Shown here: positions 1 to 64,000 of the stretch, piece after piece
Layout of the letters: the number at the start of each line of letters is the position of its first letter
How positions within the stretch are numbered: the first letter of the stretch is position 1
Assembly (NCBI GenBank): GCA_021613535.1
Contig: CP075492.1
Span: forward strand, 4,960,001-5,024,000
DNA from: Adineta vaga
Taxonomy: Eukaryota; Animalia; Rotifera
Length of the DNA stretch: 64,000 nucleotides
Reading direction: 5' to 3'
Made by a program: the position numbers and the translations under genes
Notes under the pieces: generated by a model
Databases searched by the model: none
What the model was told of the DNA's origin: nothing
Seen by the model: only the letters and a program-made list of their open reading frames with translations

Positions 1-421
1 ATAGAATGAATATTATGAAAATACAAATTATGATAAGAAGAATATGTTTAGGTTGACCAAACCAAGTTCGATGACGACGACTCAAGGCAATATATCGATC
101 CGAACAAACAAAGACTCGTAGCCAAGTTGCAATTCCTGTTGCAGAAAAATGTAAAAATTGTATATGTTCGAAGAGTATAACCATGTATACCCCAAAAATA
201 ATGATCAAGATTCCATCCGTATAATATGATTAAATCAACAATGGCAATGGCTCGCATATAATGAAATGTTGGTCGTTTGTTTGTATCGCGGAATTTTTTT
301 CGGCAAAAAATATCAATGTTATGAAATTACATAGTGTACCGACAATAACTAGTGTTAATGAAGTATAACCGATGAATGACATTAGAGATGCATAGATGTT
401 TGTTGTTGAATTGCTTGCCAT
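1..421 (-). pseudogene. Rhodopsin-like (class A) GPCR, 5' part, disrupted by two frameshifts; runs off the window
   Basis: Joining frames gives TM1 (LVIVGTLCNFITL), then CRKKFRDTNKRPTFHYMRAIAIVD (TM2), then ATWLRVFVCSDRYIAL (DRY motif). Frame changes at the A6 run near 305 and near 150, where sequence also appears to be missing. Confidence 0.7.
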
Positions 422-1976
422 TGTATGATAAATAGATTGATATTAAAGTGTAATTTTTCTGAACGAGTCTCTTCGTGAATATGAAAATACTTTCATAGAG
501 TTCTTTCATGTAGCTGATAGTTACAATGAGACATTTTCTTCATTGTCGTCGATGAATAATAAAAATAGATTTAATTATACAAGTTTTTCAAAAATAAGTA
601 ATGGGCATGACTATATAGGCGTATGAGAATTACATGCTTTGATAATTATCAGAGAACAACAGATTTATTAGATAATACATTATAACTATACAAAGTGTTC
701 ATTAATGTAGTGTATATTCTTCGATTTGATTGAACAGGATAGATGAATAGAAAGATCAACCTTTGATCTCGAATATGTTCAATATAATGAGAATCGTGAG
801 AGGATATTGATAAAGATGGAAATGTAGTTAGAAGTGGTAGTGAAACATACTGTTAACCTCCGTCGATCTAATAAAATCGATTTCTATTCATGTCAAGAAG
901 AAGGTACAGTATCAATATGTTCTCAAATAGCATTCATACATCTATATTCTAGTATACTACTGTTTTCGAATCTTCTTGATTGAGTGAGATTGAGATATAT
1001 ATCAGTGACGAAATAAAAATCATTCCATTACTTCTGAATCTGACGAGGAATCACCAATAAACTCGATTTTTTCCATGATTACTTTTTTTATTGTTTAAAA
1101 GACTTTACAGTTCTCTTTTCAATTATGCATATAGTATGGAGCAGATCATTCTTTCCTTTTTCGTTCTATTTATATAAATTAAATCCGAATTTTGCAAACA
1201 GATTCTTCATCAATCACTTTTTTCTCATCCTTTCTATGATATTACATTTGAGAAAATGATCTCAATTTTCGTATAACTGACAATCTGTTCTTTTTCTTCG
1301 CCAACGAATTCAGTAGAAAGTTTTATACATACAACTATAAGATCGATTTATTGATTATGTGTACGAGGACAAACAATCGACAACAGACAGAGATCCAGAA
1401 TCCTTTACTCATTTAGCGTATACTGAAAGAACAGTACCCACTTCTTCTTCTTCCCTAGCACACAAGTAATATGTGAATTGACAACAACTTTGATCGTGTT
1501 TTTCCTTGTATAGAGAATGAAATCGAGACAAAGGACATTCATGAAAATAGATATCGTTTTTCATTTAACGGTTATGTTGTTAAAGCCTTGGTTGGTGTAT
1601 AGCCGATCCTTTAATCGATGCGCTCAATGATCCATACTAAACAGGTGATATCAAAGATGTGTATACTAATAATTGATCCTGTTTTCTGTCAATTGTAGGA
1701 TATTTTCTACACTCGATTAAAAAATAAACTGTAGAATACCAATAGTTTCTAAATCTTCGATTAATCTGTAATATGAATATTGAAGTTAATTAAAGAATGA
1801 TGTCGCGTGTCGTATGATATGCATATCACATTTAATGGTTATTTCACTCAAGTATCAATGCGTTATTCCTGACATCATGGAGAAAAGAATCGTTTGATGG
1901 GTGTATCAAACTTCGTCATTTACGTATAATCTATGCATGAATAATTTAGCTACGCCTTTCTAACACGTCCGATAAG

Positions 1977-1984
1977 TATATAAA
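1977..1984 (+). promoter_or_regulatory. TATA box candidate for the His/Gly-rich peptide gene
   Basis: TATATAAA about 85 nt upstream of ATG 2062; AATAAA at 2331-2336 downstream of the stop. Confidence 0.45.
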
Positions 1985-2061
1985 CACAACGAATAAAGCT
2001 TCATATACAACAATAATAATAACTTTTATTTTGATTATCATAAAACAAGTAACAAAACAAT

Positions 2062-2250
2062 ATGCATCATCATCATCATCATCATCCATTTCTTGATGCT
2101 GCATTGGTTGGTGGCGTTGCTCTAGGCGCGTATGAACTTTATCATCATCATCAATATGGTAATTTCGGTTTTGGAAATCCCTACAATGGAGGTGGATACG
2201 GTGGATCTTATGGATATGGATCACCCTATGGATATGGTGGATTTTATTGA
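2062..2250 (+). CDS. 62-aa His/Gly/Tyr-rich peptide
   Basis: MHHHHHHHPFLDAALVGGVALGAYELYHHHQYG...GGYGGSYGYGSPYGYGGFY; GC-richer than flanks; flanked by TATA box and polyA signal. Confidence 0.7.
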   Translation: MHHHHHHHPFLDAALVGGVALGAYELYHHHQYGNFGFGNPYNGGGYGGSYGYGSPYGYGGFY

Positions 2251-2864
2251 GATAGTTATTATCACTATCACATAACTTGTAATAATTCGTTATTTTTCTT
2301 TGTAATATGTGACTTTGTCTTATCTGTTTTAATAAAAATCTTTCATATGAAATATATCAAAACATGTTCCAGTTTTAAATAATATACGATATGGTACCAT
2401 TGCATCTATTAAAAAGATCCCATATGTCCAAATCGAAACTATAGAATACTTCGTCGGTTTATTTATTTCTAAAGTGATTCAATGACACTCTCGAAACAGA
2501 TATCGACATAAATTAAAATGCAAAGACATTCTTTATTTTTCGTAAACAGCTTGTTTGTTTATATTGTATTGTGCATTTTAACTGAATAATTAATTGTACC
2601 ATTGGAAAGGAAATTCTCATGGACTGATCTTTCTGTTTATAGAAGAAGTATTTAGATATCCGATCGACTAATTTTACGGCATATAAAGAAACGATGGTGT
2701 GAATGTTTTGTTTCCATCGATTGGTTACATAGAATACAAGAAAAAAAACGTCGTGTTATTCATTTGACATGCGTTGTGCAATAACCATGTGATGCAATGC
2801 AGTGCAATGAAGAAGTATATATTTGTTATTATTTTGTTATATTTAACGTATTTTTCTATTAACT

Positions 2865-5800
2865 ATGACGACAGCTGTTGATGTTCACCCTTCTCCTACT
2901 CATATCGAATCATCAATTGATTCGATTGATATTTTAACAAATGAAGATTTGCAGGTAATTGAATCGATTTATTCCTATTGGTTTGGTGAAAATATCAGTA
3001 CATGGTCAAAAACATATCCATTAAATAGTAAATTATGGTTTCGAGTCGATGAAAAGATTGATCAAGACATAAAAGAGAAATTTGAACGATATTTAATCGA
3101 TGCTACAACATCAAATAATAGTCTATATCAACGTTGGCAAACAACTCCTCGTGGTAAATTAGCATTGATTATATTATTAGATCAATTTCCTCGAAATATC
3201 TATCGTAGTACAGGAAAAATGTTTGAATTTGATCGATTCGCTCTTCAATTAGCATCTGATATTATTCATGATCCAACTCATGTAACAATTTACAGTTTAC
3301 CTGAACGATTATTTATCTATTTACCATTTGTTCATTCCGAAGAACTTCTTCATACAACAAAAGGGGCTGATTTAATGAATGATCTTGCAGCAGAAGTTAC
3401 TCAACGTGATTTACGACGACGATATACAGCTAATGCTCGTGCAGCTAAAACTCATCAACAAGTTATTGAATCATTCGGTCGTTATCCACATCGAAATCAA
3501 CTTCTCGGACGAGAATCAACAATTGATGAAGAAAAATATTTAAAAACTGCACGAAATGGATTCATTCAATCCGTCAATAAAACAACAACTAAACCAAATT
3601 CAGAAAACTGTACGATTACACATGAATTACCATCAACAGGTCCTCTTCTAAAAATTCTCGTTCTTCATGGTTTTCATCAAAATGCAAATAGTTTGAAACG
3701 AAGTGCAAAAAAAATATTTAAAAGTTTGAAAGATGTAGCAACATTTCATTTTGCGAATGCTCCACTACCATACGATCCAACAGGTGAAGTGAAAGAACAA
3801 TTATTAGCCGCTTTTGGTGACGGAAATATGCCCGATGTCGGTTATCAACGACAATGGTGGAATGCATCGAAAGATAGTAAAACCTATCATCATTTAGATG
3901 TTTCATTACATTATATCGATCAATTGTTTAAAACCGAAGGACCTTTCGATGGTATATTTGGCTTTGCTGTATGTATACATTTAAATATATATTGATTCTA
4001 TAATGTATTCTATATTTTATTTAGCAAGGTGCGTCGTTTGGTGGAATTCTTTGTGGTTTACAGCCATTTGGAAATATTTCATTTGAATTTGCAATCTTAA
4101 TATCAGGATTTGCATCACGAGCAGAATGTCATGAACAACTGATGCAACCAAACGCAATAAAAAATGTGACATCATTACATATCTATGGGGTCAATGATGT
4201 TTTGATTACTAATGATCGAACACTGAAATTAGCAGCTGCTTTCGAAAATCCATTGATTGTTCCACATCAAGGTGGTCATTTTACACCAAATACATGGCCA
4301 AATAAGGATATCAGACAATTTTTACTTGAACAACAAGAACATCTATCAAATAGAATCGATCGAACCAACAATTCTGACATGTTACAAACTCAAGTATTAA
4401 GAACATTTGAAGAAAAGATAGAAGCAACGATTTCACATCATCAAAAACAAATATCTACCTTACCTGTAAACGAACGAAAACAAAACAAGATTCCGATTGT
4501 TCCTATTGGTGTATCAACATTAATTAATTCAGAAAATATTCAACATATCATTGATAATGTCGACAATTATCTCCTGGATGATGTCATGCTGCTTATCTGG
4601 TGTCAAAGAACAACATTTCATAATATTGAACCTAAAGAAGATGAAACTACCGTCTTACCATTCTTTCGATATTGGATTCTATTATATTTGAAAAAACCAA
4701 TGGAGCTTCTCGCATCATATTTCGATCTCATTCCAAAGTATGGTAGTTGGGGAGATTTAAAAATGTTATATTTATCTATTGGTAAAATGGAAAATGAATT
4801 ATCGGCATCAGAGAAAATCTTACTTGATGATTTGAAACATGCGTGTGTAAAAGCATTTGGTGAACAATTAAAACGTGATGCTCACGCTGTATTGAATCAA
4901 CCTGATGAATCTGCTAATGAACAAGAAGAACAAATGACAATTAAAAAACAAGAATGGATTAGTAATTGTGCTAAAGAAGCACCACGCATTAATAATAATC
5001 GTAAAACTCCTAGTACACGTAAGTGCTTTCATTCTCTGCTCTCATATCTCTTGTTTCTAATCGTATCATTTAGTTATGGGCAAAGCAATAGCCAAATACA
5101 TGCATCCCATTCGTGATTCAATAAATACAGATGAAAAACAATACAATGCTGACAAAGGTTATTGTTATCAAATTTATAAACGATTGATTTCATCACTTTG
5201 CCATGTATTGGAAAAAGCATCACCTAATTTTGTTGATGAACAAGTTCGATCACGAAGTCGAAAAGATCGAGCTTTTCGATATACGAAAGAACAACGAGAA
5301 CAATTATTAAATGCTCCACCATCATCATACATCACGAATCCCGAACCCGAACCTGGTTAGTCAGTTTGTTATTCAATACATATCACTGTATGTTTTGTAT
5401 TTTCTAGTTGTTCCATGTTCTTTGGAAGAATTACAACCATTATTAGAACATTTGGTTTTGAATAAACCAGGACCTGGAGATGATAATCAATCGATTGTAT
5501 TTTCACGTGGTACTATCATGACTGGTGGACGATTAGATTTATGTAAACAAGTAGTAGGTCCAAAAGGTATTGAACCATTACTGAATGCTATGAAAAATAG
5601 TGCCGTCGTCAATCGATTATTATTGGGTATGTACTTTCTAGGTTATGAATAAGAAACATTTTAGAACTGTATTTATCTTCTTTAGGAAATAATATTGTTG
5701 GTCGTCCCGGTGCTGAAGCCATTTCTGCATATATTCGTTTGAATTCGGATTCCAATATTGATACATGGTATATAGCTGGAAATAATTTCGATGCTGATTG

Positions 5801-6707
5801 TATTTCATTAATATGTGAATCATTAGCTACAGATACAAAAGTGAAAGCACTTTGGTTAAAACGAAATCCAATTCTATCATCTGGTGTTATTCATATAGCT
5901 CAAATGTTAACAACAAATCATTATTTACAAACATTAGATTTACTTAATACAGGTTTATTAGATGATGGTTGTGAAATATTATTTAATGCTTTGAAATCGA
6001 ATCAATCATTAAAACATTTATATATCGATACGAATGGTTTAACCGTCAAAAGTGGACGAATCATACGTTTACATTTTGAACAACATGATAATCATTTAGA
6101 ATCTTTATATATGTCATGTAATGCATTGGGTGATGCAGGCACTTGTGAAATAGCTATGGGTTTGAAACATGATCAACGTCTTACACGACTTGGTCTCGCA
6201 TCGAATTGTATTGGTGTTGAAGGAGCACGTGCATTAGTTGATGCTTTAATTAATCATCCGTCACTTCAACAATTAAATCTTGGATATATGAAAGCAACAA
6301 TATTACTCGGTGGATTAGATAATGTTCTTGGTGATGAAGGTGCAACAGAAATTAGTCGATTGATTCGATTGAATCAACATATTCGTTCCATTGATCTGAC
6401 ATTTAATGGTATTTCACAACGAGGTTTAATGCAATTACGTGATGCATTAAAAGAAAATCGAATTTTAACAACATTGAAAGTATTACAATTCGGACAAGTA
6501 CATAATGAAATTACAAAAGAAGAAATCAGTACAATAATTGAACAAAATAAAATCGAATGGGGTAAACAACTGCTCAGTACTGATCCAAAATATAATGCAA
6601 CAACATTAACAAGAGTCGACTATTTACAAAAAGGACAACAACTGAACGATGATATCAATTTTCCGCCCCATGTCATGGAAATTATTAGTTACTATAGAAC
6701 ACATTAA
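2865..6707 (+). CDS. Five-exon chimeric protein (~1206 aa): DUF924 + FSH1-type serine hydrolase fold + DUF2828-like segment + RNI-like LRR
   Basis: Exons 2865-3968, 4025-5018, 5074-5355, 5408-5626, 5686-6707 join in frame via GT-AG introns. Motifs: LALIILLDQFPRNIYR and FGRYPHRNQLLGREST (DUF924); LVLHGFHQN, DGIFGFAQGA, HIYGVND, HQGGH (FSH1); IPKYGSWGDL..EQLKRD..SNCAKEAPR (DUF2828-like); RGT..GRLDLCKQ, LWLKRNPI and repeated LxxLxLxxNxI (LRR). Confidence 0.8.
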
Positions 6708-6904
6708 AACGATAAAAACTTCTCTTTTTTTTGTATTTAAAAATAACATTATAGAACGATGTGAGAAGGGTTGGTCAGAAGTATTTTTAATATATAAAAA
6801 AATAAATAAAAATAATCTTATCATTAAGATAAATGTCATTTTTTTATCGCACCTTTTCTCAATGTATATAACGTCTTATTATCTTACATGTTTGGTCAGA
6901 TTCA

Positions 6905-9303
6905 ATGGTAAAAATGTATCTGTTTATCTCATTCTTTCTTATTGTTGGCTGTTGGTGTGAGGTACAAGTATTAGTTGATAGAAACGGATCATATCAGATT
7001 AGTATTGGTGATCATTTATGGCTTCGTTCATCTCGTACTGCTCTCTATGTTGATAATAAATGGTATTCATCCGATGATAATTCTCTTCCATTAACGAGTA
7101 TATCATTTGCTCAAGGTTCGGATTCAAATTTAGGCAGTTGGAATGAAACACAACTCAATTATGATCTTATTCGTAGTGGAATGCACACGAAAATTGTAGG
7201 TCATATACGACAATGGCAGATGTATCCTGCAATTACATTTCATTTGGATGCGGGTGATCAAATCTTAAGTAATTCGATACCTTTAAGTATGGATAAGGTT
7301 CGTACTATCTTTCCATCATTTCATATTGAACAAATTGATGAACATGATCAACGAGGTTATTTTACATTTGCTGGTAAGTATGAGATGATTGATACGTACT
7401 TGATATTTATATACTTTTTTTTAGGAGAAATGTCGGGTGATGATGAAAAACATGCTGGATGGTGGAAATCATCCAGTAACGTTATAAACGCCGGTATGAA
7501 CGGAGGACCAACTGTTCTTTTTAATTTGACGCAACAAGGCGAAGATGATATCGTTGTTCTTTCACCATTTTCTCGATTTATGGCTACTTCATTTAGTCAA
7601 ACAAATGATGTTCTTGAATATGGTGTTATGGGTTCAATGTTAACTATACCAGCTAATTATAATCATTCCATGATTGTCTTCTATTCTTCGAAAGGTATCA
7701 ACGAAGGTTTTCGAGAATGGGGTCAAATGATGCAAAAAGCACATAATCGAACAAATGAACATCGTCTCAATGATTTAACAATTAATTATCTTGGTTATTA
7801 TACTGATAATGGTGGTTACTATTATTATAATACCGAACAAGGAATAAATTATGAACAAACAATGATTGATATTCATCAACAAATTCCTCTACCATTTCAT
7901 TATTTACAATTAGATTCTTGGTGGTATTATAAAGGTATTGGCGGTGGTGTAACTCAATATACACCGATGCCAAATATATTTCCTGATGGTTTACAAGTAC
8001 TTCATCGTCGACTAGAAAATATTCCTTTTGCAGCACATAATCGATATTGGGCATTTGATACTGTTTATAAACAAAATTATTCTTTTGCTCTCGATGAACA
8101 GAATGGAAAAGCATTACCGATTGGAAATGATTCGTTTTGGATCGATCTATTTACTCAAACACGTGATTGGGGTTTGATTCTTTATGAACAAGATTGGCTT
8201 GATCGTCAAACATATAATTTTACGCCGACATTTACAGATATTCATCTTGGACATCAATGGTTAATGTCTATGGGTGAAGCAGCAGAAAAAATTCAAATGA
8301 ATATTCAATATTGTATGAGTTTACCTCGACATATTCTTACTGCTTTACAAGTTTCACGTGTGACACATGCACGAGTATCAACTGATTATGCATTTCATCT
8401 TGAACAAAGTCGAAATGCATCACAATGGGCAATTGGAATATCAAGTATGTTTGCTGATGCAGTTGGTTTAGCACCATTTAAAGATGTTCTTTGGTCAACA
8501 GAAGATCAACCTGCTGCACCTTATAAAGATTCACCACGAGAAATACTTCCCGAACGTGAAATACTTATTGCAACACTTTCAACTGGACCTGTTGGACCTG
8601 GTGATGCTATTAATTATACAAATGTTCAACGAATTATGAAATGTTGTCGACAAGATGGTTTAATCTTAAAACCCGATCGACCATTGACAACAATTAATAC
8701 TTTAATATCTGATTGGGCTTATTATAATGGAATTTCACAAGGTGAACTGTATTCAACAAGAATAACTATGTAAGTATATAGATTTTGTTTTCTTTTCATC
8801 TACAGACTTTGAATACTAATTTAATCTCTAGAAATAATCAAACTTTTCATACAATCTTTGCATCAGCAATGAAAAAAGATTATACTATTTATCCATCAAT
8901 GATTGGTGCACAATCGGGTGTTATATGGTCGTATAATGATTCAAGTATTGTCCTATCATTTTCAGATACTAATCCTCTTGATGTATTCGCTGCTCAATGT
9001 CATAATTTATCCATATGTCTTTGGTATGTTTCACCATTGATGCAATTAGGTGATTCATCTCGAACACACTATGCTCTTCTTGGTGAATCGAATAAATGGA
9101 CAGCAGTTAGTCGACAACGTATTGTTGATATTACAGCCACAAATACTGCTGCTATAGTAACACTTCAAGGTGCACCAGGTGAATTCGTACTAATGAATGT
9201 TTTTCATGGTGTTTTATTATCAGTAACTGTAAACTGTCAAATGTCTGCAGATGTTGGCAAAGCTCGACTGATGATTACAGCAATGGATGTTAATTGCACT
9301 TAA
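6905..9303 (+). CDS. Secreted glycoside-hydrolase-like protein (clan GH-D / GH36-like TIM barrel), ~761 aa, 3 exons
   Basis: Signal peptide; exons 6905-7373, 7425-8769, 8832-9303 in frame; motifs YYTDNGGYYYY, LQLDSWWY, AAHNRYW, LYEQDWL, QYCM, LSTGPVGPGD, LILKPDRP. Substrate unknown. Confidence 0.7.
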
Positions 9304-9415
9304 ACAACATTTATAATAAGAATTATACATAAACATAGAAAAAAACTTTTGATAGAATTAAAATAAAAGAAGAAAAAGTAATAACCAAATAAGAACTCTA
9401 AATTTGTTCAATATT

Positions 9416-9850
9416 ATTCTCCTTTTGTGGTAACTATGGTAGTAATTGGTCGACTAGTTGACATATTTTGTGTTGATGATAACTTGGTAGTTGGTAATAC
9501 TTGTAAAAACTTGAACATATCGTTTTGATATTGTTGAATTGCATTTTTAATTTTAAGAAAGATGATTTCTTTGTAACAAAGGTCGAAATTACATATATAG
9601 TTGTTTGTTGGTCATCGTCTTTTAGATAATTTGTAATAATAACATCAACTGTTCTCGTTTTTATACTAGCACAGCTAGCAATGTATGATCAAGAGTAGAG
9701 GAATGTTTTGACCAGTTGCAGATGATTTTCGAAATTCAATCATTAAAGTTCGCTTAGCATGATTATGGATTACTTCAACATGACATATAGATAATACTAT
9801 ACGAGTAAGATCTTGAAATTGATCGATAATATCTTGAATTGATGTAGAAT
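9416..9850 (-). pseudogene. Degraded 3' fragment of an unidentified protein-coding gene
   Basis: Coding-like stretches (SIQDIIDQFQDLTRIVLSICHVEV...; IQQYQNDMFKFLQVLP...KGE*) separated by frameshifts and an intron-like gap; no start exon found. Confidence 0.3.
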
Positions 9851-10318
9851 TTAACGAAAAAAATTGTTTTTATCAAGAAAATGATTCTCAACCAGCCAAG
9901 CAAGATTGAAAAAGAAGCGAAGAAGATTTTCTAAGATTATTTGACAAATCAAAATTGATTGATTATTCATATGATTTCTATTTTTATTAAAGTTTTCGTA
10001 ATGTCATGTTTCATTGAGAAACAACAATTTTGTTTTCATATAGTCTCACAAGGTTGACTCGTTATTGATGGCCATTTTTTATTTTCCCAGTTATTCAAAT
10101 ACAATAAATTGAAAATAACATAACAAGTTTGTCTTCTTCTTTCACATTCATGCTTATTATTCATATTCTCCCAATATGAAAAGAACTTCAATTAGTACTT
10201 ACCTTCACAGATACATGTTCACATCTTCTTCGTACGTATAAAAAGCAGCGAAAAAAAGAAAGTTTTTATTCATTATTTTTACTTCTTAGACAACTTCCGC
10301 AACACATTCATACAAGGA

Positions 10319-10624
10319 ATGTGGAAGACTTTATTGGTGATCCTGATTGTATGGATCACATTTACTTTAGCTCGTCCAAGTTATGAGCAATTTCTTGTTG
10401 GTATTGATATTTACAAGCCAAATACATTTGTTCAAGATTTAATCGGTCAATCAACGAAAGAACGTCGTCAAATGATGACGTGTGAAAATTGTTCCGATAC
10501 TAATCCTGATTCTCCTTGTCGTGTGATATGTGAGAATCACTCCAAATCTTCTCATGATACTGGTCAACATCAACATCGACGCCGTCGCTATTCTCACCAA
10601 TATCATGACAGTAAGTTTAAATAA
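10319..10624 (+). CDS. Small secreted Cys-containing peptide precursor
   Basis: Signal peptide MWKTLLVILIVWITFTLA; KERR and RRRR basic sites flank CxxC...CxxxC; TATAAAA at ~10237. A donor at ~10612 may alter the last few residues. Confidence 0.6.
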   Translation: MWKTLLVILIVWITFTLARPSYEQFLVGIDIYKPNTFVQDLIGQSTKERRQMMTCENCSDTNPDSPCRVICENHSKSSHDTGQHQHRRRRYSHQYHDSKFK

Positions 10625-11462
10625 ATCTGACGAATATTCAATGAAAAATGATTTTCTATTTAGGATAATATGTCACGCAAGATGTCATATTTATTCATTC
10701 CTCTCGACAAGATTATTCAATTATCTCGTTTAATGAACTATTTTAGATTACAGGACTATATTAGTAGGAACGAGCAAACTCTTTTTATAAATTATTTCTA
10801 TTTTCTTGTCACGTAGTTTTTGTTTGATGAGAATTCAAATAATTCTCATCTGATTTTTTTATGATTTCTTTGTAGAAGAAGGATGGATAGAAAGTGATCC
10901 TACTCGAATCTATCGAATGATCGATTTCTTTTCTTATTATTAGAAATGATTCGAGGTAAGAGAAAATATCTTTGTGAATAAGTTGAAATGCGTACATAAT
11001 TGTATGAACATTAGAATCGAAAAATTACATAAGTTCAATGTTATATATTGAAAATGAATGAAAGATAGGGAGAATTCTTTTTTCTCTATGCATGTAATTG
11101 TATTTTGATTAGTTTTAACTTTTCCGTTTATTTCTCTTTAAATAAATATCTTTATCTAACATTTACAAACTTCATCACAAGAAAGTCTTACATATAATCA
11201 AGAAGATATTCGAAACTAGTTCTAAATAGAGTTATGAAAAGTGAATACAAGTAAAAATAATAGCAATTCATTGATGCTATATTTATGATTGAAAATCAGT
11301 TTTTTTCGTCTTAATATAAATAGATGTCATGTGAATTATATCGATTATAACTTTCCGACAAATATCATTTTATTATTTGCAAAGTTTATCGAACATTGTA
11401 AATGATATCAGTTTACTTATCTTCATCAAAGTAACCTTTTATGTTGTAAAACAATAATAGAG

Positions 11463-11648
11463 ATGAGACAAGAAATCTTCATCCTAACTGTTTTAATTAT
11501 AATCTGTAATTTAACATTTCTAATACATAGTTTAAGTGTTAGAACTTCACCATTCTATTATCCATGGTATGGAAAAACAGGAAATCAAGCTCAAAAAGTA
11601 TATCTTGATCGAACTGCTTATTGGATAAATCAATATGAACAATACTGA
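11463..11648 (+). CDS. 61-aa secreted peptide precursor
   Basis: Signal peptide (IFILTVLIIICNLTFLIHS) followed by R-TSPFYYPWY-GK, aromatic-rich. Confidence 0.55.
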   Translation: MRQEIFILTVLIIICNLTFLIHSLSVRTSPFYYPWYGKTGNQAQKVYLDRTAYWINQYEQY

Positions 11649-11711
11649 CATTATAAAATAATTTCAAATGTGTTCTTGTTATTGATTTATTTGAACTTTT
11701 TCTTTATCAAA

Positions 11712-12747
11712 TCATAACATTCCTTTTATTTTCATTTGAATCAATGTACTTCTTAATTTCTCTTGATCAGCTCCATGAACCGAAGAAGCAAATCCATCGA
11801 CACCACGTATTGCATAAGTTCCATTCAACGAATTTTCTTCTTCACCTCGAGTAACACCTTCAACTGCACCAGCATCTAAAGCAGCTTCAATCAATTGAAT
11901 TACTTGATTACCCGTTGGAATTAAATCAAATCTATTTGCTTTTGCAGCAACAATTGAAGCAATAGCTTGTAAAGCAAGATTGGAATTCCAAGATGTTACA
12001 GGAATATCAGAATACACACCACTTGCTACAATTGTTTTACCATCCGGTGCTAATGGTATTATATCTTTAAGATTAGCCATGCCAGCTTCATTTCCACCAT
12101 CACCAACACCAATAATAATACCTTTACCTTTAAATTGAACGAGCATTTCATCAACTGGATGATTCCAATCATTTATATTTTTACCAATCATATTTCGACG
12201 AACACCATCATACCAATTTCGACTGGAAAGTTCACCAGCAAGCATAACTTTTGGTTGTAGTTTATTAATAAGTCTCTGTGCTTCAATAATTTGTTCCTTC
12301 TCATTATGATGTGAACTGAATTCGTAAACTGAACTATCATCACCTTGAATTGATTTTAAACATGCACGAAGAACTTGACTAGTTATTGGATCAGCAACAT
12401 AAGATACACGATAAGATAATTGACGAAAGATTTCACCGGCAAGTATTGCACCTGGTGGACCATCGGTTTCTGCAACGGATATCTTTTGATTGTTGACAAG
12501 TTTTTCTGTGACACAGAAACCAGTGAGAATAGTAATGGATGAACCTTTGTCAAGTTTTAATAATGTTTCGGCAGCTTTTTCAGCACTACCTGGTGGTGCA
12601 TAGAATTTCGATAGATTTCGCATATCATAACTGCTTAGAATAAAATCTACAGGAGTAAACATTTTTAATTGTGACGCACCTTGAATAGAGAAAATGTTAT
12701 CTCCTTCAACAATCGAAATATTACTCACCACTAACAGCCACTCCCAT
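11712..12747 (-). CDS. D-glutamate cyclase-like (DUF4392) protein, single-domain bacterial/archaeal type
   Basis: ILTGF, ETDGPPGA, IGVGDGGNEAGM, SWNSN motifs. True start is probably ATG 12747 (MGVAVSG) spliced across a 49-nt intron at 12680-12728. Confidence 0.8.
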
Positions 12748-13213
12748 GACTATCTGTTCAAATACAAAAGTGAAAATAACACAGAAAATTATCATAACTA
12801 GATAAACGGTATGTTTGCCGATGAATAGCTTGTAATCTTTTCACAAACAAGAGAATGAATCGAAGGAATATGCATACGATATATTCTTTTTTTTTCTATT
12901 CATTCTCTCGTCGATAAACATCGACATATCGGACCGTTCTTATAACAATCATCCAAAAAAGAAAGCTATTCATATTGGTTTTTTTTGTTGAAATTTTAAT
13001 CGAAATGAATGAATGAATGATTCCTTTCACATAATCGTACGCTCAAATTTGGTTGATACTTGCATATTTTTTAATTCCAGTTGAATACGTACAGATATTT
13101 CTTTCATCAAGTTTCAATTTATTAAACTAAAACGAGATATTTTATAAGGAGGTATTGTTAGACTATAAGAAACATTTATACAAGTATATATCTATATATA
13201 TTTATGATTTTCT

Positions 13214-14839
13214 CTAACAAGGAGGATATTTCATTTGTAAATAATTCATCAAAGCAGCTGTTTGTGCGATATTAATAGTTTGTATCAATGTAATATTCGG
13301 ATTATTGAACCCAGTATATAACCTTGTATATTCTATAGTTACAACTGTATAATTAAGACCACTAGTTCCGACATTTATACCATTGACTAACCATGTCACT
13401 CCTTGATCTGGTGTTTGTATTCCAGTATATGAAAGAAACATTCCATTTCCTTTCGATGATCTACCAACAGCTAAAATTCGAGCAAGTATTTGTCCAGGAA
13501 CAGAAAGAACTTGAATATAATTGACATATGGTAATATACGTATAACATCGTAACCGGTAATTGTATCACGAAGAATATCGTCAATACGTATTGCTCCACT
13601 ATTAAAAATGGCAATAGTTGATTGATTTATTGATGCTGCAGTTATCATACTTTCACAGATTGCATCAGATATTGATGTTTGAGAAGTTCGTACAGCTTCT
13701 GATCTTCCATCCAATTCAACACCTGCTGGTAGACATGAAATTGTTTTTTCGATTGGATATCCTAATGCAGCAAATGCTTGAATACCTAAATTGTACCAAT
13801 ATTTCGCTACAATTGCAGTTTCTTTTTCTTCAGGAATATCTGATGTTATTCTTGTTAACGTACTATAAATACGAAGTTTCTTCGTATCGATATTATAAGC
13901 ACATCGATGAATAAAAACAGTAAATGCATTGGCATCGGCTTTCGAAAGTGGAATATATTTTGGTCCACGTAAATAGTATTGATCTTCATGTTCATGTCCA
14001 CCTAAAATCAAATCAATTTGTGGAATTTTTGCAGCAAGTTCAATATCTTGTGCAATATCTAAATGAGTAAGAGCAACAAGAACATCATATGTTCCATTAG
14101 GAAATTGAGTTAAAAATTGTCGAATATAATTAATTAAAGATGCTTGATCAATGAAACGAGCATAAGTCAAATTTGAAGGAACTGTTAAACCAATGATAAG
14201 AATACGAACACCATCAATAGTCAGAATTTTATGTGTTAAACTCGTTCCAATTGATTTGCTACTATTCATTTGAAATACATTTGTACTAATCCATGTAAAT
14301 TTCGATTCATTCATTCGTAACAACAATTCGTTATGATTATAATCAAATTCATGATTACCAAATGTCATATAATCTAATCCAAGTGTATTCATTGTTGCAA
14401 TCATTTGTTTGCCATTCAAAGCCGTTCCATTTACTATTGCTGTACTCAATGCTGATGGTGATATTAGATCACCAGCAAGTAATGTAAATGTATTTGAATT
14501 TTCCTCTTTTAATAATTGCCGTAAATATGCTACACGAGCTAAACCACCTTTACGACCTTTATCAAGTGGTAATAGTTCATAAACATCATTCATTTGTAAG
14601 AAAGTCCATTGAACATAATGACCATCATTAGGTAATCGTTGAGGAAAACCAATAGCTCCATTTTCAACTGCATAAGTATGGGATAATATCAGTCGTGTTA
14701 GATTTCGTTCATATCGCCATAATGAGCCATAGATTATCGTCAAAATAACAAGAAAAAGTATCACAATTGATAGGATGAAATACGTAAGTCCATGTGTAGT
14801 TAACATAAATCTCCATCGACTGTCATTATTGAAAACCAT
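13214..14839 (-). CDS. Bifunctional metallophosphoesterase / 5'-nucleotidase with N-terminal membrane anchor, intronless
   Basis: LQMNDVYE, GGLAR, AGDLISPS, FGNHEFD, ALTH, ILGGHEH and C-terminal NSGAIR domain; N-terminal hydrophobic helix. Confidence 0.9.
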   Translation of the reverse strand: MVFNNDSRWRFMLTTHGLTYFILSIVILFLVILTIIYGSLWRYERNLTRLILSHTYAVENGAIGFPQRLPNDGHYVQWTFLQMNDVYELLPLDKGRKGGLARVAYLRQLLKEENSNTFTLLAGDLISPSALSTAIVNGTALNGKQMIATMNTLGLDYMTFGNHEFDYNHNELLLRMNESKFTWISTNVFQMNSSKSIGTSLTHKILTIDGVRILIIGLTVPSNLTYARFIDQASLINYIRQFLTQFPNGTYDVLVALTHLDIAQDIELAAKIPQIDLILGGHEHEDQYYLRGPKYIPLSKADANAFTVFIHRCAYNIDTKKLRIYSTLTRITSDIPEEKETAIVAKYWYNLGIQAFAALGYPIEKTISCLPAGVELDGRSEAVRTSQTSISDAICESMITAASINQSTIAIFNSGAIRIDDILRDTITGYDVIRILPYVNYIQVLSVPGQILARILAVGRSSKGNGMFLSYTGIQTPDQGVTWLVNGINVGTSGLNYTVVTIEYTRLYTGFNNPNITLIQTINIAQTAALMNYLQMKYPPC

Positions 14840-16549
14840 TGATTAGATCAAATCTACAAAGATATAATTTGTGCATTTTCAAGACTATACTTTGAATGTA
14901 TATCGATCGATTATACGTGAAAAGAAAAATACCCTGGATGTCTTCGTAAAGATACTACCTCCACTTACAGAAAGAAAGAAGAAATAGAATAATATACATA
15001 TATACAACAAATCCATCTATAGGAAATTTGAAGTATCTTCGCTAAATTTTTCGCTAAAAATTATTAATTGTCTTTCATATTCATTAACTGTTTTAGAAGA
15101 ATATCACTCTCTCTCTCTCTACTTATTACTAACATATCAAACGAAATGAATTCAGTTATGTCTCGTACTATTTCAGTGCAATGCATGTGATTTTTCTTTC
15201 TTTCTTTTCATTTCTTTTTTTAACCCCATGTGTAAAGAGAATTAGTTGTTGATTTTTTACATAGATTATTGAATGCGATGGTATTTCAACGATAATCCTT
15301 ATTAAAAAAACATGTGTATATGTCCGTTACTTAAGCTTTCGAAACACTTCTTTTATACTTAATACTCTATTCAAACTGTTAAAACTGACAAGACTATCTT
15401 GACCACTTTGATTCTTTATTTTAAATTGAATGTTATATTCAGGCACACAAGTATTATCGTGACATGGCTTCGATAAGAGCTAGATTATACTTCTTGGAAT
15501 GGTTACAATAACCACACTTTCGATGTCGCCGCCGCACATGCTCTAAAGTCGAAAGAAAAGAAGAACATTAAAAGTGTAAAGACAATGTAGATGTCGCGTT
15601 CCATAGATGCTAAAGAGGCGTAGCTTCCTGCAACTGTAACAAGAGGTAAATTTTCCTACAAGTCAATTTCTTGTTGCGATGACGAAAATAAGTGGATTGG
15701 TAGCAAAACTAGTCCATCAGAGCAACATTTGTGAATCAAATTTATTCTACGCTCTCAAGGAATATATTTCGATCTGGTGACAATAATGTGCACAGTAATG
15801 GTCTGTCTGAAAGTTTTTGAACTGAGTATATTATAATACATTAGCGAACTGTAATGTTATCGCATATCTTGGGTGTTCTATAAACTTTTATGAGAGCATG
15901 TAAATTGATAAGTTAATTAATACATGCATTTTCCCTGTCTTTATTCGACAACAAGAAGCATACATATGAAAATATATGTTGTATTTTACATGCTTTGATT
16001 TTATTTATGGTACTTCGAACATTTATTCGTTACTTTACTGCATGAAATCGAATTTACAATCATTTCATTTTAACTCTAAAGTGCACATCAGTCGAAAAGT
16101 TCTGATAAAGTATACCTTTCTAGATCATTCTACGTCTGAAGAATATTGATGATACTCATACTAGCAGTAGGATTCAAATCAAGAACTATCATTGGCTGGA
16201 AGAATCATGACGTTTGTTCTCGACAATACAAGAGATAGACACAAATCTTGTGAATAAACACGAATATTTTACTTACACGTTTTGTTTTTAAGATAATAAC
16301 TATGAGTAAATATCTTATGAATATGTTCCTGATTTGAATTTAATTAAGCTAACACACTTGTTCCCAAGCTTGGATAGATTCAATTTCCTAACCTCATTCA
16401 AGTAGTTGAGCACTTCGTTTAAATATTATTTATTAAAGTTAGTGAAAGCTGATTAACAATGTATGGATAAGAATATTTCTCTCTCTCTCTCTTTTGATTA
16501 TATAAAAAGGGAAAAAATAATGTTCAAATATAAATCATGCCAATGATTC

Positions 16550-16763
16550 TCATTCTGCAGCTGTATCGACCGAACGTTTAGCCGGTTGTGCATCTTGAAT
16601 TCGCATCAATAATGGACGTACTCGACTACCTCCTCCCCAACGTGCTTCACTTGCAAGAATAAAAGCCAAAAAAGTCAATACAGTTAAGATTTGTGCAAAG
16701 AACCTAGAGAAAATAATATAAAATAGGTCAGAATCATTTCATTCAGTAATATATTTACTTCAT
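16550..16763 (-). CDS. 52-aa secreted peptide precursor (not in ORF track)
   Basis: Exon 16763-16759 (ATGAA), intron 16758-16704 (GTAAAT..CTAG), exon 16703-16550 give MKFFAQILTVLTFLAFILASEA-RWGGGSRVRPLLMRIQDAQPA-KR-SVDTAAE*. Probable 5'UTR intron at ~16799-16859 and TATA-like run at ~16902-16914. Confidence 0.75.
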
Positions 16764-17312
16764 ATTGAATCGATTGATAATGATGGATGTTGAGTACCTT
16801 AATCAGAATCAAACGCAATAGAAAACTCGTTTTTGTTTTTCCAAAGAAAGCATTCTTACTTGTTTCGTTAAAGGATGAAAATGTCGATCACCGATCCATC
16901 AATATATATATATACCTGTATATGGTTACTAGAAAAACTATTTAGTATGCATCACTTGATGGTATTGTTTCAAATTATTATACACATTATTTCTATAGAA
17001 TTTATGATACGTATAGATAAAGGTCTCGAGTTTTAAGATGAAAATACTTGATCCAAAACCGGTTATGTAGAGCAAAAAAGTACGTGTTTTCAAATTTATT
17101 GAGTCAAAAATGATTGGAGAAAATATATTCATTCATTTTTAATTCAAGAGAACACTTATTGCGCATTTAAAATGAATAATTAAGAGAATACATAGAATAA
17201 ATATGGATAAGATTGCAAATGTATTCATATGTGACTTTTGAGAGGAAATCAAATCTAGAAAGAAAACTATTCTATCAAAATTGGCCCTCCAGTACTTTTT
17301 GATTTTGCAGCA

Positions 17313-19390
17313 ATGGCAAGTTTTCGGATGATACATATTTCTATATATTTATTCATCATTGGTCGATGTCAATCAGAAAATCTATTCGAACTACCGATTA
17401 ATATTGAACGATATCGAAACTTTCATTTTGCAGGAAATGAAGAACCAGTTAAGAATGATTTTTATGCAAGTATTCAATCAATCAACAATCGATTGGGATC
17501 TTCTACATCAGACATGTATCTTTTGGCAAATGAAGTAGTACTAATTCGAAATGCTCTCTCCGAAAATGAACAGAAATCATTATTCAATTCATTGGTGTCA
17601 TCAATTCCCAAAGCATTATCATCTGTTCAAGTGGATGAGGGTCTCTGTCCCGATGGTAAATGTACTCTGCATACCTGGAAATTAAATGAAACACTAAATG
17701 AGTTAAATTCAAAGAGAATTCAAACAGTAGGAGAAGGAATGTATTCAAAAGCTGCATCATTTCTTCAAATACAACAAACAATACGTACCAAAAATACTAT
17801 TGATAAATCTCTTCATTGTCCACCAATTCATCAGAGACCATCATTCAAATATGTTCATGGGGTAATGTACGATATCAATGATTCACTTGGTTTTCATCAT
17901 GATAAAACCTGGTCAGCACATCAGAACTCCTCATACGAATGGGTAATCTCCATTTCTCTTGGACATTCAGCTGTTTTCAGATATCGAAAGGACGAAAAAG
18001 AAGCAACGACTGAAATCGTTCTCAATTCAGGAGACGTACTTTTCTTTAATGGTGCCGCTTTAGAACATGCAATGCCTTATATTCTGAAAGATAAGTATCC
18101 AATATGGTGGACTAGTGTTGATACATCTCAAAAGGCACGTTTAAATATACAATACCGAGTATTAGGTGAAGAAGATTTTCAACAACAAAATACAGATGTA
18201 ATTCGTAGTTCTACTCGATCTTTAAATTCGGAGATGGATAGAAATCGAATCGTACACTGTGCTGCATCTGTAACAACACTCGGAGACAACAAATTTCTCA
18301 CCGGTAAGATAAAATTAACAGCAAACAGGTAAAGAAAAATCCCGCCTTTATAGAATCTCATGGAAACACCGTCTCTTTTGGCGCAGCGTGGATGAAGCGA
18401 ATTTTTGATCTCGCACAGCCAACTGAAGCTGAAGTAAGTCGAATGAAGATCATATTACAGTAGAGTAAAGGTAAATATATTTGATCTTCTAGAAATCAAC
18501 TAGTATGTCTTCTCACATAAATGTTACTGGATTTGGAACAATTTTACGTAACTACTGGCCATTTACGTTGCATGAACATTTAAATAATCAACGCTTAGCG
18601 ATCCTAGGGATGCGTGGATTGAATACTCAATTGCCTAACGATAATGGGTTGTTAAAAAAACTCTTTTACGAATGTCTATTGGAAATTCAAAAATTACCAA
18701 TATCTGTTGAAGCCAATGGCATTGTAATGAGTTTTTTAGATCCTAATTTGATTATTTCACTTCATATAGCTGGTGTTTTACAAAATCCAGCTGATTTTGA
18801 CAGTACTTTTTCATCCAAAGAAATCATTGATATAAAACAATTAGTATCTCAAGCAATGACATTGATTAATGAGACGGATGCAGAACTCTATCTTTGTATT
18901 ATGCAATCCGTGACAACATTAGCTTTTTATAAATATGTTGATCCTGGTTATATTGGTGGAACAATTTCGTCGATTATTGGAGTGATTTGGCTTGATCCAA
19001 GTAATAAGGAAATGGACAGTAGAAATGATGGCCGAACAAATCGTTCATGAATTTATTCATACTTCATTGTTTATTAATGAACTCGTTCATACATCGTACT
19101 CTGATTATAATCTTCTTGAAGTAGCTCTCGTAAAATCAGCCATTCGTCAACAGATGCGAAATTATGATAAATCATTTCATGCTGCACATGTAGCAACTGG
19201 ATTAGTCGCTTTTCTAAGCAAAGCTGGTTACATCCAACGTGCAACAGATCTGGTGGCGAATTTACGATCATCGATCGCTGATTTAGAAACTGTTTCTATC
19301 CATACAGGTGTTCTTTCTACCAGTGGTCGAACAGTGTTACAAGCTCTTCAAAATTTTTTCTACGAGGGTGTAAGACGAAGCAATGCTTGA
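17313..19390 (+). CDS. Three-exon fusion (~655 aa after correcting one indel): signal peptide + AlkB-like 2OG-Fe(II) oxygenase + linker peptide + aKG-HExxH-type peptide hydroxylase domain
   Basis: Exons 17313-18303, 18354-18433, 18493-19390; introns of 50 and 59 nt (GTAAGA..TAG, GTAAGT..TAG) keep frame. 2OG domain: GFHHD, VISISLG, LNSGDVLFFNG, EH, RLNIQYR. HExxH domain: GGTISSIIGVIWL, AEQIVHEFIH, VKSAIR..RNYDKSFHA. One extra base near 19008 splits the last exon. Confidence 0.75.
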
Positions 19391-20637
19391 CATTTGTTTT
19401 CATTAAAAACGCGATTATATTCGACAGCTTTTATCTTTATTCAATAAATATATGGAGTCCTTTCTGTAGTTGAGAAATGTCTATAGTGGATGGCGAAAGG
19501 GGTACGGATCAAAATTTCTCGACTTAAAACTTACACTCACTTGCTCGCAACTATAGTAAAGTATGAATAGGGCTGGGCGAGGATGAAAGTATCAACGAAT
19601 GGACATGATGTGGGATCGTTGTTTTTGCATATTATCATTAATATATAGAATATTATTCAGAGTTCTAGAATATTCGTGTTTATTTATATTTTTTCGTGAG
19701 TATTTGAGCTTGATTTAAATCTGTTCAAAAAAATGATTCCGTTTATATCATTTGATGAGTTTATAAAAACATTCAATAGATCGAATCGTATACTATCGTA
19801 ATTGCATAGCGAGAACTATTGTTATTTATTTAATTCTATGAAAGCTAATACGAAAGTAATATTTCGAGTATAGCAATTGTATTTGTATTATTTTCTATTA
19901 ACTTTGAGTCATCAGCAGATAAATTATTTGAATCAATTGTGTTCTCATAAGAAATCACCAGAACAACTTGTTTCCTATCTTCACTATTCTGTACAATATA
20001 ATCAAAACATCGATTTGTATCACGAAATGTCACTATGTACGGATCAACCTTGCACAGAGACAGATGCATTGTCCTAGTAATATCAGTAGTAAGAACGTTG
20101 GCTGTTTGATCTAACTAGATTGTAATCTTTGACATGTTTATCGATAATTAAAATAACTCATCATTCCTTTTCTACTAACTCATTCTGCTTTGATCGCTCG
20201 AAGTAGTAACAATAATAGAAACTGCAAAAGTATGATTTGTGATTTTTGTATAAACAACACGCACTTTTATAGGAATTTATCGAGTGGAATATGACTCACG
20301 TTCTTTTACAGACGAGTCATTAAAAGATTTCACAGGAAAAACACCATTGTTTCTTGACACAAAGTGCAACAAGCAAAAAGGGTTTTTTCTCTGATGTATG
20401 CAACTATACATGTATACATAAGAAGAAAGTTTTGTTAGTTGTCTATAAAAATCGACTAGTGTATTTTTGGGTGAACTTTTTCTACAAGAACTCAATGTCA
20501 ATGGTAAATACCTTAGATCTTTTGAGATATTTTTTTTAAATATTTGTTAACTGAATTCAATTGTATAATATTACATTAAGTATCTTGAAAAGATTGATTC
20601 TTAAGCCAAACATACTATTTTATCGGAATTCATTTAG

Positions 20638-22353
20638 GATGAAGATACGGACGAAATCAATGATATTTTACCTGACGCAGATGACGATAATTTTCAGGAA
20701 GATGTCTTATATAGTTCATGTATGTCCATCAGTCTTTTCTCATTACATTTAACAATTAAATTTGTTATTTCAAAGTTCCCGACAATTGTGAAGATGAAAC
20801 AACCGGTATTGAAGCTATGAGTAAATGTTTTTTCCAACGATATGACGCATGCCCAGCTTTCTTTACGGGATCTCTCGGAGAAGCACTTGATGCTGCATTT
20901 AGTCCTTCAACGGTTCAAGAAGTATGTACTTCTCTTTTCATAAAACAAATCATCATCTTATTCTATTTCAGCGTCGTCCATTGTTGATCTACATTCATGA
21001 TAATAAAAACTGTTTCAGTAATATCTTCTGTTCAACAACATTCTGTACTTCGATCATCATAGACTATTTACTCGACAACTATATCGTGTGGCCATGGGAT
21101 ATTACACATCAATCAAATAAAACTAGGTTAGTCACAAACATATCTTCAATTCTAATTGCTTTTCTTCCGGTCTCTAGTTTCATCGAATTTTGGCAACAGA
21201 TATTTCCTTACGATTCGATTGAAAACGCTTTTGAAAATCAATATCCTACGCTCATTGGTATCCAGCGATTGTTTGAGAATAAAGATAAATTGTCGACGAT
21301 TGAATACGGCTATGACCTATTCAAAGAAAGTATATGGACACGCAATAAAAATGCAGCCACTTCTAAACTATTGCTGGAAGGATTGATGCGTTTTCGAGAA
21401 GAAACGAATGAAAATGAACAGAGTCTAGTAAGTTTGTTGCACTCCATTAGTGGTAAAAATAAGGAAATCTCGATTTTTATTTTTAGTCAATGAATTTGAT
21501 GTCTAAAGTTGGTGGTCGTGAAGAAATCATCTTCGAAATAATGAAATATCTTTCATTCAACGATGCGATCAATGCATTCTCACCAAATATCATTCCTTTA
21601 TTTCGAAGATCGAAGAAGAAGAAACTACCAATGGTTGAACATTCTACAATGTTTATTGAGATGTTACTTCGAAAAATCGATCCAACGCAAATTGTTTCAT
21701 TACAACTTAGATCAGAAGATTTAATATTAAATCAGACTAAACCGCAGTTATCAATATACAACAGTGTTAGATCAATCTCATTTGTGAATTTTCATAATGT
21801 GAATGAAATCATTAGGAATGTAATGTCGTTGAAATATTTGACTTGTGTTTCACTTTGGTACGACAGCGAAATAGCCTTTCATGTAATAAGTACGATCAGC
21901 GGGGTATTTCAACAAACAATCAAACAACTTAAAATACATTGCGCAGGCGCATTGTGTGCTCATGGTATTGGAAATGATATATTAGACAACTTCAACCAGA
22001 ATTATTCTATTGAGTATTTAACCGTCGATATGAGTAAATTTGCAGCAGTTGGCATAGACAGTTGTTCGCGCAACTATCCATCATGTTTATTAATGATGAT
22101 TGTTGATTTGATCAAGCGTATGAACAAAATTCGTTGTGTTGATGTGATTACAAATAGATACAATATGAAGAATTTGTTGGATGTTAACGAATGGAAGAGA
22201 ATAATCGAGTATCAGCGTACTCTAGCAAAGGTGACATTACGAGTTGTGGATATGAAGCGAGATGATGAAGAAATCTTAACAAAGATTGACGAGATTCAAA
22301 CAATGTTTCGACACTCCATTGATTTCCGCGTTGTTTTCTCATCATTTCCCTAG
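20638..22353 (+). CDS. FAF1-like UAS (thioredoxin-fold) domain fused to F-box-like/LRR region; 5' end unresolved
   Basis: Approximate exons 20638-20719, 20776-20921, 20971-21126, 21178-21427, 21487-22353. UAS motifs FFQRY..CPAFFTGSL.EAL..AF, RRPLLIYIH, YIVWPWDIT, YP; F-box-like EIIFEIMKYLSFNDAINAF followed by degenerate LRRs. Confidence 0.6.
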
Positions 22354-22819
22354 TCTTTATACACACGAACGGAAAAAGCTCACGAATAATGACACATTCA
22401 AGTTGACAGAGTGATAGTTTTCGATAAAAATCGTTTTTATTGAAGAATTCTTTTTGAATAAATCTAATCTATTTTGCACTAAAAAGAAATTATATACACG
22501 AATCAGATATTCTAGTATTGGTTTTCTTGCAAGTAAGATAACTTGACCATTTTTTATAAAAGAATTTAACGCCTCGATCTGTTCAACAAGTGGGAAGAAA
22601 GTATAATCAAACTCGATTTCGATTCTGTAATACAGCGAAGAGACTTGAAATTACAATTATGTTTTTCTATGATAAATAATCGAAATACTGATCAAGATAG
22701 ATATACTTTATCGTTTCAGTTGAATGAGTTATGAAATAATCGAAAGTCGAAAAAAACGCACGTTAATTACTGAGTGTAATTTCGTCAGTCACTGCGACTC
22801 GTGTGATGTTTATTTATTG

Positions 22820-23379
22820 GTAAAAACATCAACTTGTCTTGTTGATATAGCCTATTTATTCTATGAACAAAAAGAATTCAATAACGCTCTTATATACTAT
22901 AAGAATGCATTAACTATTCGAAAGGAACATTTTCCAGACGGCTATAAATTAATTCTTGATACTCATATCGACATGGCTATTATTTATTTTGATCAAAATG
23001 AAAACGAGAAATCTATTGAAAGAATTGATTATTTACAAAAGATAGCAGAATGTTGGTTTAAAAACGAATCTTACAATCATTCAATTGAATATCGTGAACA
23101 ATGTTTAACAATTAGAGAATCAAATTTTCTTCAAGAACATATATCTGTAACTAATACTCTTTTGTATTTAGGTATAGCTCATAGCAATCTACATCAATAT
23201 GATTTAGCTCTCAATTATGAAATGCAGTTGTATTTATAATACGTGAACAAATGTTGCTACCAAATCATTTTGATATTGGCGAAAGTTTATCAAATATTGC
23301 CTATTGTTATGCCGGATTAAATCAATTGGAAATATTTTTAGAATGCTTTAAACGAGCATTAGATATTTATGAACAATGA
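22820..23379 (+). pseudogene. Truncated tetratricopeptide-repeat (TPR) gene fragment
   Basis: Repeats such as ALIYYKNALTIRKEHFP, LGIAHSNLHQYDLALNY, SLSNIAYCY..FKRALDIYEQ*; frameshift near 23235; no credible 5' exon. Confidence 0.6.
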
Positions 23380-24053
23380 ATACATAAAAAATTCGACACT
23401 GTTAATGAAGAAAGAAAAAGCAATATCTGACAGAATTGTATGAAAAGAAGAGAATAAGTTCCATCCAAAAAAAAGATGCTCTTTTTGTTTCTCTTCGTTT
23501 CATCGAACATAAATCTGTTTATATCTTAGGATGTGGGCGAAAGTATTAATAGCTCTTCTTCATTTTGACTCACATCCTCAAATAGATTTAGATTAGAATT
23601 AATAACAAAATCATTGTTTCTTTATTGGTATGAATACCCAATATTCAAACAACCTTAAGACTTATGTTTTTGATTTCAAATTTTATGAGTTTACTAAAGA
23701 TCTTCATACAACATTATATTCGTAGTTATTAAAATGACTAAGCAAATAGTTTTCTTGTTAGTAAAAACTATGACCTCAAAATAGATGTTGATCTTGCAAA
23801 ACAAACTCTGCGGGAACACGTTTCTAGAACACTTTCTAATGGAAATAGAATATTCAAAGAACATAGGTGATAGAATCACATGAATAACTGTTCATTCATG
23901 CATTAAAAAAAACAGTCAAAAGATTATAGTAAATTAAGTTAATTTGGCATTTCGTCGTTGTTTTTTACTAAAGATAATGTTTCTCGTGAATTTAATATAA
24001 AACCTTATCACGAAGACATAGATTTTCATTAAGATAAGGTATCATATTTATGA

Positions 24054-24076
24054 ATATATATATATATATATATATA
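24054..24076. repeat. (TA)n microsatellite
   Basis: About 11 TA units; a similar run occurs at ~36338-36359. Confidence 0.85.
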
Positions 24077-24545
24077 ATTTCCTAGCTTAATTAGATAAAA
24101 CTATTTTCATTATATAAAGAACTCATTAAAGTCTTTCGGGATTTAGGTTGAAGTACTATTACTGATATACCTCCACACGAACGATTATCCATTCAACAAA
24201 AACCAGTCTTTTTCTATTATCTAACCTTTGAAAATACTCACAGTAAAATCATTCTATTTGTAAGTTTTTGTATAATTACAAACTAGTAAATGCTTCAGAT
24301 AATTTTTCTTTTTTTTCTTAATTCATTTTACTGCACGTGTTTATTATAACTCACTAACGTATACTTTCTTATCATTCATTAGAGCATACAAGAAGAATCT
24401 CTAACTATTTTCTCTTTTCTTAGATATACAGTCCAAAAACGTTGTTAACAGCGAAAAGAAAAGATTGCCGTTAGCTCACTTTAATAAAGAGAAACGTTCA
24501 TATATTAATAAGATCTTGTATCATTTCAAATATCCATATAATAGA

Positions 24546-25650
24546 ATGACAACAATAACACTTGCAAATCAATTGACAGATTTAACTACCAAACTTATGA
24601 TGTATTACATGACACCCATTTATATTATTGGTATACTAGGAAATCTAATTAATATTATTATCTTTTCTCGTCGAACATTACGTTCAAATACATGTTCACT
24701 TTATTTTATTGGTATGTCAATAAGTCAAATTCTTCTTTTTAATACATTTGGATTAACACGAGTTATTACATCTCGAACTGGTATTGATTTAGGTGGAGTC
24801 TATGTTGGCCTATGTAAATTACGAATCTTTGGTTACACATTTAGTCTTGGTCTTACACGTCAATTTTTATGTTTAATATCAATTGATCGTTGGATAATAT
24901 CAGCAAAACATGCACATATACGGAAAATTAGTTCACCGAAAGTCGTCCGTTGGTTAATTATTGGCAGTGTTTGTTTTTGGGCTTTGTTTAGTATGCATGG
25001 ATTGATTGGTTATCAAACAACACCAACATATTTCTGTGGAGCTCCACTAGGTTCTTTCTATGCGTCATTTTATGCTATTCAAATAACAATAGCATCGATT
25101 ATACCATTCATTGTTATATCTATATTCTCGATGTTAACTTTACGTAATATTCGTCATCATCGACGTATTCGAACGATTAATCCAAATCTTCTTCTATCTG
25201 CAACAGCAAATGTTTCTCTACCTCAAACACTCAATTATCGTCGACGTGAATTTCAATTGATTAAAATCTCATTCTTACAAGTCATCTTCTATGTTACTTT
25301 GGCAATGACATCAACAATTTTTCCTCTCTATTCATATTTAACAAGTACATTACCGAAAAGTACAGATCAATTAGCTATTGATGCATTTATTATTTCATCA
25401 GCTTTAATTCTTCTCTATACATATACAGCAGTATGTATCATGATTTTTTTTTCTTTCGATTAAAATTAAGTTTTCTTCTTTTATTTACTAGTCAACATTC
25501 TTCATCTATACATTAGCATCGAAAGCATTTCAAAAAGAATTTCTAATTACATGCGCTATAATTTTCAAACATATCAAACGTGTTATTTTTTTAAATTACC
25601 CATTTATTTCAGAAAAATTCATGAAAAATATTATCAACCAATATAGTTAA
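24546..25650 (+). CDS. Rhodopsin-like GPCR, 2 exons
   Basis: GILGNLINIIIF, CSLYF, LCKLR, ISIDRW, seven hydrophobic segments; intron 25431-25491 followed by STFFIYTLASKAFQKEF. Confidence 0.85.
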
Positions 25651-25884
25651 ACTGTTTTGTCTGAAATTCGAAAGTTATTTTTCTTAAAATTCGTACAATT
25701 TCATAATATGCTTCGTCTAATCTCATCATACGCGAAACGCATCATTGTTTCTAATGCACTAATGCATTATGTTTTACCTCTACATTCAGATTGGTTCATA
25801 TATATATATACATGGTTAAAAACTCATCTATTCTTTGTTTCGAAATAATTTTCTTTTCAAAATCAACATTCTCGCGATCGCGAA

Positions 25885-26355
25885 ATGAGTGATGATTCTT
25901 GTGATGAATTACCTCTTGATTCAAAACCTTTATCCAAAATTGGAAAACATATTTATTTCGATGAAGAACATGAAGATAATGCTGAAAATACTTTAATTCA
26001 ACAGAAAATAATCGAACGACCAGTTTCATCAACAATTCGTATGGATGGTAGTGATTTAATATCACGATGTCAAAATCTGATTCCATTATTATCGGATACA
26101 AATGCAAATACTACGAGCAAAGATCAATCTGATGACAAGAACAATAATGAAGACGAGGAATTTCATCTACCTGATGATAATGATGATAGTTCCAAATCAG
26201 AAAAGAATGCAAAAGAAAGCGGTGAAGCTTCATCTTCTGCTGATGAGGAAATTGTTAAAAAAAAACGAAAGAAGAAAAAAAAGAAAAAGAAAAAAAAATT
26301 AAAAACAGACCTAACAGATATTCCTGTTAATAATCAAGATTTATCTTCTCAATAA
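25885..26355 (+). CDS. Acidic, lysine-tailed 156-aa protein, possibly NOPCHAP1/C12orf45 (DUF4598)-like
   Basis: SDLISRCQNLIPLLSDTN resembles the DUF4598 core (S.LL..V..FLP.M..AN), followed by an acidic tract and a poly-K nucleolar-type signal. Family assignment is from memory of the motif only. Confidence 0.55.
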   Translation: MSDDSCDELPLDSKPLSKIGKHIYFDEEHEDNAENTLIQQKIIERPVSSTIRMDGSDLISRCQNLIPLLSDTNANTTSKDQSDDKNNNEDEEFHLPDDNDDSSKSEKNAKESGEASSSADEEIVKKKRKKKKKKKKKKLKTDLTDIPVNNQDLSSQ

Positions 26356-26418
26356 AAAGAAAACATTGATTATTATTATTATTTTTTCTTTTGTTTCTAG
26401 ATAATTAAAAAGTAGATC

Positions 26419-26922
26419 ATGTCAGCTGAAGGTGATGTCAATCCAAAAGCCTATCCATTAGCAGATGCAAAGCTTACCAAAGATATTCTGGAATTAGTTC
26501 ATCAGGCACAAAATTACGTAAGAATTATTTCTTTTTTTCCTTTTAATTCTAAAGTTTAATTTTGATTTTCTTAGCGACAATTACGAAAAGGTGCAAATGA
26601 AGCAACAAAAACTCTCAATCGTGGAAAATCTGAATTAATCAGTTCGTAATTTAATCATTGTTTTGTTTTTCCCATCTTTTGATTTCATTATCTTTTAGTT
26701 ATGGCTGCTGATACAACACCAATTGAAATTTTAATGCATCTACCATTATTATGTGAAGATAAAAATGTTCCATACGTATTTATACGTAGTAAACAAGCTT
26801 TAGGTCGAGCATGTGGTGTAACACGACCAGTAATTAGTGCAAGTATTACCATTAATGAAGGTTCACAATTAAAACAACAAATTCAAACATTAAAACAAAA
26901 TATTGAAAAATTGTTTACCTAA
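26419..26922 (+). CDS. SNU13: SNU13/NHP2L1 (15.5K box C/D snoRNP and U4 protein)
   Basis: Exons 26419-26517, 26575-26641, 26699-26922: [70 protein letters not shown]. Confidence 0.97.
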
Positions 26923-28298
26923 ATCAATAGACATATTTCATTTTGTTGTTGATTTTGTTTTCCAGTTTCAATAAAACACAAATCATATGTCAGTTAGGAC
27001 ATAGAAAAGAATATTTTAGCAGGTGATTTTATCGTATCAAGATACATTTGTTATCATAAAACCAATTTAAATACTTATCCTCGTCTTAAGTATATAGCAT
27101 GGAGTTTACTTGAAGGTCAAATCTAAACCGACAGGTTATTCCGTACTTTCAATAGTCTATGACGTATATGACTATAATCTTGTTCCAGTTTTTTTGTAGC
27201 TCAATTAGAAGATAGGTTAATGATCTTCTCGATTAGAACATGCTAATCCTGAAAAGGAAGATAGGTCTATAAATATTCAATTGATGTTCATTAATGAACG
27301 TCGAGAGACATTCAGGTAGATGACAACTCTATGATTGACGTGTGTATACGATTGTCACGCACATTTTCAAGAAAAACGGAACATTAATTAATTGACATTT
27401 CTTTCTTTCTTGTATTCACCATTCATCTATACACATATGTGATTAAAATCGAGCAACTAAAACATATTAGAAATGCAAGTAAACAACATATGTCTTGAGA
27501 TGATCAAACGTATTTATATTCGTGGTATGTGAGAATGTCTGAAGATTATCTTTTTTCTTTATGCATATCAATTGATGAGTAAAATCAAATAGAATGAAGA
27601 AGAGAACTATATATAAACAAAATAATTGAATTCTATTTCAAGTCAAAAGAAAACTGCCTAAAGGAATGCTTTTCAATTTTTATTTAATGATGATGCTGGC
27701 GTCATAACAAGTTACATATTTCATACATATACTTCACACTGAACACTAATCCGTCATTTTCAAGCTATCAATTGAAAGAAGAGAAAGAGTCTATTAAAAA
27801 ACAAGTGTGGATTTATTTTTTTAATAGGTAGCTAACTCGATATCGAGAGAGATTGAGGTGTAAACAAACTCAACTTTTTTTTTTCTTAGAAAAGTCGTCT
27901 GCACAGGTTCTTTTCGCACTTTCCGAACAAAATCATGCATTTGTCTCGTTATTTTCATTGGTTTATTTCTAATCCTTTATTTCCATTGGTTCAGATTTTT
28001 TCATCTATTTTTTTTCTTTCTCTCCAAGAGATTTCATTGGATAGAGAGCAGCTCGAAGGAGAGAAAGAAGAGAAGAGAAAAGAAAAAAGTCATCCTACTC
28101 TCATATACATATCGGTTGTCAATCAACATCGACTAACGATTATCGCGTGACGTACTCATTTTCTTTTTGCTACGTTGTATATTCGATGAATTTTGTTTCT
28201 CAATAAACTCAAAACGATTCTTCAAACTGGCCGCTGTAAATAGTCCAACAAAATATTCTTCGTCACCATTAGGTGATTATTATACGAATTATGCATCA

Positions 28299-29082
28299 AT
28301 GACGAGTGATCCATCAGCATTAAAATTTGGTTATACAGATCCATTTTCATTTGGTTTTAGTCAACATTCAAGTTTAGCATATAATGGTTCCTCACAACGC
28401 AAACAACGTCGAGAACGAACCACATTTTCTCGTGCACAACTTGATCAATTGGAAACATTATTTGATCGAACAAGGTATCCAGATATTTTCATGAGAGAAG
28501 AAGTTGCTATGAAAATCAATTTACCCGAATCAAGAATACAAGTAGGTTATCTTCTTGTAAAATAAATTAATAGGAATTGATTTGATTTTTATACATTAGG
28601 TTTGGTTCAAAAATCGTCGTGCCAAATGTCGTCAACAAGATAAAGCAACGAAAAAACCATCATCATCATCCAATAGTAGTTTACTTGACAAAAACGATAT
28701 ATCACCATGTAAACGTGAAGCAAAAAGTCCCCCACTTCGTCTTAATCGTCATTCTTCACCATCAACAAATGGTGGAACAAGTTCAGATAATTCGACAGCA
28801 TCAGCAGCTGCCGCTGCATCTTTAGCAGCTTGGTCATCACAAGCGGCTGCTTATCATCATCATATTTATCCGACATCCTATAGCCCAAATCAAGCACTTT
28901 TTTATAGTAACGACCCAACAGCAACAAATCCATCCATGTATGGAACTACTTATCGAAATCAAGAAATGGATTTTCTTCCACCGACGGGAATGTATGGACG
29001 TCCAAGTGAAGAATTTCTCAATGGATGGACCAATGCTCATCATCACCATCATCATCATCAAAACTTTAAAATTTTCAATTAA
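28299..29082 (+). CDS. Otx: Orthodenticle/Otx K50 paired-class homeobox; start may lie further upstream
   Basis: [48 protein letters not shown] / intron 28542-28599 / [13 protein letters not shown]; AAWS motif and C-terminal FKIFN tail. Confidence 0.93.
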
Positions 29083-30575
29083 TGTTGTGTTTGTAAGCGA
29101 ACAGTGTAGAGAAAAAAAAGCTGTTAAATAAATGAGAAAAAAAAGGTATTTAATTGGATGTAATGATGTTGACATATTCTCGTGGGTAGAAAGCTTAGCC
29201 TATTTGTCAATAAAGTCATAGAACTCTATGAAAAGTCAATCAAGAAAAAAGCTTCATTTTATCATTCTTTTTTTTCTCTTAACATCAATTAGTTTTTCTT
29301 TTGTGTATTATTAGACAGAGAGAAAAAAATGAGGAAGAATGGAATGGATTAACTAAAATCTAGAAATGAATATTGCTTTTTTCCCCTCTATCAACATATT
29401 GCTGGAGAGAAGATCATATAGGGCATTATTACTTGCGTTTCAAGGGAAAGCACACATCTAAATCTATTTATTCATGGGTACACATAAGATCGGATCATAG
29501 ACTCAATGCACAAAGAAAAAAACGTTTTTTCTTTTCTCTCTCTCTCTCTCTCATTCTTCTGTGCATGTTTATTTCCTTCATGCTGAGTGCATCAATATAG
29601 AACATCGTTCGCTCTGTATTCAGGTTTGAATCATAAGCCGATTAGTCGGGATTCTGATCTTCGATCGAGAATGAGTTAGATTACATTTTTTTCCCTTTAC
29701 AATAATGCAAACAGTAACAATCGCTAGGTGGTCTTTAAGCCGATAGTTTCTTTCTCTCTCGTTTTTTCTTGTTCCCACCTGAATGCCATACTCACCATTC
29801 CACTTCAAAAAAGAAACAGACACACGACACAATTTGACGCCTAGAGCAAAGCTTATCTTATTCACGGCGTCAGAATGACACCAAAGAACGAAGAAGAAGA
29901 ACAAGAAGAAGAAGAAAAAAGATAATTAATTTTACTTTCCTAATTGATACCAAAGCAAAAGAAATCTCTCATTACAATATCAATAATTCATATATCTACA
30001 TAATATTCATTTGATTTTCACACGTGTACATGTCTACAGTATTCTCTGTGATAATGATGAGCACGTTAAGTAAATTGATAGTCAATTTCGCTCAGGTGTC
30101 GAATTCATATAGTAAATCAATACATGGCACGTTCGTATTCCTTTTTTTTCGCATCTATACATCAGACAACACATTATAGAGTCTTTTCTTTCTCTATCAA
30201 AACTGATCGATAGTATATATGTTTGAGTCGAGAGAATATTGTTAACTCACGTATTGTGATACGCTATTTATTTTTCTGTTTTCAAACAATCAATAAGAAG
30301 AGTTTAAATTGAATGAAAAATCTTTCATCAAGAACAATATCTATTCCTTCATTTCATAAATGCCATATAGATGTCGATGTATTTTATTTAACTGGTCATT
30401 TTTATCAACCATACGATAAGTTGATCGATTGGTATATACTCATATGTCGCAAACAGAAAGAAAATATTCTCATGATGAGAAGCTTATCGATCGACACAAG
30501 GACATTAATTTTTCGTTTGTTTTAGTTATTAAAAATGTGCTGATATATTTCAACATCGAATTGGGAAATTTATCG

Positions 30576-32053
30576 ATGGGTTTCGATATACAACGATTTT
30601 CCAATAGTATCGATGAAGACTTCATTTGTATATTTTCGACATCGAAAAATAAATTCTTTCAATCATTCTCTATTCAGGTTCGATATGTGGTGGTGTTTTA
30701 CAAGATCCACTGCAAGCCCCCTCATGTGAACATACGTTTTGTCAAGTGAGAAAAAAAAGCATTCTTTTGTTCTTTTTTTTCTGATTTTCTTCTATATAGA
30801 TTTGTATTCATGAATGGTTATCTCGATCAGAAACATGTCCCATTGATCGAACACCATTACAACTCGAGCAATTAAAACCCATACCAAGAATATTAAGAAA
30901 TCTACTCAATCGGTAAGAGTTTCATTTCGAAGTTTAAAGTACATTCCAATTGTGCGACTCGCCTACGCGTACTCACGAATTTTTATCTTATCAGTAATTG
31001 AGAATATTTATCTGGAGAAAAAAAACAGATGACGATTGCGATCAAATGAAAACTTTATTGATAATTCGATTCTTTTCAGTTTGGATATAGCATGTGAAAA
31101 TGAAGGTTGTTCGACAAGAATTAAATTAGAAAATCTTGTCAATCATCTGAATGAATGTGAATATAGTCCGAAGAAATTCATTTCATGTGAACATGGCTGT
31201 GGAATGATGATATTTCAAGATGATCAGACAGTAAGAATGCATTATTAACAATAATAATAGGAAAAAAAAAGAAATCGTATATGTTTAACTATTGAATAGA
31301 ATCATAATTGTATTCATGTTCTACGAAATGAATTGGATAATATGAAATGTGATTTAAAAAAATATAAAAATGATATTGAAGTTTATAAAAATGAAGTACG
31401 AACACTTCAGGTAGAAGATTTCAGTAGAAATTTCTTTCCAAGATGTATCTTGATACGATATTTTAGGAATTTATTCGTACCATTTGTGTTAATAATCCAT
31501 CAATAGCATGTTTTTTAGAAAGTGTAGAAAACAATGAAATATTATGGTATGCTAATTCTAACTGAATATGATAAATACCTTTTGGTTTTTATATTAGCTG
31601 GTCTGGTAGGTTACAATTAGCCCGTGTCACCCATTGGGGTGGAATGATATCAACTCCTGATGTTGTTTTACAAGATACGATAAAACATGCTTTAATGGAT
31701 AGTGGTTGTCCATTTGATGTAACAAATCAATTGATGGAAAATGCACATGAACGACATTGGCCAGAGGGACTTTCAACACTAGGTGAATATTTCTCAAGAG
31801 AAAGAAAAAGTCTCTATTTCCTTTTGTTTCTTTTTTTAGAAACTCGTCAATTAAATCGACGTCATTATGAAAGTTATATCTGTCGACGTATTCTCGGTCA
31901 ACAAGCAGTTGTTGTTCTTAGTTGTGATAATCGACATATGGATGAAATCATGCGTATGTAGAAATGATAAACAAGAAAATTTTATTTTGATTTATTTATT
32001 TTCTAGTTGTGGAACCAGGTATCGTCATGATCTTCTCTCATGGTGTTAAATAA
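30576..32053 (+). CDS. RNF41: E3 ubiquitin ligase NRDP1/RNF41, multi-exon
   Basis: MGFDIQRF..DEDFICSICGGVLQDP..CEHTFC..CIHEWL..TCPIDR (RING); ARVTHWGGMISTPD, MENAHERHWPEGLSTLETRQLNRR, EPGIVMIFSHGV (USP8-interacting domain). Confidence 0.93.
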
Positions 32054-32061
32054 TCGTTTTA

Positions 32062-32557
32062 TCAAAATGAAACACCGGAATCTTCTTTGAGAAGAAAATA
32101 GATTTTGACAGAACCATGTTGTTTTGTTTTCACGATTTCATAATGACGAATAAGAAATATAGCAGATAAACCATACATTAATGTTGGTAAACCTAAATTG
32201 AATAGTTTAAAGAAAGTATAAAGTCGATTTTCGGATGATAAATCCAATGTTTTCGGTCGTTGTGTACAATGATATTTGATATAAGGAAAACAACCTAAAG
32301 AAAATACTTCCATGTTTTTTTCAAAAAGATAAGAAAAGATTATTTTGATTACCAGTTCTTAAAATATGATAATTATGCCCATCGATATCAAATTCGAAAT
32401 GACTTTGACCAAATTGATCATTGAGACAATCGAATTGAGATAGAAAATATGATGTCCATGGTGGATAATTTCGTTGTTGAATATGACAACGAAGAACTTC
32501 AGATGCTTTTGGAAGTAATTTCGAACGAAAAATATGATTGTAAAAACTGATTAACAT
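32062..32557 (-). CDS. C15orf61: C15orf61 (DUF4528) homolog, 2 exons
   Basis: PKASEVL..WTSYF..NDQFGQSHF..NYHILRT/GCFPYIKYHC..NLGLPTLMYG..IYFLLKED. Confidence 0.88.
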
Positions 32558-32676
32558 TCTTTTCAATTCTATACATATCTATAAGATGATCACTTGATAT
32601 TTATTTCAATTAGATTTATATGAGATATCTTTTATTAACATATACAAAAAGAAAAGAAAATGAATAAATCTACATA

Positions 32677-33181
32677 TCACGACATTAATTGTGCTGGTCG
32701 TTTATTCGTATTAATCATTGCTGATTCCATCGTTGGTGTGAAAATACTCATATCTGGTTCTTCTTTAAAATCCATCATAAATTCTCCAATTTTTGTCACT
32801 GTTCCACCTAAAAGATAATCAACAAACAAACAATCTCTCTTAATACTTTCTTCACTTACTTCTTCCAGGTTTAACACATAATTCATTTTTAAATACTTGT
32901 GTAATACAATTTTGTAAACGAAGAATATCTCCTGGTGAGATTAATTGTCCTGCTGTATTCCAAACATTTAATGTTACTGAACCAGTTCGATCTGCAATTT
33001 TAAATGAATGAATTTCATGTCCTTCACGTGTCTTTTGTGGATTTGCTTGAATACGTAGAACAATGACAACTAAATTTATCTGACGTTGATTTGGTTCAAG
33101 TTTACCAACTACAGTTGTTGGTTCAAATCGATCAATGGGAGGAAGATTAACAACAAATGGTAATGTACCATCCGTATCCAT
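32677..33181 (-). CDS. NABP: SOSS complex subunit B (NABP1/2, OB-fold ssDNA-binding), 2 exons
   Basis: INLVVIVL..KTREGHEIHSFKIADRTGSVTLNVW..ISPGDILRL..GGTVTKIGEFMMDFKEEPDMS. Confidence 0.88.
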
Positions 33182-33213
33182 CTAGAATAGGAAAAAAAGA
33201 ATAAATACGGAAT

Positions 33214-34444
33214 TTATTTTGATAATGAAACAGTATAAGTAAAAAAATCATCAGCTATGAAAACGGGTATCTTTGTCGATTGTTTTGCTTGTTCTAGAAG
33301 CAGATCAACAGTAACCTCTTCATCATCTTCATCTTCCCCTTTTTCTCCTGTATTACTCTCTTCTTTTTTCGTTTTTTTCACAACGTTCTCTTTGTTTTCT
33401 AATGATTTTGGTTTATAACGTTGACTAAAATGATTCAAAAGTAAACATTTGGCATGACATTGTTCAGCAAGTGATGTTGCCATTGATGGTGTTGAATGAC
33501 CGAAATCAATAGCTTTTTCTTTTAGAGTATTATCATGTGTACATTCATGAACAAGAACATCACAGTTTTGTGCAAATGGAATAACATTAGATGCATCACA
33601 ACAATCACCAAGAATAACTAAACGACGACCAGGACGAGATGGACCAACATAATCCAATGGAGAAAGTACTCGACCATCATCGAGAGTAACAGTTTCACCG
33701 GCTTTTAAACGAGAACAAAATGGACCAGGTTTAATACCGGATTGTTGAAGTTTTTGTATATCAAATTTGCCTGGAAGATCACTTTCATCAATAATATAAC
33801 TAAATCGATAGATAATCGATGAAAAATTCCATTTTCAAGAGAATTAATTCTTACCCATAAGTTGGTACTCGATGTTTAATTGAAACCGCATAAATAGAAC
33901 AATTATCTTCATCATTTGTTAGATGATATCGTCCATCTTCATTGATCGTTACTGTTCTACATCGTTCATCTTTCTGTTGTTTTTCTAATGTTGTTTTGAT
34001 TAAATTTTCATCGACACCATCGTATGAATTTGGAATCAATTCAATAATTTCATATTTAAATGATAACCAAGAATGAGATAAGCGTAATGTTGTTTCAATA
34101 AATTCTCTTATCCCAAGTGGACCATAAATTGTCACAGGTGATGGCAATACACTTGAAGAAAGTGTACATAAAAATCCCGGTAGACCAAAAAGATGATCAC
34201 CGTGAAGATAGTTAGAAAGATCTTTGTTATACGTGATGCACGTAATGAAGATCGTTGAATTTGTATTTGTGTACCTTCACCACAATCGAATAGGTAAATG
34301 TTACTCGTTCCACTAACACGTAGAGCTAGAGAAGAATGAAATTTAGACGAAATAAAAGGTTTGATCATTTCCTGTACCAAGACTAGATGCACCGCGATGA
34401 GGACTTAGATTATTCGATCCTGTTCCGAGAAAAATCAGTTCCAT
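33214..34444 (-). CDS. ELAC1: Short-form tRNase Z (ELAC1), 3 exons, with a 1-bp deletion in the HxHxDH motif
   Basis: [20 protein letters not shown](H)[11 protein letters not shown] restored by adding one base at ~34209, IYGP.G, HRVPTYGY, GIKPGP exosite, [24 protein letters not shown]. Confidence 0.9.
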
Positions 34445-34759
34445 TCGCAGAGGAAATAAAATTACAAAATGACAAATACTTGTGCAATTTCATACCATTA
34501 AATGAATTCGACCAATCCAATCAGAGAAGAAAGATGTCAGTAAATGATTGAATTATTTTTCGAAATTTTTCAAATAAAATTTCAATTTTCTCCATCAAGA
34601 TTATAATCTTATTTACTGAATGAATTTTTTCAGGTAATTTTTTTTCAGAAAAATATGATTGAACAGTAAACAAGAAAAACAAAAGGAAGATTTGTCTAAT
34701 CATGCTAGGATTTCCTTTTTGTTTAATCAAGCTGACTACAAAATAAACATTTCGATGGC

Positions 34760-37700
34760 ATGGCGGCATCCGATATGCACACAAAAATCTATTCATTTCA
34801 AATAAAATTCGGTGTTTTCCATCAAAAAGTAACACTGACAATGACGAAACAAAATTTATCTATGAACACATTGCGACAAGTAGCAATTAAATTCATTCAA
34901 ACAATGGTAATATAATGTGTTGTTTTTTCTTTGCTTATCTTTTGTTCATTTTTCAAGTGTCCTGATCAAGATATAAAATTATTTCAACATCGAATTTTAT
35001 TATACCGATATGAACCATTATCATATCAAATATTAATGCCACTCAATCCACATAATGTTTGTCTTCCGGATACCATTGTTGAAGTTCTTATATCACGTAT
35101 GTTAAGAAAAAAAAGAAATTTAAAATAAAGAAGTCTAATCAAACTAACAACCCAAGAGAAAAACATTTCTGTTATTAACATATGACGAATAATAAACTAA
35201 GAATACTATTCTCGAGAGAAATATATAGCAGATTTTTCTTTTTCTTTAAAAAAAACAGATACTAAACAAGTGAATATACTATCTACTTGTTTAAAACACC
35301 TATTTATTTTTTCCTGTTGATATATATATATAATGTTAGTATGCGCATGAATGCCCATTCTTGTTATTAAACTAAAATTTGCTTCTTCTTCTTTTTCATT
35401 TCTTTCTTTCTTTCTTTTTACATTTTTTTTTCATCGACGTTATATGAAAAGTTCTTCGCCTTCAAGAGTCAATCTAATGAAAGCAAAGTATTAGTCGAAC
35501 GGTTTTCAAGGTAAAAGAAATCTTTCATTTGAATATTAACTAATTTAAATGAGTTCGATTGATAAAGTGTGAATAAGAGTGACTTTTTTTATTTTTGTTC
35601 TTTGTCTTTCTCAATGCTACTACTACTACTACTATTATTATTATTATTATTAATAATCATACGAATAACGGATGCTTATCGCACGTTCTTCTCTCGTCTT
35701 ACATTTATATGCACATGCCAAATATTGCATATATGTCGACAACAACACACTTGCTGTCGACTATCTGTCACACAGGAGAGCCGATAGCATAATAAGTAAA
35801 AAAGAAGAAAATGTGTATTTATGTATATGGTGGCATTTCTACAACTATCTTTTGCTTTAGTATTACCCACAGTGTTGACTATCAACGAATAATAGAAAGA
35901 AAAAAAGAACCATAAACGGTCGACGCTCGTTTATGTGTGCGACAGGAGTACAGATCAACAATTTGATAAGCGTATTTGTCGAATAGAGCAAGCGAACAGT
36001 TCTTTGATGCGTTGATTTAACAAGACATTCTCGTTCGAGAAATGATAGAAAGAGAGAGAGAGAGAGAAAGAGAAAGAGAAGAAGAAGAGAAAAAAACTAA
36101 AGATCGGTTTTCTTTTATAAGTGTTTCTTCTGACTGTCGATTATCCGCTCTTTTACTCAATTTGATTATATAGTTGAAGATTAGTTTTAGATTTTTTTCC
36201 ACAAACAAATATTCACACTCTATGCTTTTCTTCTCTTAACAATGAGAAATTTATCTCCAAAGACTAGATTTTTTCTGTTATTTTCTCAGTCAAATTTGAT
36301 TAACCAAGTGATCTATCTTCATAAATATTGAATAGTAATATATATATATATATATATATTGAAAGATGCATTGATTTGTTTTTTTTTCTCTTTTTCTCTA
36401 GCATACATCATGAGTGACTGTCCACATCCAGTTCCTCATATATTGAGTTTACATACATATTTATCACCAACATTTTGTGATTTATGTGGACAATTTTTAT
36501 TTGGTCTCTATAAACAGGGAATGAAATGTGAAGGTAAATTACCTTGTTTTTTCAGAGATTGATTTCTTTAAAATTGATTTTCAAGGTTGTGGTCGAAATT
36601 TTCATAAAAGATGTGTATCGGATTTACGAGACAATTGTTCATCAATGGAACGGAAAATGTCGGATATTGCATTGTCACATGATGACGTAAGAAAAGAATT
36701 TTAGACGCAAATCAAAGCATATTGTTTTCTTTTTAACTTTGTTATTTACTTTCTTATTGATCGAACATTTGTTATTTTTCATCTCGTTATATGATGCTAA
36801 TTTATCCAAATTAGTCTTCATTGATATCGGAGAAGACAACTGTCAACTTACGATTTTCATGCTTTCGAAGTAAAGATTAACTCGAAATAATTTTAGTTAA
36901 TCATACAATGTAGAGATATCTCTATCTTTGATGGATAGATAATCAGTTCCGGAAAATGACATTTGGAAAGCATTAACCTTTCATGTCTTTTCTTATTCTA
37001 TTATTGTCATAAGAAGTCTACCTGAATACTTCTCTTTCGTAAACAAGAACCGTCCTAATTGGAACCCGTTCTTTTATTATAGGATGCCAATGATTTTCGG
37101 AAACGACTGACATTGAGTGGTGCAGATTTACCAACAGCATTGCCACATTGTTTTTATGTACACAGTTATCGATCACCAACAAAATGTCATATTTGTAAAC
37201 GTTTATTGAAAGGCCTTGTTAAGCAAGGCTATCGTTGTAAAGGTAAGACCTCAATTCTTCTTATTTCCTTTCTTTTATGTAAAAAAGAAACTCTTTTGAA
37301 GATTGTAAAATGAGTGTACACAAAAAATGCATCCCGAAAGCAACGAAAAATTGTCGAGGCATGTTAATTCCGCATATGTCGGGAGGTAAGAAAAGAAGAA
37401 AATTAATAAATATTTCATATTATATATTAGATGATGATGACGACACTATATCTCGTGAAACAACAGATGATCTAGCAATTGGTGGACGATTGCGTGATTT
37501 ATCACCATCGCCCATGCATCTTATTGATAATGATGAAGATGATATTGAATGTTCATCGACAGCATCATCTTTATTTTCTCGTCATGGAAATATTCGTGCT
37601 CAACGTCTCATTCAAAGTATAAAACGTGTAAAAAAAGCAAGTGGTGAAGCTCTTTTTTGGGAAGGCTGGATGGTTCATACAACTGAAAAAGAACCATTAA

Positions 37701-39842
37701 CTGAAAAACGATATTATTGGCGTGTTGATGCATCGTATGTTTGGTTTTTTTCTTTTCTCAACAAAAGAACAATCATTAGAATAAATTCATTTGTTTTAGA
37801 TCGATAACAATGTATCAAAATGAGACAACAAATAAATTTTCTCGAGAAATTCCATTAGATAAAGTTCTTCTACATATAAATACTAGTCAAGAAAAATCTC
37901 ATTATTTTGAAATACGTACGGATCAAAATATTTATTTTTGTGGATATAAACGTACAAGAAATCGAGTAAAATGAATATTCTCTATTGATTGAAGTAAAAA
38001 AAATCTTGCTTTCATTTTAGAAATATGATATTTCACATTCATCTCAACAAGCAAGAAATGCTTATACACAAATTCGTCAAGCTTTATTAGCTTATAATAA
38101 TGAAGGAAGTGATATCAAAGGTATATTTACAATCATTACATCTAAATCACAACATCGAGATATTAGTGAATTATTTAAAATTAATCCCATTGAAGTACTT
38201 GGTAGTGGACAATTTGGAACAGTATATGGAGGTAGGATGAATCGGATAGCAATTGATAAAAAATTTTGTGTTGTATAAAGGTCATTCAATTGAAACGAAT
38301 GAACAAGTTGCAATTAAAGTTATTGATAAAACACGTTTTAATGAACAGGAAGAGAAAATTCAACGTGAAGTTGATATTCTACATGAAATATCTCATCCAG
38401 GTGTGATTAAATTACATGCAATGTTTGATACACCAGGAAAAGTAAATTTTTCATATGAATACGAAATTGCTTTGTTAATAACATTGTTTTGCGCAATAGT
38501 TTTATTTAGTTATGGAAAAATTACATTCAGATATGCTCGAAATGATCTTAAGTCAACCAATAAAACGTCTCAATGAACGACAAACAAAATTTCTCATCTA
38601 TCAAGTACTTGTCGCTTTAAGATATTTACATAGTAAATCAATTGTCCATTGTGATTTGAAACCTGAGAATGGTTGGTGGAATTTTCTCTTCATATTTCTG
38701 ATTAAATTAATCATAATTCCTTCTAGTTCTTCTTGCACAAGTACAAGATTTTCCTCAAACAAAACTATGTGATTTTGGTTTTGCACGTATTATTGGAGAG
38801 AAATCATTTCGACGATCTATTGTTGGCACACCAGCTTATCTACGTATGTACTAGGAAAACATAATATTTACTAGAATGATAATAAGGATTTTTATTTTAG
38901 CACCCGAAGCATTAAAACCAGAAATACGTTTGGAAAGAGGATATAATCGATCATTAGATATGTGGTCGTGTGGAGTGATTATTTACGTATCGTAAGTTTC
39001 CTATTTGTTTTTCTATTCGAATGAATGTTTTGTTTAGTCTTAGTGGAACATTTCCATTCAATGAAGATGAAGAAATTGAAGATGTAATAAGACAAAAGAA
39101 ATGTTTTTTTTCAGTTTCTATCCTGAAAATTTGTTTTTTGTTCTTATAGCAAATTCGTAATGCAAATTTTATGTTTCCTGCAAATCCTTGGCAAGAAATA
39201 TCCAAAGATGGTATTGAATAAAAGACTTTTTCATCGCACAGATTACATATGAACTTTTCTCTTAGCACTAATTTTTTTAAGCAATCTATTAGAAATCGAT
39301 AGAAGACGACGATTAGTTATAAATAAAGCTTTCCTTCAACCATGGCTTCAGGTGAAGAGAATTCGCATGAGAAATAGTTTATTATGAATCTTTTGCTCTT
39401 TATTTGCATGATTAATTAGCATGCGATTTTGTTTTTTTAGCTGTTGATCTTATTTCGCATCATTTGCTTCAAGTCAATGCCGGACATCGACTTGCAGCAG
39501 CCAATGCACTTCGACATGCTTTCTTTGAAGTGTGTGCATAGCATTTGTTGATTTGGAGCAAGATTAAATCTTTGTTTTTAGGATTATCAATTATATTGTG
39601 ATTTACGAAAATTGGAAGAATCATGTTCTTGTGAACGTTGGTTGACATTACCTGAAGATGATGAAAAATGGGAACAGTATGCAAAAGAAAATGGTTTTAA
39701 TGACAAATCAGTAACATGTAAGAAAAGAATGTTGATATAGAAATATTGACTTTTAAATTTGTATTCTTTAGCATCATCATTAACTTTAACATTCCCAGTA
39801 AAAAACTTTCTCAGTATTGAAACAGCTTCAAAAAAACAATGA
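34760..39842 (+). CDS. PRKD: Serine/threonine protein kinase D (two C1 domains, PH domain, kinase), many exons
   Basis: C1a [26 protein letters not shown]; C1b [26 protein letters not shown]; PH WEGWMVH..KRYYWR; kinase [60 protein letters not shown]. Confidence 0.93.
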
Positions 39843-40259
39843 TTTTTTATGTTTATGTTCAAAATGCGTAGTGTCAGATATATATATACTACGCAAAATG
39901 ACAAAAACTGATTTTATCGTGAATTTCTCTCTCTCTCTCTCTTTCTATATATAGATATATAGATATATGTTTTTATTTTGTCAATCTAGTATCTTTTTCT
40001 TTTCTAATCTCGAGTCATATTTTCTTATGTTGTATTTGAAATTATTGTGGATAGATGATGTCTGAAATGTATCTCAATTTCTTAATCCAGGTGAGACGAC
40101 AAATCATGTTACTGATGAGAATATACTGTTTATTTTTTGTTTAATCCAGGAAAATTGTTTTGCATTTCAGCATTTCGTAATATAATAAAAGTCTCTATTT
40201 TTCGTCGTTATAATCGATATCTACTTTTTTTGACAAAAGAAAGATACGAATCAAATCAA

Positions 40260-40750
40260 AGCTTGATAATAACTTGTATAATATTCAGAAATTAGTTCTC
40301 GACTTGGAGCTATGCCTATTGTAACGTAATAAATAGTTCGAGACGCACTCGGATATATATAAATCATCCCAAAAGAAGTTGTAGATAGATTACCATTGTT
40401 ATAGGCATTAGCATCACTATCGAGGTAAATACACTAAATATTTTACAATCAATACATGAAAGCTAATATATTTGGCAAAATGATATTCTTGAAAACATAC
40501 TTACACCGTTGCTTGTATCAGTTGGATTCGTCGTTGAAGTACTATACAGTGATATTACAAACATAGTTTTTCAGAGAAAATGTATTCTAATATCATTTCA
40601 TTCATGTAATACTAGTCTATGCTGGTTGTGGAAGTAGTTGACGCTGAATTGGTGGTACCTGTTGTTGTATGGATTGCTAAATGACACACTAGTAGATCAA
40701 AATTTTATATATTTAAATATCTTTACTTGCAGTTATTGTGGGTCCGTTCT
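40260..40750 (-). pseudogene. Degraded multi-exon Ser/Thr-rich extracellular protein relic
   Basis: Small T/S-rich exons with splice sites, then FWDDLYI / IYYVTIGIAPSR..EYY in shifted frames with stops. Confidence 0.3.
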
Positions 40751-41110
40751 GTGCAAAAATTAAAGATAACAATCTTTAAGCATGGGAGAGAGATTGAGAA
40801 AGTTTGAAGAAAAAGGTTAACGTCGTGTTCAAAAAGCATGAAGCACAAATTTCTCCTAAACATATAGTCTTTTAGAATGCTCAAAGAAAAAGAAATGAAA
40901 ATGAGATTTAATCTATCGTATTTGTGATAATAATTTCGTATATATGCGGAAATGCCTGACATTTTCTTGTCTTTTAAATGATGAAATATCATGTTTTAGA
41001 CTTATGAACTAATAAAATGGATTCATCAATGTGAAAATAAGAAAATTTCATTACATTAAATAAAAAGCGAGTACAAGAAGGATAGTTGATTGAGTATAGA
41101 CTGAACAACG

Positions 41111-42049
41111 ATGTCATTAGCAGAAACAATTAGATCTATTACAAATAAACTTAATTCATATTGTGGTTGTATTCTTTTAATTATTGGATCAATTGGTGCA
41201 TTATTGAACATGTATACCTATCGGCAACGAACACTTCGTACAAGTCCTTGTTCCATTTATCTTTTTAGTCAATCATTTTTTGATTTATGTCATTTAATTA
41301 ATACATTATTTACACGTATTCTTTTTACTTTATCAATTGAAACTTATTCAAAAAATGATTTTTATTGTCGAATTCGTTCATTTATTGCTGAAGTAACATC
41401 ACTTTGTGCTGTCAGTTGTTTGTGTTTAGGCACTTTTGATCGTTGTATGTTTACTTCAAGACAAGAATCTTTACGTCGATGGAGTTCTCATATATTTGCC
41501 TATCGTTCCTTGACCATTATCATTATAGTATGGTCTTTGATCAATATTCCACAAATAATTTTTCGTGGTATGACAAATAATACTTGTACGTCTTTATCCA
41601 TTAATTTCACTCTTTATTTAAACTATTGTCATACACCATTGTTCTATGGTGTCATACCTATTATAACCTTATTTTATTTACGAAAACATACTATGCAAAA
41701 TCTTCAAAATCTTCAACATACCGTTATTCTTCGTTCTCGAATGGAACGATATATTAATCGAATGCTATTGTTTCAAATTAGTTTAGCTTTATTTACTTTT
41801 CTACTTTTAATGATACAATATATTTATACAGCAGTAACGATCTATACACAAAAAGATGCGTTACATACAGCTATTCAAAATTTATCTCTACAAATTGTTC
41901 GATTAATTTTCTATTTGAATTATACAAGTGCATTCTATATTAACTACTTTGTGTCGCCAGAAATACGTCTCATTATACGACGATTATTTACTTGTAAGTA
42001 CCAACGAATTCGACCAGTGAATGCGATAGGTCGCGGTGAACAACATTGA
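41111..42049 (+). CDS. Rhodopsin-like GPCR, intronless
   Basis: GSIGALLN, SPCSIYL, YCRIR, TFDRC, seven TM segments, FYINYFVSPEIR. Confidence 0.88.
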   Translation: MSLAETIRSITNKLNSYCGCILLIIGSIGALLNMYTYRQRTLRTSPCSIYLFSQSFFDLCHLINTLFTRILFTLSIETYSKNDFYCRIRSFIAEVTSLCAVSCLCLGTFDRCMFTSRQESLRRWSSHIFAYRSLTIIIIVWSLINIPQIIFRGMTNNTCTSLSINFTLYLNYCHTPLFYGVIPIITLFYLRKHTMQNLQNLQHTVILRSRMERYINRMLLFQISLALFTFLLLMIQYIYTAVTIYTQKDALHTAIQNLSLQIVRLIFYLNYTSAFYINYFVSPEIRLIIRRLFTCKYQRIRPVNAIGRGEQH

Positions 42050-42304
42050 ACAAGTATGGTGTACTTCATCGATAAAAACCAACGCGTTTTCGAACTCAAA
42101 AAACTTAATTTTCATACAACAGTATCTGGCGTAATAGTATCACGAATAAAAAAATGATCCTGGTCAGTAAATTATCAGTTCATATGATCGCAAAGACTTC
42201 ATCGAACAATATTTGTTTTCTTTTTTTCTTGCATTTCTCTCTTTACCGAGTGCGTCAGACGTTGAATAAATTTTTAAATCATACACGAATATCTCAAACG
42301 AAAA

Positions 42305-42480
42305 CAACATGCCAACTCGATGGTTGTAGGCGCACAGCATCTGTCTTCTGTTATTGTTGTATAAAAAAACATATGCGCTCGTCATTTCAATGAACATATT
42401 TATGCTTTGAAATGACATGCATAAACTTCTTGACTAAAGTTAAAGAGATCGAAACAGTTGAACAAATTCGGATGTTGATC
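42305..42480 (+). pseudogene. Zinc-finger (B-box-like) gene remnant
   Basis: CQLDGCRRTASVFCYCC then, in a shifted frame, NICARHFNEH followed by a stop. Confidence 0.3.
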
Positions 42481-42613
42481 GACAGAATTCTTTTAGATCA
42501 TTCATTTTTCTGATAGGATATCCTATATTTATTTTGTTAAAACATCATATTCATTCGTAACTGAATAATAATCAACTACAAAATTTAAAAAAAAAACGAA
42601 AACGAGGAGGAAA

Positions 42614-45600
42614 TCAAATTTTATCAATAAGATCACTAAGATCATCATAACTATCACTAATTCTATCATCAGTCATATTTAATTGTTCAATTGCATCAGT
42701 AACATCTTCAGTTTCAACTTTTATTTCTGGTATAATTTCAGTCTCATTTGTTGATAACGCATTTTCAACGGAAATTGTTGTAATTGACTCATTTTTATAT
42801 TTTTCAATAATTGACGAACTATCTGCAATGGCAGCTGTGCTTCTGCTGCTAATTGCTTTTCTTTTCGAATGGCAGCCATCGCATTTGCAGCAATAGATTT
42901 TGGTTTGGGTTCCGTAACTGGATCGTCTTCAAAATCTGATTTTAACCAATCTGTCATATCAGCAAAGAGAAAAACTCCATTATGACTTATATTAATTTGT
43001 GACAATGGTAAATCACTTGGATCAATAAGCTCATCATCATTATCGGTTAATTCTTCCTCTTTACTTGCACCATCGGTACATTTCGATGCATAACGTAGTT
43101 GATGTACTCGATAATGATTACGTATACGAATTGTTGATGGTACATATTGTTTACAAATTGTACATGTACGTGATTGAAGTTTAGTTTGAATCGATGGACA
43201 AAAAGCATCGAATGGAATTAAAGGTTTCTGTGTTCCACGTACGACAATACCATGAAATTGAATACGTTGAAATAATGTTCCATAATAAGGTGAAGTTGGT
43301 TTTTGATCAGCAAATGATGATTCAATTTCAGCTAAACGAACACCACGTGATGAACGATGAAATGGAACGGGTGGAGGAAGAAAACGATGAGGAAAAACTT
43401 GAATATAATTCGAACGCCATGGACCACAACATTCAGGTTTTGTACAACGAATGATTTGAATTGTATATTGCGTTTGAAAAACATGTGTTGCACACCAATA
43501 TCTAAACAAAATCGACCTTCGATTAATCCTCAAAATTCATATTTGACTTACTCATCAATATCGTAAATTGGATTCGGTTTCGTATCTTCAGGAATATTTG
43601 AATAAATTGCTGGTCGTGAACGTGTAATGCGTTGATGTAATGGAACTTCTTCATCTTCATCACAGATTCTATGAAAAAAATATACGACATTTATTTAATT
43701 CTTCTTCTTTTTCTTAAAAATCTTACTGATCAATAATGTAATCTAATGTAAATTGTGCATCAATAAATCGAACCATTTCATCCGCTGATGATGGTGGATC
43801 AATATACTGTGCAATAACGGGATGTCGATCAATCATATTCATATTCCAAACTTCTGCAAGAATATCACCGGTTTTCTTGAAATTATTCTTTTCTAATTCA
43901 GCATTAACTGTTAAACCACTTATATTTAAATGTGTGCCAAAATAATTATGTGGTAAAACTAAACCTGATAAATCATGTGATAAAAGGGCTAAACGTCGTT
44001 CACAACTACCAAAGATTGCTTGACCCGGTGCTTGTGTAACAAGAATAAATGCATCTAGATTGTATTTTTTAAATTTTTTTATCGCTAAATAAAGCGTTTT
44101 AGGAAAACGTGTATAATTCATTGGATCAATATTATCGACATTCATAATAATAACTGGTTTAACTTCTCCAATATGATTTCGAGCAGTTTTTTCGAATTCT
44201 TTTAATTTAACAACTTCATCAAAATCTATTTCATCAGAATCAATATTGATTCGATCATGTTTTACAGAACGAATTGATATATAAGTTGGACCTGTATTTG
44301 TTACAACACCTGCTTCATCAATAATACAAGATGCATAAACTCTACAACAAGAAATTTGATTTCAACGAAATATCAACGTGAATATACATACGTTGGTTTT
44401 AATTGATATGGAACAGTCGATGGTATTGGTATTGAATTAACTGTACTCATTTGATAGTCTAAATGCATAATTAATGGTGAATGTCCTCGTGATGCTGGTC
44501 GACCAATTCGTACAGATGCTTTATTATCTTGTATAAGATAAAAGACACAATCATTTCCAAATGTAGCTGCTAAATCTTTAATATGTTTTATTATTGCAGC
44601 AACAAAATGACAATCTAAAGATCGAAAGAAAAACATCAATTTGAAGAAAAAGAAAACAATCTTGTTAATTACCTGGATGTTTTGGTTGTTCAATGCCTTG
44701 AAGTTTTCTTAAACGAACCGCTGTTGAAGTGACATGTTTTTTTCCATCTTCGGAAAATGCACCTGCAGGAATTAAACTAAAACAGACAGATATAAATATA
44801 CATATTATTCAATGAAAATTTTCTACCGATAATAAGTTGATGATCTTCGAATTTCATAACTACGTTCTTTAATTTTTTCTCTTAGTTCATCCAAAGTTGT
44901 ACATGAATTCGGTGTACTATTCGTTTTTGATGGTTGATCAGGTACCACCGATTCGCGCAATTTCTTCCAATGTTTGTAATAAATCTGATGAAACATTATC
45001 AATTGAATGAACAGCTATTGTTGATGGTTTATAGAGTTTTAAAAGTTCAGTAGCAACTTCAGGATCAGCATTACATAGATTTTCCAGACGTTTCTTACGT
45101 CGTTGACGATAACGTAAACCAGCACGTTGTTTCGATTGTAAAAGACTTAATTCTGTTGAACGTTCTTTCTTTTGTCGAATTAATTTTCTTAATGTATGAT
45201 TCGTTTCTTCAGTTGATAAACCCATATTTTTTACTTGAATTAAATTTGCAATACGTTCAGCTATATCTTTGATTTCTTGTGCAAGTGCTTCTTGTACAGG
45301 TGCTTTAACTCGACTTGCACGTGCAAGACGTTTCGCTTCGATTTTAGCCTGATGAGCATCAATACGAGCTTTTGCTTTTTCTAAACCACGTATAACCCAA
45401 GGTTTTGTTACGTCTTCATCTTCATTTCCCGGTTTTCCTTGGGAACGTTTCGAAAATGTTGGTTCAACAGCAATAACAATATTCGGATCGAATAATGGAT
45501 CATGAATATCTTGTTCATCATCCGATGAGATTGTTCGTTTTCGATTCGTCGTTGAAGAAATTTCAGTGGAATTCGAAAGATCCTTTTCAGTTTTAATTTC

Positions 45601-45838
45601 ATTTAAATTTTTTGATATTTGAAGATAATTTTCAATCTTTGATTTGATTAATACTTGATCTTGTTTGATTTTATTCCATTCAGCTAATGCATTGTAATGA
45701 CAAAGCTAAACAACAACAGATAGACAAATAAGCAATTTGAAGGTTAATACATACGCATTTTGCGACGTCTGGATGACCTTTCATATAAGCATCGATGAAA
45801 GTTTTGTATAAAACAAAGGGCGAAGTTTTGTTTGTCAT
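42614..45838 (-). CDS. Intron-containing gene derived from a Zator/ISAzo13-related DDE transposase (probably domesticated); two apparent indels
   Basis: Motif order TLDELR..RSSTYYRLIP..GKKHV..DCHF..QDNKASVRIG..PLIMHLDY..VYA..GPTYISIRS.KH..VKPVII.NVD..LDA..APG..ERRLALLS.DLSGLVLPH.YFGTHL; C-terminal CxxC..HxxxH. About five GT-AG introns; frame breaks at ~44941 and ~42838. Confidence 0.65.
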
Positions 45839-46690
45839 GTTTACCACTCAAGAGGAAAATCGTATTAAATCTTTTTTGAACATCAAGAACACAGAATTTC
45901 GTCAATGAACGATGTGTCCGTATAAACTTGTTATATCCAACGAAGCGTTGTTTCTTTTCGTTCTATTCAATTTCATTGAAGAGAAGAGAGAAAAGAGGAA
46001 AAAAAAGGTACATAGACATTCATGTCATCGGTCACTAATACGATATTCTTTATCTTTACCTTGACGACAAGCAGTTCATATAAATAAAAGAAAAAGTCAA
46101 ATAATCGTTCGAGCTTTTTTTTTGAATAATAATAAAGCGTATTGTTATCAGTCGATTTAGTAAATATCAATATATTTCATGGATAGACTAATCAACAAAT
46201 GCGAATCTTTTCTTTGTATTTCACAGCATTACTAACTTATTGTTTAATGTGTAGAAGAGCGAAAAATGACCCGATGTTGACCTTTTGCATACATACGAAT
46301 CGTAAAATATGGAGTCAAATTATTAGTTTTAACTCAAGACTATTTCGATAAGTGATTATCTATGAAACATAGTTATGGAAATATTTGAAAAAAAAAACAC
46401 TTTTTCTAACAACAATATTATGAAATATTATTCATTCAACGTGCATTTCATGTTTATTGATTGACATAAGAATCTAATGGATTTAAATGGAAGATGAAAT
46501 GAAATATTGATAGAAATCGATAATTTATACGACATGACAAATTTTTCCGGCCATGTTTCATATCAACAATTGTTTAGCAACGAAATAACTATAAATTGAA
46601 GTCATTCATTCATTCATTCATTTCCATTCTCATTTTTATTATCGATAAGTTATATTCTATACTTCTCATAAATACGAGACAAAATCGATC

Positions 46691-47181
46691 ATGAATTTTA
46701 TTTCTATTATTCTTTTTGGTTTAGTTTTCTGCGGTAGGTTCAATTCTCGATAAAGAATTTCTTCATTAATGGATTATTTAGTTTTACAACGTGAAACTGA
46801 TGCTATTAGTTGTTACGTCTGTGTGCGAGGTTCAGAAGGATGTGGTACTTCATTTCGAACATGGGGTAGTGGAGTTGCTACATCCAATGTTACCAATGCA
46901 GCTTATTGTACCGTATGAAAATGATCGATTTTCTTTACAATTAACATCTTAATTTGTTTTTTCATTTACAGAAAATAGTGTCTACAGTAAATTTGAACAG
47001 TATTTCACGTGCTTATGTACCTAATGCTGGCACCTGTGTTGAAGGTGCATCCACAAGCGATGGTACTAATTCTTATTTATATTGTTGTACTACGGATTTT
47101 TGTAACAAAAGTTCAATTAGCAAAGGAAATGTATTCTTCGGAATGCTGTCGATAATGATTGCTATGTTTCTCTTCAAGTGA
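46691..47181 (+). CDS. Ly6/uPAR three-finger, GPI-anchored protein, 3 exons
   Basis: Signal exon MNFISIILFGLVFC; ISCYVC..GCG..YCT; CCTTDFCN followed by a hydrophobic GPI signal. Confidence 0.85.
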
Positions 47182-47634
47182 TCTTCATCGACATATCTCA
47201 TAAAGACAAATATTGATATCTCACATTCTATTTTTATTCATCACTTCTCTGTGTTGTATGTTTCTTAAGTCTATTGTTTTTACAAAAAATAAATAATCCA
47301 GGTCACATTGAACGTAAAAAATAATAAACTTCATCAGATTAAAAAGAGACTTCTATCAACAATGTGTGTTTATTCTTTTATGATTGACGTTTCTTCCAAA
47401 TCATTTCATGTCAATCGCTACTTAAAAATAATTGAAGTATGATTGAGAGAACTCTTTATATTTAAACAGTTCGGCTGAATATTTTTAAGACTAGGTCATT
47501 TCCTCTTGACTTTTATCAAATTGACAGATGAAAATCTATCCTTCAGCGATACATTTTCCTCTCGATTGAATGTATTTTATTTATTCGGAATACACAGCAA
47601 CGAACGATATCAAATGAAGATTGAAAAACATTTA

Positions 47635-48624
47635 TTAAGCAGGATTCCTTGATTTTAATACATTAAAACTGACAGAAGCATCAACCGATTGATCAGTTGG
47701 TATAACAAGATTATTACAAAAAAATTTCAGTAAAATTCGTTTTAAACTTTCTCTTATTTTATGTGACACATAGAGATAAATATAGAATGGACAAACAAAA
47801 TTGCAGTGATAAAAAAGACGAATAATTTGAACAAATAAGTGCTCGATTGCATTGCGTAGATCATCTTTAGGAATGTCATTTGTAATATTAAAATAGATAT
47901 TCTGTAAACCAAATGGAATACCAGAAACAGCAAGAATCAATAATTGTGGAATGAGCATACGACGAATTTGTTTAGTTAGCTGATCATGATGATTAGAAGC
48001 TAAAGGTGAACGAAGATTTTCAATTGTTTTCCAAGTGAAAAACAGGTTAAGTGTCAATGGTCCAACGGTATAAACTAAAGGTGTAAGAAAAAAATCATTG
48101 ATTTTTGTTATTGGACTTGTCATCATCGTACAAACGCCGTTGACACTATGGCTAACAAATATAATTGGTATATAAACAATCGACCAGAAAACAGTAGTAG
48201 TTATAATTGCAAATCTCACAAGTCGTAATGATCGCCATCGTTGACGAAACCTTGCCTCACGACATGTACTTGCGTATTGATCAAAAGCAGCCCAACATGT
48301 AAATGATATGATTGGTACTGTTGTAACATAAAGTAGATAATTATGTTCACGACATGCAATATCATTGATATTGAATACTCCTAAGAGAAAACCATCAACG
48401 AGAATACTTTGTAGATAAATCGAAGGTAAATGTATGAGAGTTAAAATAGCACCACCAAGTAAATAAAGAATTGTTGGATTTTGATGAAATTTTCTGTCTC
48501 TTGTGAAGATAATAATCGTGAATATCGCTCCAATGATACCGAAAGTAATCATTGGTACAGCTAACAAATAATTAAGCCATTGAGAGACCGAATAGAGGAA
48601 TTCAGCTGTTGACGATACGTTCAT
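47635..48624 (-). CDS. Rhodopsin-like GPCR (tandem copy 1)
   Basis: Intronless 7TM ORF; NPTILYL, IACR, AAFDQY (DRY variant), PFYIYL. Confidence 0.88.
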   Translation of the reverse strand: MNVSSTAEFLYSVSQWLNYLLAVPMITFGIIGAIFTIIIFTRDRKFHQNPTILYLLGGAILTLIHLPSIYLQSILVDGFLLGVFNINDIACREHNYLLYVTTVPIISFTCWAAFDQYASTCREARFRQRWRSLRLVRFAIITTTVFWSIVYIPIIFVSHSVNGVCTMMTSPITKINDFFLTPLVYTVGPLTLNLFFTWKTIENLRSPLASNHHDQLTKQIRRMLIPQLLILAVSGIPFGLQNIYFNITNDIPKDDLRNAIEHLFVQIIRLFYHCNFVCPFYIYLYVSHKIRESLKRILLKFFCNNLVIPTDQSVDASVSFNVLKSRNPA

Positions 48625-48917
48625 TGTGTATGAGTATAGAAATGTTTTTGAAAAATGAGAATGAATAAAAACATGAGAGATGTCTGGAAAGTAAGATTAA
48701 AATAATATAGGATATGACTTTATGTCTGACTTCAAGAAAAGACTATGGGATAAGTTATTAAGTATTTTAAGTCATGTAATAAGAATTTGACTTCCGCATA
48801 GGACGTATGAGCTTTTTAGTTGATTAATCTTTTCATTTCTTGCCGAATAATACATTTAAAGAATTGCATTATATTTTACAGGATCATTCAATATCCGTTA
48901 CAATGTAAAATAATGAA

Positions 48918-49925
48918 TTAAGAAACACGATCAAAAGAAGTGTCATCACCAGTAAATGTTTGCATGACAGTCATATTTGTGTTTAAACTATCAATATTTC
49001 GTTTCGAAAATTTTCCCGTTAATCGTCTGACGATTTTTCTCACTTCACTTGACATATACAAATAAATATAGAATGTGAAAACAAAATTAAAATGATAAAA
49101 TAAACGAATAATTTGTACACATAAATGCTCGATTGATTGCCGTAGATCATCTTTTGTTATGTCATTTGTTATATTAAAATAAATATTTTGTAAACCAAAT
49201 GGAATTCCTGATATTGCAAGAATAAATAGTTGTGGAATAAGCATTCGACGAATCTGTCGTGTAAAATGATCACGATGGTTTTTTAAAGCGGTTGTACGAA
49301 TATTTTGTAGAGTACCTCGTGTAAAAACTAAAATTAATGTTAATGGACCAATTGTAAAAACTAATGGTGTTAAGATAAAATCATTAAATTTCCGATAGGA
49401 ACGATTTGTTAAAACACATGTTTGATATTCAATTCCACTAAAGAATAACATGGGCAAATAAACGATCGACCAGAATATATTTGTACCAATGATGGCAGAT
49501 CGAACGATTTGTGTGGAACTCCATTGATGACGAAAAGTTGCATTACGAGACGTACTTGCATATTGATCAAAAGCAGCCCAGCATGGAAATGATATAGCGA
49601 TAACTGTTGTTACATAAAGTAGATAGTTATGTTGTCGACAAGCAAGATCATTGGTATTAAATACACCTAAACCAAAACCATCGACAAGAATACTTTGTAA
49701 ATAAATCAATGGTAGATGTATTGCCGTCATAATTGCACCTGCTAAAAGATAAATGATTGTTGGATTTTGATGAAATGAACTTTGTCGTGTAAAGACAATA
49801 ATTGTTAATGTTGCACCGAGTATACCTAGGATAATCATAGGAATTGCAAAAAGATAATTGAGCCAACATGAAATAGAATTAATTGTTGATGCTCGTGAGA
49901 AGATGTTTGTTGAATTCACTTTCAT
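48918..49925 (-). CDS. Rhodopsin-like GPCR (tandem copy 2)
   Basis: Clear paralog of 47635-48624; AAFDQY, FYIYLYMSSEVR. Confidence 0.88.
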   Translation of the reverse strand: MKVNSTNIFSRASTINSISCWLNYLFAIPMIILGILGATLTIIVFTRQSSFHQNPTIIYLLAGAIMTAIHLPLIYLQSILVDGFGLGVFNTNDLACRQHNYLLYVTTVIAISFPCWAAFDQYASTSRNATFRHQWSSTQIVRSAIIGTNIFWSIVYLPMLFFSGIEYQTCVLTNRSYRKFNDFILTPLVFTIGPLTLILVFTRGTLQNIRTTALKNHRDHFTRQIRRMLIPQLFILAISGIPFGLQNIYFNITNDITKDDLRQSIEHLCVQIIRLFYHFNFVFTFYIYLYMSSEVRKIVRRLTGKFSKRNIDSLNTNMTVMQTFTGDDTSFDRVS

Positions 49926-50723
49926 CGTTTTTTCTTCTTCGATAATAATCTCGTTCAGGTGAGCGAGTTACTTAGCTTAATGTAAAAGGAAATGTTTCTC
50001 TGAGGCTTTCACATGAAAGTAAATTGCATCTTCTAATTTCTTTTGATGAACATGTGCAACATTGGAGAAATAATTATATTGAATAAAAAATAGAAGAAAG
50101 AAAAAAACACAATTGCTTGAGTTATAATCTTAAATAAAAGATTACAAAGAAATATAAGAAGATTTTACAATGCTCGACGAAATACGATCATGTCATTTTC
50201 CATACTAAATCAACGTATATACACTTTGATACCTCTTCTTCGTCATTTCTTTTTTCTTCTTGGTTGTCAGTTTTTTAAAGTTTCTACTAATTCACCTGTC
50301 TGAATCCTTATTACATTTATTTAAAAGAATGTCATTTACAAACAACAAAGAAAAGAATATAGGAATACTATATATAGTGAACAAGTGCGCTATGATTATG
50401 CATGCAGACTTTGTGTAGTGTTAGTTATTGTATTTAATGTTACATCCGTAATGCATCGTGCGGATTTAATCATATAATTTTTTAGAACTTTTCTTACTTC
50501 ACTTGACATATAGAGATAAATATAGAATGGACAAACAAAATTGCAGTGATAAAATAGACGAATAATTTGAACAAATAAGTGCTCGATTGCATTGCGTAGA
50601 TCATCTTTAGGAATGTCATTTGTAATATTAAAATAGATATTCTGTAAACCAAATGGAATACCAGAAACAGCAAGAATCAATAATTGTGGAATGAGCATAC
50701 GACGAATTTGTTTAGTTAGCTGA

Positions 50724-51110
50724 TGTTACAGAGGTCCCAACTGTATCAGTAAATGGATAGAAATTAGATTCGAAATTTCTCTTCGTTTATTTTTTAAAAT
50801 AGCTTCAGCTTTTATACCATCGAAAACGTCCATACAAACAAAGAAGAGATCACAAAGCACAAAGAGAAGAGAACCCTAGATTCAAATAATAGTCCATGCA
50901 CACCCAGAGAAATCGAATGTTTCTCTCGAACGAAAGGAAAAAGAAAGAATACATTTTAATGAGAAGAAAGAAAGAATACATGTTAAGAAGAAGAAAGAAA
51001 GAATACATATTAAGGAGAACACAGAAAGAAAGGATATACACCGAGAAGAAGAAGAAAGGGAAAAAAGATCCTTCAAATACGCTCAATACATGTTAGAGTA
51101 CTCTCTAACA
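50724..51110 (-). repeat. 3' LTR (387 bp)
   Basis: TGTTACAGAG...CTCTCTAACA; by eye matches 56031-56416 except one A in a homopolymer; contains ~3.5 copies of a 27-nt tandem unit at ~50940-51040. Confidence 0.96.
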
Positions 51111-51127
51111 CCACCCCTTCGCCCACC
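51111..51127 (-). promoter_or_regulatory. Polypurine tract
   Basis: Minus strand GGTGGGCGAAGGGGTGG immediately before the 3' LTR. Confidence 0.85.
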
Positions 51128-51286
51128 AAAATCAGACGTAGGATGATTTACAAACACGAGAACAAAACAAAGAAAACAATTATCAAAATAAAATATAAAG
51201 AAACAACTGATAATCAAAGGGAAGAAAGAAGAGAAACATCACAAAAGATTTTCTCAGGTTGTATAGTTTCTTTTCTTTTTCTGTTT

Positions 51287-54200
51287 TCATGCTGAGTACT
51301 TGTTGGAATAATGTCGACGTAATCGATTAACGTTAGTATTTAATATTTCATATAAGTTGTTTGGGTTTTGGATTCGATATGTGGATTCATTGAGTTGTTG
51401 AATTATTTGATATGGACCATCATATTTTGGCATCAGTTTTGACTTCAATCCAAGTCGCTTGACGTAAATGAAATCACCAACAACATAGTGTTCATTCGTT
51501 CGATTGGCATCATAACGTTGTTTTGATTTTATCTGGATGTTTCTAATGTTCGCGTGAACGAGTTGCTTAGCTGCTTCTAAATATTCTTGCAATTGTTTAA
51601 CATATTGATGAGGTTCAATAATTGTTGTGGTGGCTTTTGGTAAATCATATGGTAATTTACATAATCGTCCAAACATCATTTCATAAGGAGTTAGTTTTGT
51701 ACTTGCATGGCGACTTGTGTTGTATGAGAATGTTAATTTAGATAATTGTTGATCCCAATCAGTTCGTTTACTGTTACACATTGACGCTAAACTGTCGCAC
51801 ATGGAGGAGTTAAATCGTTCACACACACCATTTGATTTTGGATTATATGGTGTTGTATATAAATGACAGATACCATATAATGATGTAATTTTGTTAAATA
51901 ATTCAGCAGTAAAATGTGTTCCATTATCCGTTAAAATTTGATTTGGTGTACCATATTTAAGTATCACTTCTTCTACTAGAACTTTTGCTGCACTTAATGC
52001 TGAATTGTCATGTGTGGCTTTTGCTACTACAAATTTGGATAATAAATCAGTTATAACTAATATATATTTGTTTCCATTTGATGAAGATGGTGTTATTGGA
52101 CCCATAAAATCCATTGCTATATTTTCCCAAACACCTTGTGGTGGAGTAACAGGATTTAAATGACCATTTGGCTTCCGTCGTGAACATTTGTTGATGGAAC
52201 AATTTGGACAAGATGCTATATGTTGTGCAATATCAAGATACATACCTTTCCAATAATATCGATCACGAATTTTGTAATAAGTGCGGTCTTTGCCAAAATG
52301 TGCACCATTCATTGATGAATTATGATATGCTAATAATATATCTTTAATTCTTGATTTAGGTACTACTGGTACTTGAATAATTCCATGAAATCTCCTAATA
52401 TTTCGACATAATAATCCATCATTTAAATAATATTCGAATTTAATTGGACTCTTGTCAATATTTTCTATGATTTTCATAATAGATAAATCTTGCTGTTGAA
52501 ATGTTTTCAATTGTTCAGTTGTAAATACAGTGATTTTATCGTTTGTACTTAACGAACTTGATTGTTGAATAGGATGATTAGTTGAAGTATCAGTTTCTTT
52601 TAATACATTTTGTGGAGTAATTTCACTATTTGTTAATGCACATATTGTTGATTGATGTTGTTGTGGTTCAGTTTGAGTTGATGTTGAACGTTGTTCGATT
52701 TCATCATCATTTTCTGCATCAACAGGATAACGAGACAGACAATCAGCAACACAATTTCTTTTTCCTTTAACATGTTCAATTGTAAATGTATAATCCTGTA
52801 AAGCCATTCTCCATCGATTTAATTTTGGATTGCTGTTGTATTTACGATTTAACCAACATAAAGCATGATGATCCGTTCGTACGATAAAGTTATGACCAGC
52901 AACATAATGATTCCATTTTCGTATTGATGTAACAACAGCAAAGCATTCTTTTTCAGTGGCATTCCAGTTGCGTTGTTGTTTGTTTAATTTTTGAGACATA
53001 TATGCTACTGGTTGTTCACCTTGACCATGATCTTGCATTAATACTCCACCTATACCATAATTCGATGCATCCACCTGTATAATAAATGGTAAATCTGAAT
53101 CAGGAAATTTTAATAATGGTTTCGTTGCAAGAAACTGTTTGATTTTCATAAATGAATGTTGTTGTTCATCACCCCATGTAAATCTTGCATTTTTTCTTGT
53201 TAAATCAAATAATGGTTGAGCTAATGTTGAAAAATTAGGTATGTGATTTCGATAATATTCGGCCATTTTAATGAATGATGTTGCTGCTTTAATATTAGTT
53301 GGAATTGGTATTTCATTCATAGCATTCACCTTGTCATAGCATGGTTCAACACCGGCTTCACTAATCATGTGTCCTAGAAATTGGATTCTTTTTTGTACAA
53401 ATTCACATTTTGTTGCATTTAATCGAAAATTTGCTTGGTGTAATAAAGATAATACTTGTTCCAGATGATGTAAATGTTCAGACATTGATTTGGAATAAAT
53501 GATAATATCATCAATGTATGCTAATGCACAGTGCCATTGTAAATTTCCTAATAATTTGTTGACTATTCTTTGGAATGTTGGAGGTCCATTTTTTATTCCT
53601 TGAGGCATCACATTGTATTCCCAAAGCATATCTCTTGTTACAAATGCAGTTTTTGGTTTGTCCGATTCGTCAATGGGAACCTGATGATAACCTCCTTGGA
53701 AGTCTAATTTTGAAAAATATTGTGATCCATTGAGTGCGTCCAACATTTCTTGAATTCGAGGTAATGGATAGTTATCTTTTTCTGTAACTTCATTCAATTT
53801 TCTGTAATCGATACAAAATCTCCAAGATCCATCCTTTTTCTTTTGCAGCACCACTGGTGACGACCATGGTGATTGTGATGGACGAATAATGTTATCATGA
53901 TAAAATTGTTCACACATTTCAGAAATAATTTTCTCTTGAGCTGTTGTTTTGCGATAAGGACGTTGAACAATTGGTCGAGTATTCTTTACTTCAATTGTAT
54001 GTTTAACAGTTGTTCTAATCGTTGTTGCTTTGGATGTATCAAATATTTGAGCATATTTAATTAAAATTAATTCCACTTCTTTTCTTTCACGTGCATTTGT
54101 AATATGTTTAACCGAATCTTTAATCTTGTTTAATACATCTGATGAAAGCTGTTCGGTGATTCCATTTTTGTCATCACCTGAATAATGACCATTATTATAT

Positions 54201-55027
54201 AAATGTTCAAATAGTTGTTTTCTTGATGTAAATTCTTGATGACATATTCGACATTTAAGGTCAGGTGTTGTAAATGTTTGAACTTGTTGTGTTGGTAACA
54301 ACGGTAAAGAAATTGAAGATGGTGTTGGAAGAGAGACCGTGCCAATAATCGTTTTTGTATTTAAATTTTGTGGTAAATCATTTGCATTCATTATCGTCAT
54401 CCATGCTATTCCATCTTCAATTTTCAACAGTGCATGTGGTGTTAATATTCTCTTCTTTTTCATAATCTCTTCTGATGGTGTGAATATAACTGTGTCGATG
54501 TTGTGCAATTTGACCCGTATAGGTATGATCATTTGTTGTTCAGGTAAAATATGAATGTGATGAGCAGGATAGACAGGATACGTTTCTTGATCATAAGTTG
54601 CAAATGGAATATTAACTACATATGATGCTTTACTTTTCCGAATGCATTTCTCGGTCGTAATAATATCAATGCCATTTTCTCTAATCCAATCATTTCCTAA
54701 CACCAAACTGGTACATAAATCGATGGCAACTTGTGCTAAAACAAATGTTGAAATATTTTTTAGATGAATTTTTAACTTAACTAAACCAATTGTACGTAAT
54801 TCACTATTATTTGCTGTTCGATGTACATTTTTTTCATATATAATACGAGGTCGATGTGTTAATTTACGTAGAGTGTTGATGTGGATGATGGAATACGCTG
54901 AACCTGTATCGATCATTGTATTGATTAATTTGTGGTTGACATGAAGATTAACAATAAGTGGTGTTGATGGGTTTTTATTGTTTACAGGAACAGAACCATC
55001 ATCTTCTGTTCCTGTTAATCTTTTAAA
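51287..55027 (-). CDS. pol: Pol polyprotein (protease, spacer with C2H2 zinc finger, RT, RNase H, integrase), expressed by -1 frameshift
   Basis: IDTGS; CRICHQEFTSRKQLFEHLYNNGH; WRFCIDYRKLN, YIDD; VDASNYGIGGVL; H..H..CPNC, MDF/TDNG/ERFN, GPY; uninterrupted ORF. Confidence 0.95.
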   Translation of the reverse strand, partial: FKRLTGTEDDGSVPVNNKNPSTPLIVNLHVNHKLINTMIDTGSAYSIIHINTLRKLTHRPRIIYEKNVHRTANNSELRTIGLVKLKIHLKNISTFVLAQVAIDLCTSLVLGNDWIRENGIDIITTEKCIRKSKASYVVNIPFATYDQETYPVYPAHHIHILPEQQMIIPIRVKLHNIDTVIFTPSEEIMKKKRILTPHALLKIEDGIAWMTIMNANDLPQNLNTKTIIGTVSLPTPSSISLPLLPTQQVQTFTTPDLKCRICHQEFTSRKQLFEHLYNNGHYSGDDKNGITEQLSSDVLNKIKDSVKHITNARERKEVELILIKYAQIFDTSKATTIRTTVKHTIEVKNTRPIVQRPYRKTTAQEKIISEMCEQFYHDNIIRPSQSPWSSPVVLQKKKDGSWRFCIDYRKLNEVTEKDNYPLPRIQEMLDALNGSQYFSKLDFQGGYHQVPIDESDKPKTAFVTRDMLWEYNVMPQGIKNGPPTFQRIVNKLLGNLQWHCALAYIDDIIIYSKSMSEHLHHLEQVLSLLHQANFRLNATKCEFVQKRIQFLGHMISEAGVEPCYDKVNAMNEIPIPTNIKAATSFIKMAEYYRNHIPNFSTLAQPLFDLTRKNARFTWGDEQQHSFMKIKQFLATKPLLKFPDSDLPFIIQVDASNYGIGGVLMQDHGQGEQPVAYMSQKLNKQQRNWNATEKECFAVVTSIRKWNHYVAGHNFIVRTDHHALCWLNRKYNSNPKLNRWRMALQDYTFTIEHVKGKRNCVADCLSRYPVDAENDDEIEQRSTSTQTEPQQHQSTICALTNSEITPQNVLKETDTSTNHPIQQSSSLSTNDKITVFTTEQLKTFQQQDLSIMKIIENIDKSPIKFEYYLNDGLLCRNIRRFHGIIQVPVVPKSRIKDILLAYHNSSMNGAHFGKDRTYYKIRDRYYWKGMYLDIAQHIASCPNCSINKCSRRKPNGHLNPVTPPQGVWENIAMDFMGPITPSSSNGNKYILVITDLLSKFVVAKATHDNSALSAAKVLVEEVILKYGTPNQILTDNGTHFTAELFNKITSLYGICHLYTTPYNPKSNGVCERFNSSMCDSLASMCNSKRTDWDQQLSKLTFSYNTSRHASTKLTPYEMMFGRLCKLPYDLPKATTTIIEPHQYVKQLQEYLEAAKQLVHANIRNIQIKSKQRYDANRTNEHYVVGDFIYVKRLGLKSKLMPKYDGPYQIIQQLNESTYRIQNPNNLYEILNTNVNRLRRHYSNKYSA

Positions 55028-55860
55028 TGATGTGGACAATTACGTTGTATATGTCCTATTTGTCCACATTGAAAACATTTACGTCGATCACCATTTTGAT
55101 AGCTGTTGCTATTTGTATAACGACGATTATTAATTGTCTGTGGATAGTGTTGGTAAGTTGGATGATGGTTTGTTCGTTGTTGGTTATAGGTAAATTGATT
55201 TTGTCGATGTGGTTTTTGTGGTTGATAAGCTTGATAATGACGTGATTGAGTTGCTGCAATCATTGGATAGTCATTTGGTTCAAATGAATATGTTGGTTCA
55301 GTTAATTGAATGGATTCGATTTGTTTGCGATGATGTGCCATTACTTTTGTACTTGATTCAAAATTTTTTGCTTGAATCATAAATTCATCAGGAGTTTGAA
55401 CATTTAATGGTAATATTTTTTCTTTTAATTCTTCCCGAAGACCACCAACCAGTTTGATTGTTTTATCCATAGCTGACATTTGAGGATCATATTCCCGACA
55501 TAATTTATCTAATGCATAATAATAATCATGAACAGATTCTTCAGCTCCTTGTCGTCGTTGATTTATTTGTTCAGCTAATAAATGTCGATTTTGTGTACGT
55601 TCAGGTGGAGGAAATACACGTTCAAATGTTTGACGAAATGCTAACCATGTTGGATATGGTCCTCGGTTAGAACGAAACCAATCAAAAGCTGCACCCTCTA
55701 ATTTAATTCCAATACGACTTAATCGATCAGCATCATTAATGTTGAAAGCATTAAATACAATTTCTGCACGATCACACCAATCTCGTGAATTATCTTGTGA
55801 AGTTCCATTAAATGCTTTGATGTTGTCAAATGCTCGTGTAGGTGGATCTGTTGTAGCCAT
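55015..55860 (-). CDS. gag: Gag with CCHC zinc knuckle
   Basis: FNG..DW..LEGAAFDWF..RRQGAEESVHDY; CFQCGQIGHIQRNC. First ATG at 55860; the frame stays open up to the PBS. Confidence 0.92.
   Translation of the reverse strand: MATTDPPTRAFDNIKAFNGTSQDNSRDWCDRAEIVFNAFNINDADRLSRIGIKLEGAAFDWFRSNRGPYPTWLAFRQTFERVFPPPERTQNRHLLAEQINQRRQGAEESVHDYYYALDKLCREYDPQMSAMDKTIKLVGGLREELKEKILPLNVQTPDEFMIQAKNFESSTKVMAHHRKQIESIQLTEPTYSFEPNDYPMIAATQSRHYQAYQPQKPHRQNQFTYNQQRTNHHPTYQHYPQTINNRRYTNSNSYQNGDRRKCFQCGQIGHIQRNCPHHLKD
55021..55027 (-). promoter_or_regulatory. -1 ribosomal frameshift slippery heptamer T TTA AAA
   Basis: X XXY YYZ pattern in gag phase just before the gag stop; the -1 frame is pol (FKRLTG..). 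Confidence 0.8.
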
Positions 55861-56012
55861 TAGAATTGGATTTGGTTGAGGAATGTTTTGTTGGATAACT
55901 TGTTGAATATTTTGTTGACGTGGACGGAGATTATAAGGATTGGCCAGGTTAAATAATGTAATAACTGGACTGATATTTCTTGATTTCTTCTTTATGATGT
56001 TAAATTGATTTA

Positions 56013-56029
56013 ATCGGGTCACGGCACCA
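56013..56029 (-). promoter_or_regulatory. Primer binding site, probably tRNA-His
   Basis: Minus strand TGGTGCCGTGACCCGAT one base after the 5' LTR; complementary to the eukaryotic tRNA-His 3' end (..GTCACGGCACCA). Confidence 0.85.
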
Positions 56030-56030
56030 G

Positions 56031-56416
56031 TGTTACAGAGGTCCCAACTGTATCAGTAAATGGATAGAAATTAGATTCGAAATTTCTCTTCGTTTATTTT
56101 TTAAAATAGCTTCAGCTTTTATACCATCGAAAACGTCCATACAAACAAAGAAGAGATCACAAAGCACAAAGAGAAGAGAACCCTAGATTCAAATAATAGT
56201 CCATGCACACCCAGAGAAATCGAATGTTTCTCTCGAACGAAAGGAAAAAGAAAGAATACATTTTAATGAGAAGAAAGAAAGAATACATGTTAAGAAGAAG
56301 AAAGAAAGAATACATATTAAGGAGAACACAGAAAGAAAGGATATACACCGAGAAGAAGAAGAAAGGGAAAAAGATCCTTCAAATACGCTCAATACATGTT
56401 AGAGTACTCTCTAACA
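56031..56416 (-). repeat. 5' LTR (386 bp)
   Basis: Direct repeat of 50724-51110. Confidence 0.96.
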
Positions 56417-57834
56417 GCTGATCATGATGATTAGAAGCTAAAGGTGAACGAAGATTTTCAATTGTTTTCCAAGTGAAAAACAGGTTAAGTGTCAATGGTC
56501 CAATGGTATAAACTAAAGGTGTAAGAAAAAAATCATTGATTTTTGTTATTGGACTTGTCATCATCGTACAAACGCCGTTGACACTATGGCTAACAGATAT
56601 AATTGGTATATAAATAATCGACCAGAAAACAGTAGTAGTTATAATTGCAAATCTCACAAGTCGTAATGATCGCCATCGTTGACGAAACCTTGCCTCACGA
56701 CATGTACTTGAGTATTGATCAAAGGCAGCCCAACATGTAAATGATATGATTGGTACTGTTGTAACATAAAGTAGATAATTATGTTCACGACATGCAATAT
56801 CATTGGTATTGAATACACCTAAGAGAAAACCATCAACGAGAATACTTTGTAGATAAATCGAAGGTAAATGTATGAGAGTTAAAATAGCACCACCAAGTAA
56901 ATAAAGAATTGTTGGATTTTGATGAAATGTTATGTCTCTTGTGAAGATAATAATCGTGAATATCGCTCCAATGATACCGAAAGTAATCATTGGTACAGCT
57001 AACAAATAATTGAGCCATTGAGAAATGATATTGATAGTAATTGCTGTTGTTGATGTATTCATCGATATGCTATGTAAGTCGCTTGTAATACGTCCGTTCG
57101 ATATTAAAAAGTGTGATATTATTTTCTTTTAGTTTGAATGTCGTTCGAAAAGAAATTGTAACAAAAAATATATATATTTTTTCCGCTCTGTTAGAAGAAT
57201 ACATTTTAATATCGTTTGATTTACCATCTCTAACAATTTGAGACTTCTGATGTCTGTTTTTTATGTGAAATTTAACGAGAATTGATTACTTAGAAAATCT
57301 AAATATAACATATATTCTCAGACAGTAATTCGTTTTGAATGTTGATAATTGATAAATAATTCAGGAAAATTTTAAATCATATATGGATCAAGCTACATCA
57401 CTAAAAATCTGTAATCCATACCGGCGATTTTCAATCGAAACCCTTTATTAAACTAAGTATAGAATCTCACGAGGTATATAGATAATAGATGTACCGAAAT
57501 AATTAACACCGAAAAAATGAACTATTTATAATGCGATATTTATGGAAGGATATTATGCGGATTTAGAACTATTTTATGTTTCCAATAAGAAATTGGAATC
57601 CGTCATTCTTCTTTAACTATGTATTCAAAATGAACAAATTTGTTGCTCGTTTGAAAATTATAATCTGTTAAAACAGACATGACAATGCAATGGCTGCGTC
57701 CGCGAAAAAAATCTGTGTTCTTATCTGTCGAGCTAGGAAAAAACCAGTTTGCATAAACTGTTGTGAAATTTTGTGTTTTATCGTCGGTGATTAATAATTC
57801 ATCGTACGAACGAGTTTTGTCATTTATTTTCGTC

Positions 57835-59604
57835 ATGATTTATAGAAAGTTACATTTTCTTCTCGTCTTCATCAATTTTATTGTGCAGTGTTACTGCTCT
57901 ACTGAAACTTATTGGAATGAAACATTGGACACCTCTTCACAAATCATTCCCATTATACCTAACAATGACATATACAAATGTGTCTCATATACAACTGCTC
58001 ATGTTGATGTTTCACATTGGATCAATCAAGATTTCTCCATCTACAAAGATTGTCAAACATCTGGTCTCTACACTCTCAACAGAATTGATCGACAATTCAA
58101 AATTGAAATCGATGTACAACGATCATGGATTGTTGAAGTATACATCTTCATTCCATATTCTCATATTCACTTACTCTCTCATTTATTCTAGACATCAGCA
58201 ATCATTTTCAATGGCACAATCAAACCAATCTGTGGTCTCAATTCTCATAATTTTGCACTTCGTCCAACACAAAGTTGTGCAGATAACGGTAAATCTAAGA
58301 ATATTTTCAACAAATATCTAAAGTTAATATTTATTCACAGGAATCAATGTGACAATCACAGAAACAGATCGATTCGAAACAGTATGTCTATATCATGAAA
58401 TGGGCAATCTCACGATCATTACTACACATAGTGTAAAGTCTCATTCTATCAATCATATTGTTGTTCGAATATCCATTATTATTTGTGGATATTTTAGAAA
58501 AATGGTGAGCCTCTTCATTTTAACATCAATATTTGGCAAGCACAAGCCGATGCTGATAGTTCATATGGTCTCTGTACAGGTGACACGTGTAGTTCAAATT
58601 TTCATCGAAATACTCTTACAGATGATCTTCGATCTAGCAGTTATCCTGATAATGTTGTGGAACTGATTTGTGATATTTATATTGATAATTATCTGAATAC
58701 AACTGGACGTGAACCGTGGCAACGATCACTTCATTATAATCGAACGATTCAAAATGCTCGACAAGCATGCATTGCTGATGTGCAACGAGAAGATTGGCCA
58801 CATGTAAGTTTCTTTTCGAAAATATGACTATGATTTTGTATGAGACATTTTTGAATGTATATAAACTTTTGTAGACAGCAGGTGGAAGTGTAGAAGTGTT
58901 GTTTGTCGAAGAACAAGTGAATTCTGATGAGATAAAAGAAATGGGTGATATTCAAAGAAATTTTCATACTAATTTGGAAGATAAACTTGTGAAGCTTGCA
59001 GAAACGATTGATAAATCAAGAATAGATGTGAATGATATGTTGGCTAAAATAACGACAACAACTAGTACGACGATAATTACCGACGTAAGTATTTTATGTT
59101 TGCTGATTAAAAGTATATATAGATACGAGTTTCATACATTAGACTGATGTAACATCTCAATTTACATCTACAACGAGTTCAGTATATTCAACTAACAGTT
59201 CATCAGAAGTTCGTAATGTATTGCTTGCTTTATACATATTAAATGGAGCTTTATTAACTATATTTAAAGAGTTTTTCATTCAATTAATTAACCATTATAA
59301 ATAGAATAGAATATTCCTAATAAGACTGATTTTTTTTCATTTATTATAGCCATCAACATCATCACTGAATTCAACGACAGAGAAGCGTATGTTCTTATTC
59401 TATTCTCAATGATTTCATCTATTTTGCTTTCATTTAGCAAGCAATAATTCTTTGGGTATCATCATTGGTTGTAGTGTAGGAGGTGCAGTTCTTCTTATTG
59501 GACTTCTTATTGGTGTCTACTGTTGTATTAAAAAATCCAATCGAAAACAAATAGCCACTGATAATGAATATGATATGAATGAACGCCGCAGTGAATCGTT
59601 TTAA
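57835..59604 (+). CDS. Type I membrane glycoprotein with divergent VWD-like domain and Ser/Thr stalk, multi-exon
   Basis: Signal peptide; KCVSYTTAH..YKDCQTSG; HFNINIW..SYGLC; ICDIY..ACIADV; T/S micro-exons; TM LGIIIGCSVGGAVLLIGLLIGVYCC; stop at 59602-59604. Confidence 0.7.
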
Positions 59605-59983
59605 ACTAGAAAATAGATTTATTTCTGATTTTTCGTATTGATGTATGCCTACATATTTTTATCAAGAATATAAATACGGAATCAGTCTAAGTTAGTCATC
59701 ATTGAAACATTGTAATGTGAGAGATTTGTCGAATGTTTTAATATTATACATCATGAATATAATAAACAAACGATAAGAAGAGATTCAAATAGTCGCAGAA
59801 TTTCTACTATCGAATATGTCTTTTCGGCGAAAGAACGTGCATTATTTTTTCTTTGTGATACTAATATTGTGTGATAACACTGCATGATATAGACAATCGT
59901 CATGATTGCTCTTATCTTTTCATCATCTCTTCCAACACTATTTTTGTTCTAACAGTTTTGAATTTGTATACGAGAAATTATAT

Positions 59984-61450
59984 ATGAAGTACATTGATCT
60001 TGTATTCTTTTTTATTCTAAGCGTAATTGTTTTCAATCGTTCTGGTATGTTCTTTCGAAAAAGCTAATATCAATTGTTTGCCACTATGTTTGTTATATTA
60101 GCTGAAGCACAAAATGAGCTATATGAGTGCTATTTATGGGGAGATCCGCATATTTTAACTTGGAAACCAATAAATGATCCTTATAATCCGATATATTATC
60201 AGGACTGTTATAACCCTGGATTTATTTCGATTGTCAGGAATGAATTTATATCTTTTAGAATAACAATTCAGAAGTTTCGGGCGGTGGAAGTATGTCTATA
60301 TGAAGTAATGATCCTGTAACTATTATCTAAGCATTTTCTTTTCAGGCAGATATAACCTTCTACGACGGGACGTCGAAAGTACCAATTTGTACGATTTTTC
60401 TTGAAGGAGATTTTATAGAGTCTGATGATCCAGTCAGATGTGCACAGCGTGGTAGGACAGATTGGAAGCAAACAATCTTTGATTCAGAATTTATATAGGA
60501 ATAACATGGAATCGAACAACATCTAGTTCAGATCAACTAATAACTATCATTTATTCGAAAGCCAATTTTGCAACAACTATACGAATAATGGTAAGCAGAT
60601 TTATGTGGTTTATTGCCTGATAATCTTTAGGATGTACAAAAGATACATATATGTATGTTCTTCGTTCATAAACACAGATTCACATTCACGCTATCAACAA
60701 TAGTTGTAAGCTTTTTTTTAATGATGATTAGTTTTTACTTTTAGAAAGCTCCTTGCGATAACGGTGCCTATCTTAATGTCTATGTATGGCTACCAAAGAC
60801 TCTGGCAGACAAATCTACAGGTTTTTGTAAAAAAATGACCCAAATTGTCTCCTTACTTCTTTGAGAACGGTCTCAGAGTCTGATCAAGTAGGCAACCAAT
60901 CACTAAATCAAATGGTTACTAGAGTTGATGCTAGAGCTATTTGTAAAACTTATGTGGATACATATATGAATAAAATCAATTCTATACCATCGCAATTGGA
61001 TGCTTTTATGAATACAACCGTCGAATACGTCATGAATACATGCATGGAAGATTTCATTTCTACTGGTGACCTAGAAGTAATTCATAGTTTAAAAGTCGCT
61101 TGACTTGATAAAATATATTTACAGATTGCACGTGCATCACTCGATGTATTGATGATAAAGAAGTTAACGAGAGGTGTGACATCGATTGATGCAATCCAAA
61201 GAACTATGGAAACTGATGCACAAGATGCATTAGCCAACTTGAAAGAAGCTATAGAACGAGCTGAGACCATAATTCGCCGTATATACAATAAAACTGACAT
61301 TCGCGTAAGACGATCCCACCCTGCCCATCGTATTTGGTATTATTTTCTTCTTTCAGGTTCCATGCAATCCTCTAACACCACCACTTATTTTATCGAAAAC
61401 AACAACAACAACAACAACAACAACACCGACCACAACAACTACTGCATCAG
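59984..61450 (+). CDS. Secreted/surface VWD-like protein with GDPH motif and Thr-rich stalk; 3' end unresolved
   Basis: Signal exon MKYIDLVFFFILSVIVFNRS; ECYLWGDPHILTW..QDCYNPG; YLNVYVWLP..STGFC; ICKTY..TCMEDFISTGD; one-base A-run deficit at ~60830. Confidence 0.65.
61398..61424 (+). repeat. (ACA)n coding microsatellite (poly-Thr)
   Basis: About 9 ACA units within a Thr-rich exon. Confidence 0.8.
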
Positions 61451-62002
61451 GTAGGCAAGAATATCTAAGATATAAAAATAATAGCTGATAGTCGTACATG
61501 ATATTAAAGTCACAGAGAAACATGAATCTTGTCGAATTTCAATCAAAATGTGTCGATGATTACATATTGTAACTGCCCACCTCTGCAATAGAATGTTCTC
61601 ACGGATTCGAAGGGTGTTCTAGAGGGTATTATGTGAAATTTCTAACAGAAGAATCATATGGTCTTCACCGTCATTTAGACGATTTCAAATAGAATTCTCT
61701 CCGTCTGTATAATGTGCATGCGAATATCACCCAATCTCTGTCATCCACGTTTCTTATTTTCCTCTAAATTCTCAATCTGTTTCGCTTTTCGTCGAATTAT
61801 TCTTATCAGAAAAAAAGGAAACTTCAAGTGACTTATTTAAAACGCAAAAGCAAGCGTAGATGACAATATCTCACTCTTTTTCTTATCTCATGTTGACTTA
61901 TATATGCTGGTTGCTCGTGCAATATCGGCAGCGATTACTTCCCACCCTTTATCTACGTGTATAAATTAACATGCGTTTAGACATAATTTTCTAAATCAAC
62001 AG

Positions 62003-63626
62003 ATGGCTCGTCTATTTACCTGTTTACTCGTCGTCGCAATTCGTCTTATTTCAGAAACTTTTGGTTTGTTTGATTCTTTAGTTTTCTCATATTCATCTTA
62101 TATCGATTTTGAGAACATTTTTCTTTACAACTATAAATCGTTTGTTTGAACCAATGATTGAGATCATTTTTTGAAGAAAATACTAAAACAGATTTGAATA
62201 CTGTGAAGTAATTCCTAGTGAATAGCTTAAATATGTCATAATCTATTACTGAATAATCAGATCGATTGCAATCTTTGAAGAAGCGAGTCTTGTTGCTTTA
62301 GCATGAGACTAATACCAGTCTTGTCATGTGACTAAGATTAAAGCGCTAGTTCTATCTTTACGCATACGTAGCATCTTGTAACTCAGTTTTCGCACCAGTC
62401 ATTGTATATCATGCATTGATCCGAGAGAGATTGAATAGTAAATTTACTCATCTTGCTTAAGACAAAACTGATTCCGAAATGTTCAACATCGCGGAACAGG
62501 ATGACTGCTCAAAGCAATAGTATACGAAACTTAGCTTAAGAAGAACTCAAGCGTAGTTTTCTAGGAGTACAGATTTTATTACAGTTTAGAAATAATAATT
62601 TACTGAAAAGAAATCCGAATAAAAGGTGACTAATGACTTCTTCACTTCTATTACATTTCTTTATACTATCATTGCTTTTAAAAAGTATTTAAAATTTCAG
62701 AAAAAAGTATACACCACACACACCTATCTCGCGCTCCTTTAGATGTTTTTCGTCTATCATTCGCAGGGTGAGTGGATGCATAATTATTTTCGTTTTGGTT
62801 CAAACCCACTCCCTATCATTACAGATTCTGCTGTATTATGAAATTGCTGTTGTTCGGGATACTTTCAATGTTTCAACGAAATAATTGCTATTCGAAGTTG
62901 ACCCTTCGAAACTAAATCTCTCCTTAGTAAGAATAGTACCAAAGCAATCATGTCTTGTTCTCGTTGCAAGCGTTAACTGTAGTTAAAATTTCACTATTTT
63001 GTGTGAATTATTATAGTAATAGACTTTGGATTCTTTTTATAAATTTCTGTCCGTTTTCCCCTATACTTTGCATCATTTGCAATGTTACGGTTTACATTCT
63101 GTGATCATCACAGTTATAGACATGCTATTTGTTTTTTTTTCAGCTCATGATGAGGAACCTTTGCACTTTTGCGAAGCTGTGACTGATCCTCACATCAAAA
63201 CTTGGCATTCACCAAGTACCTATAGCAGCACCCAACATCATCAAAATTGTTACTTTCCGGGAATGTTTCCAATTGTAAGAAATAATTTTGTTTATTTTCA
63301 AGTGCTAACTAACCAGAAATTTATGTGTGAGGTAAGTATTTTCATACTGACTATTTCATAAATATGCATATCATTGTTGCTTTCAGCTGACCTTAATGTT
63401 TTCTGATGGAACGACAGTAATTCCAATTTGCACGTTGGTGTCACAGAATTTTGAAATTTATGGAGATAGTCACAGATGTGGTGAACATGGTAGGAGAATT
63501 AAATGTGTGGAATAATGCTTATAGTGCTTTTAGGTATCACATGGAATACAACAAGAAGTGGTGCTTTCTATTTTATGACAATATCTTATACAAAAGCACG
63601 CTTCTCCACTACCATCGAACATAACG
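62003..63626 (+). CDS. Third VWD-like paralog (TDPH), partial; continues beyond the last recognisable exon or the window
   Basis: Signal exon 62003-62063; exons 63144-63331 (FCEAVTDPHIKTW..QNCYFPG), 63387-~63489 and ~63534-63626 mirror the exon structure of the 59984 gene. Confidence 0.65.
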
Positions 63627-64000
63627 TAAATATACGGATTTTAGTTTTTCCTTCACCTATATAGGTTGCATAGTACACTTGATCCAAATTCTATCACTCT
63701 AAATAGATTTCATTATACTTATTATATCGTACTCATAGCAATCTAATTCTAAACAAAGTTTAACAAAATATAGAAAGAGAAAAGGTAAATATGCAAGAAT
63801 AAGATTAAATACGTAACAAAAATGAAAACGTTGATAAATATACAATATTCATACTTTCGATCTTTTATACGTTCACCTATATGAACCTCTATTTTTATCT
63901 AGTCATACGCATTGATCGTTTTATATCAATAGAGATGAAAGTAATGTTTCTAATGGAAATTTATTTTGCAGCTAATTTTTAAAAACTTACTGAATTATTC

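Follow-up and report, generated by a model that had tools for sequence, protein, structure and literature searches.

An expressed animal member of the aKG-HExxH oxygenase family in Adineta vaga and its candidate peptide substrate

Comparison with described systems

The bacterial aKG-HExxH peptide oxygenases (TIGR04267/IPR026337) include the HExxH domain of ChlBH, BpmH, PflC/PosC and SjiH. In the literature found, these enzymes are of recent recognition and are described from bacterial RiPP clusters only, and a paper on the horizontally acquired biosynthetic genes of bdelloid rotifers makes no mention of the family. PflC and PosC carry out Gln hydroxylation together with the oxidative removal of a C-terminal ARMD motif, by which an amide is left, and PflC is also capable of hydrolysis (PMC12636437). 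The gene described here occupies positions 17313-19390 (forward strand) of a 64,000-nucleotide stretch of Adineta vaga contig CP075492.1, referred to as the window. Its product shares with the bacterial enzymes the HMM score, the HExxH motif with downstream Arg and His residues, the fold (8s5f, 22ob) and an association with short, sometimes repeated core peptides. Unlike them, it is encoded in an animal genome by a gene with introns, has a predicted signal peptide and is fused to an AlkB-like domain. Furthermore, the rotifer gene has no radical SAM, MNIO or transporter partner in its vicinity; the earlier note on this DNA had already remarked that no radical SAM gene is visible in the window. 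A last difference is that, in relatives of the rotifer gene, the enzyme itself bears the substrate-like units, and these are not placed on a separate leader-core peptide.

Enzyme-fused or multi-core RiPP precursors are known in eukaryotes from the plant BURP-domain burpitide cyclases, the fungal borosins (OphMA) and the fungal dikaritins, such as ustiloxin, with its Kex2-processed repeats. The logic shared with these systems consists of tandem cores, a signal peptide, dibasic sites and an enzyme that is covalently attached to the cores. The enzymes themselves belong to unrelated families, being Fe/2OG HExxH and AlkB-like proteins here as opposed to the copper BURP domain, a SAM methyltransferase and DUF3328. 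Further differences are the animal host and, in the rotifer, the encoding of the enzyme and the candidate single-core peptide by separate, divergent genes. Similar features, namely a signal peptide, short repeated units and KR sites, characterize the multi-copy neuropeptide and prohormone precursors of animals, for which convertases provide the processing and PAM the amidation. However, the array units considered below are without the Gly that PAM requires and are fused to bacterial-type oxidative enzymes.

Gene structure and the two oxygenase domains

The region 17313-19390 (+) is a single expressed gene formed from three exons, and the proposal that three pieces of the open reading frame track belong together holds, with the exon coordinates and frames as first given. 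In the product of exon 1 (17313..18303, phase 1) a hydrophobic, signal-like N-terminus is followed by an AlkB-fold 2OG-Fe(II) oxygenase and a weakly conserved linker tail. After intron 1 (18304..18353, 50 nt, GT..AG) the 80-nt exon 2 (18354..18433) encodes a segment with a Trp residue (..TVSFGxxWMxRIFDLxQ..) in front of the HExxH module, and intron 2 (18434..18492, 59 nt, GT..AG) is followed by exon 3 (18493..19390), which encodes the aKG-HExxH oxygenase module and ends with the stop codon at 19388-19390. The 5' UTR (17248..17312) begins with the X8 contig at 17248 and contains no upstream ATG; the 3' UTR (19391..19477) contains AATAAA at 19443-19448, with contig ends at 19468-19477. Both proposed introns are exactly absent, and the three exons joined, in a 1592-nt contig from run X8 and a 473-nt contig from run X20, both of RNA type, and intron 1 has the same position in ortholog contigs. 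The 100.8-Mb assembly contains this gene only once, which means that the contigs with joined exons represent transcripts rather than a retrocopy. For the domain searches the exons were taken singly from the reference, with the intact ortholog ORF P0076 in place of exon 3. The gene is expressed and would encode a functional protein of ~655 aa, with two separate Fe(II)/2-oxoglutarate oxygenase domains, that probably resides in the secretory pathway.

The exon 1 product scores 56.4 bits against PF13532, compared with a Pfam gathering threshold of 31.2. Its AlkB-type metal and 2OG residues are H195 (17895-17897), D197 (17901-17903), H252 (18066-18068) and R276..R282 (18138-18158). In an alignment of seven relatives H195, D197, H252 and R276-x-N-x-Q-x-R282, including N278, are invariant, which bears out the complete HxD..H..RxNxxxR site that had been read from this sequence. 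The predicted fold matches OsALKBH1 and AlkB with an E value of 2e-9, from a model with a pLDDT of only 61. The hydrophobic N-terminal segment, previously described as signal-peptide-like, is indeed present and is common to relatives, being found in four fused lineages and in three longer family members (two from molluscs and the ENA protein P0082); here and elsewhere signal peptides were called from hydrophobicity only. The domain thus resembles the AlkB/ALKBH demethylases (PF13532) in its double-stranded β-helix fold, HxD..H iron triad and RxNxxxR 2OG-binding motif. It differs from them in its signal-like N-terminus and conserved Cys pair, in its fusion to a peptide oxygenase, in its position beside peptide arrays and in an equivalog score far below the cut-off (TIGR00568, 27 bits against 231), so that it is not an AlkB orthologue. 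Taken together, these differences make a nucleic-acid substrate unlikely.

The C-terminal module contains HEFIH at 19046-19060 and a distal His at 19178-19180. Against TIGR04267 (cut-off 40) it scores 45 bits as exon 3 and 48.9 bits in a six-frame search; the intact ortholog P0076 reaches 54.7 bits, and the relatives P0004, P0073 and the L010 ORF score 56-62 bits. Across 27 animal and bacterial sequences H178, E179, H182 and R215 never vary, and conservation of H222 and S208 reaches at least 90%; the window has all of these residues within 19046-19180, in agreement with the complete HExxH and distal His site noted earlier. Because the reference frame is broken (see below), the fold test was run on P0076, which is 82% identical, in place of the window sequence. 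The resulting model (pLDDT 92.9) matches ChlBHExxH (8s5f) best, with an E value of 1e-7, and SjiH (22ob) with an E value of 3e-6, whereas its best peptidase match has an E value of 0.1. When the HExxH profile was run against PDB sequences no meaningful match emerged, in contrast to the fold search. The HMM and fold comparisons together identify the exon 3 product as a true member of the aKG-HExxH family, as the earlier note had proposed, and not as a zincin protease; oxidative activity is predicted from this assignment.

Relatives, peptide arrays and origin

The AlkB-like plus HExxH architecture is also found in distant eukaryotes, in which the N-terminal domain is 27-33% identical in alignment. 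Between the two domains these proteins contain 11-39 tandem copies of a 15-16-aa unit with the core LMRV[E/Q]D. P0004 (1300 aa) and P0073 (1315 aa) each correspond to one ORF, in which the oxygenase is followed by 38-39 copies of DNRWLMRVEDKPSTDP and then by the HExxH domain. The same order is seen on contig L010, where P0006 and the following ORF contain units of MEQPYLMRVQDKPRK, and P0087 has units of NPLLMRVEDKLNSEHA. Neighbouring genes on contigs L008-L010 are of eukaryote type (7tm_1, p450 and LINE reverse transcriptase). In Mercenaria at least 10 units with KR sites lie upstream of the HExxH module. No clear repeat array is observed in the Haliotis family members, and no AlkB-like domain was found within 10 kb of the Haliotis or Mercenaria HExxH genes. 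The core LMR[VI][EQ]D is kept across lineages with wholly different spacers, and within the P0004 array 17 synonymous and 7 non-synonymous changes fall in the core, compared with 25 and 34 in the spacer. Dibasic processing sites (KR or RK) are located beside some array units; the P0004 units have none.

The presence of the fusion in distant eukaryotes means that it did not arise in this rotifer. The HExxH animal clade takes in the molluscs Haliotis, Mercenaria, Mya and Pinctada, and the named matches are from molluscs only. In a phylogeny with bacterial homologs, a check proposed earlier, the animal sequences group together as a single clade (support 100/99) with a long stem. In this unrooted tree with thin bacterial sampling the clade lies beside the 11 rows of bacterial type and does not nest within them. 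Bacterial sequences make up 97-100% of the nearest Atlas clusters, the identity of the animal module to bacterial members is only ~25-34%, and no relative was found in the prokaryote genome contigs scanned with the animal motifs. The earlier note had suggested a horizontally acquired module fused in this animal. With molluscs in the clade, any transfer from bacteria would be ancient and not specific to this rotifer, its direction being unproven.

Bacterial relatives also adjoin small ORFs with a repeated core. On contig L015 this is APQYVWGA, present twice with a third copy as GAQYVWGA, and on L011 the adjoining ORF contains one core copy and a radical SAM gene is located nearby.

A candidate precursor and the proposed function

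The 80-nt exon 2 had been regarded as precursor-like. Its core is 79% identical to the ortholog without gaps, compared with 42% and indels for the linker tail of exon 1, and its position corresponds to the SWLPL/EWLPL/SWIPL segment of relatives, which in the closest of these precedes a [FY]W[PC]F motif by 35-38 residues. Shuffle tests against the repeat units showed no significant resemblance for this exon (p 0.03-0.39). Exon 2 was accordingly rejected as a precursor peptide and is instead a conserved Trp segment preceding the HExxH domain. MAFFT also paired the sequence DNKFLT, with which exon 1 closes, with the first P0004 unit; it was considered as a relic core and discarded, as it is not conserved in a 74%-identical ortholog.

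A better precursor candidate is a mini-gene on the reverse strand (16550..16763, -), positioned head-to-head with the oxygenase gene and ~550 bp upstream of it. Exon 1 of the mini-gene is formed from only 5 nt (ATGAA, 16759-16763) and is separated by a 55-nt intron (16704-16758, GTAAAT..CTCTAG) from exon 2 (16550-16703), which encodes the remainder of a 52-aa product, as read from the two exons joined. This product consists of a predicted signal peptide and a 30-aa propeptide with one copy of the core, PLLMRIQDAQP (16583..16615), followed by a KR site (16574-16579). The GC content of exon 2 is 0.43, compared with 0.22 for the intron and 0.28 for intergenic DNA, and L037 retains the start codon, the donor and acceptor sites and the signal peptide, in a comparison that covers the 5' part. 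The back-translated pattern LMR[VI][EQ]D has one match in the window (0.05 expected) and 15 in the 100.8-Mb genome, and no peptide-gene context was seen at 8 fetched sites of the other 14. The probability that a match falls by chance no more than 1 kb from the sole HExxH gene is ~3e-4, and similarity of the mini-gene core to the repeat units gives p values of 2e-4 to 4e-4 in shuffle tests. These values are optimistic because the core pattern was chosen after seeing the sequence. A metagenome scan for the signal exon returned only the already known contig. The rotifer genome contains no array of core units, and no paralogue of the mini-gene or of either oxygenase domain was found in it.

The animal clade ties the HExxH enzyme physically to a likely substrate, as the units are located between the oxygenases or N-terminal to the HExxH domain. 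In this rotifer the likely substrate would instead be the 52-aa secreted prepropeptide of the mini-gene. Both enzyme and propeptide would enter the ER, where the HExxH domain would oxidize one core residue, with β-hydroxylation of Asp or Gln as the most probable reaction, and the AlkB-like domain would perform a second oxidation. Cleavage by a proprotein convertase at the KR site could then allow secretion of the modified peptide. That the double oxygenase modifies a core-bearing secreted prepropeptide is, on balance, the favoured reading, and the explanation of the locus as a whole is held with the same slight preference. The case for a candidate animal peptide maturase is considerably strengthened by the tandem core-like arrays fused to the enzyme in relatives and by the multi-core precursor ORFs beside bacterial relatives, although the precursor is not exon 2.

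A weaker though serious possibility is that the protein, a genuine double oxygenase that is secreted or located in the ER, acts on other proteins (for example of matrix, eggshell or mucus) or on small molecules, with the mini-gene being coincidental or no gene and the arrays serving as linkers. ER 2OG oxygenases that act on proteins, such as the prolyl, lysyl and aspartyl hydroxylases, are well known in animals; no RNA contigs cover the mini-gene in four runs where the oxygenase gene is covered, and the lack of a clear array in Haliotis points the same way. Conservation of the LMR[VI][EQ]D core despite wholly different spacers, the depletion of non-synonymous changes within it, the low probability of the adjacency arising by chance and the multi-core ORFs adjoining bacterial relatives all argue for a peptide substrate instead.

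Less probable still is a reading that keeps the peptide partner and has the HExxH domain cut the backbone instead of, or besides, hydroxylating it, either oxidatively to leave a C-terminal amide or by hydrolysis, so releasing the array units. PflC and PosC provide the precedent (PMC12636437), and the P0004 units, having no dibasic sites, need some other release mechanism. No sequence-level tie to the PflC subgroup is apparent, however, and the KR or RK sites in several arrays and in the mini-gene could be used by ordinary convertases. A similarly long shot is that true ribosomal natural products are made in rotifers, molluscs and other invertebrates, starting from self-contained precursors with tandem cores fused to, or encoded beside, a bacterial-type aKG-HExxH oxygenase that hydroxylates the core and also cuts the backbone oxidatively in the manner of PflC. 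If so, C-terminally amidated LMR[V/I]-type peptides would be produced without peptidylglycine amidating monooxygenase.

It is very improbable that the gene is a decaying pseudogene with a real and fixed frameshift. The reference frame is broken by a 2-nt deficit in an A/G-rich run at 19008..19012 (+), found in the reference only. Contigs from runs X8, X17 and X19 contain two extra A's at this site, which restore the frame (..DPS[N/D]KKKW..) in two different intact versions, and in three environmental ortholog contigs an ORF of 291 aa runs intact through it. The evidence at this site comes from RNA-type and ortholog contigs, and the frameshift is in none of the transcript contigs examined, which removes the earlier concern that it is fixed in all alleles and relatives. 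Every catalytic residue is also conserved, and a consensus error is plausible as the nearby reference sequence at 17589-17799 is a mosaic of two haplotypes. Bacterial contamination or misassembly, suggested by a family that is otherwise bacterial, can be dismissed almost entirely given that two introns are spliced out in transcripts, the GC content (0.32-0.35) equals that of flanking DNA, the gene lies between eukaryote-type genes inside an 18-Mb-scale contig and no bacterial match was found at this identity level.

What is new, as judged from sequence, is an expressed animal aKG-HExxH member, an animal clade that includes molluscs and an enzyme-array-enzyme layout. The fusion of peptide arrays to the enzyme in other lineages points to an undescribed animal route to modified peptides. 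The favoured reading offers a directly testable system in which a single enzyme is combined with one peptide of 30 aa and three cofactors, and the 39-copy arrays of the relatives name the peptide to seek by mass spectrometry. Together these features would extend RiPP-type chemistry to animals, in a clade with commercially important molluscs.

Gene structure, transcripts and the reading frame of exon 3

The window lies in an assembly of 100.8 Mb (6 contigs, 31% GC) in which the oxygenase gene is present as one copy. The ORFs at 17313-18332, 18505-19050 and 18992-19390 on the plus strand, with a short open stretch, combine into this single gene (17313-19390). Exon 1 (17313-18303) ends in phase 1 and is followed by intron 1 (18304-18353, GT..AG), an 80-nt exon 2 (18354-18433), intron 2 (18434-18492, GT..AG) and exon 3, which starts in frame at 18493. 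The coordinates and frames of this model, first proposed in an earlier note on this DNA, agree with the window sequence. Logan contigs from four RNA-type sequencing runs were aligned to 16400-20400. Spliced RNA over both introns, which the earlier note had asked for, is present in a 1592-nt contig of run X8 and a 473-nt contig of run X20, where both introns are precisely absent and the three exons joined; since the gene is single copy, this form represents mRNA. Transcript contigs extend from 17248 to 19468-19477, the 3' limit lying approximately 20 nt past an AATAAA. Nine substitutions relative to the reference at 18543-18654 are common to contigs of X8, X19 and X20, which are labelled as organisms A, B and C; these labels may stand for one species complex or shared cultures.

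A frameshift near 19008 fixed in all alleles and relatives would, according to the earlier note, have refuted its reading. It is not fixed everywhere, as contigs of X8, X17 and X19 contain two extra A's at 19008/19009, in two differing versions, which bring the frame back (..DPS[N/D]KKKWTVEMMAEQIVHEFIH..), and the exon 3 ORF of an 82%-identical orthologue (P0076, 291 aa) is intact in three environmental contigs. Over 17589-17799 the reference departs from one X8 contig at 3 sites and from another at 7, none of them shared, and so is a mosaic of two haplotypes; this makes a consensus error a plausible source of the 2-nt deficit in the A/G-rich run at 19008. The runs aligned here are of RNA type, so a null allele may still be present at this site.

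Directly downstream of the gene lie a FAF1 UAS-type ORF (20924-21490) and a TPR ORF (22724-23236). Elsewhere, successive plus-strand ORFs at 2865-6707 encode a domain of the bacterial family DUF924, LRR_6 repeats and an FSH1 serine hydrolase that is divided between two ORFs. The minus strand carries a long single ORF with a C-terminal D-glutamate cyclase-like PF14336 domain and a Metallophos/5'-nucleotidase ORF (11715-12731 and 13217-14839), and a Ty3/gypsy-type LTR retrotransposon (51290-56022) whose ORFs for gag (335 aa) and for protease-RT-RNaseH-integrase (1250 aa) are long and open. Two rhodopsin-family 7TM receptors, of one ORF each, are found at 24465-25460 and 41111-42046 (plus strand). 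No radical SAM gene is found among the large ORFs of the window, as had been noted before.

The two oxygenase domains and exon 2

Profile searches were made with single exons, one at a time. Exon 1 matches PF13532, the AlkB-like 2OG oxygenase profile, with 56 bits (threshold 31) and scores far under the AlkB equivalog cut-off. In the alignment H195, D197, H252, R276-N278-R282 and a Cys pair are invariant among 7 relatives. The N-domain model (pLDDT 61) has OsALKBH1 and E. coli AlkB as its best PDB matches, and its nearest Atlas clusters are eukaryotic AlkB-like. Hydrophobic N-terminal segments in the gene product, in the relatives P0004, P0005 and P0006, and in three longer family members (Haliotis rubra P0086, Mya P0093 and the ENA protein P0082) suggest that the protein enters the secretory pathway.

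The C-terminal piece scores over the cut-off of the aKG-HExxH profile TIGR04267. The P0076 model (pLDDT 92.9) matches the fold of the ChlBHExxH oxygenase (8s5f, E 1e-7) and SjiH (22ob, E 3e-6), while its best peptidase match has an E of 0.1. The domain is therefore not grouped with the zincin proteases, the alternative raised in the earlier note.

Exon 2 had been described as a precursor-like peptide exon, a candidate role that was dropped. Both intron positions are kept in the orthologue, and the exon 2 core is 79% identical and gapless, whereas the linker before it is 42% identical with indels. The exon 2 Trp sits 35 residues ahead of the YWPF motif, and the SWLPL, EWLPL and SWIPL segments of P0087, P0004 and contig L010 lie 38 residues ahead of the corresponding motif. 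Similarity of exon 2 to the relatives' repeat units is non-significant (p 0.03-0.39), as it is to the mini-gene peptide (p 0.09). From this conservation, the Trp position and the non-significant unit similarity, we interpret exon 2 as belonging to the enzyme module.

Repeat arrays in relatives and the upstream mini-gene

Searched exhaustively, exon 1 has only five matches with E < 1e-10. P0004 and P0073 are single ORFs (1300 and 1315 aa) on 0.4-0.9-Mb metagenome contigs with eukaryote-type neighbours (7tm_1, p450, sparse ORFs). Both consist, in order, of an AlkB-like oxygenase (33% identity in the alignment), 38-39 tandem 16-aa units (DNRWLMRVEDKPSTDP; 48-nt period, 92% matches, zero indels) and a TIGR04267 domain. 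In the core of the P0004 array, NRWLMRVEDK, 17 differences are synonymous and 7 non-synonymous, compared to 25 and 34 in the spacer. P0006 contains the oxygenase and at least 11 MEQPYLMRVQDKPRK units, with the HExxH domain in the next ORF on L010. At 10946-12014 of this contig the array of 45-nt units runs beyond the P0006 stop, with frame breaks ahead of the HExxH ORF; these breaks could be long-read error (24x depth) or array decay.

A profile search with the HExxH module found 34 proteins, including uncharacterised ones of Haliotis (three species), Mercenaria, Mya and Pinctada. Units of the type NPLLMRVEDKLNSEHA are carried by P0087. In Mercenaria the units are 28 aa long, end in KR and number at least 10, spread over two gene models; on contig L041 (9500-10400) the array crosses the two annotated models in two frames. 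The 5' end of the annotated Mercenaria HExxH protein is probably missing. The Haliotis rufescens gene has one exon. An AlkB-like domain is absent within 10 kb of the mollusc HExxH genes examined.

Head-to-head with the oxygenase gene is a candidate precursor peptide gene (16550-16763, minus strand), modelled as ATGAA (16763-16759), a 55-nt intron (GTAAAT..CTCTAG) and an exon at 16703-16550. Its 52-aa product consists of a signal peptide, judged by hydrophobicity, followed by RWGGGSRVRPLLMRIQDAQPAKRSVDTAAE. The core resembles the units of P0087 and P0006 (shuffle p 2e-4 and 4e-4). The back-translated pattern LMR[VI][EQ]D has one match in the window (0.05 expected) and 15 genome-wide, so the chance of one falling within 1 kb of the sole HExxH gene is ~3e-4, an optimistic figure because the pattern was fixed after the sequence had been seen. 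No peptide-gene context was found at the 8 of 14 other genomic core-pattern sites read, and no RNA contig of the four runs aligned to 16400-20400 covers the mini-gene. In a related species (contig L037) the start codon, donor, acceptor and signal peptide are kept before the contig ends. In the orthologue (L005/L006, first ~300 nt, minus strand) the intron is broken by unrelated GC-rich sequence, which may stem from a mobile element having inserted or from a break in the assembly; three environmental contigs end at this interruption.

Origin and proposed function

A Bacillus safensis protein with the name aKG-HExxH-type peptide beta-hydroxylase is among the closest bacterial-type relatives of the HExxH module (~25-34% identity). 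The genes of these relatives sit in dense operons downstream of small ORFs. One such ORF (contig L015, 7546-7872), adjoining an HExxH gene, encodes two copies of APQYVWGA and a third, GAQYVWGA; the pair lies beside an EboA/UbiA/TatD/DHQ-synthase-type gene set. A second (L011) has one copy of the core, with a radical SAM gene nearby. An unrooted tree of 27 modules groups the animal and eukaryote sequences in a single clade (support 100/99, stem length 1.04), separate from the 11 bacterial-type rows. Together with the nearest Atlas clusters, which are bacterial, these relatives and the tree make a bacterial origin plausible, if unproven. As to the horizontal acquisition proposed earlier, any transfer would be old and common to molluscs, which the clade includes.

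No published account of an animal member of the aKG-HExxH family was found in the literature searched. The default chemistry would be hydroxylation, for which ChlBH and BpmH serve as the model. PflC and PosC carry out oxidative cleavage with amide formation (PMC12636437), and a similar reaction by the animal enzyme is a live variant. The gene product as a whole, whose substrate, chemistry and localisation we infer, is best read as a secretory double oxygenase that would modify an LMR[VI][EQ]D peptide.

Follow-up and report, generated by a model that had tools for sequence, protein, structure and literature searches.

The three-exon gene at 17313–19390 (+ strand) of the window, that is, of the whole 64,000-nucleotide stretch of Adineta vaga DNA analyzed here, encodes an AlkB-like 2OG oxygenase and an aKG-HExxH peptide hydroxylase, with a middle exon of 80 nt between them. 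The linker between the two enzymes may be the remnant of a collapsed array of core peptides within a secreted double oxygenase, in which a short conserved island would dock on the HExxH domain and a core from the neighboring gene would be hydroxylated in trans; we give this reading as a whole even chances. For the eukaryotic family to which the gene belongs, a fusion of precursor and enzyme is supported by sequence comparison. The original prediction, in which the linker was a captured RiPP precursor peptide, is partly supported. The gene is organized as follows.

17313..18164, + strand: exon 1 through the 2OG domain, with signal peptide and leader-like motif
about 17313–17375, + strand: predicted signal peptide
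17400–17429, + strand: leader-like motif NIERYRNFHF (aa 30–39), after the signal peptide
about 17535–18158, + strand: AlkB-like 2OG-Fe(II) domain (PF13532)
18165–18303, + strand: 46-aa exon-1 tail after the 2OG domain
18234..18303, + strand: final 23 codons of exon 1, MDRNRIVHCAASVTTLGDNKFLT, first half of the linker, with an ATG at 18234
18304..18353, + strand: intron 1, 50 nt, GT..AG, phase 1 (donor GGTAAG at 18304, acceptor AG at 18352–18353)
18354..18433, + strand: exon 2, 80 nt, (E)SHGNTVSFGAAWMKRIFDLAQPTEAE, holding the island and the core-like heptad
18368–18418, + strand: conserved island TVSFGAAWMKRIFDLAQ, within exon 2
18389–18409, + strand: core-like heptad WMKRIFD, within exon 2
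18434..18492, + strand: intron 2, 59 nt, GT..AG, phase 0 (donor GT at 18434, acceptor at 18491–18492)
18493..19390, + strand: exon 3, aKG-HExxH hydroxylase module (TIGR04267), with HExxH at 19046–19060

The linker letters, the three-exon layout and the presence of a 2OG and an HExxH domain are as first described, according to the sequence itself and to the profiles PF13532 and TIGR04267. Exon 1 matches PF13532 (2OG-FeII_Oxy_2) with an E value of 6e-15 over aa 75–282, and it contains the iron triad His-x-Asp...His and the 2OG-binding Arg, with H195, D197, H252, R276 and R282 invariant in the alignment (A9). The 3' part matches the aKG-HExxH hydroxylase model TIGR04267 with 47.1 bits in the piece that follows a break of the reading frame (curated cut-off, 40 bits), while the intact orthologue scores 54.6 bits with aa 120–284 of exon 3 over model positions 3–175. 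The window contains VHEFIH and ...IRQQMRNYDKSFHAAHV; the columns of the HExxH motif and of the Arg, Asp and His that follow it show no or almost no variation across 124 aligned sequences. The model of the homologue P0009 (pLDDT 90–98 in the domain) matches the crystal structure of the HExxH enzyme ChlBH (8s5f) with an E value of 4e-9. Across the catalytic domains, dN/dS is 0.09–0.14. Exon 3 by itself is colinear with bacterial proteins of ~280 aa, residue 1 of the bacterial P0033 aligning to about residue 14 of this exon, and the linker falls outside the homology with the bacterial enzymes. Both introns are retained with their GT/AG ends in the orthologous loci L005, L006 and L007. Intron positions common to molluscs were considered and rejected: the Haliotis gene is intronless and the P0014 gene (GCA_026914265.1, 63-Mb chromosome) has an intron elsewhere, so the exon boundaries are young.

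The reading frame through the aKG-HExxH domain is interrupted in the window assembly. Compared with the orthologue L003, two nucleotides are deleted between 19012 and 19013 (GGAAA[AG]TGG), which places HExxH out of frame: the frame entering from the linker stops at 19048–19050, inside the HExxH codons, which lie in the other frame. The other intact orthologues likewise have an unbroken frame in protein alignments. This deletion was overlooked in the first account of the HExxH domain. It could mean that the gene has recently become a pseudogene in the A. vaga genome, with a real deletion and a linker that has no present function here, as would fit the termination of the upstream frame at 19050 and a genome-wide scan in which this was the sole HExxH gene and a second copy was not found. 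We consider this improbable, given a dN/dS of 0.09 beyond the break and a full set of intact catalytic residues; if real, the break must be very recent. An assembly fault is plausible too, namely a 2-nt error within an A-rich stretch, in which case the true sequence at 19012 would read GGAAAAGTGG.

The case for a precursor ancestry begins with the bacterial relatives. Directly upstream of each of the 13 closest bacterial HExxH genes lies a small precursor of 29–91 aa, in agreement with the original account, where bacterial HExxH enzymes are typically encoded next to precursors of ~40–60 aa. Their leader reads N-I-x-x-Y-x-x-x-H-F and their core L-R/K-M-Q-I-H, the latter repeated in some. Bacterial aKG-HExxH enzymes act on leader-bearing ribosomal peptides, in which they hydroxylate Asp, His, Gln, Asn or Pro (PMC12636437, PMC13060819); the HExxH cluster of nitrilobacillin (PMC13060819) is different from the bacterial subfamily found here. 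At L017, the closest bacterial relative with listed gene calls, only the precursor, the HExxH enzyme and an MFS transporter are present, with no radical SAM gene among these calls; the phage locus L019 is annotated with hypothetical proteins only, and the 1.5-kb flanks of the other bacterial loci were scanned for small upstream open reading frames only. A radical SAM gene was not seen beside the window gene either. The analogy with triceptides and their aromatic-X-X motifs fails on that evidence, because the bacterial cores are of the type L-[RK]-M-Q-I-H and no radical SAM gene was seen at L017 or L019.

The animal proteins carry the same elements in a single chain. The 19 eukaryote-like sequences all group in a single clade (SH-aLRT 99), which counts Mercenaria and Haliotis among its members. 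These homologues possess a signal peptide, a bacterial-type leader, tandem cores of the form x-x-M-K/R-hydrophobic-x-D and then the HExxH domain; tandem units ahead of HExxH were found in 10 of the 20 top hits. In the mollusc members P0010, P0013, P0014, P0016 and P0023, the repeats are parted by Lys-Arg or Arg-Arg sites. P0007 combines, in this order, the 2OG domain, 38 matched WLMRVED units (about 40 by period) and HExxH, and in the nearest 2OG-bearing relatives 24–40 units sit precisely between the two enzyme domains. With an HMM of the bacterial precursors, the exon-1 segment comes first among the 1904 window segments (E 0.036; best decoy, 0.3), and the seven scoring family sequences likewise rank above all the remaining segments. 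In P0008, leader and core are spaced as in bacteria. The strict leader pattern follows the signal peptide in at least four lineages, compared with 3 decoy hits in 128,000 six-frame positions. In the window gene the leader motif is at the N-terminus, ahead of the 2OG domain, and not in the linker. The idea of a collapsed operon accordingly holds for the family, whose animal proteins bear leader and core motifs, but not for the location of the leader. A metagenome scan returned 8 loci only, none of them spanning a new rotifer linker.

Within the linker, the exon-1 tail is predicted to be disordered, with a pLDDT of about 25 and no secondary structure. It is 39–50% identical to the orthologue, with a dN of 0.41 and a dN/dS of 0.27, and differs from it by one 10-codon indel at the end of the tail and smaller ones (13 gap columns in total). 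The segment 'LGDNKFLT' of the tail aligns with 'NLDNRWLMK', with which the first repeat unit begins in P0007, P0154 and P0161, and the spacer ahead of the array is alignable through an invariant Asn (Asp-Asn anchor) and a Cys anchor upstream. The Met codons at 18234 and 18505, the latter 12 nt inside exon 3, had been taken as the starts of a small open reading frame and of its enzyme; in the orthologue their places are taken by Ala-Ser and Thr, respectively, and unconserved residues of this kind are not relic start codons. In the window, the GC content of the middle exon is indeed high: its 47.5% falls in the top 0.2% when compared with 80-nt windows from the other exons, which have 34.8 +/- 4.5%. 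But the excess is absent in L005, where exon 2 has 38.0% and the other exons 38.5 and 38.2%, and it is not a conserved mark of separate origin.

A second gene, annotated on the opposite strand, starts ~550 bp from the start of the oxygenase gene, head to head with it.

16550..16763, − strand: P0163, gene of a 52-aa secreted peptide, from the genome's own annotation
16763–16759 and 16703–16550, − strand: exons 1 and 2 of P0163, with the intron at 16758–16704
16612–16592, − strand: core LLMRIQD, followed by a Lys-Arg site, in the product MKFFAQILTVLTFLAFILASEA/RWGGGSRVRPLLMRIQDAQPAKRSVDTAAE

Profile HMMs have little power on 7–17 residues, and even LLMRIQD went unscored with a near-identical unit HMM; an ungapped position matrix was therefore used instead. 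It was built from 17 units or cores, of which 16 carry Met; variant units without Met occur in P0018, P0025 and L035. By this matrix, LLMRIQD ranks first of the 82,397 window 7-mers and is the best core in 64 kb. The DNA pattern for LMR[IV][EQ]D has 15 matches in the 100.8-Mb genome, and the 8 others examined show no peptide-gene context. The P0163 peptide itself is without the leader motif. A word search found no homologue, and in L005 no counterpart is recognizable in the 290 nt between the conserved ATGAAGTAAAT and the contig end. The canonical core RPLLMRIQDAQPA-KR from P0163 is likely to be the working substrate in this genome.

The second half of the linker is unevenly conserved. Exon 2 has a dN/dS of 0.66, while the island TVSFGxxWMxRIFDLxQ alone has a dN of 0.14 and a dN/dS of 0.21, near the values of the catalytic domains. 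The island is identical to L005 at 13 of 17 positions, yet such a run within a 45%-identical region has a p of about 0.1 (binomial estimate) and the comparison covers two diverged rotifer lineages. The Trp of the island precedes YWPF by 35 aa in the window and by 39 aa in L005. A single-copy Trp element is found 37–39 aa before the enzyme domain in five of six P0007-type relatives and 29 aa before it in P0009, where the equivalent element is modeled with a pLDDT of about 72 in surroundings below 50.

It was also proposed that AAWMKRIF is the ancestral core. The segment does occupy the core position of the family architecture, and WMKRIFD ranks 148 of the 82,397 window 7-mers (top 0.18%); its counterpart WMNRIFD is the best core-like of 652 in-frame 7-mers in the L005 protein. 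W-x-x-R-[IV]-x-D is in register with WLMRVED of P0007, and P0154 contains a natural variant unit, WLKRVED (z 2.1–2.5, p 0.02–0.03). Together with the constraint on the island, these features would fit a working single-copy core, AAWMKRIF(D), putatively hydroxylated in cis by one or both of its own oxygenases. Self-modification in cis is possible; for the exon-2 segment as such a working core we hold the prospects to be poor. The Met at the key core position is absent, replaced by Lys in the window and by Asn in the orthologue, and with about 90 7-mers in the linker the corrected p is only about 0.04–0.16. Conserved release sites are absent at the flanks, the internal Lys-Arg being Asn-Arg in L005, and a far better core is encoded in the neighboring gene. 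Moreover, the Trp position corresponds to an unrepeated, single-copy element of relatives whose true cores lie elsewhere.

If the core likeness is due to chance, the linker could simply be an ordinary flexible tether plus the N-terminal helix of the eukaryotic HExxH module, with no precursor ancestry. Its mostly disordered and fast-evolving nature would agree with this, as would the chance-level scores of exon 2 against the HMMs of the bacterial core, the P0007-type unit, the broad core, the mollusc pre-domain and the post-array spacer. The similarity of exon 2 to the neighboring peptide (p 0.06 for the protein, 0.08 for the DNA) was rejected as a sign of duplication, and the protein value also suits a plain tether. 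We regard this explanation as unlikely too, since the protein retains the precursor leader motif at its N-terminus and the nearest 2OG-bearing relatives have the core array exactly there, behind an alignable pre-array spacer; a precursor-derived origin is the simpler history.

The collapsed-array reading may be put together as follows. A bacterial-type precursor and an aKG-HExxH hydroxylase would have been joined into one polypeptide, and the order in the family is signal peptide, leader, 2OG domain (inserted in some members), cores x-x-M-[KR]-hydrophobic-x-D and HExxH enzyme. Because of this order, the linker lies where the cores belong, and it would be the shrunken remnant of an array such as that of the 2OG-bearing relatives. 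Three parts may be distinguished: a disordered, fast-evolving tether; DNKFL at the end of exon 1, possibly the stump of a first unit; and the constrained, amphipathic island of exon 2. The island corresponds by position to the single-copy Trp element of the P0007-type relatives and resembles a core, though without the Met. We think that it docks on the HExxH domain, as suggested by the confidence value of the P0009 model, not by contacts. The P0163 peptide would encounter the enzyme within the secretory pathway and undergo hydroxylation there in trans. Several observations speak against this reading: the HMMs scored at chance level and no sequence test placed the island significantly with anything, the island is known from two rotifer lineages, the P0163 peptide has neither a leader motif nor a recognizable counterpart in the 290 nt of L005, and the HExxH frame is interrupted in the assembly.

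A more far-reaching scenario, which we entertain only tentatively and with less confidence than the collapsed array itself, starts from a bacterial RiPP pathway that passed in a single transfer to spiralians (rotifers, bivalves and gastropods) and other eukaryotes and was welded into one chain, whose core then rose to as many as 40 copies. The rotifer would have split the system again: the enzyme would keep the leader at its N-terminus, a separate small gene would supply a leaderless core in trans, both genes would have a divergent promoter in common, and the exon-2 island would act as a tethered pseudo-substrate.

Both the leader and the core of the bacterial precursors are traceable into animal proteins, which makes this a rare case of an enzyme and its substrate that were apparently transferred and fused together. 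Hydroxylated peptides are predicted accordingly, for example LLMRIQD in A. vaga and, in clams, x-M-K-[IL]-S-D. The lesson of the linker is narrower: it appears to mark the place of a lost core array and to retain one constrained element. Bacteria, fungi and plants are known to have ribosomal peptides that are modified by enzymes of bacterial type. A limited literature search, which is no proof of absence, found no paper linking HExxH hydroxylases to animals.

Among the characterized systems, the closest is the aKG-HExxH family itself (TIGR04267/IPR026337; ChlBH, BpmH, PflC/PosC, PesO), with which the window gene shares the HExxH motif, the downstream Arg, Asp and His and the match to the family model. 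It differs from the bacterial enzymes in being the gene of a putative animal hydroxylase, with introns, a signal peptide and a fusion behind an AlkB-like 2OG oxygenase. Neither a radical SAM enzyme nor an MNIO is among the listed neighbors of L017. In the convertase-processed repeat precursors, namely the neuropeptide polyproteins of animals and Kex2-processed fungal precursors such as that of ustiloxin, basic sites are placed as in the mollusc members, with Lys-Arg or Arg-Arg between the repeats, and as in P0163, with Lys-Arg directly after the core; unlike the HExxH family, these precursors lack both a fused modifying enzyme and a leader motif of bacterial type. The borosins, which the original prediction had invoked, also unite enzyme and substrate in one polypeptide, the precursor being fused to its own N-methyltransferase. 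Their core is single and C-terminal to the enzyme, whereas the cores of the present family are N-terminal and often highly repeated, and the window chain is without a clear core. In the fused burpitides of plants, the core repeats precede a BURP-domain cyclase within a single secreted polypeptide, and split versions exist. The eukaryotic family (P0007, P0010, P0018 and others) follows the same plan of signal peptide, tandem cores and modifying enzyme in one chain, and the arrangement in the window, an enzyme protein with a separate small core gene, is comparable to the split form. The two systems differ in fold and metal, Fe/2OG HExxH against the unrelated copper BURP domain, and the present one, as read from its genes, is of bacterial origin with a leader that is still recognizable.

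The gene lies on the forward strand of the window (G000:C3:4960001-5024000, from a genome of six contigs totalling 100.8 Mb). Its features are listed here together with those of a neighbouring gene; the oxygenase gene was analysed exon by exon.

Features of the oxygenase gene and of the neighbouring peptide gene
17313 to the GT donor at 18304, forward strand: open reading frame of exon 1
17400-17429, forward strand: leader NIERYRNFHF (residues 30-39), between the signal peptide and the 2OG domain
18354-18433, forward strand: exon 2, 80 nt
18493 to the stop at 19388-19390, forward strand: exon 3
16763-16759 (exon 1), 16758-16704 (intron) and 16703-16550 (exon 2), reverse strand: peptide gene
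16612-16592, reverse strand: core LLMRIQD, in the two-exon peptide gene

Exon 1 matches PF13532 (2OG-FeII_Oxy_2; residues 75-282, E 6e-15), and the last 132 codons of the gene exceed the cut-off of TIGR04267, the aKG-HExxH peptide β-hydroxylases, an enzyme family described elsewhere (PMC12636437, PMC13060819). The domains are 78-81% identical to those of the orthologous metagenome loci L005, L006, L007 and L003, and since both introns with their GT/AG ends are retained in the first three, the division into three exons is well founded. In L005 (4001-9019, reverse strand) and L006 (2963-7348, reverse strand), the orthologous oxygenase gene is followed by a large gene for a URGCP/GVIN-type GTPase, on the opposite strand. 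Compared with L003, 2 nt are missing from the window between 19012 and 19013 (GGAAA[AG]TGG, forward strand), a site that protein alignments show to be unbroken in the other orthologues as well. The frame derived from the linker consequently ends at a stop (19048-19050), and the HExxH codons (19046-19060) lie in another frame. Given that dN/dS downstream of the break is 0.09, the deletion must have arisen very recently unless it is an assembly error.

A search of 1.84 billion representative proteins with a profile of the HExxH module returned 580 matches, including many bacterial-type proteins of about 280 residues whose colinearity is restricted to exon 3; the first residue of Ectobacillus P0033 aligns to about residue 14 of this exon. 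With the 2OG model extending no further than ...LNIQYRVL (18164), about 90 residues are left outside both enzymes, namely a 46-residue exon-1 tail, exon 2 and some 12 residues at the start of exon 3. The top non-rotifer matches are eukaryotic proteins extended by long stretches at the N-terminus, and in 10 of the 20 top matches tandem peptide repeats immediately precede the HExxH module.

Repeat units of eukaryotic HExxH proteins
P0010 (Mercenaria): VRMKISDALLIDE..REKRKSAGP
P0018 (Mercenaria): FSMKLSDADDSDDN, about 20 copies
P0025: SMKLIDVSTPTTN..
P0013 and P0016 (Haliotis): other repeats
P0023 and P0014: ..MMYS.. and QMMRHS..
P0006 and P0009: YLMRVQDKP and WLMRVEDKP

The window's domain order recurs in P0007, a protein of 1300 residues encoded by a single intronless ORF on a 402-kb contig (L008:4001-7903). 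Its signal peptide is followed by an AlkB-like 2OG domain, an array of some 38-40 DNRWLMRVEDKPSTDP units, about 75-85 spacer residues and the HExxH domain, so that a repeat array takes the place of the window's linker. P0154, P0161 and L011:20-1384 are, like P0007, intronless, with 24-40 WLMRVEDKP-type units between the 2OG and HExxH domains; in the array of P0161, units of the types QPYRMRVEDKPSTTAG and ADNSWLMRVEDKPS are both present. Several mollusc "uncharacterized proteins" (P0010, P0018, P0013, P0016 and P0014, the last being L051 of assembly GCA_026914265.1) likewise combine tandem repeats, in many cases bearing Lys-Arg or Arg-Arg sites, with a C-terminal HExxH hydroxylase, and the Haliotis gene is intronless. 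In a tree of 126 sequences, 19 eukaryote-like ones form a single clade (SH-aLRT 99) amid bacterial ones. The enzyme domain of the P0009 model is confidently predicted (pLDDT 90-98), its top structural match being the HExxH oxygenase domain of ChlBH (8s5f, E 4e-9). A limited literature search found no paper linking HExxH enzymes to animals.

The original prediction regarded the linker (18234-18433) as a captured RiPP precursor, relying on the small precursors encoded beside bacterial HExxH genes. Such genes are indeed found: in 13 of the closest bacterial loci, mostly from Bacillota and one from Bacillus phage SPbetaL1, an ORF of 29-91 residues lies directly upstream. These ORFs share a leader motif, N-I-x-x-[YF]-x-x-x-[HY]-[FL], and a core motif, [PL]-L-[RK]-M-[QK]-I-H, the core being present in three tandem copies in the Ectobacillus precursor (SPSLLKMQIHDTEDV) and in two in that of Cohnella. 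The precursor–HExxH pair sits on mobile DNA, as indicated by its presence on the SPbeta-like phage (L019:2295-3379) and, on the Ectobacillus contig (L017/L020), by an adjoining Tn3-type transposase, integrase and ParE toxin gene.

An HMM of the bacterial precursors was run on the family sequences and on 1904 stop-to-stop segments of the window. The seven family sequences with a score, together with window exon 1, outrank all other window segments. P0010 matches through its cores (E 8e-5), P0008 through a single leader and core at bacterial spacing (HIQSYMKTHF..12 aa..PLRMMALQ), and P0023, P0007 and P0154 through the leader. Window exon 1 matches at NIERYRNFHFAGNEEP (E 0.036; best decoy 0.3), and its NIERYRNFHF fits the bacterial leader, for example ..SNIERYIKHYL.. 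of Exiguobacterium. The strict leader pattern, which has 3 decoy matches among 128,000 six-frame window positions, directly follows the signal peptide in the window gene, L005, P0007, P0154, P0161, P0012 and P0023; less strict variants are present in P0008, P0016 and P0020. As the recurrence of bacterial leader and core motifs in the eukaryotic proteins shows, the family is a precursor fused to its enzyme, with the 2OG domain between leader and cores in the members that carry one.

By architecture, the linker would be the core segment of this fusion. The exon-1 tail can be aligned to the spacer that precedes the array in P0007, P0154 and P0161, a common Cys and an invariant Asn serving as anchors, with ..LGDNKFLT of the window falling on the first repeat unit, ..NLDNRWLMK. 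The tail is predicted to be disordered (pLDDT ~25), evolves 3-4 times faster in amino acid sequence than the domains (dN 0.41 vs 0.10-0.13) and differs from the orthologue by a 10-codon indel at its end and smaller ones (13 gap columns in total). Taken as a whole, exon 2 evolves fast as well (dN/dS 0.66). Within it, a 17-residue island containing WMKRIFD (TVSFGAAWMKRIFDLAQ vs TVSFGTSWMNRIFDLVQ) shows domain-like constraint in the comparison of two rotifer lineages only, with dN 0.14, dN/dS 0.21 and four codons differing only synonymously.

The evidence on the proposal that AAWMKRIF is the ancestral core is mixed. The peptide strings quoted for the linker match the sequence exactly, and position and constraint suit a core. 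With an ungapped core matrix of 17 lineage-balanced units, built without any window sequence, WMKRIFD ranks 148 of 82,397 window 7-mers (top 0.18%), which corresponds to p ~0.04-0.16 once the 20-90 7-mers that exon 2 or the entire linker offers are allowed for, and its counterpart WMNRIFD scores highest among the 652 in-frame 7-mers of the L005 protein. WMKRIFD also shares W-x-x-R-[IV]-x-D with WLMRVED. However, the Met found in 16 of the 17 matrix units is Lys in the window and Asn in L005, a better core lies in the neighbouring gene, and pairwise and profile tests of the exon-2 segment were at or near chance level. The island Trp lies 35 (window) or 39 (L005) residues before [FY]W[PC]F, and five of the six P0007-type relatives examined carry a Trp element, present once and not repeated, at a distance of 37-39 residues before that motif (29 in P0009), as in ETVEWLPLIHK, ENLSWLPLVKD and EPISWIPLLKD. 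In the P0009 model this element reaches pLDDT ~72, with surroundings below 50. In view of this, the island can be read as the counterpart of the relatives' enzyme-proximal Trp element and is probably a docking segment. It may derive from a core unit; as a substrate it is a candidate only, the core reading being unproven.

The best core of the 64 kb, LLMRIQD (rank 1 of 82,397 with the same matrix), is in the neighbouring gene and not in the linker. The 52-residue product, MKFFAQILTVLTFLAFILASEA/RWGGGSRVRPLLMRIQDAQPAKRSVDTAAE, is annotated in the genome as P0163 and has a signal peptide and one canonical core, comparable to YLMRVQDKP, WLMRVEDKP and the bacterial PLRMQIH, with a Lys-Arg site right after it; the leader motif is not present in this peptide. 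The gene starts about 550 bp from the start of the oxygenase gene, head to head. The DNA pattern LMR[IV][EQ]D has 15 matches in the 100.8-Mb genome, of which the eight examined besides LLMRIQD showed no peptide-gene context. The chance of one match within 1 kb of the genome's only HExxH gene is ~3e-4, with a pattern that had been widened to Ile after LLMRIQD was found. The 290 nt of L005 before the contig end show no counterpart, and no homologue was found in the protein collection searched. P0163 is the likely substrate gene. A very short open frame in the stretch separating the two genes (17032-17070, forward strand; ..FKMKILDPKPVM*) contains FKMKILD, which ranks third among the core-like heptads of the 64 kb and is followed by PKP, recalling WLMRVEDKP. 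The frame could be an upstream ORF or the remains of a core unit, or the resemblance could be due to chance.

Two further arguments for a captured ORF do not hold. The internal Met codons, read as the layout of a small ORF followed by its enzyme, are not conserved (18234 is Ala-Ser and 18505 is Thr in the orthologue). The higher GC content of exon 2 is real in the window (47.5%, top 0.2% of the 80-nt windows of other exons), but in L005 it is 38.0%, the same as its neighbours; neither feature supports capture. Apart from these two over-read features and the frame break that it missed, the observation holds, and the interpretation was right in part. The protein belongs to a family of bacterial descent in which precursor and enzyme are fused, with its linker at the core position and the leader lying at the N-terminus, outside the linker. 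The analogy with triceptides fails on the neighbourhood evidence available.
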